Assembly (NCBI GenBank): GCA_023249635.1
Contig: JAHFCH010000002.1
Location: forward strand, 46,179 to 110,178
Length of the DNA: 64,000 nt
Direction: 5' to 3'
Source: Fibrobacterota bacterium
GTDB taxonomy: Bacteria; Fibrobacterota; Fibrobacteria; UBA11236
This document shows positions 1 to 64,000 of the stretch, in pieces (position 1 is the stretch's first letter; each line of letters opens with the position of its first letter). The translations under genes were made by a program, and so were the position numbers. The notes below the pieces were generated by a model. The model worked only from the letters and a program-made list of their open reading frames with translations, searched no databases and was not told the DNA's origin.

Positions 1-9
1 GATCCCGAT

Positions 10-876
10 TCAGCCCTTGCGGGCCAGCTTGTCCAAGATCAGCGAATGCACCATGCGGTTGGAGGCCACGATCCCGTTCTTGAGTACGGGATCGGGATTG
101 CGGTAGTCCAGGCGTTTGCCCTGCAAATCGGTCAGCCATCCCCCCGCCTCTTCCAGGATCAATTGCGGCGCCGCCATATCCCATAGGCACATGGGATTCT
201 GGGGCGGCGATACGAAGGCGGTATAGGCGCCCCGCGACACCTCGTTGATCTTGAGCGAACCATTCATGCGGTGGAAGGGCGGATTGCCCAGGTTGCGCAA
301 CAGATCGGTAAGCCCGGGGGATTGCCGCCCATGGGAAGTGATGAGGTTGAGTTTGATTTCGGCGTTCACGCGCGCTTCCATCACCTGCCCCAGATCGGGC
401 TCGTTGGCGACAAAGGCGCGATATGCCCCATCCCCTTTGGCCGCGAAATAAATCTCGCCCAGCTCGGGTTTGTAGGTCATGCCCGCCACCGGCTCTCCGC
501 GGATGGCCAGCGCCAGAATCACGCCGTAATGCTGACCCTTGCGGATGTAGCTGGAGGTGGAATCGAGGGGATCGAGGATCCAGCAACGCTCGGCCTCGTG
601 CCACGGGGCGGCCGCGGGATTGAGATGGTAGGTCTCTTCATTCAGGATGGCGTCCCCCGGGAACGCGAGGTTGATCTCGCCGTCCAGGTAGGCCGCGCAC
701 TGGTGATCGATTTGCGTGACGATGGAATTGTCGGCCTTGTAGGAGACTTCGGTTCCGGTCTCGCGGCCGGTGAGCAGGATTTTGCCCGCCTCCTGGATCA
801 CCCGATACATGAACTCGAGTTCCTGCGCATGCCGCAACGCGGCGAAGACGTGCTGCATGTGGGCTAAAGATAGCAA
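10..876 (-). CDS. Inositol monophosphatase / CysQ-family 3'(2'),5'-bisphosphate nucleotidase
   Basis: Motifs KADNSIVT..D, NEE, WILDPLDSTSSY, WDMAAPQLILEEAGG. True start may be ATG at 858. Confidence 0.88.
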   Translation of the reverse strand: MLSLAHMQHVFAALRHAQELEFMYRVIQEAGKILLTGRETGTEVSYKADNSIVTQIDHQCAAYLDGEINLAFPGDAILNEETYHLNPAAAPWHEAERCWILDPLDSTSSYIRKGQHYGVILALAIRGEPVAGMTYKPELGEIYFAAKGDGAYRAFVANEPDLGQVMEARVNAEIKLNLITSHGRQSPGLTDLLRNLGNPPFHRMNGSLKINEVSRGAYTAFVSPPQNPMCLWDMAAPQLILEEAGGWLTDLQGKRLDYRNPDPVLKNGIVASNRMVHSLILDKLARKG

Positions 877-931
877 GGATGGGGCCCCGGACCCGGAGCC
901 ATCGCAGGCGGGGAAATCGCGGGTTGGGAAA

Positions 932-1957
932 TCAGGGGCTGGGAAGGACGGGCACCATGGCCGGCCGGATACGCAGGCGGCCCAGGAAATCGAATCGGGT
1001 CTTCGCGGGCCGCGTCGACATGGTCGCGGCGGCAGGCGCCGCGATGGCCGTGGACGGCGAAAGGTAGCCGCGTTCCGTCATCCACGTGGCGCAGATGCCG
1101 GGCCAAGTCGCGATTTCGGGCAGATCCGGGGCCCCGGCGACGCCGTTCGCCAAACCGAATCCGTGCGGCCCATGGCTATAGAATTTGGTCTGCGCAGCCA
1201 CGCCGTGACTGGCGAGGGAATCGCGGTAGATGAGCGAGTTGTCCACGAGTACCCCGGGGTCATCGCTGGCATGGACCAAAAACGCGGCCGGGGTCTTGGC
1301 CGTGACCTGCTTTTCGTTCGAGAGATAGAAGAGATCTTCGGGGATAGGGCTCGTCCCCAGCAGGTTGGCGCGCGAGCCGCCGTGGGCATAGGGACCTTCC
1401 ATGGTAATGACGGGATAACCGAGCACCTGGAAATAGGGTTTGCATCCCTGGCGATCGATGGTATCCGGCGCGGCCGCGTCCCCGTCGTCATAATGGGTGG
1501 CGACCGTAGAGGCGAGATGGCCGCCCGCGGAAAAACCTACGATGCCGATGCGGGCCGGATCGATCTTGAAACGCTTGGCGTTGGCCTTCACGTAGCGCAT
1601 GGCGCGCTTGGCGTCGTTCATCTCGATGGGATGGCGATAAGGCGAAACGCGGTACTTGAGCACGAAAGCCGCCACGCCCAAAGTGTTCAGCCACTTGGCC
1701 ACCTGGTAGCCTTCCTTATCGATGGCGAGATGATCATAACCGCCGCCCGGGCAGATGATCACGGAAGTGCCCATCGCCTTTTTCTCGTCGGCGGGGAAAA
1801 TCGTCAGGGATGGCTTGGATTCGGCGGTGGTGTCCTTGGCGCCGGGCGCGCCTTTGGGCCATAAAAGTTCCACGGCTTCGGAGGCGCGCGGGGTTTCCGT
1901 TTCCAGCGCGACGGCGCAAAGCAAGGCGACCAGGATGGCCTGCGGAAATGCTTTCAC
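932..1957 (-). CDS. Secreted alpha/beta hydrolase, BD-FAE-like carbohydrate esterase (paralog 1)
   Basis: Signal peptide from GTG at 1957 (RBS GAGAGGG). CPGGGY, GFSAGGH nucleophile, DDP acid, GPHGFG His, plus a short C-terminal tail. Confidence 0.85.
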   Translation of the reverse strand: MKAFPQAILVALLCAVALETETPRASEAVELLWPKGAPGAKDTTAESKPSLTIFPADEKKAMGTSVIICPGGGYDHLAIDKEGYQVAKWLNTLGVAAFVLKYRVSPYRHPIEMNDAKRAMRYVKANAKRFKIDPARIGIVGFSAGGHLASTVATHYDDGDAAAPDTIDRQGCKPYFQVLGYPVITMEGPYAHGGSRANLLGTSPIPEDLFYLSNEKQVTAKTPAAFLVHASDDPGVLVDNSLIYRDSLASHGVAAQTKFYSHGPHGFGLANGVAGAPDLPEIATWPGICATWMTERGYLSPSTAIAAPAAATMSTRPAKTRFDFLGRLRIRPAMVPVLPSP

Positions 1958-2098
1958 TTGTGGGTCCCTCTCCGGCCTAAAGATATACCGGAAGGCTTGC
2001 GCGCGTGAGGCGGTTCTTGCCCTGAAAACGGGGTAGGCCGGGTTTTTGAGGAAGGCTTTACCGCGCGCCAAGCCGCGGGGACCATGCCCCGCCAGCGG

Positions 2099-3154
2099 TC
2101 AGGGTTCGCCGCGGGGACGGGGCAAGCGTCCCATCGCGTCGGAGAATCGGGTTCCCCGCGATCCGGGCCGGATGTAAAGCATTCCATGGCCCGAGTGGCC
2201 CGCGATGGCAGGGGAGCCCGCCGACGCCGCGACGGCGTTTAGCGAAACCGTCTGCTTCAGAAAGCCTTGGGCGGCCAGCCATTTGGCGGCCAGTCCCGGC
2301 CAGGTGTTCAACACCGAATCGGTGGGCGCGCCGCCCTTGCCGTCCGCCATGCCGAAGCCATGCCCGCCATGATCGTAAATCTTGAATTCCGTCGCCACCC
2401 CGCGCCGGACCAGGGAATCGTGGTAGGCCTGGGAATTCTTGATGGGCACCGCGCCGTCGTCGGTGGCATGGAACAAGAAGGCCGGGGGTGTCTTGGAGGT
2501 TACCTGCTTCTCGTTGGAAAGCGAATCGACCAGCATCTGGCTGGGATTGGTGCCCAGCAGGTTGTCCCGCGATCCCATATGGGTAAAGGATTTATCCATG
2601 GTGATGACGGGATAACCCAGGATGGAAAAAGCGGGACGGCAGCCTTGACGATCGATGCTGTCCTTGGCGGCAGGGTTACCGTCGTCGTAATGCGTGGAGA
2701 CCGTGGCGGCCTCGTGCCCGCCGGCCGAGAATCCCAGCACGCCTACGCGCTTGGGATCGATGCCGTACTTGGCCGCGTTATGGCGCACCCAGCGGATGGC
2801 CCGCTGCCCGTCGCCCATCTCGATGGGATGGCGGTAGCCCGCCGATCCCAAGCGGTACTTTACCACGAAGGTGGAAATCCCCTGGGTGTTGAACCAAAGG
2901 GCCGGTTGCTTGCCTTCATGATCCATGGCGAGACCCGAATAACCGCCGCCGGGGAAGATCACCAGGGCCGCGCCGTTCACTTTGGACGGGGCAGGATAAG
3001 GCGTGATGGTGGGTTTATCCGTGGCGGCGGTCCCGGTCGCACCGGGCGCGCCATTGGGCCAGAGCAGGATCTCCTGCGCGAAGCCGGAATGCACGGATAT
3101 CATGATGGCGAAGATCGCCGGAACAGCCGCGGACGGCAAGCGGAAATTGGACAT
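2099..3154 (-). CDS. Secreted alpha/beta hydrolase, BD-FAE-like carbohydrate esterase (paralog 2)
   Basis: Signal peptide (SGFA-QE), FPGGGY, GFSAGGH, DDG, GGHGFG. Clearly alignable to 932..1957. Confidence 0.85.
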   Translation of the reverse strand: MSNFRLPSAAVPAIFAIMISVHSGFAQEILLWPNGAPGATGTAATDKPTITPYPAPSKVNGAALVIFPGGGYSGLAMDHEGKQPALWFNTQGISTFVVKYRLGSAGYRHPIEMGDGQRAIRWVRHNAAKYGIDPKRVGVLGFSAGGHEAATVSTHYDDGNPAAKDSIDRQGCRPAFSILGYPVITMDKSFTHMGSRDNLLGTNPSQMLVDSLSNEKQVTSKTPPAFLFHATDDGAVPIKNSQAYHDSLVRRGVATEFKIYDHGGHGFGMADGKGGAPTDSVLNTWPGLAAKWLAAQGFLKQTVSLNAVAASAGSPAIAGHSGHGMLYIRPGSRGTRFSDAMGRLPRPRGEP

Positions 3155-3347
3155 GTGACCCCCCACGAGCCAAATAATAAGCCGCCGACTTGGGATTGCG
3201 GACCGTTTCCTTAACGTTTACCCGAAAATCCGTGGTTTTTGGGGTTTTTGGTGTTCGGGGCCGGAACGACCGCGGGTTTTTACGCTGACAGCATCATATT
3301 TTTCACATCAGTCCTACTTTGGCGGGTCCGCGCCCCCAGGGAGGATA

Positions 3348-3854
3348 ATGATACGGGATCAGATGCAGTTCAAGAACAACAGCAGAGGCTTAACCCTCTT
3401 GGAGGTTTCGGTAGTCGTGGCCGTGGTCGGTATCCTGGCCATGCTCGGCGTAAATCCCATGAAAAATTACCTGCGCGGCATCGATTTCCGGAATTCCTGC
3501 GAGAACATCAAGCGCCTGATCCAGACCGGGCAATCCCGCGCCATGGCCAACCCGAACATCCACATAGGCATTTATTTCGATCGCGGCTCGACCCCGAACA
3601 AAGCCTTCTTGTTCCAGGACAAGAAGAATCCCACCGACTACAGCTACGACGGAGTTGCCGATCCGGGATACCTGCAGCCGGAAGTCCTCAAGAAGGGCAT
3701 TACCTTCCAACCCATACCCGGACAGCCCGATGAGATCATCTTCCGCGGCGACGGTTCGGCCTGGCAAAGCATGAGGATTTGCCTCACCGATGGTAACCGC
3801 AAAGACACCCTGGACGTATTGGCCAGCACCGGGCGCGTAAGGTTGGGACGTTGA
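3348..3854 (+). CDS. Type IV minor pilin/pseudopilin, FimT/GspH-like
   Basis: Class III signal G|LTLLEVSVVVAVVGIL; C-terminal IIFRGDGSA...VLASTGRVR typical of FimT/GspH; RBS GGAGGA. Confidence 0.85.
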   Translation: MIRDQMQFKNNSRGLTLLEVSVVVAVVGILAMLGVNPMKNYLRGIDFRNSCENIKRLIQTGQSRAMANPNIHIGIYFDRGSTPNKAFLFQDKKNPTDYSYDGVADPGYLQPEVLKKGITFQPIPGQPDEIIFRGDGSAWQSMRICLTDGNRKDTLDVLASTGRVRLGR

Positions 3855-4264
3855 AGGCGGCGCGCGGGGTTACGGGTAATCCGCAGACCGGACTCACCCT
3901 CATGGAGATCCTCATCGCCCTGGTGGTCATCGGCCTGGGGATAGGCGTCTTCCTCAAGATGGAAGGCAGTTCCGGGAACAGCATGACCGGCAACAGCAAG
4001 ATGATGCGCGCAGGACAGTTGGTCGAGAAGAACATCGAATCGGTGCGCATCGGCATCGCGCGGGATACCCTCCTGAACTGGCCCCCCAGGGATACGGGGT
4101 TCACCGAGGGCGGGCTCAAGCTTACGCGCAAGGTCTCGGCCGCGTTCTCCCCCAAGGACGGATCCGCCCTTCCCAACGTACGCAAGGTCGACATGATCGT
4201 CACCTGGGGCGCTTTTAAACTCGATTCCCTGGACGTTACCACCTATGTCACGCGCCGCTTCTGA
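3851..4264 (+). CDS. Type IV minor pilin, PilV/GspI-like
   Basis: G|LTLMEILIALVVI prepilin motif, short length, VDMIVTW strand; overlaps the upstream stop. Confidence 0.8.
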   Translation: MKAARGVTGNPQTGLTLMEILIALVVIGLGIGVFLKMEGSSGNSMTGNSKMMRAGQLVEKNIESVRIGIARDTLLNWPPRDTGFTEGGLKLTRKVSAAFSPKDGSALPNVRKVDMIVTWGAFKLDSLDVTTYVTRRF

Positions 4265-5039
4265 GAAAGGCTTCTCGCTGATCGAAGTGGTGGTGGCCCT
4301 GGCCGCCTCCGGGATCCTCACCGTGGGCCTGGTGCGTTTCTTCCGCGACTTCAACCGCTCCTACAACATGCAAGAGCAGGTAGGCGACAGGGACATGAAT
4401 GCGCATTATTCCGTGAAACGGATTTCGGAAGCCTTTATGGGAGTGGGTTCCAACCTGCCTTCCGAAGGTTGGACCATGATCTCGCTTCCCGAAGGCAATC
4501 CCGGCGCGCGCCTGCTGCTCTCGGTGAACCCGCGCGGCGGGGTGCAATACCTGGCCGCCCCCCTGGCCTCGGCCGTGGAAGTGCCCATCGACGATCCTAA
4601 AGCCTTCGCCAAGGCAACCGCCGTGCTGGCCGACCCGCAACCCGTTGGGATTCCCACCACCAAGGTCGCCATCGACCTGGGATACAACTCCGACGGATAC
4701 GTGAAAGGCGTCAAGGAAGGCCCCCCCGCCATGCTGCGCCTGGCCTCCCCTGTGACCCTGGAGATCGGCGACGCCCTATACGCGTACGATGAACAGGATT
4801 TCCGTCTGCAGGACGGCAATCTTCTCCTGGACGGCAACGTCTTGGCCGAGAATATCCAGGATTTGAAATTCACCATGCTGACGGCGAACCAGAGCGTGAC
4901 CAATCAATGGTCCGCCATGCGTTCCGCCAAGATCCAGGTCACGGCGCGCACGCGCACGGCCGATCCCGGTTATGTCCTGAACGGGGGTTACCGCAGCCTT
5001 GACCTGTCCATGGACGTGCTGTTGAGGAACCGCTTATGA
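4245..5039 (+). CDS. Type IV minor pilin, PilW/GspJ-like
   Basis: G|FSLIEVVVALAAS prepilin motif; VLAENIQDLKF and terminal VLLRN are PilW-like. Confidence 0.85.
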   Translation: MSRAASEKGFSLIEVVVALAASGILTVGLVRFFRDFNRSYNMQEQVGDRDMNAHYSVKRISEAFMGVGSNLPSEGWTMISLPEGNPGARLLLSVNPRGGVQYLAAPLASAVEVPIDDPKAFAKATAVLADPQPVGIPTTKVAIDLGYNSDGYVKGVKEGPPAMLRLASPVTLEIGDALYAYDEQDFRLQDGNLLLDGNVLAENIQDLKFTMLTANQSVTNQWSAMRSAKIQVTARTRTADPGYVLNGGYRSLDLSMDVLLRNRL

Positions 5040-6778
5040 ACGATTCCTCCGCCGCGCCCATCCCGGTCTCCGCTCCCGCCCCGCGTGAAGGCGGCTTCAT
5101 CCTGGTGTTCACCATCCTCATGCTGCTGGGCATTTCGGCCCTGGCGGTGGGCATGGTCTACAACGCCCATCATGGCCGCGTGGCCGCGCTCAACTACAAG
5201 AATCGCATCCGCGCCTTCTACGCCTCGGACGGCATGCGCGCCCTGTTGGCGCAAGAGGTTCTGGACGGCAATGCCAAACGCTACATCGACGTCTCGATGG
5301 CGGGGCAGATCGACGGCGAAGTGTGGGAAGGGGCCGGCGGCAGCATGGCTGCGCTCAAGGGCGCCATGTCCCACGGTCCCGATCACGTGGACAAATCGCC
5401 TTACCTGGGATCGAATTGGAAGAACAAGACCGACTACGGCGTACGCTGGCGCGGCTACGTGATCCCGCCCGCCACGGGTGCCTACACCTTTTTCGTCCGC
5501 GCCGATGATCAGGGCGAATTCTACCTCAGCACCGACGATATGCCGGCCAACCTTTCGGCTTCGCCCATCGCCTCGGTGGCCTCCTGGGCCTTCTCCTGGC
5601 CCAAATGGGGTTCCGGCGTATCCAAGCCGGTTTCCTTGAAGATCGGTAAGCGGTACTACTTCGAATTCCTGCATGCGCAGGGCATCGGCGGCGGGTTCGG
5701 GCAGGTGGGCTGGAGCGGCCCCAATTACATGACCGAGCGTCCCATCCCGGGCAAGCGCTTGGCCTCGTACGGTTCGAAGGCGGAGAAATGGGACACCACC
5801 AAGGTGGGCAAAGGCCGCGTTAAATACGCCCTGGCCGAAGCGGGACCCTTGGTCTATACCCTTAACACCGAAGCCATCATGGGCGGCAAAGGCGACACCA
5901 CTTTCCGATCGCCGCTGAACCAGACCCTGAGCATGCGCGGCGATAATCCCGCGCCGCCCGAGAGCCTGTGGCAGCGCGTCATCTTCTATGATTTCCATTC
6001 CAACGGGAGCAATCCCGAATTCGACAAGGGCGCCTGCTGCTTCTGGGATGGAACGGTGACCACCGATATGGTCAAGCGCAAGGGACTGCGATACGAGACA
6101 GCCAACGCGGCCTATTTCGGGCTCGATTCCATCGGCAAGCCTGAACGCGGAAGCAACATCCGCTACAATTGCGGCATCGACAAATGGTTCACGGGATGGA
6201 AGCCGGGCTGGGAAGTCTGGTACAACTACGCGGGCGGGTCGGCCGATTGCACGGAAACGCCCACCCCAGGCAGCGATAGCGCTTTCAAGAACGTGGTCAT
6301 CAAAGACTCCCTGCTTTTCGTGCGGCGCGACGATCTGGGCGCCAACGCCTACCAGTTCAAGCACTTCGGCGTGGCCGACGATCCCGCCTTCATGCCCCTG
6401 GACAACCGCGGGCTGGGTAACGAAGGCGTTACGGATCTGGGGGGCGTGCCGAGGAATTACTCCTTCTGCATGGAGATCCACACCAAGTTCGAGCACACTT
6501 CCGGCATGAACTTCGAGTTCAACGGCGACGACGACGTCTGGCTGTACATCAATGATTCGCTGGTGATGGACCTGGGCTTCGTGCACGTTTCCACCTACGC
6601 GACAGTGAGCCTGGACGACCTGCCGCTCACCTTCGGGGAAACCTATCCGCTGGATTTCTTCTATTGCGAACGTCAGCGCTTCGGATCAAGCATCGACCTG
6701 ATCACGAACCTGCCGGTGCTGCTCAAGGCCGGTAAGCCGTCATCGAGCTGGAAGCGCGATTACGGGAATACCGAATAG
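5036..6778 (+). CDS. PilX-like pilin fused to PA14 and fibro-slime domains
   Basis: G|FILVFTILMLL lacking Glu5 and AFYASDG (PilX N-term); DYGVRWRGYVIPPATGAYTFFVRADD (PA14); NYSFCMEIHTKF, FNGDDDVWLYIN, LVMDLG, LDFFYCER (fibro-slime). Confidence 0.85.
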   Translation: MNDSSAAPIPVSAPAPREGGFILVFTILMLLGISALAVGMVYNAHHGRVAALNYKNRIRAFYASDGMRALLAQEVLDGNAKRYIDVSMAGQIDGEVWEGAGGSMAALKGAMSHGPDHVDKSPYLGSNWKNKTDYGVRWRGYVIPPATGAYTFFVRADDQGEFYLSTDDMPANLSASPIASVASWAFSWPKWGSGVSKPVSLKIGKRYYFEFLHAQGIGGGFGQVGWSGPNYMTERPIPGKRLASYGSKAEKWDTTKVGKGRVKYALAEAGPLVYTLNTEAIMGGKGDTTFRSPLNQTLSMRGDNPAPPESLWQRVIFYDFHSNGSNPEFDKGACCFWDGTVTTDMVKRKGLRYETANAAYFGLDSIGKPERGSNIRYNCGIDKWFTGWKPGWEVWYNYAGGSADCTETPTPGSDSAFKNVVIKDSLLFVRRDDLGANAYQFKHFGVADDPAFMPLDNRGLGNEGVTDLGGVPRNYSFCMEIHTKFEHTSGMNFEFNGDDDVWLYINDSLVMDLGFVHVSTYATVSLDDLPLTFGETYPLDFFYCERQRFGSSIDLITNLPVLLKAGKPSSSWKRDYGNTE

Positions 6779-6815
6779 GCCGGATCGCTCCCGCGACCGG
6801 ACCTTTACCGAAAGC

Positions 6816-7781
6816 TCAGGGCGGGATGAAACCCTGTACGCGCAACCACTTCGCGCATTGCCCCGGCCAAGCCGCCAACTGCGCCTGACCGGGCTCACCG
6901 GACTTCTCCTGGGCCAAACCGAAGGCATGGCCCCCCTGATTGAATGCCAGAAACTCCACGCTTACCCCGGCTTTCCTGAGCGCGTCCGCGTAGGCGCGGC
7001 TGTTCGCGAAGGCGACGACGGGATCGCCTTCGGCATGCACCACAAAGGCCGCCGGCGCTCCCGGCCCGACGCGTTTTTCTGCCGAAAGTGATTCGGGCAA
7101 GGCTGGGGAAGGGTCGCGGCCCAACAGGTTGTTGCGGGAAGCGCGATGCGTGTAGGGCGCCGCCATGGAGATGACGGGATAAACCAGCATCTGGAGATCG
7201 GGAACGCCCGCAAAGCGATCGACGCTGTCCCCCGTATTCGGGCGCGGATCCGGCAACACCGACGCCAAGGCGGTGAGATGGCCGCCGGCGGAAAAACCGA
7301 GCATACCTACCCGGGCCGGATCGATGCGGAGGCGGCGGGCATGGGCGCGTACCCAACGCAAGGAGCGGCGCGCGTCCCCCAGTTCCACGGGATGGTGATA
7401 GCGGGGGCCCAGGCGATACCGGAGCACGAAGGCCGTGACCCCCAGCCCATTAAGCCAACGCGCGGGTTCGACGCCTTCCTTCTGCACCGCGAGGATTCCG
7501 TAGGCGCCGCCCGGGCATACGATGACGGCGGGCGCGATGGAATCGCCGGGACGCGGTTTGGCGGGGAAGCAAAGCAGGGAAGGGCGATCGGATTCCGCAC
7601 TGCCTACGGCGCCGGGAGCGCCCTGCGGCCATAGACGTTCAATGCGCGCGCCCGTGGCCGTATCGATTTCGACCCAGGGTGCGGAGGCGGTGCGATGGAC
7701 CAGGGGACCGGGCTTGCCGGCGGCGGATATCGCGCAGGCGCAGATCAGGACCGCGCCGACGCTCGCGAACGACCGGGGCAC
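6816..7781 (-). CDS. Secreted alpha/beta hydrolase, BD-FAE-like esterase (paralog 3)
   Basis: Signal peptide, CPGGAY, GFSAGGH, GDP, GGHAFG; ends without the C-terminal tail of paralogs 1 and 2. Confidence 0.85.
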   Translation of the reverse strand: MPRSFASVGAVLICACAISAAGKPGPLVHRTASAPWVEIDTATGARIERLWPQGAPGAVGSAESDRPSLLCFPAKPRPGDSIAPAVIVCPGGAYGILAVQKEGVEPARWLNGLGVTAFVLRYRLGPRYHHPVELGDARRSLRWVRAHARRLRIDPARVGMLGFSAGGHLTALASVLPDPRPNTGDSVDRFAGVPDLQMLVYPVISMAAPYTHRASRNNLLGRDPSPALPESLSAEKRVGPGAPAAFVVHAEGDPVVAFANSRAYADALRKAGVSVEFLAFNQGGHAFGLAQEKSGEPGQAQLAAWPGQCAKWLRVQGFIPP

Positions 7782-7792
7782 GATTACGCGGG

Positions 7793-8227
7793 CTAGTGCG
7801 AGAATTTCCAGGCCAGGAACAAAATGCCCCCGACCACGGCGACCAGGAGCAATACCTTCACGGCAACCGGAATGCCCGACTTGGTCTCTTCATTCAGCCA
7901 TTCGGGTGGGGCCTGCTGAGCGTCCCCGGACCGGCCTTCGCCGCCCGGGGCGGGTTCGCCTTCGGCGACGGCGCTGGGCGACGCGGGCGCATCGGATCCG
8001 CCGTAGCCCGCATGTTCATGGGCATAGGCCGAGGTGGCCGATCCGGCCGCGCGCATTTCCGCCAACAAGGCGGATTCTTCCAAGTCATCCATGCCGCGCT
8101 TTTGGCCTTCGGCCAGGATCAATTTCACCGCCACGTCGGGCCCGTTGGCGCGGCTCGCGGACAGCATCTGGCGCAGCTTCGCGTCGGAGACGTTGGCCAG
8201 CTTCGCTTCGAATTCGTTGAGTTTCAT
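7793..8227 (-). CDS. Hypothetical protein with C-terminal transmembrane helix
   Basis: Natural-looking ORF: helical N-terminus, low-complexity linker, hydrophobic C-terminal anchor. Confidence 0.7.
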   Translation of the reverse strand: MKLNEFEAKLANVSDAKLRQMLSASRANGPDVAVKLILAEGQKRGMDDLEESALLAEMRAAGSATSAYAHEHAGYGGSDAPASPSAVAEGEPAPGGEGRSGDAQQAPPEWLNEETKSGIPVAVKVLLLVAVVGGILFLAWKFSH

Positions 8228-8310
8228 CGGCGCCCTTTCACGAGGCCCGGCATGGACTTCCCTCCACGCCGCAAGCCTTCCGATCCCGAGGGGAACCGGT
8301 TACGCGCTAT

Positions 8311-8340
8311 AGTGTAGCAAACAAAGCAGGACGCTTGCAA
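8311..8340 (-). promoter_or_regulatory. Putative sigma70 promoter for 7793..8227
   Basis: Minus strand TTGCAA-N18-TACACT with extended -10 TG. Confidence 0.4.
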
Positions 8341-8369
8341 AGGGGGGATTTCGGGGGCGGGAAGCCCCC

Positions 8370-10472
8370 TTAGCGGAGCCCCAGGCCGCGCACGGCGGTC
8401 CCCCGGACATAGCCGAATCGCGCCGTCTGCACCTGGCTGCCCCGCTCCACGTAGTCGCGGGGGTCGGCCCCGTAGGAGAATTCCGCCGTCAGTATGTACG
8501 CCCCCGTGGAAATGAGGTTCCCGTCATGCGAGACGGGAAACCAGGCGAAACGGAGGAGAAACGCGCGCGTTCCGGGATCACGCGCGTCACTGACACGCGC
8601 AAGTTTCCCCGACTGCAAGTCCTCGCGCGTCACGGTGAGCCGCGTCCGGTTCACGTATTGCCCCAGGTTGTCGTATACGATCAGCTTCAGGGTGGCCGGG
8701 TGGGAGAGCTTGAAGTCGAATACCGCCAGGCCCGGATTCCCTTCCGTGCCCGTGTTCCGCCTAATCCAATCCTCCGCGGTTTCGGGATGCAGGGGGATGT
8801 AGTCTTTACGGTCACCCTGGGAATCCTTGCTCGTCAGGAGGATGAAGGGATCCTTCACCTGCCCCGCCTTGGGGGGATCCGCCGTGGTCACGCCGCCTTT
8901 CTCGGCCCGCAAATCCCCGATCACGATGCGCGGAAGTTTCGACTCCACCGGCCGCCACGGATTGGCCGGATGCGCGGGATTGCCCTGGCCATCCTTAACG
9001 AGATCGATCCCGGATATCGCGGTCTTCCAACCCTGCCCCGGCACGTTCGGCGATCCCGGCGCCACGGTGAAAGTCCAGGTTTGCGAACGGCCTCCCGATC
9101 CGGAATCGGCGCGCACGGCGATTAGATCCACCTGCTTCTCCTTCCCGGTCGCGTCCTGGAACTTGAGCACCGCGGGCGCCCCCACCGTCACCGGTTCGCT
9201 GAAGCGGATCTGGATGAGGATGCCCGGGATATCGCTCAGCGAGGTGTCCTGCACCAGCTTCCAGGCACGGTCGATAACGGGCCCGATGCGGTCGTGGAGC
9301 GGGAAGCTCCCGTCGGAAAGCCCGGCCGCGGGCTCCTTGAAGGTATGCCCCTGGTTGGCCCCATCGGCCTCGTCCCAGCCCGTCACCGGTCGGGTGAAGA
9401 AATCGGATTTGGAGACGACGAGGCATTTCGCGGCGCCGTCCGCAGTAACATCCCAGTTACCCCGTTCCGCCTCCCCGGCCAAATCGAGTTCCAGCGCCGT
9501 CGGCGTCCGATCCGGCTGCTTATCGAAAGCGATCTCGGCCTTATCGGCGATGCCATCCCCGTCCCGATCGTAGAGCCATCCTTCCACGGCCTTTACCGCC
9601 ACGGGGTCGACGGGCTTATCCGAGTTCTTGAGATCCAGGGAGGTGGTGATGGTAAGCCGTGAAGCTTCTACGCGGCGCTCGGCGAAATAGAAATCCAGGA
9701 AGCAGGCCTTGCCCTCTTCCAAGGAAAGGGAATCGATGTTCACTTGCGCGAATTCCGCCGCATGCAGGCCGCCCAGGTCGATGACCAGGCGGTCATTGAT
9801 GAACACCCATACGTCGTCGTCCCCGCGGAAGGAGAATTGCTGGCCCGTGCCCTTATGCGCCGTGAACTTGGCGTGGAATTCGAAGGTAAAGCCGTAATTA
9901 TGCTTCGCCATGTCGATGCCCTCCGAGGTGCCCGTCTGGCGGTGCCCGAAGGTCTTGGTGACCGAAGGCACCTGGGGCCGCAACCCGGCGAGCTTGTCAT
10001 CGTCGAGGGGAAAGAAGTCGGGATTATCGTAGCTGTATACGGATCCGGTTTTGCTGAAGGGGAGCTCAAGGAAGAAGGCGCGATTGATGGAAGGATCGCG
10101 GGTGGTATACCATTCCCCGAAACGGCTGCGGAAGCAGTTGGGCGGCATATCGAACCCGGCCTTCAACGCCGGTCCCCTCTCATCGCGATCATAAGGGAGG
10201 AAACCCGCGAGCTTGTCGGGATTGGCGTCGCCTACGGCAAGGTTTTCCTGGACCGCGCCCTTGGCGGCCGTGGGTTTATCGAAACAGCCCCAGGCCTCCC
10301 ACCCCCGCGGATCCCAGGTCGGGTTGAAATCGGGATGCCCCCCGGTCGCCTGACGTGCGCGCAACTCCTCGAAGTCGCGGACCACGCCGGTCAGCACCAC
10401 GGGCGCCACCAGCGCCTGCCCGTGGGCCGCCGCCGCGAAAACCATCAACCATATGCTTATCCCGATCCGCAT
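8370..10472 (-). CDS. Large secreted fibro-slime domain protein with FlgD/CTD-like C-terminus
   Basis: Signal peptide (AAAHG-Q); [44 protein letters not shown]; DRDGDGIAD Ca-binding loop; C-terminal [10 protein letters not shown]...ISTGAYI. Confidence 0.85.
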
Positions 10473-10580
10473 ACCTTTCCCCCCGTTGTTCCCCGTGCGA
10501 CCGCGCTTTTCCGGCGCGGAATCTTTTCTAATTTCCCAACCAAGACGCAGTCGTTCCGATTGCATGCAAAGGAGCAACCC

Positions 10581-11744
10581 TTGGCCCGTGGCAAAGTCCG
10601 ATACTTCGATGCTGTGATTCCGCTATGCTTCGCCGTTTGCGTTTCGGCCCTGCCGGCCCGTAGCGCCGAGGCCCCCGCGGCGGCCGCAGCCCCCGCGAGC
10701 GCGAGCGCGCCCGTAACCGACACTTCCAAATCCGCCGTCCGCGGCAAAGCGGCGCCGGCCCCCAAGGAGGCCGCTGCCCCCAAGGAAACCCTGCCTCCCG
10801 GCATTTACGCCGAGATTTATACGCCCAAGGGTAAGATAACCACGGTCCTGGAAGCGGATAAAGCGCCCCTGACGGTACTCAATTTTGTGGGACTGGCCGA
10901 AGGCACCAAGGCTTCGAATAAGCCCGCGGGAACGCGATTTTACGATGGATTGAACTTCCACCGGGTTGTCCCAGATTTCATGATCCAAGGCGGCGACCCG
11001 CAAGGCAACGGCACCGGCGGTCCCGGCTACCAGTTCGCGGACGAATTCGATGCCACGCTGCGCCATGACAAACCCGGCACGCTCTCGATGGCGAACTCCG
11101 GACCGGGAACCAACGGCAGCCAGTTCTTCATCACCCATGTGCCCACCCCGCACCTCAACGATCGGCACACCATTTTCGGCCACGTAATCACGGGACAAGA
11201 AGTGGTCAACGCGGTGGTGGTCGGCACCCTCATCGACAGCATCCGCATCGAGCGGGTGGGAGCGAAGGCCAAGAAGTTCAAGGCCGACGAAGCGGCTTTC
11301 CAGGCCCAGATCAAGAAAAGCGCCGATGTAGCGGTGGCCAAGCAGAAGAAAGAACAGGAGGCGAATAAGAAAATGGAAGCGCAAACCGAAGAACTGATCA
11401 AGAAGGCCACGGCCACACCGTCGGGTCTCAAATACATCATCACGCATCCCGGCGCCGGGCCCAAACCCGCTTCAGGCATGAACGTCAAGGTCCATTACGC
11501 GGGCCGGCTGACCAACGGAAAGGAGTTCGACAACTCCTATAAGCGCGGCCAACCCATCGACTTCAAAGTGGGCACGGGCATGGTCATCCCCGGCTGGGAC
11601 GAGGGCATCATGTTGATGCAGAAGGGCGAGAAGCGCACCCTGATCATCCCCGCCAACCTGGCCTACGGCCCCGAAGGCCGCCCGCCGGTAATCCCCCAGA
11701 ATGCGACCCTGGTATTCGATGTGGAGTTGGTCGAGTTCCAATAA
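10581..11744 (+). CDS. Periplasmic peptidyl-prolyl isomerase, cyclophilin + FKBP fusion
   Basis: [34 protein letters not shown] (cyclophilin); [33 protein letters not shown] (FKBP). Start is TTG 10581 (RBS AAGGAG) or GTG 10614. Confidence 0.93.
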
Positions 11745-12846
11745 GCCCCCGGTCCCGGCGGCCCGGGCCCTAGCCCTCGCCGCCCTGGGTCCCTTGTTCC
11801 TCGCCGCTTGCCTCACGGGCGGCGGCGGCTCCCCTTCCCGTTCCGTACTCAAGCCGGGCCAGGCCCGCTGGAAGAAAATCTCCGCCTTCGGCCCGCTCTC
11901 GGAATATGCGGATTTGGGCCGCGCCACCTTCTTCACCGCGCAACGGGGCCTGGCCTTATCCGGCCCACCCGGCCGTATCGTTCTCAATCTCACCTTGGAC
12001 GGCGGCGCCAACTGGCAGGCGCAAAACCTGGATTCCGCTTGGCGCCTCGAATCCGTCGCGGCGGTCGATTCGGCCTCGGGTTTCCTGGCTTTCTCACTGG
12101 CCCCGGACAGCGCCGGCATCAGTCATTACGGCGTACTGCATACCCTCGATGCGGGAGCTACCTGGAACCGTATGGCCTTCGCGGGCGATTCCGATCTGGC
12201 CCTGTTCTACGCAGGCAAATCGCCGCTGGCGCTGGTCGATCGCGATCCCATGGGAAACGTGGATTTCCTGCTTTCGGAAGATGGCGGCTCGATATGGCGC
12301 CCTTGGTCACCGGCGTCCCATCCCTTCGCACCCAAGAACCTGCTGACCACGCGGCCCATCCACGCCTACTCGGCGGGCAAGGCCCTGGCCGGTTCGGTGG
12401 CATTGAACTGGATCGATCTGTCCACGGGAGCCGTTTCGCGCTACCGTAACTTCCCCGATACCGTGTCCGGGCCCGAGATAGGACCTGCCCTGGCAGGACA
12501 AGAATGGATCGCCTTCGGCGGCTTCGCCATCCGGGACACCCTGAACTGGCCTTTCCTGGTGCAATCCCGGGACGGCGGAAAGGCCTGGGATACCTTGGCG
12601 GCCACGCGGTCCGCGCGCATGCGGGGCATCCGCCTGGACGGCGCGAACGGTTTGGCATACGGTGAAAGCGTCGATCCCGGAATCGGCGATACCTCCAGCG
12701 CGCTCTGGATCACCTGGGACGGCGGCGCCACCTGGTCGGAAAGCTTCACCGACGCCACCGAGACGCCCATTGAAGAAACCGTGTGGGCGGCGCCCGGCAT
12801 CTGCTACGGATTCAGCCGGGCCGCCGTATACCGCCTGGAATTCTAG
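11719..12846 (+). CDS. Lipoprotein with BNR/Asp-box repeats (beta-propeller)
   Basis: Lipobox LAAC; five T/S-x-D-G/A-G-x-x-W repeats. Start uncertain because it overlaps the PPIase end. Confidence 0.7.
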
Positions 12847-12886
12847 GCCGCCTGCTTTCCGTCCCCGCATTTTTTAAATATTACCC

Positions 12887-14452
12887 ATGGAAAAAACGCC
12901 CAGCCCTTCCGCGCGCATCCGCAGCCTAGCCCGGATTTTCGTCGCCCCGACCTTCCTGGCTTTCTTGGCATTCATGGCACTGGGGGCGCCGGTTTCCGTC
13001 CAAGGCAATGCCCTGAAGGATCACCTCTCGGTATTCTTCGATATGGAAGCCACCGATTCGGTGGTGGCCCTGGAACAGCTTTCCCCCACCCTGCTCAAGA
13101 TCACCGTGGCCGATCCCGCTACGGGCCAGACCCGCGGCCTCAAGGAAGAGATCGGGGCCAAGCCCATGCAGCGGCTGCTCACCGAGTCGAATGATCTGGG
13201 CCTCAAGACCTTGCACTACTCCGCCGGCGACGATGCCGACGCCTTACCGGCTGCCCCCGCGGACAAAGGCACCGCCCGCAATGATTCGGTCGTAAAGCCC
13301 CAACCTCCCGGCGTCATCAAGATCGCGCCCGCGCAGGAAAACCCCGCCGCCGCCGAGCCGCCGTCCAAGCCTCCGCGCAGCCTGGCTTCCCAGCGCAAGA
13401 ACCGCATGTGGTACATCGGCAGCCAGACCCTGATCAGCACCTACGTGTACGGCCTCTCGGTACCGCTGGCCTTCGACTTCAAAGAAACCAAGACCAAGGT
13501 GGCCACGCCCATGATCGTCGCGCCCTTCGCCTTCGGCACGCATTTCTGGTTCGCCAAGAACCGTCCCTTCGAAGACGCGCATGCCAAGGGTACGGGCTAT
13601 CTGGGCATCGCGGCCCTGTACGCGGCCCATGCCATCCCCTTCACGGCCATGTCCTGGGACGATGACACGCCTTGGCGCGTGGCCGCCATGACTACGCTCT
13701 TCGCCTATCCCCTGGGCGTGTACGGCGGATACCGGCTGGGCGACGCCTATGTCGATCAACCCGGCCGCGTGGACATCCAGCAGAAGTTCGCCTTGGGTTT
13801 CGGCCTGCTCGGCTTCTTCTCCCCCTTCGTCTATTTCCCCGAGGTCAACCAACGCCATCAAGAGGCCATCATCCGCCTGGGCCTGGGGCAGTCGGTGGCG
13901 CTGGCCGCGGCCGGCCACTTCCTGGCCAATGAATACCGGAGCGGCCAGAACATTCCCGACGGCGTGAACACGGGTATCATGGACCATACCGCCTTGGGCG
14001 CCGCCGCGGGTCTCGAGGTGGCGGCCCTCTTCGACGCCTCCTCCGTGCGGCCTTGGTTCGGAACGGCGCTGCTGGGCGGCACCCTCGGATTCATGGAAGG
14101 CCTGTTCTATTACCGCAACAGCTACGACAGCAAGGAACGTGGGCTCTACAATTCCTTGGGTGGCTTGGCGGGAATCCTGGTCGGGGGCGGCATCTCCGTG
14201 CTGGCCTTCGACGGCCATAATTCGGATTACGCCCTCAAGTCCGGCATCACCTCCCTGCTGGTCGGCGGCGCCTGGGTCGGTTACTGGGCCACCAACGCCC
14301 TGACGATGGGAATGGAAGACCGCGGCGCGTCGGGGCCGTCGAATTGGACGGATCGATTGGCGATTAATCCCATCCCTATGCCGGAACCGGTGAGTGTGGA
14401 CCGGAAAGTGGAACTGCGGTTGAGAGTGCCGGGAGTGACGTACACGTTTTGA
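12887..14452 (+). CDS. Hypothetical exported/membrane protein with Gly/Ala-rich helical repeats
   Basis: Signal peptide, Pro-rich linker, many Gly-rich hydrophobic helices, terminal GVTYTF. Confidence 0.75.
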   Translation: MEKTPSPSARIRSLARIFVAPTFLAFLAFMALGAPVSVQGNALKDHLSVFFDMEATDSVVALEQLSPTLLKITVADPATGQTRGLKEEIGAKPMQRLLTESNDLGLKTLHYSAGDDADALPAAPADKGTARNDSVVKPQPPGVIKIAPAQENPAAAEPPSKPPRSLASQRKNRMWYIGSQTLISTYVYGLSVPLAFDFKETKTKVATPMIVAPFAFGTHFWFAKNRPFEDAHAKGTGYLGIAALYAAHAIPFTAMSWDDDTPWRVAAMTTLFAYPLGVYGGYRLGDAYVDQPGRVDIQQKFALGFGLLGFFSPFVYFPEVNQRHQEAIIRLGLGQSVALAAAGHFLANEYRSGQNIPDGVNTGIMDHTALGAAAGLEVAALFDASSVRPWFGTALLGGTLGFMEGLFYYRNSYDSKERGLYNSLGGLAGILVGGGISVLAFDGHNSDYALKSGITSLLVGGAWVGYWATNALTMGMEDRGASGPSNWTDRLAINPIPMPEPVSVDRKVELRLRVPGVTYTF

Positions 14453-14505
14453 AGAGGGTTTAAGGTCTAAGCTCTAGTCCTTAGACCTTAAACCTTAAAC
14501 CTTCC
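14451..14505. repeat. Heptamer-built palindromic intergenic repeat, copy 1
   Basis: GGTTTAAGGTCTAAG (14457-14471), 8-nt loop, CTTAGACCTTAAACC (14480-14494), plus an extra heptamer; directly after a stop codon. Confidence 0.85.
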
Positions 14506-14669
14506 TTTCCCCCCCTTTTCTCCCCCGCTTCCTCCCCCCACAAACGCCCAACCCAACCCGACAAAACATTCTATTATATGGACATACGAGGTCTGGGCCT
14601 CGCGTGTAATCAATCAATTCGCTCGATTCGGGAAATCAGAAGGATGCAGCAGGAACCGGGTTACCCCGC

Positions 14670-15995
14670 ATGAAGCTGATCGAAGTCATCCAGCCGACTC
14701 CGGACGTCATCCGCCTATTCCTGGAACCGCGGCTACAGGCCGGAAACTTCGTGCTTTCCCTGCTCCAATCCCTGGGGCACGAGAAGGCCAACAACTTCAC
14801 CAACGTCAATTCATATCTGGAATCGTCCCTGGGGGATGCCTACCAGACGCTGGAAGCCATGGGCGGATTCCAGGGGCGGCTGGAGCAGACTTCCCCCCGC
14901 GGGGCCAAGTCCGCCGGCGTCGACCGGGCCTTGGCCGCCGAATTCTCCGAGCTCAAGGCGCGCGCTCAGGGCAGCCTGGTGGAATTGCACCGCGCCAAGA
15001 TCAAGCTGAACGATCTCAAAAGCGCCCTCTGCCGCTTCATCATCCATTACGAATCGCCCACCAAACCGGGCCGGGTCTTCCACTCCGTCGAGGAATGGAT
15101 GGACGCGGCGGCCCTGGCCGAAATGCGCCTGACCCGGAACCTGGCCCCGGATACGGACCGCAACCTGCAACGGCTGCTCGCCCTGTTCATGACCTTCCGT
15201 TCCATCGTCTGCTCCTACGACGGCCCCTCCATGTACATCCGCCAGATCGAGAACTCGCTGGCTTCGGTGGACGCCATCTACGAGAAGATTCGCCTGGAGA
15301 TGGAGGTGCTCAAGGCCACGCGTACCCTGGTGGAAACCCGTAAGGAACTTTCCACCGCCAAGCACAACCTCTCCAGCCTGCAAAGCCAGATGCAGGAGAA
15401 GGCCGCCAAGGACGAGCAACTCGCGAGGCTCATGTCCCTGCAGGAGAAATCCACCTTCCCGCAAATCTTCATCATCGGCGTTTGCCTGGTGCTGCTTTCC
15501 GGCCTCACGGGTTTCTGGCTGATGAAGAACGCCCACGGAGGCAAGCGCGCCGGCAGCGCGGAAGTATTGTCCCAGCGCTCTTGCCGGGAAATCGATCGCC
15601 AATTGGAGAAGTCCCCGCGCTATAAGAGCCAGGTACTCATCTACCGCAAGTTCGGCCGCGAAGTCTATTTCCGCGCCAACGCCATGACTTGCGAAAAGCT
15701 ATACCGCCTGGATTCCCTGCAAATCGGATCCCTGTCCGATATCCTCAACGCCGATTATGAGGCCGGCGCCCAATCCGAGGCCTCGTACAACGGCCACCGG
15801 GTGCTTCAGGTCAAGGAGGTAGGCATCAACAAGCTGGTGCTCAAGCTGCAGAACCGCACCGCCATCAACATGCCATACAAGGTTAAGGTGCTGGAGCGCG
15901 CGACCTTGTTGCGCGCCGTGCTGCAGCCCGATCCGGACGGGCGCGGCGAGGATATGCTGATCGTGGATCTGGGCCGTATGGCCTCGGCCGAATAA
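14670..15995 (+). CDS. Hypothetical coiled-coil protein with single transmembrane helix
   Basis: Long coding-like ORF; heptad-rich region, then IFIIGVCLVLLSGLTGFWL, then a C-terminal domain. Confidence 0.75.
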   Translation: MKLIEVIQPTPDVIRLFLEPRLQAGNFVLSLLQSLGHEKANNFTNVNSYLESSLGDAYQTLEAMGGFQGRLEQTSPRGAKSAGVDRALAAEFSELKARAQGSLVELHRAKIKLNDLKSALCRFIIHYESPTKPGRVFHSVEEWMDAAALAEMRLTRNLAPDTDRNLQRLLALFMTFRSIVCSYDGPSMYIRQIENSLASVDAIYEKIRLEMEVLKATRTLVETRKELSTAKHNLSSLQSQMQEKAAKDEQLARLMSLQEKSTFPQIFIIGVCLVLLSGLTGFWLMKNAHGGKRAGSAEVLSQRSCREIDRQLEKSPRYKSQVLIYRKFGREVYFRANAMTCEKLYRLDSLQIGSLSDILNADYEAGAQSEASYNGHRVLQVKEVGINKLVLKLQNRTAINMPYKVKVLERATLLRAVLQPDPDGRGEDMLIVDLGRMASAE

Positions 15996-16001
15996 GTTTC
16001 G

Positions 16002-16400
16002 CTAGGCGGAGGCCGGAGCCTTCCCCACCACCCGCTCCAGGATTTCCTTCAAGGTCTTCAATTCGTAGGGCTTTCCGATCACGGCCGAGAAGCCGGCGGC
16101 GGTGCGCGTTTCCTCATCTTGATCGGGATACCCGCTGGAAAGGATTCCCTTGGCATCGGGATCCATCGCGCGCAGGCGCTCCATGGTTTTGAACCCGTCC
16201 AGGCCGTCCGGTACCATCCAATCGAGGATCACGGCATCGAAGGGCTGCCCCGCGGAACGATGGGAATGGTACAGGGTGAGGGCTTCCTCGCCGTTGCGGG
16301 CGGTGATCACCTGGTAGCCGATGAATTCCAGCATCTTCCCGGCCACGTTGCGGACGAGGTCTTCGTCGTCCATGACCAGTATCTTTCCCTTTGGCGTCAT
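16002..16400 (-). CDS. Single-domain response regulator
   Basis: ILVMDDE, VILDW, LSSGY, IGKPY receiver motifs. Confidence 0.92.
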   Translation of the reverse strand: MTPKGKILVMDDEDLVRNVAGKMLEFIGYQVITARNGEEALTLYHSHRSAGQPFDAVILDWMVPDGLDGFKTMERLRAMDPDAKGILSSGYPDQDEETRTAAGFSAVIGKPYELKTLKEILERVVGKAPASA

Positions 16401-16458
16401 ACCACCCTCCCTTCTCCAATATAGCTTTCCGGACCAGCCTACCCTCGAAATCGGGTGA

Positions 16459-16498
16459 ATTCAATGACTGTTGTCTGAATAAGTCACTTTTTTAGAAT
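16459..16498 (+). promoter_or_regulatory. Putative promoter with overlapping operator-like inverted repeats
   Basis: TTGTCT (16471)-N16-TAGAAT (16493); ATTCA-N12-TGAAT and TGACT-N12-AGTCA in an AT-rich island. Confidence 0.4.
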
Positions 16499-16548
16499 TT
16501 CATGGTGTGTACCTGCGGGCGGGGAATTATCCTTGCATAGGCCCGAGC

Positions 16549-17397
16549 ATGGAACCCATCTTCGCATATACCGATTACCGGCGCTACCTGGCGGATTTCT
16601 TCGCAGAAAGGAAGCGACTGAACAAGCACTTCTCCTTGCGCATGCTGGCGGAACGCTCCGGTTTCAAGGCGCGCGATTACCTTATGCGCGTCATGCGCGG
16701 GGACCGGAACCTCTCCCTGGAAGGCGCCGGTAAGTTGTCTGATTTTTTCCGATTTTCGGAAAAACAGTCCGAGTACTTCCACGCCCTGGTGCTCTTCAAC
16801 CAAGCGGAAACCACCTCGGCGAAGGAGCTGCACTTCGCCCGCATGTCCGAGGTGCAAAAGTACGGCGCCCACCAGAAATTGCGCCAGGATCAATTCGAAT
16901 ACCTCACCGCCTGGTACCATAGCGCGTTGCGGTCCCTGCTGCCCGTGCTGGAACCGAAGCCGGGCCCCGACGGGCAGGAGGATTGGGAGCGGATCGGCAA
17001 GCTGCTCGATCCGCCTCTCACCGCCAAGCAGGCGCGCGACTCGGTGGATTTGCTCCTGCGCCTGGGCCTGCTTTCCCGCGACGGCAAAGGCCGCTATGCC
17101 GTTGTCGAACCCGCGCTTTCCACCGGGGATGAAGTGGCCGCCCTGGGCGTGGCTTCGTTCCATCGCGCCACCATGGAACTGGCCAAGCGTTCCATCGATC
17201 GCCATCCGCCCACGGCACGCGATATCAGCGGCATCACCATGAGCATTTCCCAGGACGGCTTCAAGCGCATCAAATCCGAACTGCGCGCCTTCCGCAAACG
17301 CATCCTGGCCATCGCCTCCACCGACGTGGGCGAAGACATGGTCTACCAGCTTAATCTTCACCTCATTCCCATGACGCGGCACCAGGGGTCCCTATGA
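16549..17397 (+). CDS. TIGR02147-family protein (N-terminal HTH, DUF4423-like C-terminus)
   Basis: IFAYTDYRRYL, FSLRMLAERSGF, GDRNLS, WYHSALRSL, RDISGITM, VYQLNLHLIP match my recollection of the family. Confidence 0.85.
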   Translation: MEPIFAYTDYRRYLADFFAERKRLNKHFSLRMLAERSGFKARDYLMRVMRGDRNLSLEGAGKLSDFFRFSEKQSEYFHALVLFNQAETTSAKELHFARMSEVQKYGAHQKLRQDQFEYLTAWYHSALRSLLPVLEPKPGPDGQEDWERIGKLLDPPLTAKQARDSVDLLLRLGLLSRDGKGRYAVVEPALSTGDEVAALGVASFHRATMELAKRSIDRHPPTARDISGITMSISQDGFKRIKSELRAFRKRILAIASTDVGEDMVYQLNLHLIPMTRHQGSL

Positions 17398-19331
17398 AAG
17401 CATTGCGTAGTATCCCAGGGAGGATTGGGGCTGCCGCGCTGCCGCGGATTTTGCTGTCCGCCGCGGCCGCGGCCTGGCTGGGCGCCTGCATCCTGGAAAA
17501 GGACAATGGCACGGGGGAAGGCCCGTCCACGGAAACCGGCAACCCCAACCTGAGCGGGAAACTGGTGGATGGCGGCCTTCCCGTATCCGGCACGGTAAAG
17601 CTGTTCCGGCTGCCTCCCCATCCGGCCGTAGGCACGGAGGATACCACCGCCATCCTCAAGCCCACGCTCGTGCGCAGCCTGGCGGTTTCCGCCGACGGCA
17701 GGTATCGTTTCGATTCGCTTCCAAATGCGCTCTACGCGCTGGAAGCCCAGGACGCCTCGGGCCGGAAATTCGCGCTCGTGCCCGACCTCGCCATCGCCGC
17801 GCCCAAAGACACCTTGCGGCGCGATTTGGCCTTGAATCCGCCGGCGCGGCTGCGCGGACGGGTAACGCGCGGCCCCAACGCCTTGCCCGCAGGGATTATC
17901 GCCAACGAGAATATCCTGGTGCGCGTAGGCGGCGCCGATCGATCGGCCCTCACGGATACCTCCGGGGCCTACGTCATCGAAAACGTACCGGTCGGCGTTT
18001 ACCGCATGGCCTTCGCCGCCGCCGACGGGCATTACCAGACGGCCTATCTCGACAAGGTAACGGCGGTCGCGGGCGCGGATACGGAATTGCCGCCGGTTGA
18101 TTTGCTATGGAGCCGGTTCGTGGCGCCGCCGGCCGTTTCCGGCATCGCCTTCACGCGCGACTCCGCGGGGAACTCCGTCGCCTTGCATTGGCATCCGGTG
18201 CGCCTTTCCGGCGGGGCCATTGCGCTTTACCGGATCGCGCGGAGAGCGGAAGGGGACGTGGCGCGCGACTGGCAAACCGCGGATACGCTGCTGATCGATT
18301 CGCTGGGGCTTTTGCCCAAAGGCACCGCGCTCAAGTACACCGTACAGGCCGTGAATCCCCTGGGGCAAGGGGGACCCATCGATACCCTGCCTCCCCTCAC
18401 CGCGCCGGGACCCAAGCTCATCGGGCCCGCGGCGGGATCCCTGGCCGGCATCGTCCTTTCGGGCGGGACCGCGCTCAAGAGCGCGCGCATCCGCCTGTAC
18501 TCGATCGCAGCCGCTCCCGGGTCACGGGATTCGCTGCCGCTGGCAGCCAAGCCCTACGATAGCGCCATTACGGATATCCAAGGCGGCTATCGCTTCGACT
18601 CCCTGCCCGCCGGCCGCTACACCCTCACCGCGGAAAAGCCCGGCGCGACCGATATCGCCATCCGCATGGGACTCTCCCCGCGGGGCCCGGGAACGGCCCC
18701 GGATACCCTGGTTCCCGCTCCGCCGGGAACCATTTCCGGAGCGGCGACGCGGGATTCCTCCTGGGTGACCAATCCCGGCAAGGGCGACGAGAACATCTGG
18801 GCGGTGTTGTCAGGTGCGCCCTTCGCCACCGTCACCAGTTACGGCGCGCCTCCTGCGGGTGGGCCGTTCACGCTTACCGGAATACCCGCCGGATCGTACC
18901 GGCTGGTGGTCTACGCCATCCCGGAGGGCTACTACCTTCCCGATACCCTGGATGTTACCGTAACCTCGGGGTTAACTACGAAACTTCCCGCCGTGGTCAA
19001 GGCGAAGTACAATCCCGCCGCCCCGCCTCCCAAGATCACCGGGTTGCAATCGGCCGGGCTCACGCGCACCCATGCGCAATTGACCTGGACGCCGCCGAAA
19101 TTCTATCCCTTGCTCAAGGGCTATCGCGTGCTGCGTCTGGGCGCCGATCTGGCCGTGCTGGATTCCTCCGCGGTCATACCCGTGGCCGCCTATGCGGACG
19201 ACATCGCAATGGTGCCGGTGGGCACCGTCCTCAATTACGTGGTGCGGGTGGTCGCGCAGGACGGGCGCGAAGGCGAAAACGGCGGGGACTTCGGCGGAAG
19301 GCCGGTGCAGGTTACGGTCCCAGGGCCGTGA
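17394..19331 (+). CDS. Lipoprotein with carboxypeptidase-regulatory-like beta-sandwiches and Fn3 domains, internally duplicated
   Basis: Lipobox LGAC then STETGN; GxYRFDSLP repeats; Fn3-like W..YR...Y.V motifs; ATGA overlap with the upstream gene. Confidence 0.8.
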   Translation: MKALRSIPGRIGAAALPRILLSAAAAAWLGACILEKDNGTGEGPSTETGNPNLSGKLVDGGLPVSGTVKLFRLPPHPAVGTEDTTAILKPTLVRSLAVSADGRYRFDSLPNALYALEAQDASGRKFALVPDLAIAAPKDTLRRDLALNPPARLRGRVTRGPNALPAGIIANENILVRVGGADRSALTDTSGAYVIENVPVGVYRMAFAAADGHYQTAYLDKVTAVAGADTELPPVDLLWSRFVAPPAVSGIAFTRDSAGNSVALHWHPVRLSGGAIALYRIARRAEGDVARDWQTADTLLIDSLGLLPKGTALKYTVQAVNPLGQGGPIDTLPPLTAPGPKLIGPAAGSLAGIVLSGGTALKSARIRLYSIAAAPGSRDSLPLAAKPYDSAITDIQGGYRFDSLPAGRYTLTAEKPGATDIAIRMGLSPRGPGTAPDTLVPAPPGTISGAATRDSSWVTNPGKGDENIWAVLSGAPFATVTSYGAPPAGGPFTLTGIPAGSYRLVVYAIPEGYYLPDTLDVTVTSGLTTKLPAVVKAKYNPAAPPPKITGLQSAGLTRTHAQLTWTPPKFYPLLKGYRVLRLGADLAVLDSSAVIPVAAYADDIAMVPVGTVLNYVVRVVAQDGREGENGGDFGGRPVQVTVPGP

Positions 19332-19878
19332 CCAAGGGAGCCAGCATCGCCAGAAACAGGGCGGCGAACAGTCCGGGCACGTAGACCATGCCCCAGGCCC
19401 AGCGGCTCCAGTGCGCGGCGGCGTGGATGGTCAACACCGCATGCAAGAGCAACCAGATGGGCAATTGCAGGCTGAGCAACCGGAAGAACTCCGCCCATTG
19501 CGCCTGCCCGATTTCCGGATTCATGGCCGACAACTTATCCAGGCCGACGTATTTCACCGCCGCGTCCAGCATCATCGCCTTGTGGAAGAAATGCCAAGCG
19601 ACCAGCATGGCCAGCGCCAGGGCGATGTTCGCCACCGCTCCGTGGATCTTGAAGAAGAAGTCGTCATCGGTGCGCAGGGAGATGATTATGAAAATCACCA
19701 GGATGCCGAAGGGTACCAGGGTAAGGTAGTCCAGTCCGGCCACGGCCAGGCTATAGCCGGCTTCAAAAGCGCCCAACGCCAATGCGCCCCATAGGGCCTG
19801 ACGCGCATTGCCGCGCGCCCCCAGCAGCAGGAATCCCAGTACGGGAAGAAAACTGAAAAGCGCCAAACTCGAATTCAT
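19312..19878 (-). CDS. Inner-membrane protein, YciB/IspZ-like
   Basis: About five TM helices; DDDFFFKI and WSRWAW motifs resemble YciB. Confidence 0.65.
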   Translation of the reverse strand: MNSSLALFSFLPVLGFLLLGARGNARQALWGALALGAFEAGYSLAVAGLDYLTLVPFGILVIFIIISLRTDDDFFFKIHGAVANIALALAMLVAWHFFHKAMMLDAAVKYVGLDKLSAMNPEIGQAQWAEFFRLLSLQLPIWLLLHAVLTIHAAAHWSRWAWGMVYVPGLFAALFLAMLAPLVTALGP

Positions 19879-20056
19879 GTGCCTGCTTACGTTCCGGAAA
19901 CCGGTCCAATATAACAGCAATCGGCACCCCAGACCCTTCGCAGGGGTCAACGCGTTCAATGCCCAACGCGCAAAATCGGATATCCGCCCAAAGTTGCTAT
20001 TTTATACCTCCCCCTGCCCGGCGACCAAGCCGGTATGAGGACTCGCGGAGATTGCC

Positions 20057-20908
20057 ATGGTCAAGCCTTCCAAATCGGTCAAGATTGCCACCCCCATCAA
20101 CGGTTCGATGACCTCCATCGCCGACGTGCAGAATCTCGAAGATACGCGTCGTATCGATATCGACAAGGTGGGCATCAAGTCCATCCGCCATCCCGTGCGC
20201 GTCAAGGATCGCTCGGGAGGCGAGCAGCACACCATCGCCAATTTCAACATGTACGTGTACCTGCCCCACAACTTCAAGGGCACCCACATGTCCCGCTTCG
20301 TGGAAATCCTCAACGACCGCGAAAAGGAAATCACCGTGGAGTCGTTCAAAGAAATGCTGCCGGAGATGACCGAGAAGCTCAACTCCGAGGCGGGTAGCAT
20401 CGAGATGACCTTCCCGTATTTCGTGAACAAGGCCGCGCCGGTTTCGGGCGTCAAGAGCCTGATGGACTATGAGGTGACATTCAAGGGAGAGATCAGCGAA
20501 GGCAAGGCCTGCATGGAGCTGAAGGTGGTGGTGCCGGTGACGAGCTTGTGCCCCTGCTCCAAGAAGATTTCCGACTATGGCGCGCACAACCAACGATCCC
20601 ACGTGACGGTCAAGGCCCGTATCGCCCCCGGCAAGCATTTCGTTTGGATCGAGGACATCATCGACCTGGTCGAGTCGGTGGCCTCGTGCCAATTGTACGG
20701 GCTATTGAAACGCCCGGACGAGAAGTACGTGACCGAGCGCGCCTACGATAATCCCAAGTTCGTGGAAGACATGGTGCGCGATACCGCGCATCTGCTGAAC
20801 ATTGACAAGCGGATTTCACAGTACGTGGTGGAGTCGGAGAATTTCGAGTCGATCCACAACCACTCGGCGTACGCGGTGATCGAGAAAGACAAAACGAAGA
20901 AGAAGTAG
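20057..20908 (+). CDS. folE2: GTP cyclohydrolase IB
   Basis: [65 protein letters not shown]. Confidence 0.97.
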
Positions 20909-20995
20909 GCGGGGAAGGTTTAAGGTTTAAGGTCTAAGGGGCAGCAACTGATCTTCATTCCTTAAACCTTAGACCTTAAACCCCTCTTCCCCCGC
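20909..20995. repeat. Heptamer-built palindromic intergenic repeat, copy 2; probable bidirectional terminator
   Basis: GCGGGGAAG (GTTTAAG)2 GTCTAAG, spacer, CTTAAAC CTTAGAC CTTAAAC CCCTCTTCCCCCGC; lies between convergent genes. Confidence 0.85.
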
Positions 20996-20996
20996 A

Positions 20997-23948
20997 TCAA
21001 TCCCCCGACTTCGCTTCCACCGTAGCATCCAGCACTTCCCGCACCTTCGCGGATAACGCCGCCGGCGAGAACGGCTTTCCGATGAACGCCGCTTGCGCCG
21101 TATACACGCCGTGGCGGATGATGGCATCCTCGGTATACCCGGACATGAAAAGTACGCGCGTGGTCGGCCGTATGGCGCGCAGGCGCTCCGCGAGCTCGCG
21201 ACCGCTCATCCCCCCCATCACCACGTCCGTCAGCAGCAGATGGATTTCCTGGTCCTTGAACTTTTCCGCCACTTCCAGGGCCTGTTCCCCGCCCGGGGCT
21301 TCCAGCACGCGATAACCGCCCACCTCGAGCACATCGCGGGCCAGGTGGCGCACGGCATCCTCGTCTTCCACCAACAGGATGGTTTCGGTTCCGCCGGCCG
21401 AGCGCAGGGCGCGTTCCCGCAGGCGCACCGGATCCGGCCGCGAAGCCTTGGTGGCCGCGGGCAGGAAGATGGAGAAATCCGTGCCGCGCCCCGTTTTACT
21501 GTCCACGGTGATGGTGCCATTGGCCTGCTTGACCGCGCCGTAAACCGTGGATAATCCCAGCCCCGTCCCTTTGTCCTTCTGTTTGGTGGTGAAGAAGGGC
21601 TCGAAGAGGCGTGATTGGGTCTCCGCGTCCATGCCTGTCCCGGTATCGCGTACCGAGAGGGAAGCGTAATCGCCCACCGGCACGTCCAGGAAGGCCTGGG
21701 AACGCTCCTCTTCCAGGAGCCGGCGATTGCCGGTGATCAAGCGCAGCTCGCCCCCATCGGGCATGGCGTCGCGGGCATTGAGCACCAGGTTGAGAATCAC
21801 CTGTTCCATCTGGTTGGGATCGGCCACCACCTTGTGCAAGGCGGGATCGAGCGATGTGGACAGCGCCACATCCTCGCCTATCAGGCGGCGCAGCATGGTT
21901 TCCATGCCCGTGACCACGGCGTTGAGATCGAGCAGGCGCGGGGCCAGCACCTGCTTGCGGCTGAAGGAAAGCAACTGGCTCGTAAGGGCCGCGGCCCGAC
22001 CTCCCGCCTTGCGGATCTCCTCCAGGTGGGAACGGCGCCCGTCTTCCTTGCCGATGGACATGAGCAGCAGATCGCTGAATCCATTGATCGCGGTGAGCAG
22101 GTTGTTGAAATCGTGCGCGACGCCGCCGGCCAGGCGGCCTACGGCCTCCATCTTCTGGGATTGGCGCAGCTTCTCTTCGCTGGCCTTGAGCGCCTCTTCG
22201 GCGCGTTTGCGATCGTTGATGTTGCGGACGATGCCTTCGAAGTACGCGATCTCGCCGCTGTGGCGGCGGATGGGTTGGGCGTTGGCTTCCACCCATACCG
22301 TGGATCCGTCCTTACGGGTCAGTTCCACGGTAAAGGTTTCCTGGACTTCGGAACGCCCGGCCAATTCAGCGCCCGCGGGCAGGAGCAGCGGCTGGCGCGT
22401 CCCCAACAACTCGGCGCGATCCGCGTAGCCAAGCATGGAAACCAGGGCGGGGTTGGCGTCGAGCAGCGACCCGTCCGGGGCGCAGCGGTAGATACCGTCC
22501 AGGGATCGCTCGTATAAGGTGCGATGCTTTTCTTCGGAGCGGCGCAGATCGCGGTACAGGTGCATGGCACCGAGCGCCGAGGCAATGCGCGCCGAAATAT
22601 CCTTGAACATCGTGAAATCCTGGCCGAGCCACGGCTCCGCGTCCGGGGATCGCAGCAGGCAGAGGATCCACGGGCTGCCCACCTGGGGACGCATGGAAAT
22701 GGCTTTCAGCGAGCCTACCCCCAGGGTCTTGCGCCAGTAATCCTGGTTGGGAAGCGGGTGCTCGCGGCCGAAGACCACCGGGTCATCGCTTGCTATGCAA
22801 GCGCGTACCACTTCGGCGAATCCCGCCTCGACGGGTACCTGGTCCAGGACGGGAAGGGCGAGCGAGACGCCTGCCGGGGCAACGGTTTTCGGAGCCCGTT
22901 CCGCATAGAAGTGGATGCGGTATTCCGTATCTTCCTCGTCGGCGCGGATGAGCCAGGCCTGGCCGCAATCGAAAACCTCCAGCAGGCGCGCCAGCGAGGT
23001 GGGCAGCACGCGCTCCAGATCCATGGTGCGTTGCAGGGCGCCGGAAACGTGGTTCATCCCCTCGAGGTAACGCATATGTTTCGCCACCGAGGCTTCCGCC
23101 CTCCGCACTTCGGTGATATCGGTGAAGATGTTGATGGCGAGGCGCACCTTGCCCTCGCTATCGAACAGCGGGGCCGCATTTACCAGGGACCAGCGCTCTT
23201 CGCCCGTGGCCTTGACCCGATAGCAGATGATTTTCCCGGAAACCGTTTTCCCCAGCAAAGCTTCGCGGCCCGGTAACTGATCGTGGGGCAGAGGATTGCG
23301 ATCCGCATCCAGGATATCGAAGCGTTGCAGGATGCCGCGGGGATCCGTTTTCCGGAGCGCTTCCGCATCGGTAAAGCCCAGCAGGCGCGCGGCCGCGGCG
23401 TTGGCATATACGAGGTTGCCGGAAGCATCTTGGGCCGTGCAGGCGCTCTCCATGATCTCCAGCATGGCGGCCTGTTCCTCGCGCGTGCGCGCGAGTTGGA
23501 TGGCCGCTTGCTTGATGCCGGTAACGTCCTGGAGCATGAGTACGACCATGCCCTCGGCTCCCTGAGGACCCGGGATCGGCGAGGCCTTCACCATGGCCCA
23601 ATGGATTTCGCCGGTCGTCCGGCGGCGCAATCCCAGCATCTGGCCGGGCACGTTTTCACCCAGCAGGGCCCGCACGGCGGGCAGGCGATCATAGGGGAAG
23701 GGGGCCATGGACTCGTCTATAACGTCTACGCGCGCATGCGCTTCGCGCGTGGACGCGGACATGAATTCCCGCGCCGAGTCGTAAAAGCACAGGCGCGCGG
23801 CGGCTTCGTTGGCGTAGGCCTTGGAACCGTTGGGACGATAAGCGATGAAAGGGGAATCCAGTTGCTCAAGCAACGCGGCGAAACCGATTCCCGCCAGCTC
23901 GCTGGGAATCTCGGGTGTGTCTGCGGCGGATGGGGATTTCGATCCCAT
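20997..23948 (-). CDS. Hybrid sensor histidine kinase (PAS-PAS-GAF-PAS-HisKA-HATPase-REC)
   Basis: [49 protein letters not shown]...LLTDVVM...KPF. Confidence 0.95.
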   Translation of the reverse strand: MGSKSPSAADTPEIPSELAGIGFAALLEQLDSPFIAYRPNGSKAYANEAAARLCFYDSAREFMSASTREAHARVDVIDESMAPFPYDRLPAVRALLGENVPGQMLGLRRRTTGEIHWAMVKASPIPGPQGAEGMVVLMLQDVTGIKQAAIQLARTREEQAAMLEIMESACTAQDASGNLVYANAAAARLLGFTDAEALRKTDPRGILQRFDILDADRNPLPHDQLPGREALLGKTVSGKIICYRVKATGEERWSLVNAAPLFDSEGKVRLAINIFTDITEVRRAEASVAKHMRYLEGMNHVSGALQRTMDLERVLPTSLARLLEVFDCGQAWLIRADEEDTEYRIHFYAERAPKTVAPAGVSLALPVLDQVPVEAGFAEVVRACIASDDPVVFGREHPLPNQDYWRKTLGVGSLKAISMRPQVGSPWILCLLRSPDAEPWLGQDFTMFKDISARIASALGAMHLYRDLRRSEEKHRTLYERSLDGIYRCAPDGSLLDANPALVSMLGYADRAELLGTRQPLLLPAGAELAGRSEVQETFTVELTRKDGSTVWVEANAQPIRRHSGEIAYFEGIVRNINDRKRAEEALKASEEKLRQSQKMEAVGRLAGGVAHDFNNLLTAINGFSDLLLMSIGKEDGRRSHLEEIRKAGGRAAALTSQLLSFSRKQVLAPRLLDLNAVVTGMETMLRRLIGEDVALSTSLDPALHKVVADPNQMEQVILNLVLNARDAMPDGGELRLITGNRRLLEEERSQAFLDVPVGDYASLSVRDTGTGMDAETQSRLFEPFFTTKQKDKGTGLGLSTVYGAVKQANGTITVDSKTGRGTDFSIFLPAATKASRPDPVRLRERALRSAGGTETILLVEDEDAVRHLARDVLEVGGYRVLEAPGGEQALEVAEKFKDQEIHLLLTDVVMGGMSGRELAERLRAIRPTTRVLFMSGYTEDAIIRHGVYTAQAAFIGKPFSPAALSAKVREVLDATVEAKSGD

Positions 23949-24104
23949 TAACCCCTCGGATAAACATGTCTGTCGGCCGGATTTTCCCCAATATAGGCAA
24001 TTAGGGGGACGAAATGAAAAAATCTGGCGCAGCCTCCGGAACTACCAAGCATAGACAAAGGCTGATACGCTTGATACCTTTGCCACTCGCCTTGCAGGGA
24101 GCGC

Positions 24105-24390
24105 TCCGGGTAACCGGGGATACGCGGAATCGGCCATTGGCCGATTCCGCTAAAGCGGAAGTCCGAAGGACTATCGCTCGCATAACGAGGAATTCCGTGC
24201 GATTCGGAAGCGAGCTCGTCGCTGTAAGCGGTACGAAACTTCGGGGTTCTCAAGGTGCGTAACGAACGCGCGCGGGGAACCACCCACTGGAACGGCCCGG
24301 CAACGGGCGGCTTCCGGGAAGGGGAAGGAGTAGGCTGTCGGTGGGCTTTACAACCCCCGGCTGAACCCGCGAGCCAGAAGACTCACCTCA
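24105..24390 (+). ncRNA. Cobalamin (AdoCbl) riboswitch
   Basis: AACGAGGAATTCCGTGCGATTCGGAAGCGAGCTCGTCGCTGTAA core, CCACTGG...GGGAAGG, B12 box GAGCCAGAAGAC; upstream of a TonB-dependent receptor with cbi genes nearby. Confidence 0.88.
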
Positions 24391-24551
24391 AGGGATCTGA
24401 ATTGGCCTTCGCAGCCGAGGTCAACGGAAGCGGCGTTCCCCAGCGGGCGCCCATATTCCGTTTACCCCGATCGACAGCGCGCGATAGCCCCTTTCTTGAA
24501 CGCGAAGCGCCGGCCCAGATCCCGCGCGCCCGCGGCGAGGAGTCTCATACC

Positions 24552-26645
24552 ATGCCGTTCGCGCGGCTAACGCCGGCACGCATGCTCGGCAGCCTTGCTT
24601 GCGCGCTCGCGCTCGCCTCGCCCGACGCATGGCCCGCGGTCGATTCCCTGCCCGTTGTCCCGCCGCGAGCCGAAGCCCGCAACGACGACACTTTGGCGTT
24701 ACCCCTCGCCTCATCCCGGCCCGCTCCTCCGCCACCGGCGGCGGCCAAGGCGGTCATAGTCCCGGGCGACGTGGACCGGCAATTGGGCAACCTGGGCGAT
24801 ATGCTGCAGCGCCTCGCCGGCTTGCACGTATTGCGCACCGGGGGCATTGGTGATTGGCTGGGGGTTTCCGTATGGGGATCCTCGGAGTACCAGGTTAACC
24901 TCTATGTCGATGGGGTACTGCAGAACCAGGCCACCGATCCCTCTCTGTTCCTTTCCGATCGCGATCTTTCCGGGGTGGAACGCATCGAAGTGTACAAGGG
25001 GCTGGCCCCGGAGAACCTTCCGGGCGCCCCCATGGGCGGCGCCATCAACATCGTGACGCGAAGCGCCACCGAAGGAGCGGATGGGCGCGTAGCGTTGGGA
25101 GCCGGTTCCTTCGGGAGCTTGCGCGCCAATGGTTCCGCGGGTTGGGAACAAGGCCATTGGCGTGGCCGTGTCACGGCGGCACGGGAACAGGCCGACGGCG
25201 ACTTCCCCTACTACGACGACGATGGGACCGAATTCCTGCCGGGACGCTTTCCGAACGGCGCCCCGCGCCGGGGAGAAGGCGATCTGGTCCGGAAAATCCG
25301 GTCCAACAACGCGCACGGATATACCGATTTCACCGGCGACATCGCCTGGCGCCCGGCGCCGGCCTCCGAGGTCGGTTTAAGTGCCGAGGTCTCGCATCTG
25401 GACAAGCAGGTGCCGGCGCCTTTCCCCGACGTCGATTCCACCGTGCGCGTGGAAGCCTTCCGCGCTTCGGATCGCGCATCGGGACGGGCGCGGGCGCGCT
25501 GGGGCGCGGGTAACGCGGAAGCTACTGCCGACCTCTCCGGATCCTGGTTGCGCGATGTCTACGTGGATACCTCCAAAGCGGGCGGCGGCATCGGAGTCGG
25601 TTACGATAATGATCGCAACGCGTACGGAGACGGGCTGGCGTCGCTGTGGGGCCGCATCGATCTGGGCGGTGGTTGGTCGGTCTCGGCGCTGGCCGCCTAC
25701 GGGGTGGCCGCGTTCTTTTATACCGACCGGCTCGCGGATCGAACCTTCCCGGGACTGTTCCGTTGGACCGGGGAAGGTAAGCTTACGCCCTCATGGTCGC
25801 GGGGCCGCCACAGTATACAGGCCGTGTTGGGGAGCGTGATTACCCTGCAGGAACGTTCCGGCGGACCGCGCCTGGGGTACGCGGGGAAGACCCTGCCCGC
25901 ATCGGAACGCGACGCCAACGCCAACCTGCGCCTGGGATACCAGTATCGTATCCGCGAGGGGTGGTGGGCCTCGGCGCAAGCAGGCAACGCCTACCGGCTG
26001 CCCACCTTCCTGGAGAAGTACGGCGATCGCGGATCCGTTCTGGGAAATCCTTTGCTCAAGCCGGAATCGGGCCTGAACGGATCGGTGGGCCTGCACGGCG
26101 AAGGCCGGGGCTGGTCGGCCGAAACCCAGGCATTCGCCAGCGAAGGCCGGGACATCATCACCTTGGAACAGACCGCGCAGTTCACCCTGGTTTTCCGCAA
26201 TCTGGATCGGACGCGCATCCTGGGAGCCGAAGCGCGCTTCAACGCGACGCCGCGGCCCTGGACCCGCTCGGAGCTGGACCTCACTTTCCAACAGGCGGTG
26301 AACGCCACGCAGGGTTCTTCCGAGCAGGGAAAACTCCTCCCCTACCGACCGGTATCGCAGGCATCCGTGCGCCAGGTTTTCACGCGCGCGGGATGGACCC
26401 TGGCGGGCACCGGCTATTACCAGGGCCTCGCCTATCCCGGCGGCTCCAACATGCCGGGCATTTTCGATTCCTACAGCCATAACACCGATTGGCAGACGCG
26501 CTGCGATCTCGACCTCTCCTGGCGGGCGAGGCATCTCCTGCTGGCCGCCGGGGTGCGCAACGTTTTCGATCAGCACGCCTTTGACTTCTTCAACATCCCC
26601 TTACCGGGACGCAGCTTCGCCGCCACCGTGCAGGCCGAGCTATGA
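24552..26645 (+). CDS. TonB-dependent receptor, BtuB-like
   Basis: RBS GAGGAG; plug motifs LYVDGV, VERIEVYKG, GGAINIVT; YRLPTFLEKY, GNPLLKPE, GVRNVFD, PLPGRSF. Confidence 0.9.
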   Translation: MPFARLTPARMLGSLACALALASPDAWPAVDSLPVVPPRAEARNDDTLALPLASSRPAPPPPAAAKAVIVPGDVDRQLGNLGDMLQRLAGLHVLRTGGIGDWLGVSVWGSSEYQVNLYVDGVLQNQATDPSLFLSDRDLSGVERIEVYKGLAPENLPGAPMGGAINIVTRSATEGADGRVALGAGSFGSLRANGSAGWEQGHWRGRVTAAREQADGDFPYYDDDGTEFLPGRFPNGAPRRGEGDLVRKIRSNNAHGYTDFTGDIAWRPAPASEVGLSAEVSHLDKQVPAPFPDVDSTVRVEAFRASDRASGRARARWGAGNAEATADLSGSWLRDVYVDTSKAGGGIGVGYDNDRNAYGDGLASLWGRIDLGGGWSVSALAAYGVAAFFYTDRLADRTFPGLFRWTGEGKLTPSWSRGRHSIQAVLGSVITLQERSGGPRLGYAGKTLPASERDANANLRLGYQYRIREGWWASAQAGNAYRLPTFLEKYGDRGSVLGNPLLKPESGLNGSVGLHGEGRGWSAETQAFASEGRDIITLEQTAQFTLVFRNLDRTRILGAEARFNATPRPWTRSELDLTFQQAVNATQGSSEQGKLLPYRPVSQASVRQVFTRAGWTLAGTGYYQGLAYPGGSNMPGIFDSYSHNTDWQTRCDLDLSWRARHLLLAAGVRNVFDQHAFDFFNIPLPGRSFAATVQAEL

Positions 26646-26688
26646 TACCCGCACTGTAATCGCATATCACCCAACGAAAGGATCCCTT

Positions 26689-27801
26689 ATGAACGACTCC
26701 ATCCGGCATTTCCGAGCGCGACTGGCCGCCCTGGCGGCCTCAACGCTATGCTTCGCAGGTTGCATGACCGACGAAAAGCTCACCGAGACCGCGCCCGACA
26801 AGGGCTACGTATTCGCCGTGACTTCGGACGCCAAGTATAAAGAAGGCAATTATTCCGCGGTGGGCCTGGACAGCTCCTTCACGCGGACCAACATCGATCC
26901 CATCCACCCCGACGCGGCGGTCCGCTTTTTCGGCGGGGACGATATCTTCGTCATCAACCGACTGGGCCGCGACAATCTGCAGATCATCGACAAGCAGAAC
27001 CTGAAGACCGTGATGCAAGTGGGTTTCCCCAAGCTGAGCAATCCCTACGACGTGGCGATCAAGGATGGCCTGATCTACGTCGCGTTGTTCGCGAAGGATT
27101 CCATCCTCATCTACGATCAGAAGGATGGGAGCGAGAAGGGCGCCATCGACGTGCACGCTTACGCGGACTCAGATGGCTTCGCGGAAGCCACCGCCCTCAA
27201 GTTCGTCGGCGAGGATCTCTACGCCATCCTGGCGAACCTGGACAGCAAGGCGTATTATGCGCCGACCGCGAAATCCACCCTTGTCAAAATAGACGTGAAG
27301 GCCAAAAAGGTAGCCAAGGCCCTCGAGCTCTCCCTCGGCAATCCCGCGGGCATCACCTACGACGAAACCGCGGGCAAGCTGTACATCCCTTGTATCGGTA
27401 AGTACACGGAATCCGATTTCGTGACCCTGGTACTCGACGGCGGCATCCTCTCCGTCGACCTCGCGACCTTCGCGGAAGGGTCCATGCTCGCCACCGAAAA
27501 GGATCTCGGCGGCAACGTCGGCAAGACCTTGCTCTACCAGGGCAAGCTGCTATTCGACCTGGGCGTGGCGGACGGCGAGCGCATCCTCGCCTACGGCATC
27601 TCGGACAAACAGATCACCGATATCGTGAAGCTGAACCCGTACAAGGGAGGCGGAATGGCCGTCGACCCGGGAACGCGCACCTTGTGCATCGGGGACCGGA
27701 TGAAGGGATTGCGCCTCTTCAACCTGGAGGACTTCAAGGAAAAGACCGCCAGCAACATCGATTTGGGCCTTTTACCCAGCGATCTGGCCGTCATCCGCTG
27801 A
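26689..27801 (+). CDS. YncE/BtuG-like beta-propeller lipoprotein
   Basis: Lipobox FAGC; IFVINR..RDNLQIID, SNPYDVA, GNPAGI, LLPSDLAV blade motifs; follows the receptor. Confidence 0.75.
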   Translation: MNDSIRHFRARLAALAASTLCFAGCMTDEKLTETAPDKGYVFAVTSDAKYKEGNYSAVGLDSSFTRTNIDPIHPDAAVRFFGGDDIFVINRLGRDNLQIIDKQNLKTVMQVGFPKLSNPYDVAIKDGLIYVALFAKDSILIYDQKDGSEKGAIDVHAYADSDGFAEATALKFVGEDLYAILANLDSKAYYAPTAKSTLVKIDVKAKKVAKALELSLGNPAGITYDETAGKLYIPCIGKYTESDFVTLVLDGGILSVDLATFAEGSMLATEKDLGGNVGKTLLYQGKLLFDLGVADGERILAYGISDKQITDIVKLNPYKGGGMAVDPGTRTLCIGDRMKGLRLFNLEDFKEKTASNIDLGLLPSDLAVIR

Positions 27802-27873
27802 TCCTTCATCCTGTGCGTCCCCGGGATCGCTATCTCCTTTCCCCCGGGGTCTCCCGCACCGTAAAATAGGGCC

Positions 27874-29700
27874 ATGCTGCGCTTCGACTGGGAGTGGGAC
27901 TTGCGCGCGTCTCCGGACGCCTTGTGGCCCCTGGTCTCCGATACCGATCGGTTCAACCGCGACACCGGTCTGCCTGCCCTCGCCCTCAAAGGCGAGGGGA
28001 GCGAGCGCTTGCTGGGCTTCCGCAAATTCGGTTACCTCTTGCGCTGGCGCGAAGAACCGTTCGAGTGGGCGCGACCGGAACGCTTCGGCGTGGTGCGCCG
28101 GTACCTGGGCGGACCTTTGGCCGAGATGCGCGTCTCGGTGCGTTTGGAAGCCCAGGCTTCCGGGGGTACGCGCTTACGTTACGAGACCTGCCTGGAACCG
28201 CGCCATCCCGCTTCTGCGCCCATGGTCGCGCTGCTTTTCCCGCTGCTTTTCAAACGGCGCATCGCCGCGGTGCTGCGCGCCTACGATGCGACCGCGGCGC
28301 GCACCGCACCCGCCCGCATCGCTCCCGCGGAACGCACCTTCGCCAGCGGAGGCAAGGCCCGCTTGGCGGCGCGCTTCAAGACCCTGCTGGAGGCGGGCGC
28401 GAACCCGGCATTGGCGGCCCGCCTGCGCTTACTGCTCGAAGAGGCCGACGATTCCGAACTGGCCCGCATGCGTCCCTACTCCCTGGCGGAACGTTGGGAA
28501 GCCCAGCGCCGCGATGTGCTCGAGCTTTGCCTGCTGGCGGCGCGCGCCGGATTGCTCGATTTCCGTTGGGACCTGCTTTGCCCTTCCTGCCGGGGCGCGA
28601 AGGCCACCGCGGCCCATCTGCGCGATCTCAACGGCCCCGTCCATTGCGACGCTTGCAACATCGATTTCCGCGCCGCCTTCGATCGTAGCGTGGAAGTTAC
28701 CTTCGCCGCCAACCGGTCCATCCGGTCCGCCGAGACCGCCGAGTATTGCGTCGGGTCACCCCAGCGTACCCCGCACGTGCATTGCCGCCAGACCCTGGCG
28801 CCGGGCAAAGCCGCCACCGTGGATCTGGTCCTGGACGCCGGCCGCTACCGCCTGCGTTCCCCTTCCTTTCCCGGGGCCTGGCATATCCGCGTAGGCGGAG
28901 GCAACCGCGATGGCGAAGACCATCCCCATGCCGAGCCGCGCACCGCCGGTTGGCCCGAAGGCGAAGCCGCCTGGAGCCTGCGCCCGCGCCTGTCCCTGGC
29001 CAATCCCACCGGCGCTCCCGTGGTATTCGTGCTGGAGCGCAACGCCTGGGCGGACGATGCGGCCACGGCTGCCGAAGTGACCGCTTTGCAAAGTTTCCGC
29101 GATCTGTTCTCCGAGGAGGCCTTGCGGCCCGGCGAAGAGATTTCCGTCGGGAGCCTGACCTTCCTGTTCACCGATCTGCGCGGTTCCACGCGGCTGTACC
29201 GCGAAGCCGGCGATGCCCGGGCCTTCGGCCTGGTAATGGAGCATTTCGACATCCTCAAGTCGGCCATCGCTTCCGAAGGCGGCGGCGTGGTCAAGACCAT
29301 CGGCGACGCCGTGATGGCCGTATTCCCCAGGCCCCAGGCCGCCGTACGCGCCGCCCTGGCGGCCCACGCGCTGCTCGCCAAGGCGCAGCCCTCCCTGGTC
29401 CTCAAGGCCGGCGTGCATTGCGGGGCTTGCATCGCCGTCAACCAGAACGACCGGCTCGACTATTTCGGCTCGACCTTGAACCTCTCGGCGCGCCTGCTGG
29501 GCTTCTCCCAGGGGGGTGACCTGGTGGTTACGCGCGAAGTCGCCGAAGACCCGGAAACCGCGGCCTGGTTGTCCGAAAACGCCGAAATGCTTCGTGTTGA
29601 AGAAGTGAATACGGCGATTAGGGGATTTGAGCAGGAATCCTTCTCCCTTGCCCGTATAGCACCTACGCGGGCCATGCCTGTCAGGCTTGGAACCAAATAA
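27874..29700 (+). CDS. Class III adenylate cyclase with SRPBCC and DUF5939-like domains
   Basis: LWPLVSDTDRFN (SRPBCC); WDLLCPSC...HCDAC; FTDLRGST, VKTIGDAVMA, DYFG..NLSARL. Confidence 0.9.
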   Translation: MLRFDWEWDLRASPDALWPLVSDTDRFNRDTGLPALALKGEGSERLLGFRKFGYLLRWREEPFEWARPERFGVVRRYLGGPLAEMRVSVRLEAQASGGTRLRYETCLEPRHPASAPMVALLFPLLFKRRIAAVLRAYDATAARTAPARIAPAERTFASGGKARLAARFKTLLEAGANPALAARLRLLLEEADDSELARMRPYSLAERWEAQRRDVLELCLLAARAGLLDFRWDLLCPSCRGAKATAAHLRDLNGPVHCDACNIDFRAAFDRSVEVTFAANRSIRSAETAEYCVGSPQRTPHVHCRQTLAPGKAATVDLVLDAGRYRLRSPSFPGAWHIRVGGGNRDGEDHPHAEPRTAGWPEGEAAWSLRPRLSLANPTGAPVVFVLERNAWADDAATAAEVTALQSFRDLFSEEALRPGEEISVGSLTFLFTDLRGSTRLYREAGDARAFGLVMEHFDILKSAIASEGGGVVKTIGDAVMAVFPRPQAAVRAALAAHALLAKAQPSLVLKAGVHCGACIAVNQNDRLDYFGSTLNLSARLLGFSQGGDLVVTREVAEDPETAAWLSENAEMLRVEEVNTAIRGFEQESFSLARIAPTRAMPVRLGTK

Positions 29701-29816
29701 TCCGTTATTAATGCCAAAATACGGAAGATATCGGCTTGACCTTTATCTTATAGTAGGGACAGTAGGGGGATGGCCCGACGCGGTCCGGTTGGCGCGGACG
29801 GCCATCAGGTGCATAT

Positions 29817-31586
29817 ATGATGGGGAAGCGGCATACTCGCATTGCCTTCCGTCCCGCCGTAGTGATGACCATGATATGGTTATCGCCCGCAGCCGGCCTG
29901 GCCGCGGATGACTACGCGGCCTGGACGAACGTTACCGATCTCACATTGAATACTTCGGCGGCGGGCGCCAATATCCCGGGCACCCTCACGGCCTTTCCGC
30001 TGCTGGTGCGGCTGAGCGCCAACAATTTCGACTTCGCCCAGGCCCAGGCCGACGGCAGGGACATCCGCTTCGCCAAGACCAACGGGGTCCACCTGGCCTA
30101 CGAGATCGAGCGATGGGACGCGGCCAAGCAACAGGCGGAGATCTGGGTCAAGCTGGACAGCATCAAGGGGAACTCCGCCGCGCAATCGATACGCATGTAC
30201 TGGGGAAATGCCGCCGCGGTGGACAGCTCGAACGCGGCGGCCGTTTACGCGACCAATTATGTGGCGGTCTGGCACCTGAACGGGACCGGCACCGCGGCGC
30301 GACCGAATGCCGTGGCCGGGGGTAACCCTGCGGCTACCGTGAACTACGACGGCGACGAAAGCGCTTCCGGCGTGATTGCCGGTGCGGACAGCCTGGACGG
30401 GGCCGTGGCGGGGGACTACCTCGACGTAGGCGACGGTTATGCAGACTGGTCCGGCGGCCTCACCTATTCCGTATGGGTATATCCCACCGCCGTCAAGCAA
30501 TGGGCCCACGTGCTGGACTTCGGTAACGGCGAAGGCATCGACAATTTCATCCTCAACCGCGTGGATACCACCAACAATATGGGGTTCCACAATTGGGCGG
30601 GTACGGCCAACTCAACGCTGGCGGTGAACAACCAGTGGGCCCTCAACCAATGGCAGTTGCTGGCGGTGACCGTCACCGGCAAATACGTGCGCCTGTATAA
30701 GAACGGCGCGCTGGTGATGTATGATTCGCTTACCAACACCATGCCCAATATCGCGCGCACCATGTGCTTCCTGGGCCGCTCCAATTGGGCGCGGGACCAA
30801 TACTACCAAGGCAAGCTGGACCAGCCCGAGCTCTCCAAGGTCCAGCACAGCGATAATTGGATCCGGCTGGTGTACCTGAACCAGAAGCCCGGGCAATCGA
30901 TTCCCGTGGTCGTCAAACCCAACAATTGCGCCATGAAATTCGCGGCCCCGGCTGATACCTCTATCGCCGAAGGCGCCCAAATCTCCTTGAACGCCACCGT
31001 CGATTGCGCTTCGAGCTTCGCATGGTCGGTGGTCTCGGGCCCGGGCGGCAAGATCCTGGATCCGGAGCAAAAGAATCTGCTCGTGATGGCCCCCCGAGTC
31101 CCCGCCGATACCGACATGGTCTTCCGCATCTCGGCCACCTACAGCGATTCCACCCGCAATCGTGACGTGCGCGTCCATATCCGCGAGGCGATTCCGGATC
31201 CCGCGTTCACCATGCCTGCCAACGCAAGTTGGAACGGCAAGGATAGCCTGCCCTACCGTCCGGCCATTTCCAACCTTGCGGCCATCCGCGCCAGCCGGGA
31301 TTCGGTTCTGCATTGGGCTTGGGGCTTCTCCGGCACTACGGTGGATACGGCCTGGTTGGATGACGGCGTGATGCTGCGCAGCGCCGGACAAGGCGATTTG
31401 GCCATCCATCTGTGCCTGGACAATGGCGGCGGCAGGATCTGCCACGACGGCGCCTTAAGCGTATCCACCGCTACGGGTCTGGCGATTCCCCTGGCGCGGC
31501 CAGTGAACCCGGCCCGTCCCGCAGGACGCGATGCGCTGGGGCGGGATACCCAACGCCCCGCTCCCCTGTCGATTTTCCGGCGCTAA
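29817..31586 (+). CDS. Secreted DUF2341 + LamG-like protein with shared C-terminal module
   Basis: FPLLVRL, DGRDIRF, LAYEIERWD, IWVK, MYWGN (DUF2341); YSVWVYP, WQLLAVT, LYKNG, YQGKLDQ (LamG). Confidence 0.85.
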   Translation: MMGKRHTRIAFRPAVVMTMIWLSPAAGLAADDYAAWTNVTDLTLNTSAAGANIPGTLTAFPLLVRLSANNFDFAQAQADGRDIRFAKTNGVHLAYEIERWDAAKQQAEIWVKLDSIKGNSAAQSIRMYWGNAAAVDSSNAAAVYATNYVAVWHLNGTGTAARPNAVAGGNPAATVNYDGDESASGVIAGADSLDGAVAGDYLDVGDGYADWSGGLTYSVWVYPTAVKQWAHVLDFGNGEGIDNFILNRVDTTNNMGFHNWAGTANSTLAVNNQWALNQWQLLAVTVTGKYVRLYKNGALVMYDSLTNTMPNIARTMCFLGRSNWARDQYYQGKLDQPELSKVQHSDNWIRLVYLNQKPGQSIPVVVKPNNCAMKFAAPADTSIAEGAQISLNATVDCASSFAWSVVSGPGGKILDPEQKNLLVMAPRVPADTDMVFRISATYSDSTRNRDVRVHIREAIPDPAFTMPANASWNGKDSLPYRPAISNLAAIRASRDSVLHWAWGFSGTTVDTAWLDDGVMLRSAGQGDLAIHLCLDNGGGRICHDGALSVSTATGLAIPLARPVNPARPAGRDALGRDTQRPAPLSIFRR

Positions 31587-31630
31587 AGCTTTCTCTCTGG
31601 GGTCCCCGCGGCCCGTCAACGCGGCGGCGA

Positions 31631-32653
31631 TCATCCCCAGCGCACCATCCACCCCGTATACCGCCATATACCCGCCAACGCGATGAACAGGGCCGTAGCC
31701 ACATACGCCAGGAGTATCATGCGCGTTACGTCCCCCGCGCGGCCGCCTTCCGGTCCCTCCGCGGGTCCGATCCAGAGTTCATTCACCTGGGTACCGTGCT
31801 TGTAGATGGGGCCCGCCAGGCGGACGCCCAGGGCCCCGGCGGCGGCGGTTTCGCTCCAGCCCTTGTTGGGACCCGGCAGCAAGGCGTGCTGGGCCAGGCA
31901 GACGCGCCAAGCGCCGCGGGCGGAATATCCCGGCAACCACGCGGCCGCGGCGATGAGCAGCAGGCCCAGACGCGCCGGGATCCAATTCATCACGTCGTCG
32001 AGGCGCGCTCCGAACCAGCCGAAATGCAGATAGCGTTCATCCTTGTACCCCACCATGGAGTCCATGGTGCTGGCGATCTTGAATAGGATCAATCCCGGCA
32101 GGCCCAGCAGGGCGAACCAGAAGAGGGGTGAGAGCACCCCGTCGACCAGGCTTTCCGCGATGCTTTCCACGGCCGCGCGGTTGCAGGCCGCCGCGTCCAT
32201 CCGATCGGTGTCACGCCCCACCAGCATCCCGGCGGCCCGCCTCGCGCCGGTAAGGTCGCCGCTCTCCGCGGCGCGCGCGATGCGGCGGCCATGGGCGGCC
32301 AGGTCGCCCAAGGCCAACAGGCTGTAGCCCAGGAACAGCCTCCAACCCCATGCCAGCCAGGCTCCCGCTTCGATCCGACCCGCCGCCGCGCCCGCGGCAC
32401 GCAATCCCGCATCGACAGCCCAAGCGCCTCCGCCGCAAACCGCGGTCAGCCAAAGGAACAGGACAAAGCCCCCGAAACGCCCATCCCAACCCAGGGCCCG
32501 CAAGCCTTTCTCTCCGGCAGCAAGCGCTGCGCCCGCCAAGCGGATAGGATGCCAAGCGTATTGCGGGTCTCCCAGGCAGGCGTCGAGCAGCAGGCACAGG
32601 CAAAGGAAGACGAAGGGATCGCGGAGCAGTTCCGCGGCCATTTTCACGACCAT
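31631..32653 (-). CDS. cbiB: Adenosylcobinamide-phosphate synthase
   Basis: LGDP..WHPI, VGRDT, AVESIAESLVDG, STMDSMVGYK, FGWFGARLDD, PNKGWSE, AGALGVRLAGP. Confidence 0.95.
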   Translation of the reverse strand: MVVKMAAELLRDPFVFLCLCLLLDACLGDPQYAWHPIRLAGAALAAGEKGLRALGWDGRFGGFVLFLWLTAVCGGGAWAVDAGLRAAGAAAGRIEAGAWLAWGWRLFLGYSLLALGDLAAHGRRIARAAESGDLTGARRAAGMLVGRDTDRMDAAACNRAAVESIAESLVDGVLSPLFWFALLGLPGLILFKIASTMDSMVGYKDERYLHFGWFGARLDDVMNWIPARLGLLLIAAAAWLPGYSARGAWRVCLAQHALLPGPNKGWSETAAAGALGVRLAGPIYKHGTQVNELWIGPAEGPEGGRAGDVTRMILLAYVATALFIALAGIWRYTGWMVRWG

Positions 32654-33810
32654 TTACCCCGCCAACCCGCGGCCACCGCGCGGGCGATCAAAGCGGGCAA
32701 CGGCACACCTTCCGCACCGGCGGCCAGCAGCTCGGCGCGGAAGGCGGGATAGGCTTCCGTGCGCGCCGCCAAGGCCGCGGCCAACAGGGAGGCCTGGTTC
32801 GCCAGGGCCTCGTCCCCCGCGGCGGGAGGCAGGGTACCTTGCGCGATACGGTCCTGGACCGCGGCCAGCGCATAGGCCGCCGCAGCCGCTTGGGGCTCGT
32901 GTACCACCGCCTGGAAGTTGGCTTCCAGCAGCGCGCGGTCGGATGCGGAAAGCAGGGCTCCGGCATCGGCCAACAGGCGCGCCTCATCGATCCCAAAGCG
33001 CCCCAGGGCATGGATGAGATTGCGGGTGCGCGAAGGCTCGAGACCGTTCTGCCAGCGTAAGGCTTCTTTGGTGGCCTCGATCACTGCACGGGCCAGGATT
33101 TCCCCCAGCTTGGAATGCTTGCCGCTCCAGGTGCGCGGCGGAACGGACGCATCCATGGGTGCGGCCAGGCAATACTGATCGGTGCCTGTACCGGTGGCCA
33201 GGGAAGGCGAGTAGCGGCTGGGGACGGCGAGGTCGAGCAGAGCCGCGGTCTTGGCCTCGGTCATGGTGGCCACAGCGCGGGCCAGGGCCGCGGGCAGCAG
33301 TGGGCAATCGAAGAGCAGCAGGGTATTGATGGTGCCCGCAATCGTCTTCGCGGGCTTCCAGGCGCCCCCGGCCTCGTCCCAGGTGGCGGGATCGCCTGCG
33401 CGCCCCGCATTGCCCTGCACGCCCGCGGTGACCACGGCGCATACGCGCGTCTCTCCGAAGCTTTCTTCCCTGACGGCCGCGTACTGCATGTTGGCGGCCG
33501 TCCCCATCAATGCCGTGTTCTCCGGGGATACTCCCGCTTCTTCGCAGGCGGTGCGATGGTAGCCGGCCTGGCCCTCGCCTTGCAGTTGATCGTGGCGGCC
33601 CTGGTGGCCCTTGCCTTCGCAGCTCTGGTGGTTGACCAGGTAACGCACATGTTCCGCCTGCCCTCCATTCACGTGGGAGGTGGAAAGTACCAGATGGGGC
33701 TTTTTGAGGCGGGCGCGCAGGAAGCGGCCGCGGCGATCCAGGGCGAACCCCGGGTTATCCAGCAGTACGGCATAGGCATCGGATGCTGATTCGATGGCGA
33801 TTTCACTCAT
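32644..33810 (-). CDS. cbiZ: Adenosylcobinamide amidohydrolase
   Basis: VLSTS..NGG, MGTAANM, VTAGVQGNA, GTINT, TEAKTAAL, ATGTGTD, GKHSKLGE; overlaps the cbiB start. Confidence 0.9.
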   Translation of the reverse strand: MSEIAIESASDAYAVLLDNPGFALDRRGRFLRARLKKPHLVLSTSHVNGGQAEHVRYLVNHQSCEGKGHQGRHDQLQGEGQAGYHRTACEEAGVSPENTALMGTAANMQYAAVREESFGETRVCAVVTAGVQGNAGRAGDPATWDEAGGAWKPAKTIAGTINTLLLFDCPLLPAALARAVATMTEAKTAALLDLAVPSRYSPSLATGTGTDQYCLAAPMDASVPPRTWSGKHSKLGEILARAVIEATKEALRWQNGLEPSRTRNLIHALGRFGIDEARLLADAGALLSASDRALLEANFQAVVHEPQAAAAAYALAAVQDRIAQGTLPPAAGDEALANQASLLAAALAARTEAYPAFRAELLAAGAEGVPLPALIARAVAAGWRGKWS

Positions 33811-33855
33811 TCCCGAAAAGTAGCACCTCGCGGCGGCATGCGGTAGAATGGGCCT

Positions 33856-34623
33856 ATGAAGGTCCCGGCGGCGGTATCCCTGCTCTTGCTTGCTTGCCAA
33901 TTCCCCTGGCAGGCCGAAGAGCGTTCCTGCGCCGAGTCGGCGCGCATCGATTTCCCCGTCGATCTCTCCGCCTATGCCGGCAACGGTCGGCTCTGGCCTT
34001 TCGGAGTGCACGGGGGCACCCATCCCGAAGGGCATCCCGGAATCGATCTCCTGCTCGACGCGGCGGATGCGCGGGGGGAAATCCCCGTCAGGGCTTCCTT
34101 CTCGGCCGAGATCATGTCCATCACTCCGGAAACCGAATTTCCCGGCAGCTCTTGCATCGTACTGGATTCCGCCTGCGTCGAAGTGAATCTGTGCCACGTG
34201 GCCCTGGACCCGGCGCTCAAGGCGGGCGGCAAGGTCAAGCGCGGCGACAAACTCGGAATCGTGGGGCTGCTGGCTTCCCAAAACCGTTACGAATTGCATT
34301 TCGGGACTTATTCCGGAGTGGATGCCAATCTGGCCTGCCCGGCGGATTTCCTGGATCCGGATACGGTGGAATGCCGCCTCGGGCTGTCGGCGGGCGGGAA
34401 GGCTCCCGCGCGCTGCGGTTATGCGCCGGGTACGGTAACCTTGATGGGACGGTCGGAATACTCCGAGAGATCGCCCCGCGAGCTGAGCGTGAAGTGCGTC
34501 GACGGGAGCACGGAGACCTTCGTGCGGCCGGAGGAAAATGCCCTGTGCAACGCGCGCTTCTCCAACGCCGATCGTAACCGGATGAATACCTGCCTGGGCT
34601 CGGCCTGCGCGGGCGTTTGGTAG
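33856..34623 (+). CDS. Cys-rich exported protein, divergent M23 peptidase-like
   Basis: LLAC lipobox-like; HPGID, PVRA..AEI, LCHV, VKRGDKLG, ELHF. Confidence 0.6.
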   Translation: MKVPAAVSLLLLACQFPWQAEERSCAESARIDFPVDLSAYAGNGRLWPFGVHGGTHPEGHPGIDLLLDAADARGEIPVRASFSAEIMSITPETEFPGSSCIVLDSACVEVNLCHVALDPALKAGGKVKRGDKLGIVGLLASQNRYELHFGTYSGVDANLACPADFLDPDTVECRLGLSAGGKAPARCGYAPGTVTLMGRSEYSERSPRELSVKCVDGSTETFVRPEENALCNARFSNADRNRMNTCLGSACAGVW

Positions 34624-34639
34624 CCCCGGGTTTTCCCCA

Positions 34640-35416
34640 TCATTCCCGACCGGATACGGACTGCAGGAGCGCGAATTCCCCTCCCTGGGGATCGTTCACG
34701 AACGCCACCGTACCCACGCCTGGAATGCGTGTAGGCGGCAGGCGGCAATCCCCGCCCAAGCCCCGGGCGCGTTCCACCGACGCGCCGCAATCGGCGGTCT
34801 GGAAATACACGCGCCACCGCGCCGACACTCCCTTGACCTCCTCTTCCATACGTATCATGCCGGCTACGGGGTGCCCGCCCTTCAGGAACAGCGCGTAATC
34901 GCCGGGTTCCATCACGCGCATTTCCCATCCCAACCATTCGGCATAGAAACGGTGCGCCGATTCGGTGTCGCGGGTCACCAACTCGGCCCATGCGATGGAA
35001 CCGGGAATGCCCAGCACCTCGGCTCCGATATGCCCTTGCGCCTGCCAGATGCCCAGGTGGGCGCCGGTCGCATCGCGCAGCAGGGCGAATCGTCCCGCGC
35101 CGGGGACGTCCGACGGGGAAACCGAGAGACGGGCGCCGCGGTCCACCGCGCGACGCGCCGCCGCATCGGCATCGGGAACGGAAAGGTGTATGCGCCAACG
35201 CGCGGGAAGGCGATCATCGCCGGCGGTTTGATATAGGGCGGCCGCGTCCAGGCCCTGTAGTCGCGCCATGGTGTAGAAGGCTCCGCCGCCGATGGGAAGG
35301 TCTTCCAATTCCCATCCGAACAATCCGCGATAGAATCGTTTCGCGCCATCGGTATCGCGCGTCGCCAGTTCCGCCCAGCACACGGTCCCGGCCGCATGCT
35401 TTTCCATCACGCCCAT
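34640..35416 (-). CDS. Two-domain VOC/glyoxalase family protein
   Basis: Duplicated WAELxTRD...RFY...GWE and PG.G..A...DP.G motifs. Confidence 0.9.
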   Translation of the reverse strand: MGVMEKHAAGTVCWAELATRDTDGAKRFYRGLFGWELEDLPIGGGAFYTMARLQGLDAAALYQTAGDDRLPARWRIHLSVPDADAAARRAVDRGARLSVSPSDVPGAGRFALLRDATGAHLGIWQAQGHIGAEVLGIPGSIAWAELVTRDTESAHRFYAEWLGWEMRVMEPGDYALFLKGGHPVAGMIRMEEEVKGVSARWRVYFQTADCGASVERARGLGGDCRLPPTRIPGVGTVAFVNDPQGGEFALLQSVSGRE

Positions 35417-35754
35417 GCAAGCCCCTCCGGAGCAGACCCTAAGCTATCGCACCGCCCCGCTTCCCGCGCCGGGCGGAATCCACCCGGCCATCGTGACTCC
35501 GGCGTGGGCGACTCTCCCGTGGATACCGGTGCGGACGTAATCTCCCGATGCGGCAAAGTGGAAAAAAGCCCCGGATTTGAGTTATTTGAGTTTGATCGTC
35601 CGTGCATTTTCAGCCAATCCAGACCGCCGGGATAATAAATCCCAAGGTTTTAAACTCAGGACCCGCATTATCTTATAATCCGAGGGGAATCGAGGTTTTA
35701 CGCAAGGGCGAAAGCCGGAGCGCGAAGCCTCCCGATGGGGAAAGCGTAATCGAA

Positions 35755-36267
35755 ATGCAATCCGGCTTGTGTTTAAGGCTTCTCGCCTTGCTGGCCGTCG
35801 TCCTGACGCCGACCGGCCAAGTCCTGGGCCAAAATCTGGGATTAGGCACCGGGTCCCGCACGCAAGCGCCGGGCGATTCGGCCGCGATCGAATCGCGCAA
35901 CGAGCGCGGGGAAGAATCCAGCCCCGCCCGCAAGAACCAACTCAACCGCCGTCTCGGTCTCACTGCCCGCCGCAACCAGGTGTTCGATCCCCGCGTGTTC
36001 GAAGCGCGCGGACGGGAACTGCAAGGCCAGTTCTACGAGATCGGTACTCCCGCCGACGCCAAGCAGCACGGCTCCATGCCCATGCCTTCGGGAACCGAAA
36101 TCGCCGTGCAGAATTCCGGACGCAAGCAATGGATGATCTGGGTCGGCGTAGCGGGCCTGGCCGGCGCTTCCGCCGGCGCGGTCGGCTACGTCCTCATGTC
36201 CAACGCGCATCCCGTAGGCGCACCGCCTCCCCGGGAAATCCTCCTCACGGATGCGCCAACGCAATGA
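35755..36267 (+). CDS. Hypothetical exported protein with C-terminal hydrophobic helix
   Basis: Signal peptide; KQWMIWVGVAGLAG..G..GYVL anchor; ATGA overlap with the next gene. Confidence 0.65.
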   Translation: MQSGLCLRLLALLAVVLTPTGQVLGQNLGLGTGSRTQAPGDSAAIESRNERGEESSPARKNQLNRRLGLTARRNQVFDPRVFEARGRELQGQFYEIGTPADAKQHGSMPMPSGTEIAVQNSGRKQWMIWVGVAGLAGASAGAVGYVLMSNAHPVGAPPPREILLTDAPTQ

Positions 36268-37250
36268 AACGCGCACCGCTTTGCCTGGGATCCGTTCTCG
36301 CGCTGCTCTTGGTGGCATGCCAGACCGCGGATCCCCCCGAGCCGGAAACCAACATCCGTCTGAGCCTGAACGACTCGCTGGCGAGATACGAAACCATTCT
36401 GGTACAGGTTCTCGATCGCAACGACACCAATCGTGTCCTCGCCACCTTGTGGAACAAGGCGCTCCCCAACCCCGCGACCGATCTCCCGGTATTGCCTCTC
36501 AAAGAGGTCGGGGGCGCCCAATCCTTCATCGTGAAAATCAACGGCTATAAGGCGCGCAATCAACTGGCGCTGCAGACCATGATTTTCTACGAGCCGGGCG
36601 GCAAGACCGTGCGGCATGATGCGGTACCCCCGCTCATTCCGTTGGCCTACCTGGAAACCCTCAGCCCGTCCACGGGTTCCATGACCCCGGTCTTCCACCG
36701 CGACAGCCTCAAATACAACGTGACCCTGCCCACCGGCGTGACCTCCTTGACCTTCACCGTCAAGGCGCCGGTTGCCAGCGCCGTCATCCTGGTGGCCGGG
36801 GCGCAGGTCGCGTCGGGTTCCGCGAGCAAGATCATCCAGATCGGAAGCAAGCCGGATACCGTGCCCATCGCCATTACCGATTCCAGCACGGGCACGCCCG
36901 TCACCCGCATCTACAGCGTAACGGTTATCCCCACCCTCCCGCCGGGCGTGCGCCTGGCTTCGCTGGTTCCCTCGGCCGGCAAGCTCAGCGTGGACTTCAC
37001 TCCCGAGAACCAGGTGTACGCGCTCTACCTCCCGGTGGGAACCGATACGGTCACGTTCCGCGTCTCCCCCGTGGATACCCGTACCATGACGGTTACGGTG
37101 GACAATGTCGCCGCCATCCCGGGCGCCAGCTCCCAGGTGTTCACCGTACCCGCAGGCACGACCAAGGCGGTGGGCATCGATGTGGTCCGCGCCGGCGTGG
37201 ACAGCTACTACCAGGTCACCATCGATCATACCCAGACCAGCGATCACTGA
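36264..37250 (+). CDS. Lipoprotein with two cadherin-like beta-sandwich domains
   Basis: Lipobox LVAC; two L..L.PS.G.(M/L)...F......Y...LP repeats ending Y.VT. Confidence 0.78.
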   Translation: MKRAPLCLGSVLALLLVACQTADPPEPETNIRLSLNDSLARYETILVQVLDRNDTNRVLATLWNKALPNPATDLPVLPLKEVGGAQSFIVKINGYKARNQLALQTMIFYEPGGKTVRHDAVPPLIPLAYLETLSPSTGSMTPVFHRDSLKYNVTLPTGVTSLTFTVKAPVASAVILVAGAQVASGSASKIIQIGSKPDTVPIAITDSSTGTPVTRIYSVTVIPTLPPGVRLASLVPSAGKLSVDFTPENQVYALYLPVGTDTVTFRVSPVDTRTMTVTVDNVAAIPGASSQVFTVPAGTTKAVGIDVVRAGVDSYYQVTIDHTQTSDH

Positions 37251-37348
37251 TCCGGCCGCGCGCAGGATCCGTTCCCGTTCCCGACACCCTTTTTTCCGCT
37301 TCGCGAATAATCGTTATTCGGATCAACACCCACTTGGAGGAGGATCCG

Positions 37349-38068
37349 ATGACCCGACGATTAACCCTTTCCGCGCTTATGACCGCCGGGCTGTATCTGG
37401 GCGCCGGCGCGCAGAGCCAGACCAATATCACCGTGCACGGCGACGACGCCAACACACCGCTCACGAAGCATGACACCGTGCAAGTGGTGCCTCCCGGCAC
37501 CAAGATCGTACCCGGGCAGGCGACCGGTACCGGTGGAACCGGGGTTATAGCCGTCCCTGATCCGTCGTATACCCCGCCGGATACGGCCCGCGAAGTGGGC
37601 GCCATACCGCCGGAACAGACCAAGATCCTGCAGAACCGGAGGGAATCCAAGAAGTTCACCGGAGCGGGTTTCGGCCCGGCGGGATTCGGCAATGTCGATG
37701 AGAAGATGCCCGCCTACGATATCTATGCCGGGCGCTTCTGGGAAGTGAACAAGTTCGCGGCCATCAAGGCGCTGGGCGAAGTCGCTTCCGATTTCGATAA
37801 GGCCACCCTGGCCAACGTGACCTTGGGCGGCAACCTGTACGCCGCGCCCACCGATTTCGCCCCTTATGTGGGCGGCGGCCTGGGCCTGGGCTACGGAGCC
37901 GTTCCCGGGGATCGTAACTTCGGATTCAACGTGGGAGCCTCGATCGGAGCCCTACTCTTCCGCACTTCCAGCACCCAGATGAACCTGGAAGGCTCAGCGG
38001 AGATGATGCTCTCGCAGGCCGATTCGCCGCCCTCGGTGTATACCGCCCGCCTGGGCGTGCTCTTCTAA
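37349..38068 (+). CDS. Putative small outer-membrane beta-barrel protein
   Basis: Signal peptide, APYVGGGLGLGY, alternating strands, terminal LGVLF; RBS GGAGGAGG. Confidence 0.72.
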   Translation: MTRRLTLSALMTAGLYLGAGAQSQTNITVHGDDANTPLTKHDTVQVVPPGTKIVPGQATGTGGTGVIAVPDPSYTPPDTAREVGAIPPEQTKILQNRRESKKFTGAGFGPAGFGNVDEKMPAYDIYAGRFWEVNKFAAIKALGEVASDFDKATLANVTLGGNLYAAPTDFAPYVGGGLGLGYGAVPGDRNFGFNVGASIGALLFRTSSTQMNLEGSAEMMLSQADSPPSVYTARLGVLF

Positions 38069-38087
38069 GGGGATCGGGCGGGCCGGC

Positions 38088-39305
38088 TCAGGCCCGCTCG
38101 AACACCGCCACGCTTTCGACGTGGCGCGTGTGCGGGAACATGTCCGCCGGGGAGACCGAGGACAAGCGATACGCGCCCGCGAAGGCGGCGGCATCGCGGG
38201 CCAAGGTGGCCGGAAAACAAGAGACGTAAATCAAGCGCTCGGGTCGCAAGGCCGCGAGAGCTTCGCGTACCGCCGGCTCCAGCCCCTTACGCGGAGGATC
38301 GACGATGATGGCGCCGGCCTTGGCGATGGCGTCGGGGGGCAGCCCCGCCGCATCGAGGTAATGTTCCGGATTACCGAGCGCCTCGCCCACGTCGGCGGCG
38401 AGGAAAGCCGCGTTGGAGACCTTGTTGTCGGCTGCGGCGCGCGTGGCCGCGGCCACGGCGGTGGGATTCTCCTCTATGCCCAGGACGCTGCCCGCTTTGC
38501 GGGAAGCCCACAACGCGATGGAACCCACGCCGGAATAGAGATCAAGGACGGCGGCCCCTTGCGGAATGGCTGCCACGGCCAGATCGTAAAGACGCGGCAC
38601 CTGGTAAGGGTTCACCTGCAGAAAGGTCGAGACTCCGGCGGTCAGGGTAAAGGGCCCAAGGTTTTCGCGCAGCCAGGGCCGGCCATACCAGGTGATCTCC
38701 TCGCCGCCGAGCACCACATTGCCGCGGCCCGTGTTGACGCTGAGTACGATGCCGACCAGCTCGCCGCCTTCTTGTCCCGCGCCGATGGCCTCTTCGCAAC
38801 GTTCCAGCAAATCGTTCAGCAGATCGCGGGGGTCGAAGCGCTTGATGGTCTCACCGTTGGCCACCAGACCCAGAAGAATCTCGCCCGTGCCCGCGCCGCG
38901 GCGCAAAAGCAGATGCCGCAGCCAGCCCGTGCCCTTGCCCTCATTGTAGATGGGAAGGCGATGGGCCGAAGCCCATGCGCGTACCGCCCAGGCCACGCGG
39001 GAGAGCGAGGGTTCCTGCACCAGGCATTCGTCCTGGTCGACCACGGAGTGGGAGCCCGCGGCATAGCAGCCCACGGTGGGGCCGGCGGAGCGGGCCACGG
39101 AAGCGGTAGCGAATCCGAAAGGGAGCTGCACCTTGTGCCGATAGCCTTCGCTGCGCGGGCTGGGAAGAACCGGATCGATGCGGAGGCCGGGCCAGGCCGA
39201 GAAATGCCGCGACAGCTCCTCGTGTTTGCGCAGCAATTGGGCCGGGTAGGCGATGTCCAGGGTCTGGCAGCCACCGCAGGCGGGGAAGTGTCGGCAAGTA
39301 GGCAT
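38088..39305 (-). CDS. rlmD: 23S rRNA m5U1939 methyltransferase
   Basis: CRHFPACGGC Fe-S motif, YRHK, FLQVN, DLYSGVG, VDPPRKG, YVSC.PATLARD, DMFPHT.HVE. Confidence 0.92.
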   Translation of the reverse strand: MPTCRHFPACGGCQTLDIAYPAQLLRKHEELSRHFSAWPGLRIDPVLPSPRSEGYRHKVQLPFGFATASVARSAGPTVGCYAAGSHSVVDQDECLVQEPSLSRVAWAVRAWASAHRLPIYNEGKGTGWLRHLLLRRGAGTGEILLGLVANGETIKRFDPRDLLNDLLERCEEAIGAGQEGGELVGIVLSVNTGRGNVVLGGEEITWYGRPWLRENLGPFTLTAGVSTFLQVNPYQVPRLYDLAVAAIPQGAAVLDLYSGVGSIALWASRKAGSVLGIEENPTAVAAATRAAADNKVSNAAFLAADVGEALGNPEHYLDAAGLPPDAIAKAGAIIVDPPRKGLEPAVREALAALRPERLIYVSCFPATLARDAAAFAGAYRLSSVSPADMFPHTRHVESVAVFERA

Positions 39306-39386
39306 GGGCGCCCTGAAGATGCAAAAGCCCGCCCCGGCCTGCAACGTTACGGCCCGCCCGTTGCCGGGCGGACGGGCCCTCGCAGG

Positions 39387-40499
39387 TCAAGGAACGGTAA
39401 TGAGACCCGAGCGCCGGCTCGCGCCGGACCGCCAGAAGTAGACTCCCGCGCCGGCCAGACGGCCCGAACCATCGGACTTGTCCCAGGCCGGCGTATCCCC
39501 GCCACCGATACCCCCGCGACCCCAGGCCGTCGCGGCCGGCAGTTCGCGTACCAGGCGACCGGAACGGTCGAAGATGGAAACGGGTTCTGCCGCCGAAGCG
39601 GCGAGCGCCGAGGCCGCGCGGAACTCCGGGGCGGTGCGGCGGATGGGCGAGGCCAGGGCCATATTGGTGGTGATCATGAGGGTGGACGAAGCCACGTGGC
39701 GTTCCGCGAAGAAGAAGTCGAGAGGATAGGTGTTCCCGTCTTCGATGCCGAGTTCCGCTTTGCGCGCATCGAGATCGACCGAGTCGTACTGGGTCTGGTG
39801 AACGCCGCCCATATCCACTACGCGCTTGCCGTTGAGGAAGACCCAGATATCATCGTCCCCCTGGTAACGCAGCAGTTGCGCCTTACCCTGTTGGTAGGAG
39901 AACTCCGTATGCAATTCCATCGTGAAGCCGTAATTGTGCATGCTCAGGTCCTTACCGTCCAACTCCCCCGTCTGGAGATTGCCGAAGGGATCGGGGTCGG
40001 TCGGATGGATCTTCGTTACGGGCTTGCCGGCGTCGATCGGGAAGAAGGCGTTGTCCCTGAAAACATAGAGATCGGAATTGGCGTCCTTCTTGAAGGTGAG
40101 CCCGACCAGGAAGGCGCGGTTGATCGCCGCGTCCTGATCCGAGAACCAATCGGAGAAGCGCGCCGGCGGAGCATAGCAGGCCGCGATGGAGCCCGGGAGC
40201 GGATCCAGCAGCTTGGGCCCGCGGTTGTCCCCGGGAAAGGCGCCGCCGTCGGCGGGGCCCGATACGTCGAGATCGGCCTGTACGGTATTGACGCCCAGCT
40301 CCTGGGCGCTGCAACCGATGGGCACGTTGAAATGCGGATGCGTACCCTCCGGCGAGGTGGGATTCTTCTCCTTGAAATCCCGGACCTTGGCGGTAAGGGT
40401 GAACTCGGACGCTTGCGCGTACGCACCCGCTGCGGCACAGGTCAACGACAGGCAAAAGATGGGCATGGCCGTGGCCGGCCAGGGCAGACGACTTCTCAT
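39387..40499 (-). CDS. Secreted fibro-slime protein with FlgD/CTD-like tail
   Basis: VRDF, HPHF, HNYGFTMELH, GDDDIWVFLN, DMGGVH, LDFFFAER; tail IFDRSGRLVREL...WD..D.SG....GVYF. Confidence 0.87.
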   Translation of the reverse strand: MRSRLPWPATAMPIFCLSLTCAAAGAYAQASEFTLTAKVRDFKEKNPTSPEGTHPHFNVPIGCSAQELGVNTVQADLDVSGPADGGAFPGDNRGPKLLDPLPGSIAACYAPPARFSDWFSDQDAAINRAFLVGLTFKKDANSDLYVFRDNAFFPIDAGKPVTKIHPTDPDPFGNLQTGELDGKDLSMHNYGFTMELHTEFSYQQGKAQLLRYQGDDDIWVFLNGKRVVDMGGVHQTQYDSVDLDARKAELGIEDGNTYPLDFFFAERHVASSTLMITTNMALASPIRRTAPEFRAASALAASAAEPVSIFDRSGRLVRELPAATAWGRGGIGGGDTPAWDKSDGSGRLAGAGVYFWRSGASRRSGLITVP

Positions 40500-40700
40500 G
40501 GTCTTGTCACTCCGTTTGCGGAAGGCCCCGTTGGGGGTCCCCTGATGGCGCGCGGGAGGGTGGGCGGTCGCTCAGGCCCCGTGCTCAACAGCGAAGATAA
40601 ATTCCGCCCGGGAAGGAGGGGGAAATTTCCGGAGCCTTTTCCGACGGGGTAACTTAGAGCTTTTTGCGCGGTGTTCGGGTGCGCTATGCGCGCTGTTTCC

Positions 40701-42623
40701 CTAGTGCGCTTTGCGCGCTGTGTCCAAAAGCGTCCGCACCAAAGCGGCCAACTGCGCGGGCGAAAACGGCTTCTCCAGAAACGCGTCGGCCGGCACGATG
40801 ATGCCGCGATCCGCCAGGCTCTCGAGGGAATGCCCGGATATGAACAACGTGCGCAACCCCGGCTTAACGGCCTGCATGCTTTCGGACATCTCATGACCGC
40901 CTTCGCCGCGCAGCATCACGTCGGTGACGACCAGATCAACGGCCGAGGGATCGGCGGAAACGATATCCATGGCTTCCGCCGCCGAAGCAGCTTCCACCAG
41001 CTGGAATCCATACCGGCCCAGGATCATCAGGATCATTTCGCGCAGACTGGGTTCGTCTTCCACTACCAGTACGGTTTCACCCGCGCTCTGGGTCCAAGCG
41101 TTGCCGGTCTCGCTCGGCGCCACCGGGGCTTCGGCGGTAGCGCGCGACAAGGCGATGCGGAAGCGGCTGCCCGCGCCAACTTCACTCTCCACGCTGATGC
41201 CGCCGCCGGCCTGCCCTACGATACCGTAAACGGTAGCTAGCCCCAAGCCCGTACCGCGGCCGCCGCGCTTGGTGGTATAAAAGGGTTCGAAGATGCATTC
41301 CAGCGTCTCGGGTCCCATGCCCATGCCCGTGTCTTCCACGCAGATGGTGACATGCGGCCCCTCTCCGGTGGCCAGATGCGTGAAGACGTCCCCGACGCCG
41401 ACATCCTGCACCGCGGTCGTCAATGTCAGCACGCCGCCCTCAGGCATGGCATCCCGCGCGTTGACGCACAGGTTCAGGAGCAACTGTTCCAATTGCCCCG
41501 GCTCAAGCAGCACGGCGGCGGCGCCCGCTTCGGGACGCACCCGGAAATCCACCCGCGCGCCCAACAAGCGCTGCAGCATGGGGGCCATCTCGCGCACGGC
41601 CGCATCCACGTTCACGGGCTTTGCGCTGCCTCCCTCGGAGCGGCTGAAGGACATCAGGCCCCGGGTCATGGAAGCGGCGGTCTCGCCGGCGCGCTTGATG
41701 GCCTTGAGCCCCGAGGCCACCGGGCCTTCCACGCCGGGCAGTGTCAGCAGATGCTCGCTGTAGCCGTTGATGGCCGTAAGCAGGTTGTTGAAGTCATGGG
41801 CCACTCCCCCGGCCAGGCGGCCCAGGGCTTCCATCTTCCGGGCCTGGCGTTCGTGATCCCGCGCCCCCAGACGAGCCGATCCCGGCGCTTCCGCTTCCGG
41901 TTCCTCCAAAGCTGCCAGGTACAATGCCACCGCGGGGGCGTCATTGACGGCGGCGCCGGTCACGTACACGCAGCACCTGAGCGGGCCGTCTTGCTTACGA
42001 GCGATGTCGACGGAGAAGCGGGATTCGGGAATGGCGCCTGCGGTGGCGTCCAACGCGCCTTCGAGAATGGGCTTGGCGGCGGCCGGGAACAAATCGAGCA
42101 CGGAAACCGAGGCGAACTCGCTTTCGCCGTAGCCGAGCAGTTCCTGCGCGGCCGGGTTGGCCATCAGCACGCGGCGGCCCGCCGCCAACAAGATGCCGAT
42201 GGGTGCGGAGTCGAATAAGGTGCGGAAGCGGCGCGTCTCGGCGCGGCTGCGCAAAACGGCCTGCTGCATCGCGCGGGCCAAGGCGCCGCCGTCCAGGCCG
42301 TCCCGTTCCAAACAGGCTTGGGCCCCTTCGGCGATGAGCGTTTCCACCATGGCCGCATCTTCGTCATGCGTCAGGGCGAGGACCGGCGTACCGGGCAACA
42401 ATCCCGCGGCCCTGCGATAGGCTTCCAATCCCTGGCAATCGGGCAACGCCAGATCGACGAGGATGGCCGAGAACCCGCCGGCCGCGCGGGCCGGGGCCGC
42501 CAGGGCGATGGCCTTGGCCATGCGATCGGCGTGGGTGACATGGATTTGGGTTTGGGAGGAGAGAAGGGCCCGGGCGAGCCCGCCGCGGCCTTCGATCAAA
42601 AGGATGTTGAGAGACTCGGCCAC
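40701..42623 (-). CDS. Hybrid sensor kinase (REC-PAS-HisKA-HATPase-REC)
   Basis: ILVDLALPD; [13 protein letters not shown]; NARDAM; FEPFYTTK; GTGLGL; VVTDVML..EKPF. GTG start with RBS GGGAG. Confidence 0.93.
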
Positions 42624-42753
42624 AGAAGCTCCCGCCGCGCCCGCAGGGCTGCGCCCATGCCCCCGCATGGGTTTGGCGCGTTGGGAGACGATACCATATC
42701 ACGGAAAGGGAAAGCAACGGGAGTAATGCTCCCGGGGCCCGCAGGGGCGGTCT

Positions 42754-45342
42754 TCAGGGCCAGGGGTGTTTCGGATACCGTCTTTTCAACTCTTTTTTCA
42801 CCTCGGGATAGGTATTCTTCCAGAATCCGGAAAGGTCCGCGGTTTTCTGGACCGTGCGGTAATTGGGCGCCAGGATATCGTAGACCACGTCCAGCTTGCC
42901 CTCCAGAATGGAAGTGCGTCCTTCCATGCCCAGGAAATCTCCCAGGCGCGCGGACAGCTCCGGCGGGCCGCTCTCGGAGTAGGTAAGCTTGCCCATGCGG
43001 CCCCCGGCCAGCTTCAGCGAAGTGGGCACGCTGCGATCGACGAAAGCGGCCAGGGATTCCCCCAGGTATTCCCGTAACGCCCGCGTTACGGAGGCGTTCT
43101 CCAGATCGCGGACGGAGGATCGGCCGGCGCAGAGTTCGTGGTAGACCAGGCGCCAATCGTCCTTGTCGAGCTTGGGCAGGCCATAGTCGGGATAATGCTT
43201 GGCGGCGAGCTTGATGCGCAGGGCGAATTGCTTCGCCTCGTCGTCCATGCCGGGCAGTTCGATGGTTCCGGCGACCAGCTGTTCCACCAGCAAGCGCTCG
43301 GTCTCTTCGGGATCGAGGGCGCCTTCGCGCAGGGGCTTGCGCTCCAGGGCGATGCCGCGGAAAAGGAATTGCTCCTCCTGTACCGCCTTGCCTTTGGCCT
43401 GATCCCAACCGCCCACCTTGGTCCAGCGGCATTCCCCCGGGAAAGCTTCATCGATCCAGGCGGGCTCGCACGGCAGCAGCATGGGGATGCCCACTTGCCG
43501 GTTCTGGTTGGCCCCGCCGGTCTCGTGCAATTCCAGGGCCAGGATCACGGTAACGTCGGCGGGAAGGGTGCCCGCTTCGACCACCCCGCGACGGCCATCG
43601 GCCAGGACGAAGCTCTGGCCCTTCTCCACCCGGGCGGCAATGCGATCCTGGAAGGGCAGGAGCCAGCAACGCGTGGCCGCGGCACGCAAAGCGGCTTCCT
43701 CCTGCTGGGGCGTAAGCTTTTGCGTTCCCGGACGCTGCGTTTGCGCGGGACCGTCGAGCCCGAGTTCAGGGATCTTGTCCAGCAGACGAAGCAACTGCTT
43801 GTAAGATTCCCGGGTTTCCCGATCGAAGCGGCGGGCTTCCACATCGCTCGCCAAATCGAGACCCAGGGCGAATAGATCCGGTGTGGAACCCTTGGCACGG
43901 CGCGCCTGGGATTCGAGGATGGCGGCCATGGCCGCTGCCTGGGGACCGACCCCTCCGCGGCGCGCGTCCAGGAGTACCCGGGCCAGCACGGGATGGGCGG
44001 GAAATCGCACCAGCGCCCGGCCCAATTCGGTGATGCGGCTGCCACCCGCGGCCTGGGTAGCTTGCGGGTTACCTCGGTTCGACAGGGCGCCGATGCGCTC
44101 CAGCGACGTCTCCGCCCGGTCCCAAAGCGCCGGGGCCGGAGGGGTGAGCCAAGGGACCAACAGGGGATCGACGGGAGCGGCCGATCGGCGGATACGTCCG
44201 AAGCGATCGGCCAGGGAATGCAGGGACAAGATCATGGAGGTGGGTTCGACCCGCAAAGCTTCCGGATCCAGGGCAGCGGCCATCCCGCGTTCCCGGTCCT
44301 GGGACCAAAGCCGTATGCATTGGCCGGGGGCGGTGCGGCCGGCGCGGCCCGCGCGCTGGCGCGCGTTCTGCAGGCTGATCGATCCCAAGTAGAGCGTATT
44401 CATATCCCGCTGGGTACTATACGCGGCGATACGCGCCTGCCCCGAATCGATCACGGCCGTAATGCCGGGGATGGTCAGCGAGGTTTCCGCCACATTGGTC
44501 GCGACGATGACGCAAGGGCCGGCGGCGGGCGCCCGCAAGGCCCGCTGTTGGGCCTCCATCTCCATGGAGCCGTGCAACTCATGCAGGCCGATGCCGTGCT
44601 GGCGGCAAAGCGGATCGAATGCCTCCAGGGTGCGCCTGATCTCGCCCTGCCCGGGCATGAAGATGAGGGTGGAACCGGAAACTCCCTGGGCCAGCAGCCG
44701 CTTGAAGGCGCGTAAGGCTTGTTGCGACAGGGGTTCTTGGGAGACGCCGGGCTGATGGGAGATGTCCACGGGAAAGGTTTCCGCGTCGACTTCGATTATA
44801 GCCGCGACGCCGCCGGCAGGCGCCATGTAGGCCTTGAGACCTTCCAACTCCAGGGTGGCGGACATGACCAAAATGGCCAGGTCCGGGCGCGCTTCGGCCC
44901 GCAAGCGTTTGAGCCAGGCCAGGCTGGCGTCGGCCTCCAGGGTGCGCTCATGGAATTCATCCAGCAGCACGGTGCCTACGCCTTCGAGCAGGGGATCGGA
45001 AAGCAATTGCTGGAAGAAAACTCCGTAGGTCTGGTAGAGGATGCGGGTGTTGGCCCCGGATTTGCCTTCGAAGCGTACCTGGTAGCCCGCGGTGGCTCCC
45101 ACGCTTTCGCCCAATTCTTCGGCCACGCGCAAGGCCAGGTTGCGCGCCGCGATACGCCGCGGTTGCAAGACCAATATCCGTCCCGGTCTGCCGAGCAGGA
45201 AACGCGGCACCTGGGTGGACTTGCCCGTTCCCGGAGGCGCGCACAGGACCAGCGCGCCCTCCCGTTCCACGGCGGTTACGATGGCTTCGCGATGCGCCAA
45301 TATGGGAAGCGGGCGCCCGCCCGCGGGAATGGACGCCGACAT
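42754..45342 (-). CDS. hrpB: ATP-dependent RNA helicase HrpB
   Basis: APPGTGKST, QPRRIAAR, DEFHER, MSAT, ATNVAETSLTI, QRAGRAGR; C-terminal FW..TYPEVKKELK.RYPKHPWP. Confidence 0.94.
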   Translation of the reverse strand: MSASIPAGGRPLPILAHREAIVTAVEREGALVLCAPPGTGKSTQVPRFLLGRPGRILVLQPRRIAARNLALRVAEELGESVGATAGYQVRFEGKSGANTRILYQTYGVFFQQLLSDPLLEGVGTVLLDEFHERTLEADASLAWLKRLRAEARPDLAILVMSATLELEGLKAYMAPAGGVAAIIEVDAETFPVDISHQPGVSQEPLSQQALRAFKRLLAQGVSGSTLIFMPGQGEIRRTLEAFDPLCRQHGIGLHELHGSMEMEAQQRALRAPAAGPCVIVATNVAETSLTIPGITAVIDSGQARIAAYSTQRDMNTLYLGSISLQNARQRAGRAGRTAPGQCIRLWSQDRERGMAAALDPEALRVEPTSMILSLHSLADRFGRIRRSAAPVDPLLVPWLTPPAPALWDRAETSLERIGALSNRGNPQATQAAGGSRITELGRALVRFPAHPVLARVLLDARRGGVGPQAAAMAAILESQARRAKGSTPDLFALGLDLASDVEARRFDRETRESYKQLLRLLDKIPELGLDGPAQTQRPGTQKLTPQQEEAALRAAATRCWLLPFQDRIAARVEKGQSFVLADGRRGVVEAGTLPADVTVILALELHETGGANQNRQVGIPMLLPCEPAWIDEAFPGECRWTKVGGWDQAKGKAVQEEQFLFRGIALERKPLREGALDPEETERLLVEQLVAGTIELPGMDDEAKQFALRIKLAAKHYPDYGLPKLDKDDWRLVYHELCAGRSSVRDLENASVTRALREYLGESLAAFVDRSVPTSLKLAGGRMGKLTYSESGPPELSARLGDFLGMEGRTSILEGKLDVVYDILAPNYRTVQKTADLSGFWKNTYPEVKKELKRRYPKHPWP

Positions 45343-45521
45343 GCACCGAAATGTCCTAAATCGAAAGTAACGCTGCAAGTTTTACTTCAAGTTGACGCGC
45401 CAGATCGCTTCCAAAGCATGCCCGGACATGGGTTTACGCACCGTCGTATGGTTGTAAATGGGGCTTCCATGTTGCGATAATGGTGACAGGCGCAAATTAC
45501 CCGCGCCGATGGGAAGCGCAA

Positions 45522-46292
45522 GTGGATATATCGACATTTCTAGGACCGGTCTTGGCCATCGGCATGATCCTGGGCGGCATGATCATCGAGGGCGGCCATA
45601 TCCAATCCCTGATGCAGATCACGGCGCTCATGATCGTGGGCGGCGGCGCCGCTGGTTGCATCATCGCGAGCTTCCCGCTGGACCATACCATCCAGGCGCT
45701 CAAGGCGCTCACGATCTGTATCATGCCCCCTAAGAACAACCACGAGAAAGTGATCGCCGAACTCACCGAGCTCTGCCAGTTCGCGCGCAAGAACGGCATC
45801 ATGGCGCTGGAGTCCAAGGCCAAAGCCCATCCGGATCCGTTCACCCGCAAGGGCCTGACCCTGGTGGTGGACGGCATCGATCCGGCCATGCTGCTGAGCA
45901 TCCTGGAAACGGAATTGGAAACTTTCGAGGAGCATGCCAAGGTTCCCATCGGCGTGTTCGAAGGCGGCGGCGCCTATGCCCCTACCATCGGAATCATCGG
46001 GGCCGTGCTCGGCCTTATCCACGTGATGTCCAACCTGGACGATCCCTCCAAACTGGGCGGCGGCATCGCCACCGCGTTCGTGGCCACCATTTACGGCCTC
46101 GCCATCGCGAACATCATCGCGCTGCCCCTTGCCAGCAAATACAAGATCCGTGTGCACGAGATGGTGCATGAGAAGAACATGATCATGCAGGGCATCGTCG
46201 CGCTCCAGAACGGCGAGAACCCCCACTTCCTCAGCCAGCGCCTGCGCGCCTTCGTGGCCGGCGGCCATGGCGGCAAAGAAGCCGCCCACTAG
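45522..46292 (+). CDS. motA: Flagellar stator protein MotA
   Basis: ARKNGIMALE, GLTLVVDG, YAPTIGIIGAVLGLI, IATAFVATIYG, GENP. Confidence 0.93.
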   Translation: MDISTFLGPVLAIGMILGGMIIEGGHIQSLMQITALMIVGGGAAGCIIASFPLDHTIQALKALTICIMPPKNNHEKVIAELTELCQFARKNGIMALESKAKAHPDPFTRKGLTLVVDGIDPAMLLSILETELETFEEHAKVPIGVFEGGGAYAPTIGIIGAVLGLIHVMSNLDDPSKLGGGIATAFVATIYGLAIANIIALPLASKYKIRVHEMVHEKNMIMQGIVALQNGENPHFLSQRLRAFVAGGHGGKEAAH

Positions 46293-46315
46293 GCCTGAGT
46301 CCTTTCCGGCAATCC

Positions 46316-47182
46316 ATGGCGAAGAAAGTAAAGCACCCAGAGCACGTCAATCACGAACGTTGGCTCGTATCCTACGCCGATTTCATCACCCTTTTGTTTG
46401 CGACCTTCACCGCGCTCTACGCCTTGTCCAAGGCCGACGCCAGCAAGGCCAAGGCCGTCGCCGACGGCATGCGCGAAGCCTTCGGCGTCAGCGGCGCCAA
46501 AATGGTCAACATGGAAGCGCTGGACGTGAACGGGATTCCCTCCGATCGTTCGCGCCTGCCCACCGGCAACGGCAACGAGAACGCGCCGCCCGCCGCAACC
46601 AAGGAAGCCGGCAAGCAGGAATTCGAAGAGATCAAGAAGCAGGTCGAGGAATTCCTGATGACCAAGGGCATGTACGATAAGGTGGCCGTGGACCGCCAGG
46701 AACGCGGCCTGGTCGTAAGCATGAAGGACGCCGGCGTATTCGAATCGGGACAGGCCGACGTCAAGGCAGAGGCCTATAAGATCCTGGAAGAGCTCGCCAA
46801 GAAAATCCTCTCTTTCCGCAACCCCGTGCGTATCGAAGGCCATACCGACAACATCCCCATCCATTCGCGCACTTATCCCACCAATTGGGAGCTGTCCTCG
46901 GCCCGCGCCACCAACGTGGTGCGCGTACTCACCGATCGTTTCCATGTGCCGGCGGGGAAGATTTCGGCGACCGGCTACGGCGATTCCCGGCCCAAGACCA
47001 GCAATGATACGCCAACCGGGCGCGCGCGCAACCGTCGCGTGGATATCGTGATCCTTTCCGATTCGGGGGAAGCCTCGGAGCCCGAGACGGTCATCGATGA
47101 AGCTGGTGGCGGAAGTATGGGGGACGGCAGCAGCGCGGCCGCACCGGAAGGCGGAGCGCCCGCGCCCGGCGGAGCGCTCTAG
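46316..47182 (+). CDS. motB: Flagellar stator protein MotB
   Basis: ERWLVSYADFITLLFATF; OmpA-like IEGHTDN, NWELSSARA, NRRVDI. Confidence 0.94.
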   Translation: MAKKVKHPEHVNHERWLVSYADFITLLFATFTALYALSKADASKAKAVADGMREAFGVSGAKMVNMEALDVNGIPSDRSRLPTGNGNENAPPAATKEAGKQEFEEIKKQVEEFLMTKGMYDKVAVDRQERGLVVSMKDAGVFESGQADVKAEAYKILEELAKKILSFRNPVRIEGHTDNIPIHSRTYPTNWELSSARATNVVRVLTDRFHVPAGKISATGYGDSRPKTSNDTPTGRARNRRVDIVILSDSGEASEPETVIDEAGGGSMGDGSSAAAPEGGAPAPGGAL

Positions 47183-48714
47183 GCGAAATCCTCGCGGCCC
47201 GCGCGGTGACGCAAGGCGGCGGACAATTCCCTTTCCAGGTTTTCCATCGCGAGCGGTTTGGCGATGAAGGCATCCATGCCGGCGGCGATACAGCGGTCGC
47301 GTACCCCGGTCGAGGTGTTCGCCGTAAGCGCGGCGATCCAGGCGCGACCGCCGGTGCGGAGCTCCTCCGCGCGGATTGCTTCGGTGGCGGCGAATCCATC
47401 CATCAAAGGCATCTGGCAGTCCATCAGGATCAAGTCATAGGCCGTGCGCCCGCAGGCCACCACCGCCTCGCGGCCATTGTCCACGATCTCGGCCTGGTAC
47501 CCCAACTTTTCCAGATAACCCGTCACGACGATCTGGTTTACGGGATTGTCTTCCACCACGAGTATGCGGAAAGGCCCCGGCTCGCGCCGGCGTTCGATAC
47601 CCTGGGCGCGCACATCGCCCCCTTGGGCGGCCGGACCGCGTGCAGAACCCGGGCCATCGGCGCGAGGCGAATCGGACGCGCGTCGATCACCGTCCACGGG
47701 GTGCAGGCCTTCCAGGGGACGGGCTAGCCAATCCTGTTCCGTTCCCTCGGCCCGCTCATGCAAATCGGAGAGGCGGCGCACCGAGGCGGTGATCAAACCC
47801 AGGAAACGCTGTTGCCCCGCGTCCAGGGCGGTGCGGCCGAGCAGTCCGGCCATGCGGGACAGGCCGTGCAGGGGAAGGCGCATCTTGCGATAGGCCGAAG
47901 CCAGGCGTCGCCGTTGCTGGTCGAGCCGCGCTGCCGCGGTTTCGATGCGTTTGCGCGCGGTGATGTCCTTGGCGAAAATGGCGATGCCGCCCACCTCGCG
48001 GCCGGAGAGGATGGGATGGAACCAGACCTCGAGCACCTCGCGGCCGCCGGTCCAATCCAAGGCTTGCTCCTCCTGGAAGCGCTCCAACCCGCGCACCCGC
48101 TCTACCGCGCCGCGCCAGCGCGATTGCAGGGCGGGCGCGAGACGATCCAGGAAGCAGACGCCTTCGACCATGGGTTGGCCGGTGAGCTTGAGGCATAACA
48201 GGCTGGCGGCGGAATTGAAAGCGAGCACGTTGCAGTCCAGGTCCATGGACCAGATGGCATCCGAGGTATTCTCGATGAGGCCATGGAGGTTGGCGCGGTC
48301 GCGCCGGATGCGCGCTTCCGCCGCGCGCAGGGCGGCGGTCTCGCGGAAGGAGTTCAAGGTGCGCATGACGGTGGGAATGAACCGCGACATGCTGGATTTG
48401 AGCACGTAGTCGGCGGCGCCGTTCTTGAGCGAGTCGATGGCGAGTTCTTCCCCCAAACGGCCGGAGAGGAATATGAACGGCACCGTGGGGCATTCGCGGC
48501 GGCACAGCGACAAGGCCTTGAGGCCGTCCCCGTCCGGGATCTCGTGATCGGAGATGATCAGGTCGTAAGTCTGGGCCCGTAATGCGGTTTCGAATTCGGC
48601 GAGGGACTCGGCGCGGCGCAGCACGATCTGCATTCCTTGCGCCTTGAGCAACGTTTCTGCCATCTCCGCGAAAAAGGGATCATCTTCAAGGTGGAGGATG
48701 CGTAATGCTTGCAT
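47179..48714 (-). CDS. REC-PAS-degenerate HisKA-REC signalling protein
   Basis: N-terminal LHLEDD..IISD receiver; PAS; AYRKMRLPLHGL at the H-box position; no HATPase; C-terminal VVEDN..ILMDCQMP..KP receiver. Confidence 0.85.
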   Translation of the reverse strand: MQALRILHLEDDPFFAEMAETLLKAQGMQIVLRRAESLAEFETALRAQTYDLIISDHEIPDGDGLKALSLCRRECPTVPFIFLSGRLGEELAIDSLKNGAADYVLKSSMSRFIPTVMRTLNSFRETAALRAAEARIRRDRANLHGLIENTSDAIWSMDLDCNVLAFNSAASLLCLKLTGQPMVEGVCFLDRLAPALQSRWRGAVERVRGLERFQEEQALDWTGGREVLEVWFHPILSGREVGGIAIFAKDITARKRIETAAARLDQQRRRLASAYRKMRLPLHGLSRMAGLLGRTALDAGQQRFLGLITASVRRLSDLHERAEGTEQDWLARPLEGLHPVDGDRRASDSPRADGPGSARGPAAQGGDVRAQGIERRREPGPFRILVVEDNPVNQIVVTGYLEKLGYQAEIVDNGREAVVACGRTAYDLILMDCQMPLMDGFAATEAIRAEELRTGGRAWIAALTANTSTGVRDRCIAAGMDAFIAKPLAMENLERELSAALRHRAGREDFA

Positions 48715-48979
48715 GTTCGCGGGCCGCTCAGGAGCAAGTATAGACGCCGGCGACCCATTCCGCGCAAGCGGCATCGGCGTCCGGCACGCACACAATGTAA
48801 GCGGGGGGTCAAATGGAAGCGCGACGATTCGCCTTGGCCGCGCCGGAAGGCCCACGAAGGCAGGTAACGCCGGAAATACCGTTCCAGTTGCGTTTCAAGG
48901 GTTCCGCGGCCCGTTTAAGGCATCCGGATCAGCGGGGCGTAACGTTCCGGTTAAACCGGGAAGGGGGCTGGAATACGGG

Positions 48980-51900
48980 TTACCGATCCGCGCCGGGCGG
49001 AGTCGCGCGGATTTCCAGGCGGGACTGTCGCGCGTGGAACGATCGGGACGCGGCTTTCGGCATCCGCGTGATCACGCCGCGGCGGCCTTCCGCGCTCCAC
49101 AGCAGGGCGCCGTTCCACGACCACAAGCGCGCCGAACCGCCTTGGGCCCAGAACACCTCATCGCCCGCGACCACGGCCGGACCGATGGCGAGACCACCGC
49201 GCCGCAAAGCCAGGGCGATACGGCCGATTTCCACCTTGGCCTTGGCGCAATGGACCTCGCCCCCGTTGTCCCCGCATAGGGTAACTTCCAGGGTACCGTC
49301 CTGCACGGGGTTGGAAAGGATCAGGGAATCGGCGGAGCCCAGGGTATCGCACATGCGCGCGGAAAGGCTCCAGCGCCGGTTAAGGGGCGGATGATAGGAA
49401 GCGGCGGCCAGGGCCGCGGCATTGGACACCGTGGGGCGCAACGCCAAGGCCAGGTTCCCGTTCCAGGCCTGCTGGGACGGCAGGGTGAAGAGCGGATCGG
49501 GGATGGCCTCCTTGACCAGTACCTTGACTTCCCGGGAACGCCAGGCGCCGTTGAACCGGGCGCTGAAGCGGTAGCCCAGTAAGGAGTCCGCGGCTACGCG
49601 GGGTGCGGTAAAGGCTTGCGCCAAAGCCTTGGCATCGGCGGGAGCGGGTCCCGCCAGCGCCTCCCATTTCCAATCGTCGGCGCAGCGCAGCGAAGCGGCG
49701 AGGGAGAAACCCTGACCCTCGTCCACCGCCACGGAATCGGCCGCGACCTGCAACAGCGTGTCGCAGAGCAGGGAGACCCGGGCCGCGCGCGAAGTATCCG
49801 TTCCGTAGGCATTGGATGCGATGCAGAAGAAGGCCGCGCCATCGTCGGCGGCGGAAATCGCCTGCGTCAACACAGCCTGGCTGTCCAGTGCCGCCGCGAC
49901 ACCCTGCCGGTACCATTTATAGGCGAAGGGAGGCGTGCCCTGCAGACTCACGGAAAAGGCGGCCGTCCGGTTCGGCAATAGCGAGGTGTCACGGGGACCT
50001 GCGGTTACCCGAACGGGAACGTGCACGGTCAGCACCGCTTCACGCGAGGCCTGGTTCCCATAGGCATTGGAAACCACCGCGCGGAAATGCGCGCCGTCGT
50101 CGGCGGCGGCCGCGACCAGGTTGAGCGCTGGAGAGGTCCCGATGACGGTGGAATTCCCCACCCGGGTCCAGGCGTAGGTATAGGGTGGCGTGCCTTCGAC
50201 CGCGACCGCGAAGGCAACCGGCGCGCCGGCCAAAACGGCGGTATCCATGGGCTGGGCGGAAACCTTCGCGGGTACCCGTACCGTAAGGGTTACCGGGGAA
50301 GTGTTGGTATCGCCGTTCACGTTCGAGATATGGCATTGGTATTGCCACCCTTCCATGGTGGTATCCGCATTCGCGATGGCCAGGGTCGTGTCGGTGGAAA
50401 GCACCGCGGATTGCCCCACGCGCGTCCAGGCGAAGGCCAGCGGGAACGCGCCTATGGCGCCTACGCTGAAAACCGCGGCTGCCCCGCCCTGGATGGCCAT
50501 GGCATCAACCGGCGCGCGGTAGATGGATGGCGGGGCCAAGGCGAAACTCCAGCGACGGTTGCTTCCCGCGTCGGGGCAGAATGCGTCCGCGATGCCGATC
50601 ACCCCGGTAGCCTGGCTGTTACCCAAGTTCACGTAGGATGCCGTCAGGGACGCGCCGCCGAAAGCGCTCCAATCCCGCGTCGCATCCAGGTCCAAGGGCA
50701 ATCCGGCCTTGCCTTCCAACCGCAGGTTCTGGCCCGCCCGCAACTCCGCGTCCCCCAGGCCGGTAAACGTGAGCGCTACCGCGCCCGCCTTCAGCTCCAT
50801 GTCCCCGGAAACGGCGAGGGAACGCCCGTCCAGGGCCAGGGTTCCGCCCTGCATCGCGAACGAGGTCGCTTTGAGATTCGCCAACAAGTTCACCGATCCC
50901 CCATCCGCGACGGTAATGGCGCCGAGAGAACCATTGTCTCGCGAGGTTTCCTGCAAGCGCATGCCGTGGGAAGAGGCGTCCAACTTCCATTGCGAAGTAC
51001 CGGGTTCGATGCGCTTGATGGGCCCCAGATCGAGTCCCCCATGCAACCGGAATATCGCGCTGCCCAGCCGCAACGCCAGCGCCGGCGCGCTTCCGCCCGG
51101 ATGCACGGCTTGCAAATCGGCGGCGAGATCGGCATCCACCGGCCCCTGGAAATCGATTATCCCTTCGCCGGTAGCCTGGGAAGAACCGTCGGAAAGCACC
51201 AAATTGCCGAGCACGTGCAACTGTTGCGAAGCATTGCCTTGCACGACCAAGGTGCCGCTATAACCCGATCGTGGGGAAGCTTCCAGGCGCAGGTCATGGA
51301 ACACCGCTCCGGCATAAGAGAAGGTCGAGGTCTTGGGTCCGGTCGCATCCGCCATGATGCTGACGTATACGGCGCCGCCGAAAACCGATGCGGGCCCAGC
51401 CCCGGTAAAATCGGCATTCCCGCGCACCGTCAGGGTGGTCGCAACAGATTGCAGGATCGAAGTTCCCGCGGCCGTCGCCAGGGAAGTGAAGGCCGCGGAA
51501 AGGCCTCCCAGATCCAGGGAGCCGGTCTCGAGGGTGAATGCCCGCGCGTTCAAAGGGTAGCCTAGTAAGGTGAGGGTCCCGGCTCCGCGCTTGATCAGGT
51601 CGGGCAGAAAGCTCTTGTCCCCGGAACGCAGTGTGCCCGTGCCATTGCAGATAAGGGTGCCTTGCCCGCGATTGACCACCCCGAAGGCCGAGTTCGAGTA
51701 GACTTCGAGTTTGGCGCTCCCGAAGGAAAAGATGCCCCCGAATCCCGTGAGATCGAATACATTCGTGACGAGATCCGATTCCAGGTAAGCATCCGTCTTC
51801 CCACCCGCGGTGGTCCCATCGAAATAGAGATCCAGGTAGCGCGAAGCCTTGAGAGGTCCATCGGCCTGTACGTCGTCGAAGGCTAAAAGACCCGAGGAGG

Positions 51901-52675
51901 AAGTCTGGCTTCCCACCGCGAATAATCCGACTTGCGAAGACGCGGCCGCTTGTTGGGTCGTGCTGTTGGCGTACATGATCCAGGGGGTGGAAACCGAGAG
52001 GCGATAGAAGGCGAAAAAGCGGTTTCCGCTCCGCGCGGCGCGGAGAAAGGCATCCTGCCCTGCAGGGATAGCCGGTCCCGCGGTGGACGGTAGGGCGTCG
52101 AAGCTGCCCACCGAACCTTCGGTATCGAAACGAGCGCAAAGATGGCCATCGCTGACATAGACCGCGAAAGCGCCGCCCGCCGAGGGCGCGGTGAAATCGT
52201 TCAGCACCAAAATTCCCTGCTGCTGTTCCGGACCCGTGGTACCGGGGGCGAGTACGCGTACCGAAAAATCGAAGTCACCGGTGAGATCGGCACGGTATAA
52301 CGAAGTGACGGTGAAGTCGTCCACGCTCCCGAGCTTGGAATCGAAAGCAATGGCATCCACTGCGAGGGAGACGACGCCGGCTTGGGTGAGCGTGGCGGTA
52401 CGGGTCACCCAGGCCGGCAACTTTTGGCCGCCGTCAAAGGCATCGTCCCGATCCGAGACGGCGAACAGGCCGCTGCCGTCCGTCGCGGCAGTCCAGTAAT
52501 GGGAATGATCGATGGGGGCCACGCCATCCGTCATGACGGAATCGGGATTCCAATGCCAACGGGAGGAGACCGCGGATGCCTGCGACCAGGCCAAACCCAG
52601 GCATGGCAGCAAGGCACGCCAAGGCGCGCGTCCCAGGGCAAATGCCGAGAACACGTTCACGGAAACCTCCAGCAT
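48980..52675 (-). CDS. Large secreted ConA-like/beta-helix/Ig-repeat protein (3 Ig repeats)
   Basis: Signal peptide; GDFDFSV..FLRAARSG..GLFA..FDD; Gly/Leu-rich beta-helix-like repeats; three P..P.D...W...C Ig units; shared C-module. Confidence 0.8.
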   Translation of the reverse strand: MLEVSVNVFSAFALGRAPWRALLPCLGLAWSQASAVSSRWHWNPDSVMTDGVAPIDHSHYWTAATDGSGLFAVSDRDDAFDGGQKLPAWVTRTATLTQAGVVSLAVDAIAFDSKLGSVDDFTVTSLYRADLTGDFDFSVRVLAPGTTGPEQQQGILVLNDFTAPSAGGAFAVYVSDGHLCARFDTEGSVGSFDALPSTAGPAIPAGQDAFLRAARSGNRFFAFYRLSVSTPWIMYANSTTQQAAASSQVGLFAVGSQTSSSGLLAFDDVQADGPLKASRYLDLYFDGTTAGGKTDAYLESDLVTNVFDLTGFGGIFSFGSAKLEVYSNSAFGVVNRGQGTLICNGTGTLRSGDKSFLPDLIKRGAGTLTLLGYPLNARAFTLETGSLDLGGLSAAFTSLATAAGTSILQSVATTLTVRGNADFTGAGPASVFGGAVYVSIMADATGPKTSTFSYAGAVFHDLRLEASPRSGYSGTLVVQGNASQQLHVLGNLVLSDGSSQATGEGIIDFQGPVDADLAADLQAVHPGGSAPALALRLGSAIFRLHGGLDLGPIKRIEPGTSQWKLDASSHGMRLQETSRDNGSLGAITVADGGSVNLLANLKATSFAMQGGTLALDGRSLAVSGDMELKAGAVALTFTGLGDAELRAGQNLRLEGKAGLPLDLDATRDWSAFGGASLTASYVNLGNSQATGVIGIADAFCPDAGSNRRWSFALAPPSIYRAPVDAMAIQGGAAAVFSVGAIGAFPLAFAWTRVGQSAVLSTDTTLAIANADTTMEGWQYQCHISNVNGDTNTSPVTLTVRVPAKVSAQPMDTAVLAGAPVAFAVAVEGTPPYTYAWTRVGNSTVIGTSPALNLVAAAADDGAHFRAVVSNAYGNQASREAVLTVHVPVRVTAGPRDTSLLPNRTAAFSVSLQGTPPFAYKWYRQGVAAALDSQAVLTQAISAADDGAAFFCIASNAYGTDTSRAARVSLLCDTLLQVAADSVAVDEGQGFSLAASLRCADDWKWEALAGPAPADAKALAQAFTAPRVAADSLLGYRFSARFNGAWRSREVKVLVKEAIPDPLFTLPSQQAWNGNLALALRPTVSNAAALAAASYHPPLNRRWSLSARMCDTLGSADSLILSNPVQDGTLEVTLCGDNGGEVHCAKAKVEIGRIALALRRGGLAIGPAVVAGDEVFWAQGGSARLWSWNGALLWSAEGRRGVITRMPKAASRSFHARQSRLEIRATPPGADR

Positions 52676-52792
52676 GAGGAAGGCCCCACGCCTTAGGAAA
52701 AGTAACCTAGGGGGGCCTGGAAACCGTGACGCCGGTCACGGGTTTCCAAGAGCTTTTAGGGGCTTGGGAGCACCGACTCCCCTGAATCCACT

Positions 52793-55700
52793 TTATTTGA
52801 GGATTTCCAGACGTGCGCCGCCGCGGTATAGCGCCTTTGCAGTCACATCGGGAATGGCCGTGGTCAAGCCTGCGCGGCCTTTTCCCTGCCAGAGCAGGCG
52901 GCCATCGAAACCCCAGACGCGGGCCTGGGCATCGGCGTTCCAAACGAGCATGCGGCCTTCCAGGGTCACCGGGCCCAACCTCGCCAGACGGGCGGCCAAG
53001 CGCAAGGCCAACCGGTTGACGGCCAGCTCGTGGGCCTGGCAGAGCACCGCTCCCCCGTTGTCCAGGCACAGGGTAACTTGCATGATACCGTCCTGGAAGG
53101 GATCGGAAAGCGATAGCGAATCCCCGGCTTGGGCGGAATCGGCCAGAGCCGGCGCCAGATACCAACGATACCGGAAGGGAGGCGCGTAGGGCGATGCCTT
53201 GAGCGCGGCGGTATTGGTGATGGTGGCCTTGACCACGTAGGGCTTGGCGCCTTGCCATTTGGCCGAGGCCGGCAAGGTGAATTGCGGATCGGGAATGGCC
53301 TCCTTGACCCGCACCACTACGTCCTTATAGGTAACCCCGCTCGCGTATTGGGCCGTGAAGCGGTATACCAACACCGATTCGGCCAGCACCCGCGGCGCGG
53401 TGAATTCGAGGGAAGCGGCTTCCGGATCGAAGATGCGGGGCGCGGGCCCGGAGACGACGGTCCATTGCGTCGATTGCGAACAGGCGGCCGTGCCTTTGAA
53501 TACGGCGGGTTGACCCTCGTCTACCGTCAGCGTATCCGGAGCCACCTTGAATACGCTATCGCATACCACCACGGACAGCCTGGCCTCATGGCTGGTATCC
53601 GCGCCGTAGGCGTTCGCAACGATGACCGTGAAGAGCGCCCCGTCATCCTTGAGCTTCACCGTGTCGATGGTATACGTCGAATCACGGGACAGGACTGCGG
53701 TATCGCCCTTGCGTTGCCATTTGAATGCAATGGGCATGGCGCCCACCGCGCTTACCTTGAAGACTGCCTTTTTTCCGGGCCCGACGGCCACGTTCGCGGG
53801 CTCAGTCAGGATAAACGCCGCCTGCACGACCACGAGTTTGCTGTCCTTGCTGCGGACGTTGCCGTAGCCGTTGGCGACCAGGCACGTATACACGGCTCCC
53901 GTCGCGGCCAGGGGAACGGAATCGAGCGTCAGGACGGTGTCCCGGGAAAGCACGGTGGTATCGTTCTTCTTCGTCCATTCGTAACGGAGCGATGGGGTGC
54001 CCCCCGCGCCGATGGAAAAACGCGCGGATTGGCCCGCGACCGCGACCACGGAGTCCTTGGGCTGTTTCGTGATGAAGGGCGGCTGCACCACCCCCAGCAC
54101 GGCTTCCCTCGTAACTATGGTTCCGTATTTGTTGGAAACGATGCAGTAGAATCGTGAACCGCTATCCGCGGGTACGGTCGGCGGGATCACGAAGAGGGAA
54201 TCCTTCCCGAGCGTATCCGTCCGGCCGACCTTTCTCCACGCGAAGGCGAGCGGCGCGGAGCCCATCCCGCGTACCTTGAAAGTTACCGGTTGCCCGGCCA
54301 GTACGGTGGTGTCCCGGGGCCCGAAGGCGGTATCCGGCGTTTGCCCGACGACCAGGGAAGCGGCGAGGGAGCTCTCCTGCCCATAGGCGTTGGAAACCGC
54401 GCACAGGAATTTCTTTCCGTTGTCGCCGACGTCGGTCTTGAAGGAAAGCGCGGAATCCTTGGCGAGCGTATCCGGAGCGCCTTCCCGGAACCAGGCGAAG
54501 GCGATGGTCCCGGTGCCGGAGGCGGCCACGGCGAAGCGCGCGAGCTGGCCGGCCGCTACATCCACGTTCTTGGGTTGCGTCGTCACCTTGGCCGGGAACC
54601 GCAAGGTCAGCAGGGCCTTGCGCGAAATGGCGGAGCCGAAATCATTGGATACCGTGCAGGCCCACGTGGCCCCATCCTGGGCCGCGGCGGTGGCCGCGAG
54701 CTTGAGCACGGCATTGGTATCCACCGTGGCCGTGTCCCCGGTCTTGCGCCAGCGGAAATGGAATGGGGGCGTCCCGCCCGCGGTCACTTGGAATTGGACC
54801 TGATCCCCCACCGTCACCGCCGCGTCCGAGGGTTCCCCGGCGATATAGGCCGGCTCGTTTACGATCAACTCCCCATCCTGGCTCTCCAGACTTGTGACGG
54901 CGTTCGCGACGGTGCAGTAGTATTTGGCGCCGTTCAACGCCGGAGTCCCTTTGATCGAGATCAAGGTATCGTTGCCGAGCACGGTGGTATCGCCGCGCTT
55001 GCGCCAAGCGTAGGCCAGCGGCGCGCTGCCGGCGGCCTTCACGGTAAAGACCCCGTTCTGGTCCTTGAGGATGGTGATCTTGGCGGCGGGCTGCCGCACG
55101 ATGGAGGGCGGGGACAAGGTGAAGGTCCAGCCCGAATTACCGCTCTTGTCGTTGCAGGCGGCCGTGGCCGCGCCCGCGGATCCGGTCGCCTGGGAATTGC
55201 CGATATCGGCGAAGTCCGCCGTAAGCGCTCCTGCGGCGAAGACCGACCAGGCCGCGGCGGGATTCATCCCCAACTGCGCGCCTGCCGTCCCGGTGAAGGC
55301 GATATCCCCTCCGGCCCGGATCTCCCGGCCGGCCAGCCCTTGCAGCGAGTTGGCCGATCCGTTGGTAACCGTGAAGGTACCCGTAACATTCACGTTATTC
55401 CCGTTCAGGTTGAGGGATCCCGCCGATTGCGCGAAGGACGCGGCCTGCAAGACCGATCCCAGCGAAACGGCGCCGCTACCGGTATGCTTGACCGGGCCCA
55501 ACGATGCTCCGGCGGAAAGCGACTGGGACGCGGAGGAAGCCAGCTCCAGGGAGGAATTGTCGGCCGCGAATCCGGCGGGGAAGGCAAGGGTTACGTTGCC
55601 CTTGGCTATCCAGGCGCCGTTCCCCATCCGCACTTGCAGCGAGTTGGATCCGGAACCGTTATCGACGCGGTCGATATTCCCGTCCACGGTGACATTGGCA

Positions 55701-57205
55701 TTACCCGGGCGGAAGTCCACGATTCCGATCAGGCCCGCGACGGCTTTCTCATCCGTTAAACGCAGGTTGCCTTTTACGGTGAGCGCCGCTCCGCCCACGG
55801 CGATGCGGGCGGGATTCGCCGCAGGCACCGTCCACAACGAAAGATGATTGAAGGCTGCCGCGCCCGTCGTGAAAACCACGTCGTTCTGGGCCACCGGGTT
55901 TCCCACGCTGCGTATCTGCACCGTGCCCGCCGCGGGTAAGGAGGTTACCCCGGAGAAATTCGCGTCCCCGGTAAAGGCCAACGTGTCCGTCGCGTTCAAT
56001 CCCGTAAAGAGTGCGGATGCGGATACCAGGCCGGAGAATTCATTGTAATGCCCGCCTAGATCCACGCTGCTTCCATTGACAGTCAGTACGCCCGCCTTAA
56101 CCGGACGGGTAGCGAGAGTCAGGATGCCTCCGCCGGTTTTGTTGATGGGAGGAAGCGTTGCGCCCGCGCGTGGGGTCAGGGTTTGGTTCCCGGCCCCGAA
56201 CGCCAGCGTCCCCGTGGCAGCGTCAATGACCGCCGTAGCGGCGAAGTCGGCATTGCCGGAAAGCGCCAGGGTAGCCGATTTGAATCCGAACGTACCCGAA
56301 TAGTTGAGCAAGGAAAGGCTTTTCGCCGACATGGATGCCGTCATGCGCGCGTCCGCGTCCGCCGTGGGCCCCGATCCGTTGAAGGAGAGATCGAGATTGG
56401 TCGGCTGCATGTCTCCGCCGCCCTGGAAATCGTCGAAGGCCACGGTGGAAGCCACGTTCACGTCATGGGAGGAAACGAAGAGGCCCACCTGGACAGGGCT
56501 CCCTGCATTCAAAGGCGAACCGGTTCCCAGCGACGTCCAGGTATCGGCAAGATTGGCGCGCCAATACCCTGAATAACTACCGCCGTGCTTGACCGCGCGC
56601 AGCCAGACCGGATACTTGGTCAAGGTCTGCTTCGCAGCCGGACCTTCGGGCCAATCGTACTGGCCCACCGGAGCGGCGGAATCCCATTGGATCTTCAACC
56701 CATGCTCCGGGGTAACGATCACGGCGAAGCATCCGCCGTTGGCGGGATCCGCGAACTTGTTCATCACGATGATTCCGGCTTTGGACCATTCGTAAGCCTC
56801 GGTTTGCGAGACCACCTTTACCGATACGTCGAAGTCGCCGGGGTAATCCTTATAAGCCGCTGCGTATTGGTTGTCCACAGTCCAGACATCGGCACCGCGG
56901 GCGGTGACCGCCAGTTGGCCGCCGGATTGGACGAAGGTGGCCTTGTTGGCGACCGCTGCGCGCGTCGAATCCAAGGTTTGCCAACCGCTCATGGAAGCGG
57001 CGCTGAAGTCGTCATCCAAGCCGGATTTGGGCCGCGCGCCTCCGCCATCGGCGCCGGAGCTCCAGTTGTAGGACTTGTGCAATTCCCCGCCCGCGTTCAG
57101 CAGGGGAGCGGAAGGATTCCAGTAGAAGGTCTGCGCCAGCGTGGCGGAAGCATAAACGAGGCTTAAGGCTACGGTCCGAAAAAAAACGACACCAATCTTC
57201 GGCAT
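52793..57205 (-). CDS. Large secreted ConA-like/beta-helix/Ig-repeat protein (6 Ig repeats)
   Basis: Signal peptide (TLA-QT); GADVW, GDFDVSV, WSKAGI, PVWLRAVK, VGLFVSSH, AFDDF; six Ig units; shared C-module. Confidence 0.85.
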   Translation of the reverse strand: MPKIGVVFFRTVALSLVYASATLAQTFYWNPSAPLLNAGGELHKSYNWSSGADGGGARPKSGLDDDFSAASMSGWQTLDSTRAAVANKATFVQSGGQLAVTARGADVWTVDNQYAAAYKDYPGDFDVSVKVVSQTEAYEWSKAGIIVMNKFADPANGGCFAVIVTPEHGLKIQWDSAAPVGQYDWPEGPAAKQTLTKYPVWLRAVKHGGSYSGYWRANLADTWTSLGTGSPLNAGSPVQVGLFVSSHDVNVASTVAFDDFQGGGDMQPTNLDLSFNGSGPTADADARMTASMSAKSLSLLNYSGTFGFKSATLALSGNADFAATAVIDAATGTLAFGAGNQTLTPRAGATLPPINKTGGGILTLATRPVKAGVLTVNGSSVDLGGHYNEFSGLVSASALFTGLNATDTLAFTGDANFSGVTSLPAAGTVQIRSVGNPVAQNDVVFTTGAAAFNHLSLWTVPAANPARIAVGGAALTVKGNLRLTDEKAVAGLIGIVDFRPGNANVTVDGNIDRVDNGSGSNSLQVRMGNGAWIAKGNVTLAFPAGFAADNSSLELASSASQSLSAGASLGPVKHTGSGAVSLGSVLQAASFAQSAGSLNLNGNNVNVTGTFTVTNGSANSLQGLAGREIRAGGDIAFTGTAGAQLGMNPAAAWSVFAAGALTADFADIGNSQATGSAGAATAACNDKSGNSGWTFTLSPPSIVRQPAAKITILKDQNGVFTVKAAGSAPLAYAWRKRGDTTVLGNDTLISIKGTPALNGAKYYCTVANAVTSLESQDGELIVNEPAYIAGEPSDAAVTVGDQVQFQVTAGGTPPFHFRWRKTGDTATVDTNAVLKLAATAAAQDGATWACTVSNDFGSAISRKALLTLRFPAKVTTQPKNVDVAAGQLARFAVAASGTGTIAFAWFREGAPDTLAKDSALSFKTDVGDNGKKFLCAVSNAYGQESSLAASLVVGQTPDTAFGPRDTTVLAGQPVTFKVRGMGSAPLAFAWRKVGRTDTLGKDSLFVIPPTVPADSGSRFYCIVSNKYGTIVTREAVLGVVQPPFITKQPKDSVVAVAGQSARFSIGAGGTPSLRYEWTKKNDTTVLSRDTVLTLDSVPLAATGAVYTCLVANGYGNVRSKDSKLVVVQAAFILTEPANVAVGPGKKAVFKVSAVGAMPIAFKWQRKGDTAVLSRDSTYTIDTVKLKDDGALFTVIVANAYGADTSHEARLSVVVCDSVFKVAPDTLTVDEGQPAVFKGTAACSQSTQWTVVSGPAPRIFDPEAASLEFTAPRVLAESVLVYRFTAQYASGVTYKDVVVRVKEAIPDPQFTLPASAKWQGAKPYVVKATITNTAALKASPYAPPFRYRWYLAPALADSAQAGDSLSLSDPFQDGIMQVTLCLDNGGAVLCQAHELAVNRLALRLAARLARLGPVTLEGRMLVWNADAQARVWGFDGRLLWQGKGRAGLTTAIPDVTAKALYRGGARLEILK

Positions 57206-57437
57206 GCAAGCACTCCAAATCCCCCTCGTTGAATGTTGATGGCGTAGCCCGACGCTTGTCCAGCGGCAGCGGCTACGAACGGAGCTTGAAGATCGCGGGA
57301 GTCCCATCCCCTTAAGACTTCCGCCATCCGCCCCTCGCGCCATCCCAATCCCATCGGCGCGCGGAGCAGAGTAATAATAGTTACGATGCGCCTCCCCCTC
57401 CGGGTGTTAAGTGGCTGAAAATCCTATAATTCTGAGA

Positions 57438-58400
57438 GTGCTTCCCCGGTCATATGCCATAGTCCTTCTCCTCGCCGCGGCGGGCCTCTGGGGCCTGAGC
57501 ATTCCGGTCATGAAGGCGCTGGGCGTAGAGCAATCCTTGCTCGCGCCCGGGACCGGCAGCCTGTCGGCGACCCTGGCCTCCCTGGCAGCCCGCTACGGCA
57601 TGGCTATGCTGGCCGTGCTGGCCGGGGCGCGCATCTCCCCTCTCAGAATTAATCGGGAGGAATGGAAGCACGGCGCCATCCTCGCCGTATTCACGGGCGC
57701 AGGCATGGCCCTACAGGTGGACGGGCTCAACTATACCTTGGCCTCGACCGGCGGATTCCTCATCGCCTTGTATTGCGTGTTGGTCCCCCTCATCGCCTGG
57801 ATGGCGGGCGAACGCCGCATGACCCTGATCCTGTTCGCTTGCTGCCTGCTCGTGCTCGCCGGATTGGCGGTACTTACGGGCTATGATCCGCGCAAATTGG
57901 GATTGGGGCGCGGTGAATGGGAAAGCCTCGGGGCCGCTTGCATGTTCGCGGTGCAGATTTACCGGGTGGATCGCATTCCCGCCGGCGGGGCCGATCCCAT
58001 GCGGGTCACCGCCGTTTTGCTGGGGTTGGTCGCAATAGGCAGTTTCGCCGGCCTGGCCCTGACGCCCGGAGGACCGGGAGCCCTGGCCGCCATTCACGCT
58101 TCCCCGCGCGCGTTTCTGCTCACCCTGGCGCTGGCCTTGTTCGGCACCGCCGCGCCCTTCGCCCTCATGAATCGTTTCCAGGCGCGGGTGGGATCGGTTG
58201 CCGCCGGTTTCATCTATTGCTGCGAGCCCCTGACCACGGCCCTGGGCGCTTTTTGGCTGCCGCAATTGCTGGTGCGCGATCCCGCGGATTATCCGAATGA
58301 ATCGGCCACGCCCAAGCTGCTGCTCGGGGGCGCCTTGATCCTGGCGGCGAACCTGTTGCTGACACGGGACAAGGGCGGCAAGCCGCCGCCCGGTACCTGA
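57438..58400 (+). CDS. DMT/EamA family transporter
   Basis: About ten TM helices; LWG, GLNYT.AS..GFL, GE..L, AGFIY..EP motifs. Start is GTG 57438 or 57411. Confidence 0.88.
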   Translation: MLPRSYAIVLLLAAAGLWGLSIPVMKALGVEQSLLAPGTGSLSATLASLAARYGMAMLAVLAGARISPLRINREEWKHGAILAVFTGAGMALQVDGLNYTLASTGGFLIALYCVLVPLIAWMAGERRMTLILFACCLLVLAGLAVLTGYDPRKLGLGRGEWESLGAACMFAVQIYRVDRIPAGGADPMRVTAVLLGLVAIGSFAGLALTPGGPGALAAIHASPRAFLLTLALALFGTAAPFALMNRFQARVGSVAAGFIYCCEPLTTALGAFWLPQLLVRDPADYPNESATPKLLLGGALILAANLLLTRDKGGKPPPGT

Positions 58401-58411
58401 CCGGAAAACCC

Positions 58412-61400
58412 TCAGCGCAGCGAGGCGCGAAATTCCAGGCGCGCGGTACGCGCCCGCAAGGCATGATCCGCCGCGGAGGACGGCTGGGCGTAGGCGCCCC
58501 GTGCTCCGAATGCCTGCCACAGGGTCCTTCCCCGCCAATCCACGATGCGAGCGAGCCCAGGGGCGGTCCACCGCAGCCCGCTCCCTTCGCGGTACAGGGG
58601 TCCGGCATGCAAAGCGCCGCGACGCAGGGAGACGCTGGCGCGCTCCACCGCCACGATTACCTTGGCGCAGGACTGCGAGCCGCCGTTGTCGGCGCATAGG
58701 GTCACTTCCAGGTTACCGTCTTCGCCCGGATCCTTGAGCACCAGGGAATCGGCCCCGATGGAGGTATCCGCGACATTGGGAGCGATGGACCAAAAGTAAC
58801 GCAGAGGATACCCCGGGAAGGCGGCCAGGGCGGCGGCATTCACGATCACGGGCCGGATGACGCGCGGCGCAAGGCCGTTCCAGGTAGCCTGGGCAGGCAG
58901 GGAGACTTTGGGATCGGGTATGGTATCCCGGACCCGGACGGTTACTTCCTTCGACTCCCAGGTCGCGCCGTAGCGCGCGCTGAATTGCAGAACCATGATG
59001 GAATCGCCTTTGACACGCGGGGCTGTGAAAACCAGCGTATCCTGCGAGGGATCGAGCAAGCGCGGCACGGGACCGGAGATGGGGGTCCAGGATACCTCTG
59101 AAGCGCAGCCGGCCTTGGCCCCCAGCGATACGGTTTCACCTTCCTTGACCGTCATATCGGCGGGGGGCGCGAACACGCTGTCGCAAGCCCGCACCGTGAG
59201 GTAGGCCATGCGCGTGGTGTCCTTTCCGTAGGCGTTGGAGACGATGGCGTAGTAGGCCGTACCCGATTGCCCTTCCTTGACCGTATCGAGCACCAGGGAA
59301 GTATCCGTAGAGAGCACGATGCTGTCTCCCTGCCGACGCCATTCGTAACTCAGCGTGGGCGTGCCTTGGGCCGCCAAGGAGAACGCCACCTTCCACCCGG
59401 GCTTCGCCAAGGCGTCGGTGGGTTCCCGCGTGATGCCGGGCGCGACGGGGGGTTGGTAGAAGGCCCAATTCTTGTTGCCCTTCTGATCGATACAGCCCTT
59501 ATTGGCCGTACCCGGCTGGCCCAGGCTCGCATCGCTGTTGGCGATATCGGCGGAGTCCGCGATGAGGGCCTTGCTGACCTTGAGAGTCCAGACCGTGGAG
59601 GGATTCAGTCCCAGATTCCCGGCCGCCGTGCCCGCGAAGCTGGCGTTACCCTCGACGGTCACGGTACGGCCGCCGAGGTTGAGCAGGGTTTGCGCGCCGC
59701 CCTTGGTCACGCTCAGATCGCCTTTGAGCGCCAGGTTGAAACCGTTGAAATCCAACGAACCCCCGCTCTGGCGTAAGGAGGTGGCAGCCAGCGGACCGCT
59801 CAGCATGATCGCTCCGGCCGCGTCATGCTCTACGGCATACAACGGCCCCTCGCTCACGTAAATGGTCTGCGCCGGTCCGGAAGTCCGGGTAAACCGGAAA
59901 GTGGATTTGTCCGCGCTGCCGTTTCCCCGCAGGGAAATGTTCACGTCGCCCTGGGAAGTCCAAATCCCATCGCCCATGTACAGCATCTGCCAGTTGGTGG
60001 CGGCCGCCTCCTGGATGAGGTTGCCACCGGATACGGTAACATTCGGGTTACGGGTGCGGAAATCCAGGAAGCCGTCGTATCCGCTCGGGGCTGTATGGTT
60101 GCGGAAGCTGAGCCCGTTGGATGCGGTGAGCGAACCCGGCCCTACGATAAGGGTCACGTCGTTCAAACCGGTGGCCCAGGTCCACAAGGTCAGCCGGGGA
60201 AAGGTTTTCCCGCCGGGATCGAAGTTGATGGGGGTTCCGCCGTTGCCCATCGCCTTGATGGTCACGAAGCCCAGGGGAGCGTTGAGGGCGGCCAGGCCGC
60301 TGAAATCAGCGTCGCCGGAAACGATCAGGCTGTCGTCGGCGCCCAGGCCTTCCAGGGTGCCGCCGGTCGAAGCCAAGCCGTTGACTTCGGCGCCGTTATT
60401 GTTCAGATCGAAGGTGCCGTTGTCGATGCGCAAGGAGGCGGCCAGCACCGGGCCGACCAGGGAAAGCTTTCCGGAACCCGTTTTGCGCAGGGCCGGCATG
60501 GCGTCGCCGGCGCGGGTCCATAGGGTATCCTGTCCCGAGCCCGTAAAGACCAAGGTTCCCGTACCCGGATTCACGCTTTGCATGCCCGGGATCAGACGCA
60601 GGCTTCCGGAAAGCGATAGGGAATAGGAATTGAAGGAAAGTTTTCCGCTATATCCGGTGAAGTCCAGGCTGTGCGCGGCGAAATCGCCAGCGAGTACCAC
60701 GTCCACATCGGCATTCGCGCCGCTGCCGTTGAAAGCATAGTCCAAGGCGGGATTGGAAATGTCCCCGCCCGCGCGGAAATCGTCGAAGGCGGCGGCCGTG
60801 GTTTTACGGGGGACTCCCGCGCTGTCTACGGCGGTCACGAACAATCCTATCTCGGAGTTCCCTCCCGCGGTGGTTCCCAGGGAGGTTTGCGGCGTTCCGA
60901 TGGCGGTCCAATCCAGCGTGGTGTCGGTACGGTAAAAGGCCCTGATCTGCGTGCCGTCCTTCGCCAGGCGCAACCAGATGGGGAGCGGCAAGGCTGTCGC
61001 GAACTGGGAGGTGGTGTGGTCGATGTTTCCGATAGGCTGCAGATCGCCCTGGTTCCATTCGAAGATGGCCCCGTTCTTGGGGGTTATCGCCACCAGGGCC
61101 ACGCCGCCCTGGGAATAATCGGAAAAGGAATTGGCCATGATGATGCCGGCCTTGGACCAATCATGGGCCGCGAACTGGGAATCCACGCGCACCGTCACAT
61201 CGAAGTTACCCTTGATATCGGCGCGCCTCACACCCGTCAGGAAATGCTTCTCCTTGCTGAAATCCTCGCCCTCTCCGGAAAGGATGAGTTTGCCGTTGAC
61301 CACGGCCAGCTTGCCCGTGCTGTCGATGCCGTCCTGATCGAGGAATTTCCAGGTGGTGAGGGTATCCAGCGCCGGCGCGGAAAAGCCTTCATCGCCCGCA

Positions 61401-61570
61401 CCGGCGGGCCGCCCGCCGATCCCGTTTTGGGTCGCGGACCAGTTGTACGATTTGGAGATGCCGCCGGCATTGCTCAGAGCGGGATCGCGGTTCCAGTAAT
61501 AGGTTTGCCCGAATGCGCATGCGGACCACGCCGTCACGGCCAGAAGAATACGTTTCAAAAACATTTTCAC
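58412..61570 (-). CDS. Large secreted ConA-like/beta-helix/Ig-repeat protein (1 Ig repeat)
   Basis: Signal peptide (AFG-QT); QTYYWN..KSYNWS, GNFDVTV, WSKAGI, PIWLRLAK, AFDDF; one Ig unit; shared C-module. Confidence 0.85.
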   Translation of the reverse strand: MKMFLKRILLAVTAWSACAFGQTYYWNRDPALSNAGGISKSYNWSATQNGIGGRPAGAGDEGFSAPALDTLTTWKFLDQDGIDSTGKLAVVNGKLILSGEGEDFSKEKHFLTGVRRADIKGNFDVTVRVDSQFAAHDWSKAGIIMANSFSDYSQGGVALVAITPKNGAIFEWNQGDLQPIGNIDHTTSQFATALPLPIWLRLAKDGTQIRAFYRTDTTLDWTAIGTPQTSLGTTAGGNSEIGLFVTAVDSAGVPRKTTAAAFDDFRAGGDISNPALDYAFNGSGANADVDVVLAGDFAAHSLDFTGYSGKLSFNSYSLSLSGSLRLIPGMQSVNPGTGTLVFTGSGQDTLWTRAGDAMPALRKTGSGKLSLVGPVLAASLRIDNGTFDLNNNGAEVNGLASTGGTLEGLGADDSLIVSGDADFSGLAALNAPLGFVTIKAMGNGGTPINFDPGGKTFPRLTLWTWATGLNDVTLIVGPGSLTASNGLSFRNHTAPSGYDGFLDFRTRNPNVTVSGGNLIQEAAATNWQMLYMGDGIWTSQGDVNISLRGNGSADKSTFRFTRTSGPAQTIYVSEGPLYAVEHDAAGAIMLSGPLAATSLRQSGGSLDFNGFNLALKGDLSVTKGGAQTLLNLGGRTVTVEGNASFAGTAAGNLGLNPSTVWTLKVSKALIADSADIANSDASLGQPGTANKGCIDQKGNKNWAFYQPPVAPGITREPTDALAKPGWKVAFSLAAQGTPTLSYEWRRQGDSIVLSTDTSLVLDTVKEGQSGTAYYAIVSNAYGKDTTRMAYLTVRACDSVFAPPADMTVKEGETVSLGAKAGCASEVSWTPISGPVPRLLDPSQDTLVFTAPRVKGDSIMVLQFSARYGATWESKEVTVRVRDTIPDPKVSLPAQATWNGLAPRVIRPVIVNAAALAAFPGYPLRYFWSIAPNVADTSIGADSLVLKDPGEDGNLEVTLCADNGGSQSCAKVIVAVERASVSLRRGALHAGPLYREGSGLRWTAPGLARIVDWRGRTLWQAFGARGAYAQPSSAADHALRARTARLEFRASLR

Positions 61571-61832
61571 CCGCTCCCAAGCAAAGACAACCCGTAGGGA
61601 GTCGGCATAGCGCCGAACCCTTGTTAACCCCCAAGATTATGTCCCCTCGAAAGAAATCGTCCGCAGCACAAAATAGGAACGTAGGGATGCGGCTTCCAAG
61701 GAAATCATGCCGCAATCGCGTGATAAATTCCCGGCCAGGAACGAATTGCATCAATATCCGCAAATATTTTTCCCTAACGGGTCGCCCCTGGATATTGGTA
61801 TTTGAAGCCGGGGCATGCCCCGAGGAGGTCAC

Positions 61833-62522
61833 ATGCGCGTCTTCACTAAATTCACTGGTTTCTGCCTTGCGGTCGCGGTCTTCGCCGGCTGCGCAAACAT
61901 GAACCGTGCCGGCAAAGGCGGCCTCATCGGCGCCGGAGCGGGTGGCGTGGTGGGCGGAATCATCGGCAAGGCTTCGGGCAATACGGCTGCGGGAGCGATT
62001 ATCGGAGCGGCCGTGGGCGGCACCGCGGGCGCGGCCATCGGCCATTATATGGACAGGCAGGCCGAGGAACTGCAACGCGATCTCAAGGATGCCAAGGTGG
62101 AGCGCGTGGGCGAGGGCATCAAGATCACCTTCAACTCGGGCATCCTCTTCGATGTGGACTCGGATAAGCTGCGGCCCCAGGCCACGGCCAATCTCCAGAA
62201 CCTGTCCAAGGTGCTGAACAAGTACGATGATACCGAGATCATGGTGCAGGGCCACACCGATAATACCGGTTCGGACGATCACAACCTCAAGCTCTCCGGG
62301 AGGCGCGCCGACTCCGTGGGCGATCTGCTCAAAAGCGATGGTGTGAAAAGCGGTCGTATCGCCGAGTCCGGCATGGGCGAAGAGCATCCCGTGGCCGATA
62401 ACGCCACCGCGGACGGACGCCAGGCCAACCGCCGCGTGGAAGTGGCCATCTGGGCCAACGACAAGCTCAAGTCCGCGGCCAAGGACGGAACCATCAAGAC
62501 CGCCGCCGTCAGCGAGGAATAA
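61833..62522 (+). CDS. OmpA-family lipoprotein with glycine zipper (YiaD-like)
   Basis: Lipobox FAGC; GA..G zipper, YMDRQ..EL, GILFD, GHTDNTG, LSGRRA, NRRVEV; RBS GAGGAGG. Confidence 0.94.
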   Translation: MRVFTKFTGFCLAVAVFAGCANMNRAGKGGLIGAGAGGVVGGIIGKASGNTAAGAIIGAAVGGTAGAAIGHYMDRQAEELQRDLKDAKVERVGEGIKITFNSGILFDVDSDKLRPQATANLQNLSKVLNKYDDTEIMVQGHTDNTGSDDHNLKLSGRRADSVGDLLKSDGVKSGRIAESGMGEEHPVADNATADGRQANRRVEVAIWANDKLKSAAKDGTIKTAAVSEE

Positions 62523-62531
62523 CCTGTCCAG

Positions 62532-62557
62532 GGCGTGGACGGAATACCGTCCACGCC
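62532..62557 (+). terminator. Strong hairpin after the OmpA gene
   Basis: GGCGTGGACGG-AATA-CCGTCCACGCC, a perfect 11-bp stem; no immediate U-tract; the arm CCGTCCACG recurs at 62568. Confidence 0.5.
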
Positions 62558-62633
62558 GGGCCTCGCCCCGTCCACGTATTTGCGTTTGACCTTTCCCTTC
62601 CCCTAAATCCCCCCGTTTTCGCGACTCCGGGCT

Positions 62634-62650
62634 TTGGCCCGGTTCTTGTT
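62634..62650 (+). promoter_or_regulatory. Putative sigma54 promoter
   Basis: TTGGCCCGGTTCTTGTT versus consensus TTGGCACGNNNNTTGCW; correct spacing, GT instead of GC at -12. Confidence 0.5.
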
Positions 62651-62693
62651 TTAGCCTCCCGTGGGCATATCACCCAACGAAAGGAGGTTCCTT

Positions 62694-63407
62694 ATGTCCT
62701 ATCCCTTAATCCCCCGCCCGTTCGCCGAGGGTCCCGCAGCGCAACCACGCTACGGTCTCGCGGCGTTGGGCCTATTGGCCGCAGGGCTTTTGGCCCTGCC
62801 CGGTAAGGCCCGAGCGGACGGCTACGGCCATGCCGAGATCACCCTAGGCTTCCCCCACGGCGCAGTCACCGTGGGCCGCACCTGGGAGGATCATCCCCGG
62901 CAAGTCGTGGTCGAGGAGGTAACGCACAAGTACCCGGAAGCGGATGACGAGGCCTCGTATGACGAGACCCGACCGGACGACGAGGCTTATGGCGAGGAGT
63001 CGGACGATCCCGACATCGTCATCGAGAAGCGCATCGTCCGACCGCATCCGCGGCAGGTGACCATCATCGAACGCTATGAGGAGCCGGCGGCCTGCGACCG
63101 CGTCCATGTGGTCCGCAAGGTCTACGTGGAACGTCCCTCCTGCGATCGGCAAGTGGTGGTCTATGGCCGTCCCGCGGTACGCGTGTACCACGCTTCCGGT
63201 CCCACCGTGATCGTCAATCCCGGCCGTACCGTTTACCACGGCGGCGGCTGGCACGGCGACGAACATGGCGGAAACCGCGGAGGATATTCCGGATCCCACA
63301 ACGTCGGGAACCAGGGTCCCCGGAACTTGTTTCCGGAAGACCAGGGACGCCCGATGCGGGCGCGCGGAGTGGGCCAGCATATGGTCCAGATCGGCGCGCA
63401 TCGTTAA
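62694..63407 (+). CDS. Hypothetical secreted low-complexity protein
   Basis: RBS AAGGAGG; signal peptide (ARA-DG); acidic patch, V/P/Y-rich repeats, Gly/His tail. Confidence 0.7.
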   Translation: MSYPLIPRPFAEGPAAQPRYGLAALGLLAAGLLALPGKARADGYGHAEITLGFPHGAVTVGRTWEDHPRQVVVEEVTHKYPEADDEASYDETRPDDEAYGEESDDPDIVIEKRIVRPHPRQVTIIERYEEPAACDRVHVVRKVYVERPSCDRQVVVYGRPAVRVYHASGPTVIVNPGRTVYHGGGWHGDEHGGNRGGYSGSHNVGNQGPRNLFPEDQGRPMRARGVGQHMVQIGAHR

Positions 63408-63502
63408 ACCCCTGGGGCGGGCCTCCGGCCGCGGAAGCCCGCCCCTTCCCTTGTATCAATGCGATGGCGGCGGGCGTACACAACCGGGAAAGGATGGATA
63501 AG

Positions 63503-64000
63503 ATGGAACAGATGAAAATGACAGGCGCCTCGTTGGCCTTGGCCGCGATGCTGGTGGCTTCCGCGACGGGATCGGCGGGGGCGGAAGTAAGCGGCGAACT
63601 GGTTTCCCTGGGCAGGAAGACGGGCGTAGGCGCGCGGGCCATAGGCCTGGGCGAGGCCTTCACGGCCGTGGCCGATGATTATTCGGCGCTCTACTATAAC
63701 GCCGCGGGCATGACCCAGTTGAGCCGCTCCGAACTGGGCGTGAACGTCAGCTATGGCCTGCAGCAGAACAACGCCGCCCTCAATGGGGCCGAGGCGAATC
63801 AAAGGACCCTGGAAGCCACGCGGCTCAATGCCCTCAACCTGGTGCTTACCGATGGGGGGCGCTGGGCCTTGGGACTGGGCTATTACGTTCCCGTCTCCTT
63901 CGATGACCCGCTCTCGTATCGCGATGCCTCCGGCCGCGAGTATGCCTATGATGCCGAGGGCCAAATGGATCATTACCGCATGGGCCTGGCCTACATGGTA
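63503..64000 (+). CDS. FadL/PorV-like outer-membrane protein, truncated by the window end
   Basis: Hand translation (absent from the ORF track): signal peptide, then GVGARAIGLGEAFTAVADDYSALYYNAAG. Confidence 0.8.
   Translation, partial: MEQMKMTGASLALAAMLVASATGSAGAEVSGELVSLGRKTGVGARAIGLGEAFTAVADDYSALYYNAAGMTQLSRSELGVNVSYGLQQNNAALNGAEANQRTLEATRLNALNLVLTDGGRWALGLGYYVPVSFDDPLSYRDASGREYAYDAEGQMDHYRMGLAYMV

Follow-up and report, generated by a model that had tools for sequence, protein, structure and literature searches.

Three paralogous proteins of a Fibrobacterota bacterium as candidate lectin-type adhesins with stalks of one, three and six Ig domains

Locus and Domain Architecture

The window, namely the whole stretch of 64,000 nucleotides analyzed here, harbors three long open reading frames (ORFs), P0001, P0002 and P0003, in an array that is split by a gene for an EamA-family transporter on the opposite strand (Table 1). 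The initial annotation had proposed three paralogous genes with Ig stalks of 3, 6 and 1 repeats; the ORFs lie exactly where it had placed them, and paralogy is supported by pairwise BLASTP (E 1e-125 for P0002/P0003, 3e-111 for P0001/P0002 and 3e-74 for P0001/P0003), with identities of 29–37% in the N-terminal part and 37–42% in the C-terminal part. The label "giant", also given at that stage, is generous for proteins of 1052–1516 aa. Translation of P0002 probably starts at Met47 (57205), which would yield a protein of 1470 aa, matching the database copy P0015 (1470 aa). A scan of positions 47000–62600 returned 2 promoter-like sites (3.1 expected) and 10 terminator-like sites (14.6 expected), and since both counts are below expectation, it does not inform on operon structure.

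All three proteins share the same order of parts, consisting of a signal-peptide-like segment, a W-rich cap, a ConA-like head, a right-handed beta-helix, Ig domains, a C-module and a basic tail. Two AF2 models of P0003, covering head and helix and the C-terminal part (mean pLDDT 88.7 and 89.6), display a ConA-like sandwich, a beta-helix and four C-terminal beta-sandwich domains, so that both the ConA-like domain and the beta-helix-like region of the initial annotation were recovered, while the signal-peptide-like N-termini, the cap motif and the basic tail can be read directly in the sequences. The Ig counts were reproduced by phmmer, a family HMM and Pfam I-set/Ig_3, and Ig number is indeed the main architectural variable, among the paralogues and also among orthologues.

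Table 1. Genes and protein modules of the array; positions refer to the window.
Feature	Position	Strand	Residues	Basis or remark
P0001, three-Ig paralogue	48980..52675	-	1231 aa	Long ORF
P0001 basic tail	48983..49228	-	1150-1231	pI 12.0
P0001 C-module	49232..49765	-	971-1148	phmmer E 6.9e-43
P0001 three I-set Ig	49772..50533	-	715-968	Pfam; HMM domains
P0001 beta-helix	50543..51784	-	298-711	phmmer E 1.1e-17; family HMM
P0001 cap and diverged ConA-like head	51785..52570	-	36-297	Family HMM
P0002, six-Ig ("long") paralogue	52793..57343	-	1516 aa	ORF
P0002 basic tail	52796..53026	-	1440-1516	pI 11.7
P0002 C-module	53030..53563	-	1261-1438	phmmer E 3.4e-47
P0002 six I-set Ig	53570..55111	-	745-1258	Pfam Ig_3 E 2.3e-32, I-set E 1e-30; six HMM domains
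P0002 beta-helix	55121..56344	-	334-741	phmmer E 1.4e-60 to P0003 helix; family HMM
P0002 cap and ConA-like head	56345..57133	-	71-333	Family HMM
EamA-family transporter gene	57411..58400	+		Pfam EamA, E 1.1e-14
P0003, one-Ig ("short") paralogue	58412..61570	-	1052 aa	ORF; orthologues 54-63% identical
P0003 basic tail	58415..58645	-	976-1052	pI 11.9; hairpin motif D-W-R-G-R-x-L-W
P0003 C-module	58646..59185	-	796-975	AF2 model; Foldseek to tandem-Ig arrays
P0003 single I-set Ig	59186..59455	-	706-795	Pfam I-set E 1e-5; VIA-align
P0003 right-handed parallel beta-helix	59456..60700	-	291-705	AF2 model; VIA-align
P0003 W-cap and ConA-like (DUF1349-like) head	60701..61507	-	22-290	AF2 model; VIA-align; Foldseek
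P0003 predicted signal peptide	61508..61570	-	1-21	Read from sequence; end AFG|QTYYW

The ConA-Like Head

As modeled, the head has a DUF1349-like fold of the lectin/CBM type, in agreement with the lectin-type head claimed at the outset. VIA-align superposes the P0003 head on the DUF1349 protein 3mep with Z 18.2 (rmsd 2.5 Å, 168 of 179 residues), on GH43 C-terminal domains with Z 16–17.8 and on CBM66 (4b1m) with Z 15.6, and Foldseek returned 3mep (TMt 0.73) and 3o12 (TMt 0.69). The three heads thus have the same fold as DUF1349 (PF07081), the GH43 C-terminal ConA-like domain (PF17851) and CBM66, with high structural scores, but differ from them in that they have an N-terminal W-rich cap, sit at the tip of a beta-helix and have no Pfam match at E≤0.1. 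A paralogue elsewhere in the genome, C112, reaches 31.6 bits to DUF1349, under the gathering cut-off of 32.4 bits.

A profile of head plus helix matched 6768 proteins at E≤1e-3, and 16 of the 22 head-type matches scanned pass the DUF1349 cut-off. These relatives carry the domain as an appendage of subtilases, GDSL/RGI-lyase, a pectate-lyase-like domain, GH141, GSDH and FG-GAP proteins, and a Streptomyces alpha-N-acetylglucosaminidase has a head-type domain at its C-terminus. Because secreted enzymes repeatedly carry it as an accessory domain, the DUF1349-type head is probably a binding module; against a lectin role, the literature that uses the term DUF1349, as far as listed, suggests no ligand or function for it.

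The heads of P0002 and P0003 are 37% identical, while that of P0001 shares 25–28% with the other two, and with identities this low (25–37% overall) not only the reach but also the ligand probably differs from one paralogue to the next. The earlier proposal that the same head type is displayed at graded distances therefore holds for the shared fold but less so for the sequences, as P0001 is also deviant at 31 of 55 near-invariant columns. A gradient of distance would moreover depend on C-terminal anchoring of the proteins, which we infer by analogy.

The Beta-Helix

The right-handed parallel beta-helix spans about 415 aa and ends in C-x-D-x3-N-x2-W-x-F, a motif that had been noticed initially, although its true spacing is one position shorter than the D....N..W.F given then. 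Solved beta-helices superpose on the P0003 helix over 227–265 residues, which applies to the fold level only and implies no enzyme family membership: VIA-align gave Z 13.2 for both the alginate epimerase AlgG (4nk8, 233 residues) and EtpA (8cpk), and Z 12.9 for both HMW1 (2odl) and the phage tailspike CBA120 TSP3 (5w6f), with EtpA and HMW1 aligning over 262–265 residues, Z values of about 13 falling in the range that the tool itself calls unspecific for repeats.

These alignments bear on the question of whether P0001–P0003 could be secreted polysaccharide-active enzymes, in which the helix would be catalytic (lyase, hydrolase or epimerase), the ConA-like domain a CBM and the Ig chain a linker. 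Such a role would fit the alignments with AlgG and the tailspike depolymerase, the fact that relatives of the head serve enzymes as accessory modules, pectate-lyase-like and GH141 proteins among them, and the polar conservation in the helix, where D482, K342 and Q547 never vary and H561 hardly does. However, the TPS domains of adhesins score equally well, neither Pfam nor NCBIfam places an enzyme family, or any family, over the helix of the three proteins, and none of 15 helix relatives scanned has a Pfam family there. Furthermore, a profile search found the C-terminal part of the helix repeated up to 34 times within giant single proteins, which is typical of structural repeats, and the invariant residues are mostly G, L, F, A or W, with few polar ones. 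We therefore regard an enzymatic role as distinctly unlikely and prefer to see the helix as a rod.

Right-handed parallel rods of similar size occur in EtpA and HMW1, two-partner/autotransporter beta-helix adhesins. In contrast to these, the proteins described here have no TPS domain, no PATR match in Pfam and no beta-barrel translocator domain, and their helix is internal, with a lectin-like head on one side and an Ig stalk on the other. The helix contains rungs of the form K-x-G-x-G-x-L-x-L, which we take to resemble autotransporter-associated repeats; an identity with the PATR repeat (PF12951) was considered and dropped, as no Pfam match at E≤0.1 exists in any of the three proteins. Two other proteins of the genome, C64 and C28, carry the same helix module together with canonical tails for type IX secretion (T9SS). 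Head and helix modules are not private to the family, and their relatives number in the thousands.

The Ig Stalk and the C-Module

The Ig domains are of the I-set type, with Pfam I-set (PF07679) scores of 42.9, 106.1 and 25.9 bits for P0001, P0002 and P0003, respectively (cut-off 23.7). In a wide VIA-align search, which covered residues 1–271 of the C-terminal model, the P0003 Ig aligned with I-set domains of titin, MALT1 and telokin at Z 11–13 and 1.7–1.9 Å, with Z 13.3 at 1.7 Å for 3bfo and Z 11.9 for titin I1. Within one protein the repeats are 32–44% identical, and the first and the last repeat are positionally conserved. At the DNA level no tandem repeat of Ig domains is present in 48900–61600, where Tandem Repeats Finder gave five trivial arrays of 15–20 bases. 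As the repeats are old and lack a DNA tandem repeat, the variation in length, which comprises 1, 2, 3, 4 and 6 Ig domains among paralogues and orthologues, is evolutionary rather than a slippage-type switch. The intimin/invasin, staphylococcal and RTX adhesins offer a parallel, in that more or fewer Ig-like repeats give them a different reach; repeat number likewise varies between the paralogues and orthologues studied here, whose repeats differ from those systems in being old and without a DNA tandem repeat.

The I-set chain is followed by the C-module, which had been described as a common C-terminal module. It is shared by all three proteins, but it consists of two further Ig/PKD-like domains and is found on 10 other ORFs of this genome as well, among them DUF2341+LamG_3 proteins. 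In the AF2 model searched with Foldseek its fold is that of Ig-like sandwiches, and its cysteine pairs are conserved, with invariant Cys columns in the family alignment. Sequence matches are faint: one paralogous C-module has a sub-threshold match to PF22352 (K319L-like PKD; 18.2 bits, cut-off 27), and residues 739–949 of P0003 match the C-terminal region of myxosortase-dependent M36 peptidases with 27.9 bits. The idea that the C-module is a dedicated sorting module was abandoned, as it lies mid-protein in P0026 (residues 376–541 of 1016 aa).

The Basic Tail and Type IX Secretion

The tails, which are the last 77–82 residues, have a pI of 11.7–12.0 and 13–14 Arg plus Lys, and in this respect they agree with what defines T9SS type A signals, i.e., an extreme C-terminal, basic segment of about 70–100 residues; for the canonical T9SS tails of this genome the median pI is 10.4. 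The genome is heavily invested in T9SS. It encodes SprA (635 bits) and PorU (449.5 bits), the latter adjoined by a second PorU-like ORF, while PorV is detected only below cut-off (92 vs 250 bits). TIGR04183 has 30 matches in the genome, with 26 ORFs over cut-off, and an own-genome tail profile, iterated to convergence, recovered about 219 ORFs with a canonical tail. As read from sequence, the motif, the position and the charge of the tail in P0001–P0003 resemble those of a T9SS C-terminal domain, yet every HMM test for such a domain fails. The three proteins are absent from the 30 TIGR04183 matches; none of 11 family tails matches TIGR04183 or PF18962, even at E≤10 (NCBIfam, Pfam; two chance-level matches otherwise); type B (TIGR04131) gave no match in NCBIfam scans of the whole proteins or the 11 tails; and the converged profile scores the three tails with E 1.1, 12 and 72. 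Profile-to-profile comparison by hhalign, however, places the motifs D-x-x-G-R and L-x-x-G-x-x-L-x-F in register with the T9SS tails of the genome (E 2.6e-4, probability 42%), and a language-model search with the tail alone leads to Por_Secre_tail clusters at 0.91–0.92, these matches sharing 149–159 features, short of the 170 that true members of a family typically share. A word-based search with P0003 residues 968–1052 retrieved only P0003 itself among 520 candidates and is therefore uninformative on the tail elsewhere.

A different view is that the tail is no T9SS signal at all, but a family-specific basic domain that keeps the protein on the cell by attaching to anionic polymers of the envelope (LPS, capsule or peptidoglycan) or serves another export route, in which case the proteins may be periplasmic. 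Besides the failed HMM tests and the high charge, this would account for the presence of the full tail on only 3 of 27,231 ORFs of the genome, namely P0001–P0003, for a predicted tail of five strands and a short helix without the last strand of the canonical tail, and for the DUF2341+LamG_3 proteins (at least 6), in which the same C-module is followed by no more than a short W/Y-D-A-[RK]-G-R stub of the hairpin. The canonical T9SS C-terminal domain, an Ig-like beta-sandwich of the 3+4 type, is described with seven strands (PMC11285876). Against this view, the motif register and the language-model neighbors favor a relationship to T9SS tails, the three protein sequences show no transmembrane segment, no lipobox and no further sorting signal of a known kind, and T9SS is a heavy investment of this genome, so that we consider it rather unlikely and retain a T9SS-like tail as the preferred reading.

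Large, modular, Sec-exported cell-surface proteins with long Ig-like chains and a small basic C-terminal beta-domain, as those described here would be, are GhpA of Aureispira (PDB 9fly) and SprB and RemA of Flavobacterium, which we take to be T9SS cargo, and Foldseek matched the C-terminal model to, among others, the base of GhpA (E 1.9e-12). The tails described here differ in scoring as neither a type A nor a type B sorting domain. Within the same phylum-level group, cell-envelope enzymes of Fibrobacter succinogenes carry a basic terminal domain (BTD/Fpm-1), which has been proposed as a T9SS signal and, like our tails, is a highly basic domain at the C-terminus of secreted proteins for which a part in anchoring at the surface is proposed (PMC6851124). 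Compared by that description, some of the F. succinogenes domains are recognized by TIGR04183, whereas the tails described here do not (PMC6851124).

A farther-reaching speculation, to which we give little credence, is that the D-x-x-G-R-hairpin tail represents a second lineage-specific sorting or anchoring signal apart from the approximately 219 canonical tails, perhaps processed by the second PorU-like sortase, which would put a small set of rods with lectin-type heads, in three lengths, into distinct layers of the cell's outer matrix. At the other end of the proteins, the family N-termini read AxA|QT[FY][FY]W as consensus, and the signal peptides, the conserved cysteine pairs and the T9SS-like tail together suggest that the proteins are exposed at the surface.

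Distribution of the Family and Divergence of P0001

All full-length members that the analysis found belong to a single genus of uncultivated Fibrobacteres, where the locus has one to three copies. Synteny extends to six related genomes with one to two copies and 1, 3, 4 or 6 Ig domains, which speaks for selection on the locus; by BLASTP synteny the EamA neighbor is conserved in the five related loci that contain it, and the P0003 orthologues occupy the syntenic position after EamA. P0001 is an extra, fast-evolving copy: it has no positional counterpart in the six related loci, and its branch, the longest in a quick tree with SH-aLRT support, measures 2.67 changes per column (median 0.27), in line with its deviation at the 31 of 55 columns mentioned above, which are invariant in the other nine sequences.

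These same observations would be expected if only two of the three genes were functional and P0001 were a recent extra copy under relaxed constraint and nearing loss, so that the series 3, 6, 1 would be no designed gradient. Yet its frame of 1231 codons is intact, all of its modules are still recognized by the family HMMs, its C-module shares 42% identity with the P0003 C-module, and its divergence is concentrated in head and helix, which fits a change of ligand as well as decay. We hold this reading to be rather unlikely. Possible decay of P0001 rather than specialization counts against our best reading.

A literature search for this architecture found no paper describing it, and neither Pfam nor NCBIfam has a family that would cover head, helix, C-module or tail, in keeping with the initial view of an uncharacterized family. 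Its parts are familiar and its proteins of an ordinary kind, although the family itself is undescribed; modular surface proteins whose Ig stalks vary are common.

Proposed Function

On balance, we lean toward P0001–P0003 being non-enzymatic lectin-type adhesins that are anchored C-terminally and whose stalk length is set by Ig number. The protein would be exported by Sec, and its C-terminal end would stay attached, by analogy to other T9SS cargo, leaving the head to point outward. The head may bind a glycan or another polymer, which probably differs between the paralogues along with the reach, while the helix rod and the Ig chain would hold it at a distance fixed by Ig number. With about 4 nm per Ig domain, a typical domain size, the one-Ig and six-Ig forms would differ by about 20 nm.

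If true, a little-known phylum whose bacteria degrade polymers would gain an adhesin family not described before, and its 1, 2, 3, 4 or 6 Ig domains would provide a natural series for the question of how stalk length relates to attachment, although no general concept is changed by these findings. The beta-helix module, which has no Pfam model, and the DUF1349-type head are worth defining as domain families, and so is the basic tail, which is T9SS-like yet missed by current models and hence bears on the prediction of T9SS cargo outside Bacteroidota. Among the sequencing runs listed as matches, none of those containing the gene is an RNA run; three DNA runs of one groundwater study contain it, and one of these may be its source.

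Three Diverged Paralogues With a Common Module Order

The three long minus-strand ORFs agree exactly in position with the initial annotation (see the table of features), and pairwise BLASTP (E = 3e-111, 1e-125, and 3e-74) identifies their products, P0001, P0002, and P0003, as true paralogues, as had been claimed. Identity is 29–37% across the N-terminal 700–800 residues and 37–42% in the last ~340. The array is not contiguous, since an EamA-family gene separates P0002 from P0003. P0002 most likely starts at Met47, as the database copy comprises 1470 aa and a hydrophobic leader begins at this residue.

Features of the window, its source genome (G000) and a related genome (G011)
Feature	Location	Strand	Remarks
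P0001 ORF	window 48980-52675	minus	1231 aa
P0002 ORF	window 52793-57343	minus	1516 aa
P0003 ORF	window 58412-61570	minus	1052 aa
EamA-family transporter gene	window 57411-58400	plus	between P0002 and P0003
DUF2341/Laminin_G_3/C-module protein	window 29817-31586	plus	
ORF upstream of histidine kinase gene	window 35769-37250	plus	493 aa
ORF upstream of histidine kinase gene	window 38121-40652	plus	843 aa
Conserved downstream neighbour	window 62661-63407	plus	248 aa
Titin-like I-set Ig array	G000:C4:11148-15047	plus	7 Ig
Titin-like I-set Ig array	G000:C104:1492-3978	plus	5 Ig
PorU-like ORF pair	G000:C210:5305-13025	minus	side by side
One-Ig orthologue (L044)	G011:C34 8854-11715	minus	953 aa

By phmmer and family HMMs, all three proteins consist, in the same order, of a W-rich cap with a ConA-like head, a β-helix, I-set Ig domains (three, six, and one, respectively), a C-module of two Ig/PKD-like domains and a basic tail, which bears out the shared architecture and the Ig counts first read from the sequence. 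The family is uncharacterised, as supposed: Pfam recognises the Ig repeats alone (I-set, Ig_3, and Ig_2), and NCBIfam yields one weak, sub-threshold match, of P0003 residues 739–949 to the C-terminal region of sortase-dependent M36 peptidases. The family, though undescribed, is built of modules that are widespread and whose folds are known, and its members would be surface proteins of a familiar bacterial kind.

Family N-termini, read by eye, show a hydrophobic stretch followed by AxA|QT[FY][FY]W, and the C-module holds two conserved cysteine pairs, with which an extracytoplasmic location would be in line. Directly behind the predicted signal-peptide cleavage site, most members have Gln and two have Glu; such a Gln recalls the "Q-rule" of pyroglutamate N-termini in Bacteroidetes.

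Predicted Folds and a Model of the Protein

The modules proposed from sequence were also seen in AlphaFold2 models of P0003, which cover residues 22–705 (18 aligned sequences, pLDDT 88.7, pTM 0.82) and 706–1052 (26 aligned sequences, pLDDT 89.6). The first ~250 residues of the N-terminal model form a ConA-like sandwich, which matches best the DUF1349 protein ECA2234 (3mep; Z 18.2, rmsd 2.5 Å over 168 residues), followed by C-terminal domains of GH43 xylosidases (Z 16–17.8), the lectin domain of galactocerebrosidase (Z 16.1) and CBM66 (Z 15.6), with Foldseek in accord. Model residues 270–684 form a right-handed parallel β-helix, for which AlgG, the TPS domains of EtpA and HMW1 and a phage tailspike score equally (Z 12.9–13.2), a level that is unspecific for repeat folds; an enzymatic helix, rather than a rod, is the rival reading at this point. 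The C-terminal model shows four β-sandwich domains in a row, namely the I-set Ig (Z 11–13 and 1.7–1.9 Å against titin, MALT1, and telokin), the two Ig-like domains of the C-module and the tail, whose ~65 ordered residues make up five strands and a short helix.

The simplest model is a surface protein with a lectin-type head on a rod and stalk. Its C-terminal end would anchor the protein at the cell surface, and the rod and Ig stalk would hold the head at a distance that depends on how many Ig domains there are. Any length would be estimated from ~4 nm for each Ig domain and ~0.48 nm for each rung of the helix. The earlier adhesin or lectin interpretation is reasonable and stands in part: the analysis shows the folds, module order, paralogy, Ig counts, conserved locus and presence of T9SS (type IX secretion), while we infer export and its route, anchoring, orientation, display and ligand binding. 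As to the idea that one head type is displayed at graded distances, the Ig number does vary (three, six, and one); the heads, however, are just 25–37% identical, hence different ligands at different heights seem more likely.

The Same Modules in Other Proteins

The C-module is found on 10 further ORFs of the source genome. Six of the nine scanned are ~600-aa proteins in which DUF2341 and Laminin_G_3 precede it, one encoded in the window and the others on contigs C250, C127, C189 (two), and C281, and the C-terminus of these proteins is a short basic stub containing W/Y-D-A-[RK]-G-R. This family has at least six copies in the source genome and many in related genomes. We considered the C-module as a signal, which was dropped because it lies mid-protein in the database relative P0026; it is instead read as stalk.

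Head and helix recur in the source genome on a giant protein of contig C112, which is cut by the contig end and carries PA14, DUF2341, and LamG, and on C321, while C116 encodes a stand-alone 319-aa protein with a head/helix match. Among 1.84 billion representatives, the head-plus-helix profile matches 6768 proteins at E ≤ 1e-3 and 593 at E ≤ 1e-30, and 10 of the best 150 of the 6768 match it whole in one stretch. The last ~170 helix residues (profile positions ~510–683) form a repeat unit that is present in many giants, up to 34 times, among them P0029 (6376 aa), P0030, P0032, and P0044. In none of 15 helix relatives scanned does a Pfam family extend over the helix; in the giants and helix relatives P0030, P0032, P0047, P0049, and P0152 Pfam detects solely the first ~50 positions of "Amnionless", a W-rich motif that, by its likeness, we take to correspond to the cap.

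The DUF1349 cut-off is passed by 16 of 22 scanned head relatives, where the domain is appended to subtilases, GDSL/RGI-lyase, pectate-lyase-like, GH141, GSDH, FG-GAP, and PQQ-propeller proteins, one of them with a canonical Por_Secre_tail. As the domain is appended to such proteins, the head likely acts as a binding module. This DUF1349 head and a β-helix module that lacks a family model are among the most useful by-products of the analysis. Titin-like I-set Ig arrays also occur on two other source-genome ORFs, which have unrelated ends and no canonical type IX secretion (T9SS) tail.

The Basic Tail and Type IX Secretion

The tail is the weak point of any claim that these paralogues are surface proteins. 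The source genome encodes the T9SS components SprA (635 bits) and PorU (449.5 bits), 26 of its ORFs exceed the cut-off of the T9SS sorting-domain model TIGR04183, and a profile built from the genome itself and iterated to convergence detects ~219 ORFs with a canonical C-terminal domain, 17 of them of at least 1000 aa, so that the T9SS secretome is large given a genome size of 6.75 Mb. Two other source-genome proteins that share the helix module of the paralogues (on C64 and C28) carry canonical tails. The PorU gene adjoins a second PorU-like ORF, which at 356 bits falls below the NF033707 cut-off that the first exceeds, and which could serve a second tail class.

None of the three paralogue tails is among the TIGR04183 matches or the 219, the converged profile scoring them at E 1.1, 12, and 72, and no T9SS family is found in 11 of 11 family tails in Pfam and NCBIfam, even at E ≤ 10. 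The full tail is confined to P0001, P0002, and P0003 among 27,231 six-frame ORFs of the source genome. These results favour the rival reading of the tail as a basic anchor unrelated to T9SS. Other features point towards T9SS. The pI of the tail is ~12, where canonical tails have a median of 10.4. Profile-profile comparison with the T9SS tails of the source genome gives E 2.6e-4 at a probability of just 42%, with two motifs in register: the hairpin D-W-R-G-R-x-L-W of the tail with V-Y-D-x-x-G-R-x-V, and the last strand L-x-x-G-x-A-R-L-E-F with L-x-x-G-x-Y-F-x-x-V. When the tail by itself is the query of a language-model search, Por_Secre_tail clusters are retrieved at 0.91–0.92, with fewer shared features than is usual for true members. 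From the failed HMM tests, taken together with the motif register, these matches, the position at the extreme C-terminus and the pI, the tail is probably a divergent T9SS-type signal rather than a member of the TIGR04183/PF18962 family. The basic terminal domain of F. succinogenes, itself known for long, has been proposed as a T9SS signal, on the grounds that it overlaps TIGR04183 in part and that mature proteins lack its peptides (PMC6851124). A tail that resembles a T9SS signal yet is missed by current models is a further useful by-product.

Evolution of Ig Number and Conservation of the Locus

A word-based search of 5.8 billion clusters retrieved 16 further full-length or nearly full-length relatives, two of them from named "Fibrobacteres bacterium" MAGs, with one (11 proteins), two (1 protein), or four (4 proteins) Ig domains. 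At related loci the number is one, three, four, or six, so that it varies among orthologues as well. In a quick ML tree with SH-aLRT support, the one-Ig proteins form a clade to which longer forms are basal. The Ig repeats of one protein are 32–44% identical with no tandem repeat in the DNA, and the first and last are positionally orthologous, the last being 63–66% identical between orthologues. The repeats are thus old, and in the course of evolution internal copies were gained and lost, which sets this variation apart from a slippage switch.

Among 40 related genomes, all 14 of the same genus show some match, whereas the one other genus with matches (G019) has them on short contigs only; these tallies take in one genome flagged as unpublished (G012), on which no specific claim rests. 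All full-length genes at the examined loci come from the same genus, to which the family is nearly restricted. The DNA is contained in groundwater metagenomes of one study.

The locus is conserved in the order histidine kinase, HrpB, MotA, MotB, PAS response regulator, a long gene (as P0002), EamA, a short gene (as P0003) and an OmpA-like lipoprotein. Its proteins have six and one Ig domains in G014, four and one in G010, four only in G013, four in G007, and three in the short position in G006. G011 has a single one-Ig orthologue with a shortened helix, matched by the helix HMM in two overlapping pieces, so rod length can vary too. No related locus examined has a gene at the position of P0001, whose branch in the quick tree is very long (2.67 against a median of 0.27) and which deviates at 31 of 55 columns common to the other nine sequences; the rival to a working third paralogue is that P0001 is decaying.

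The 248-aa ORF downstream, which has no Pfam family, is a conserved neighbour in the five related loci that contain it, and combines a hydrophobic leader, an acidic stretch and a Gly/His/Arg-rich C-terminus. Two ORFs lie upstream of the histidine kinase gene: one of 843 aa, in which Pfam recognises no family, and one of 493 aa, which has cadherin-like β-sandwich domains.
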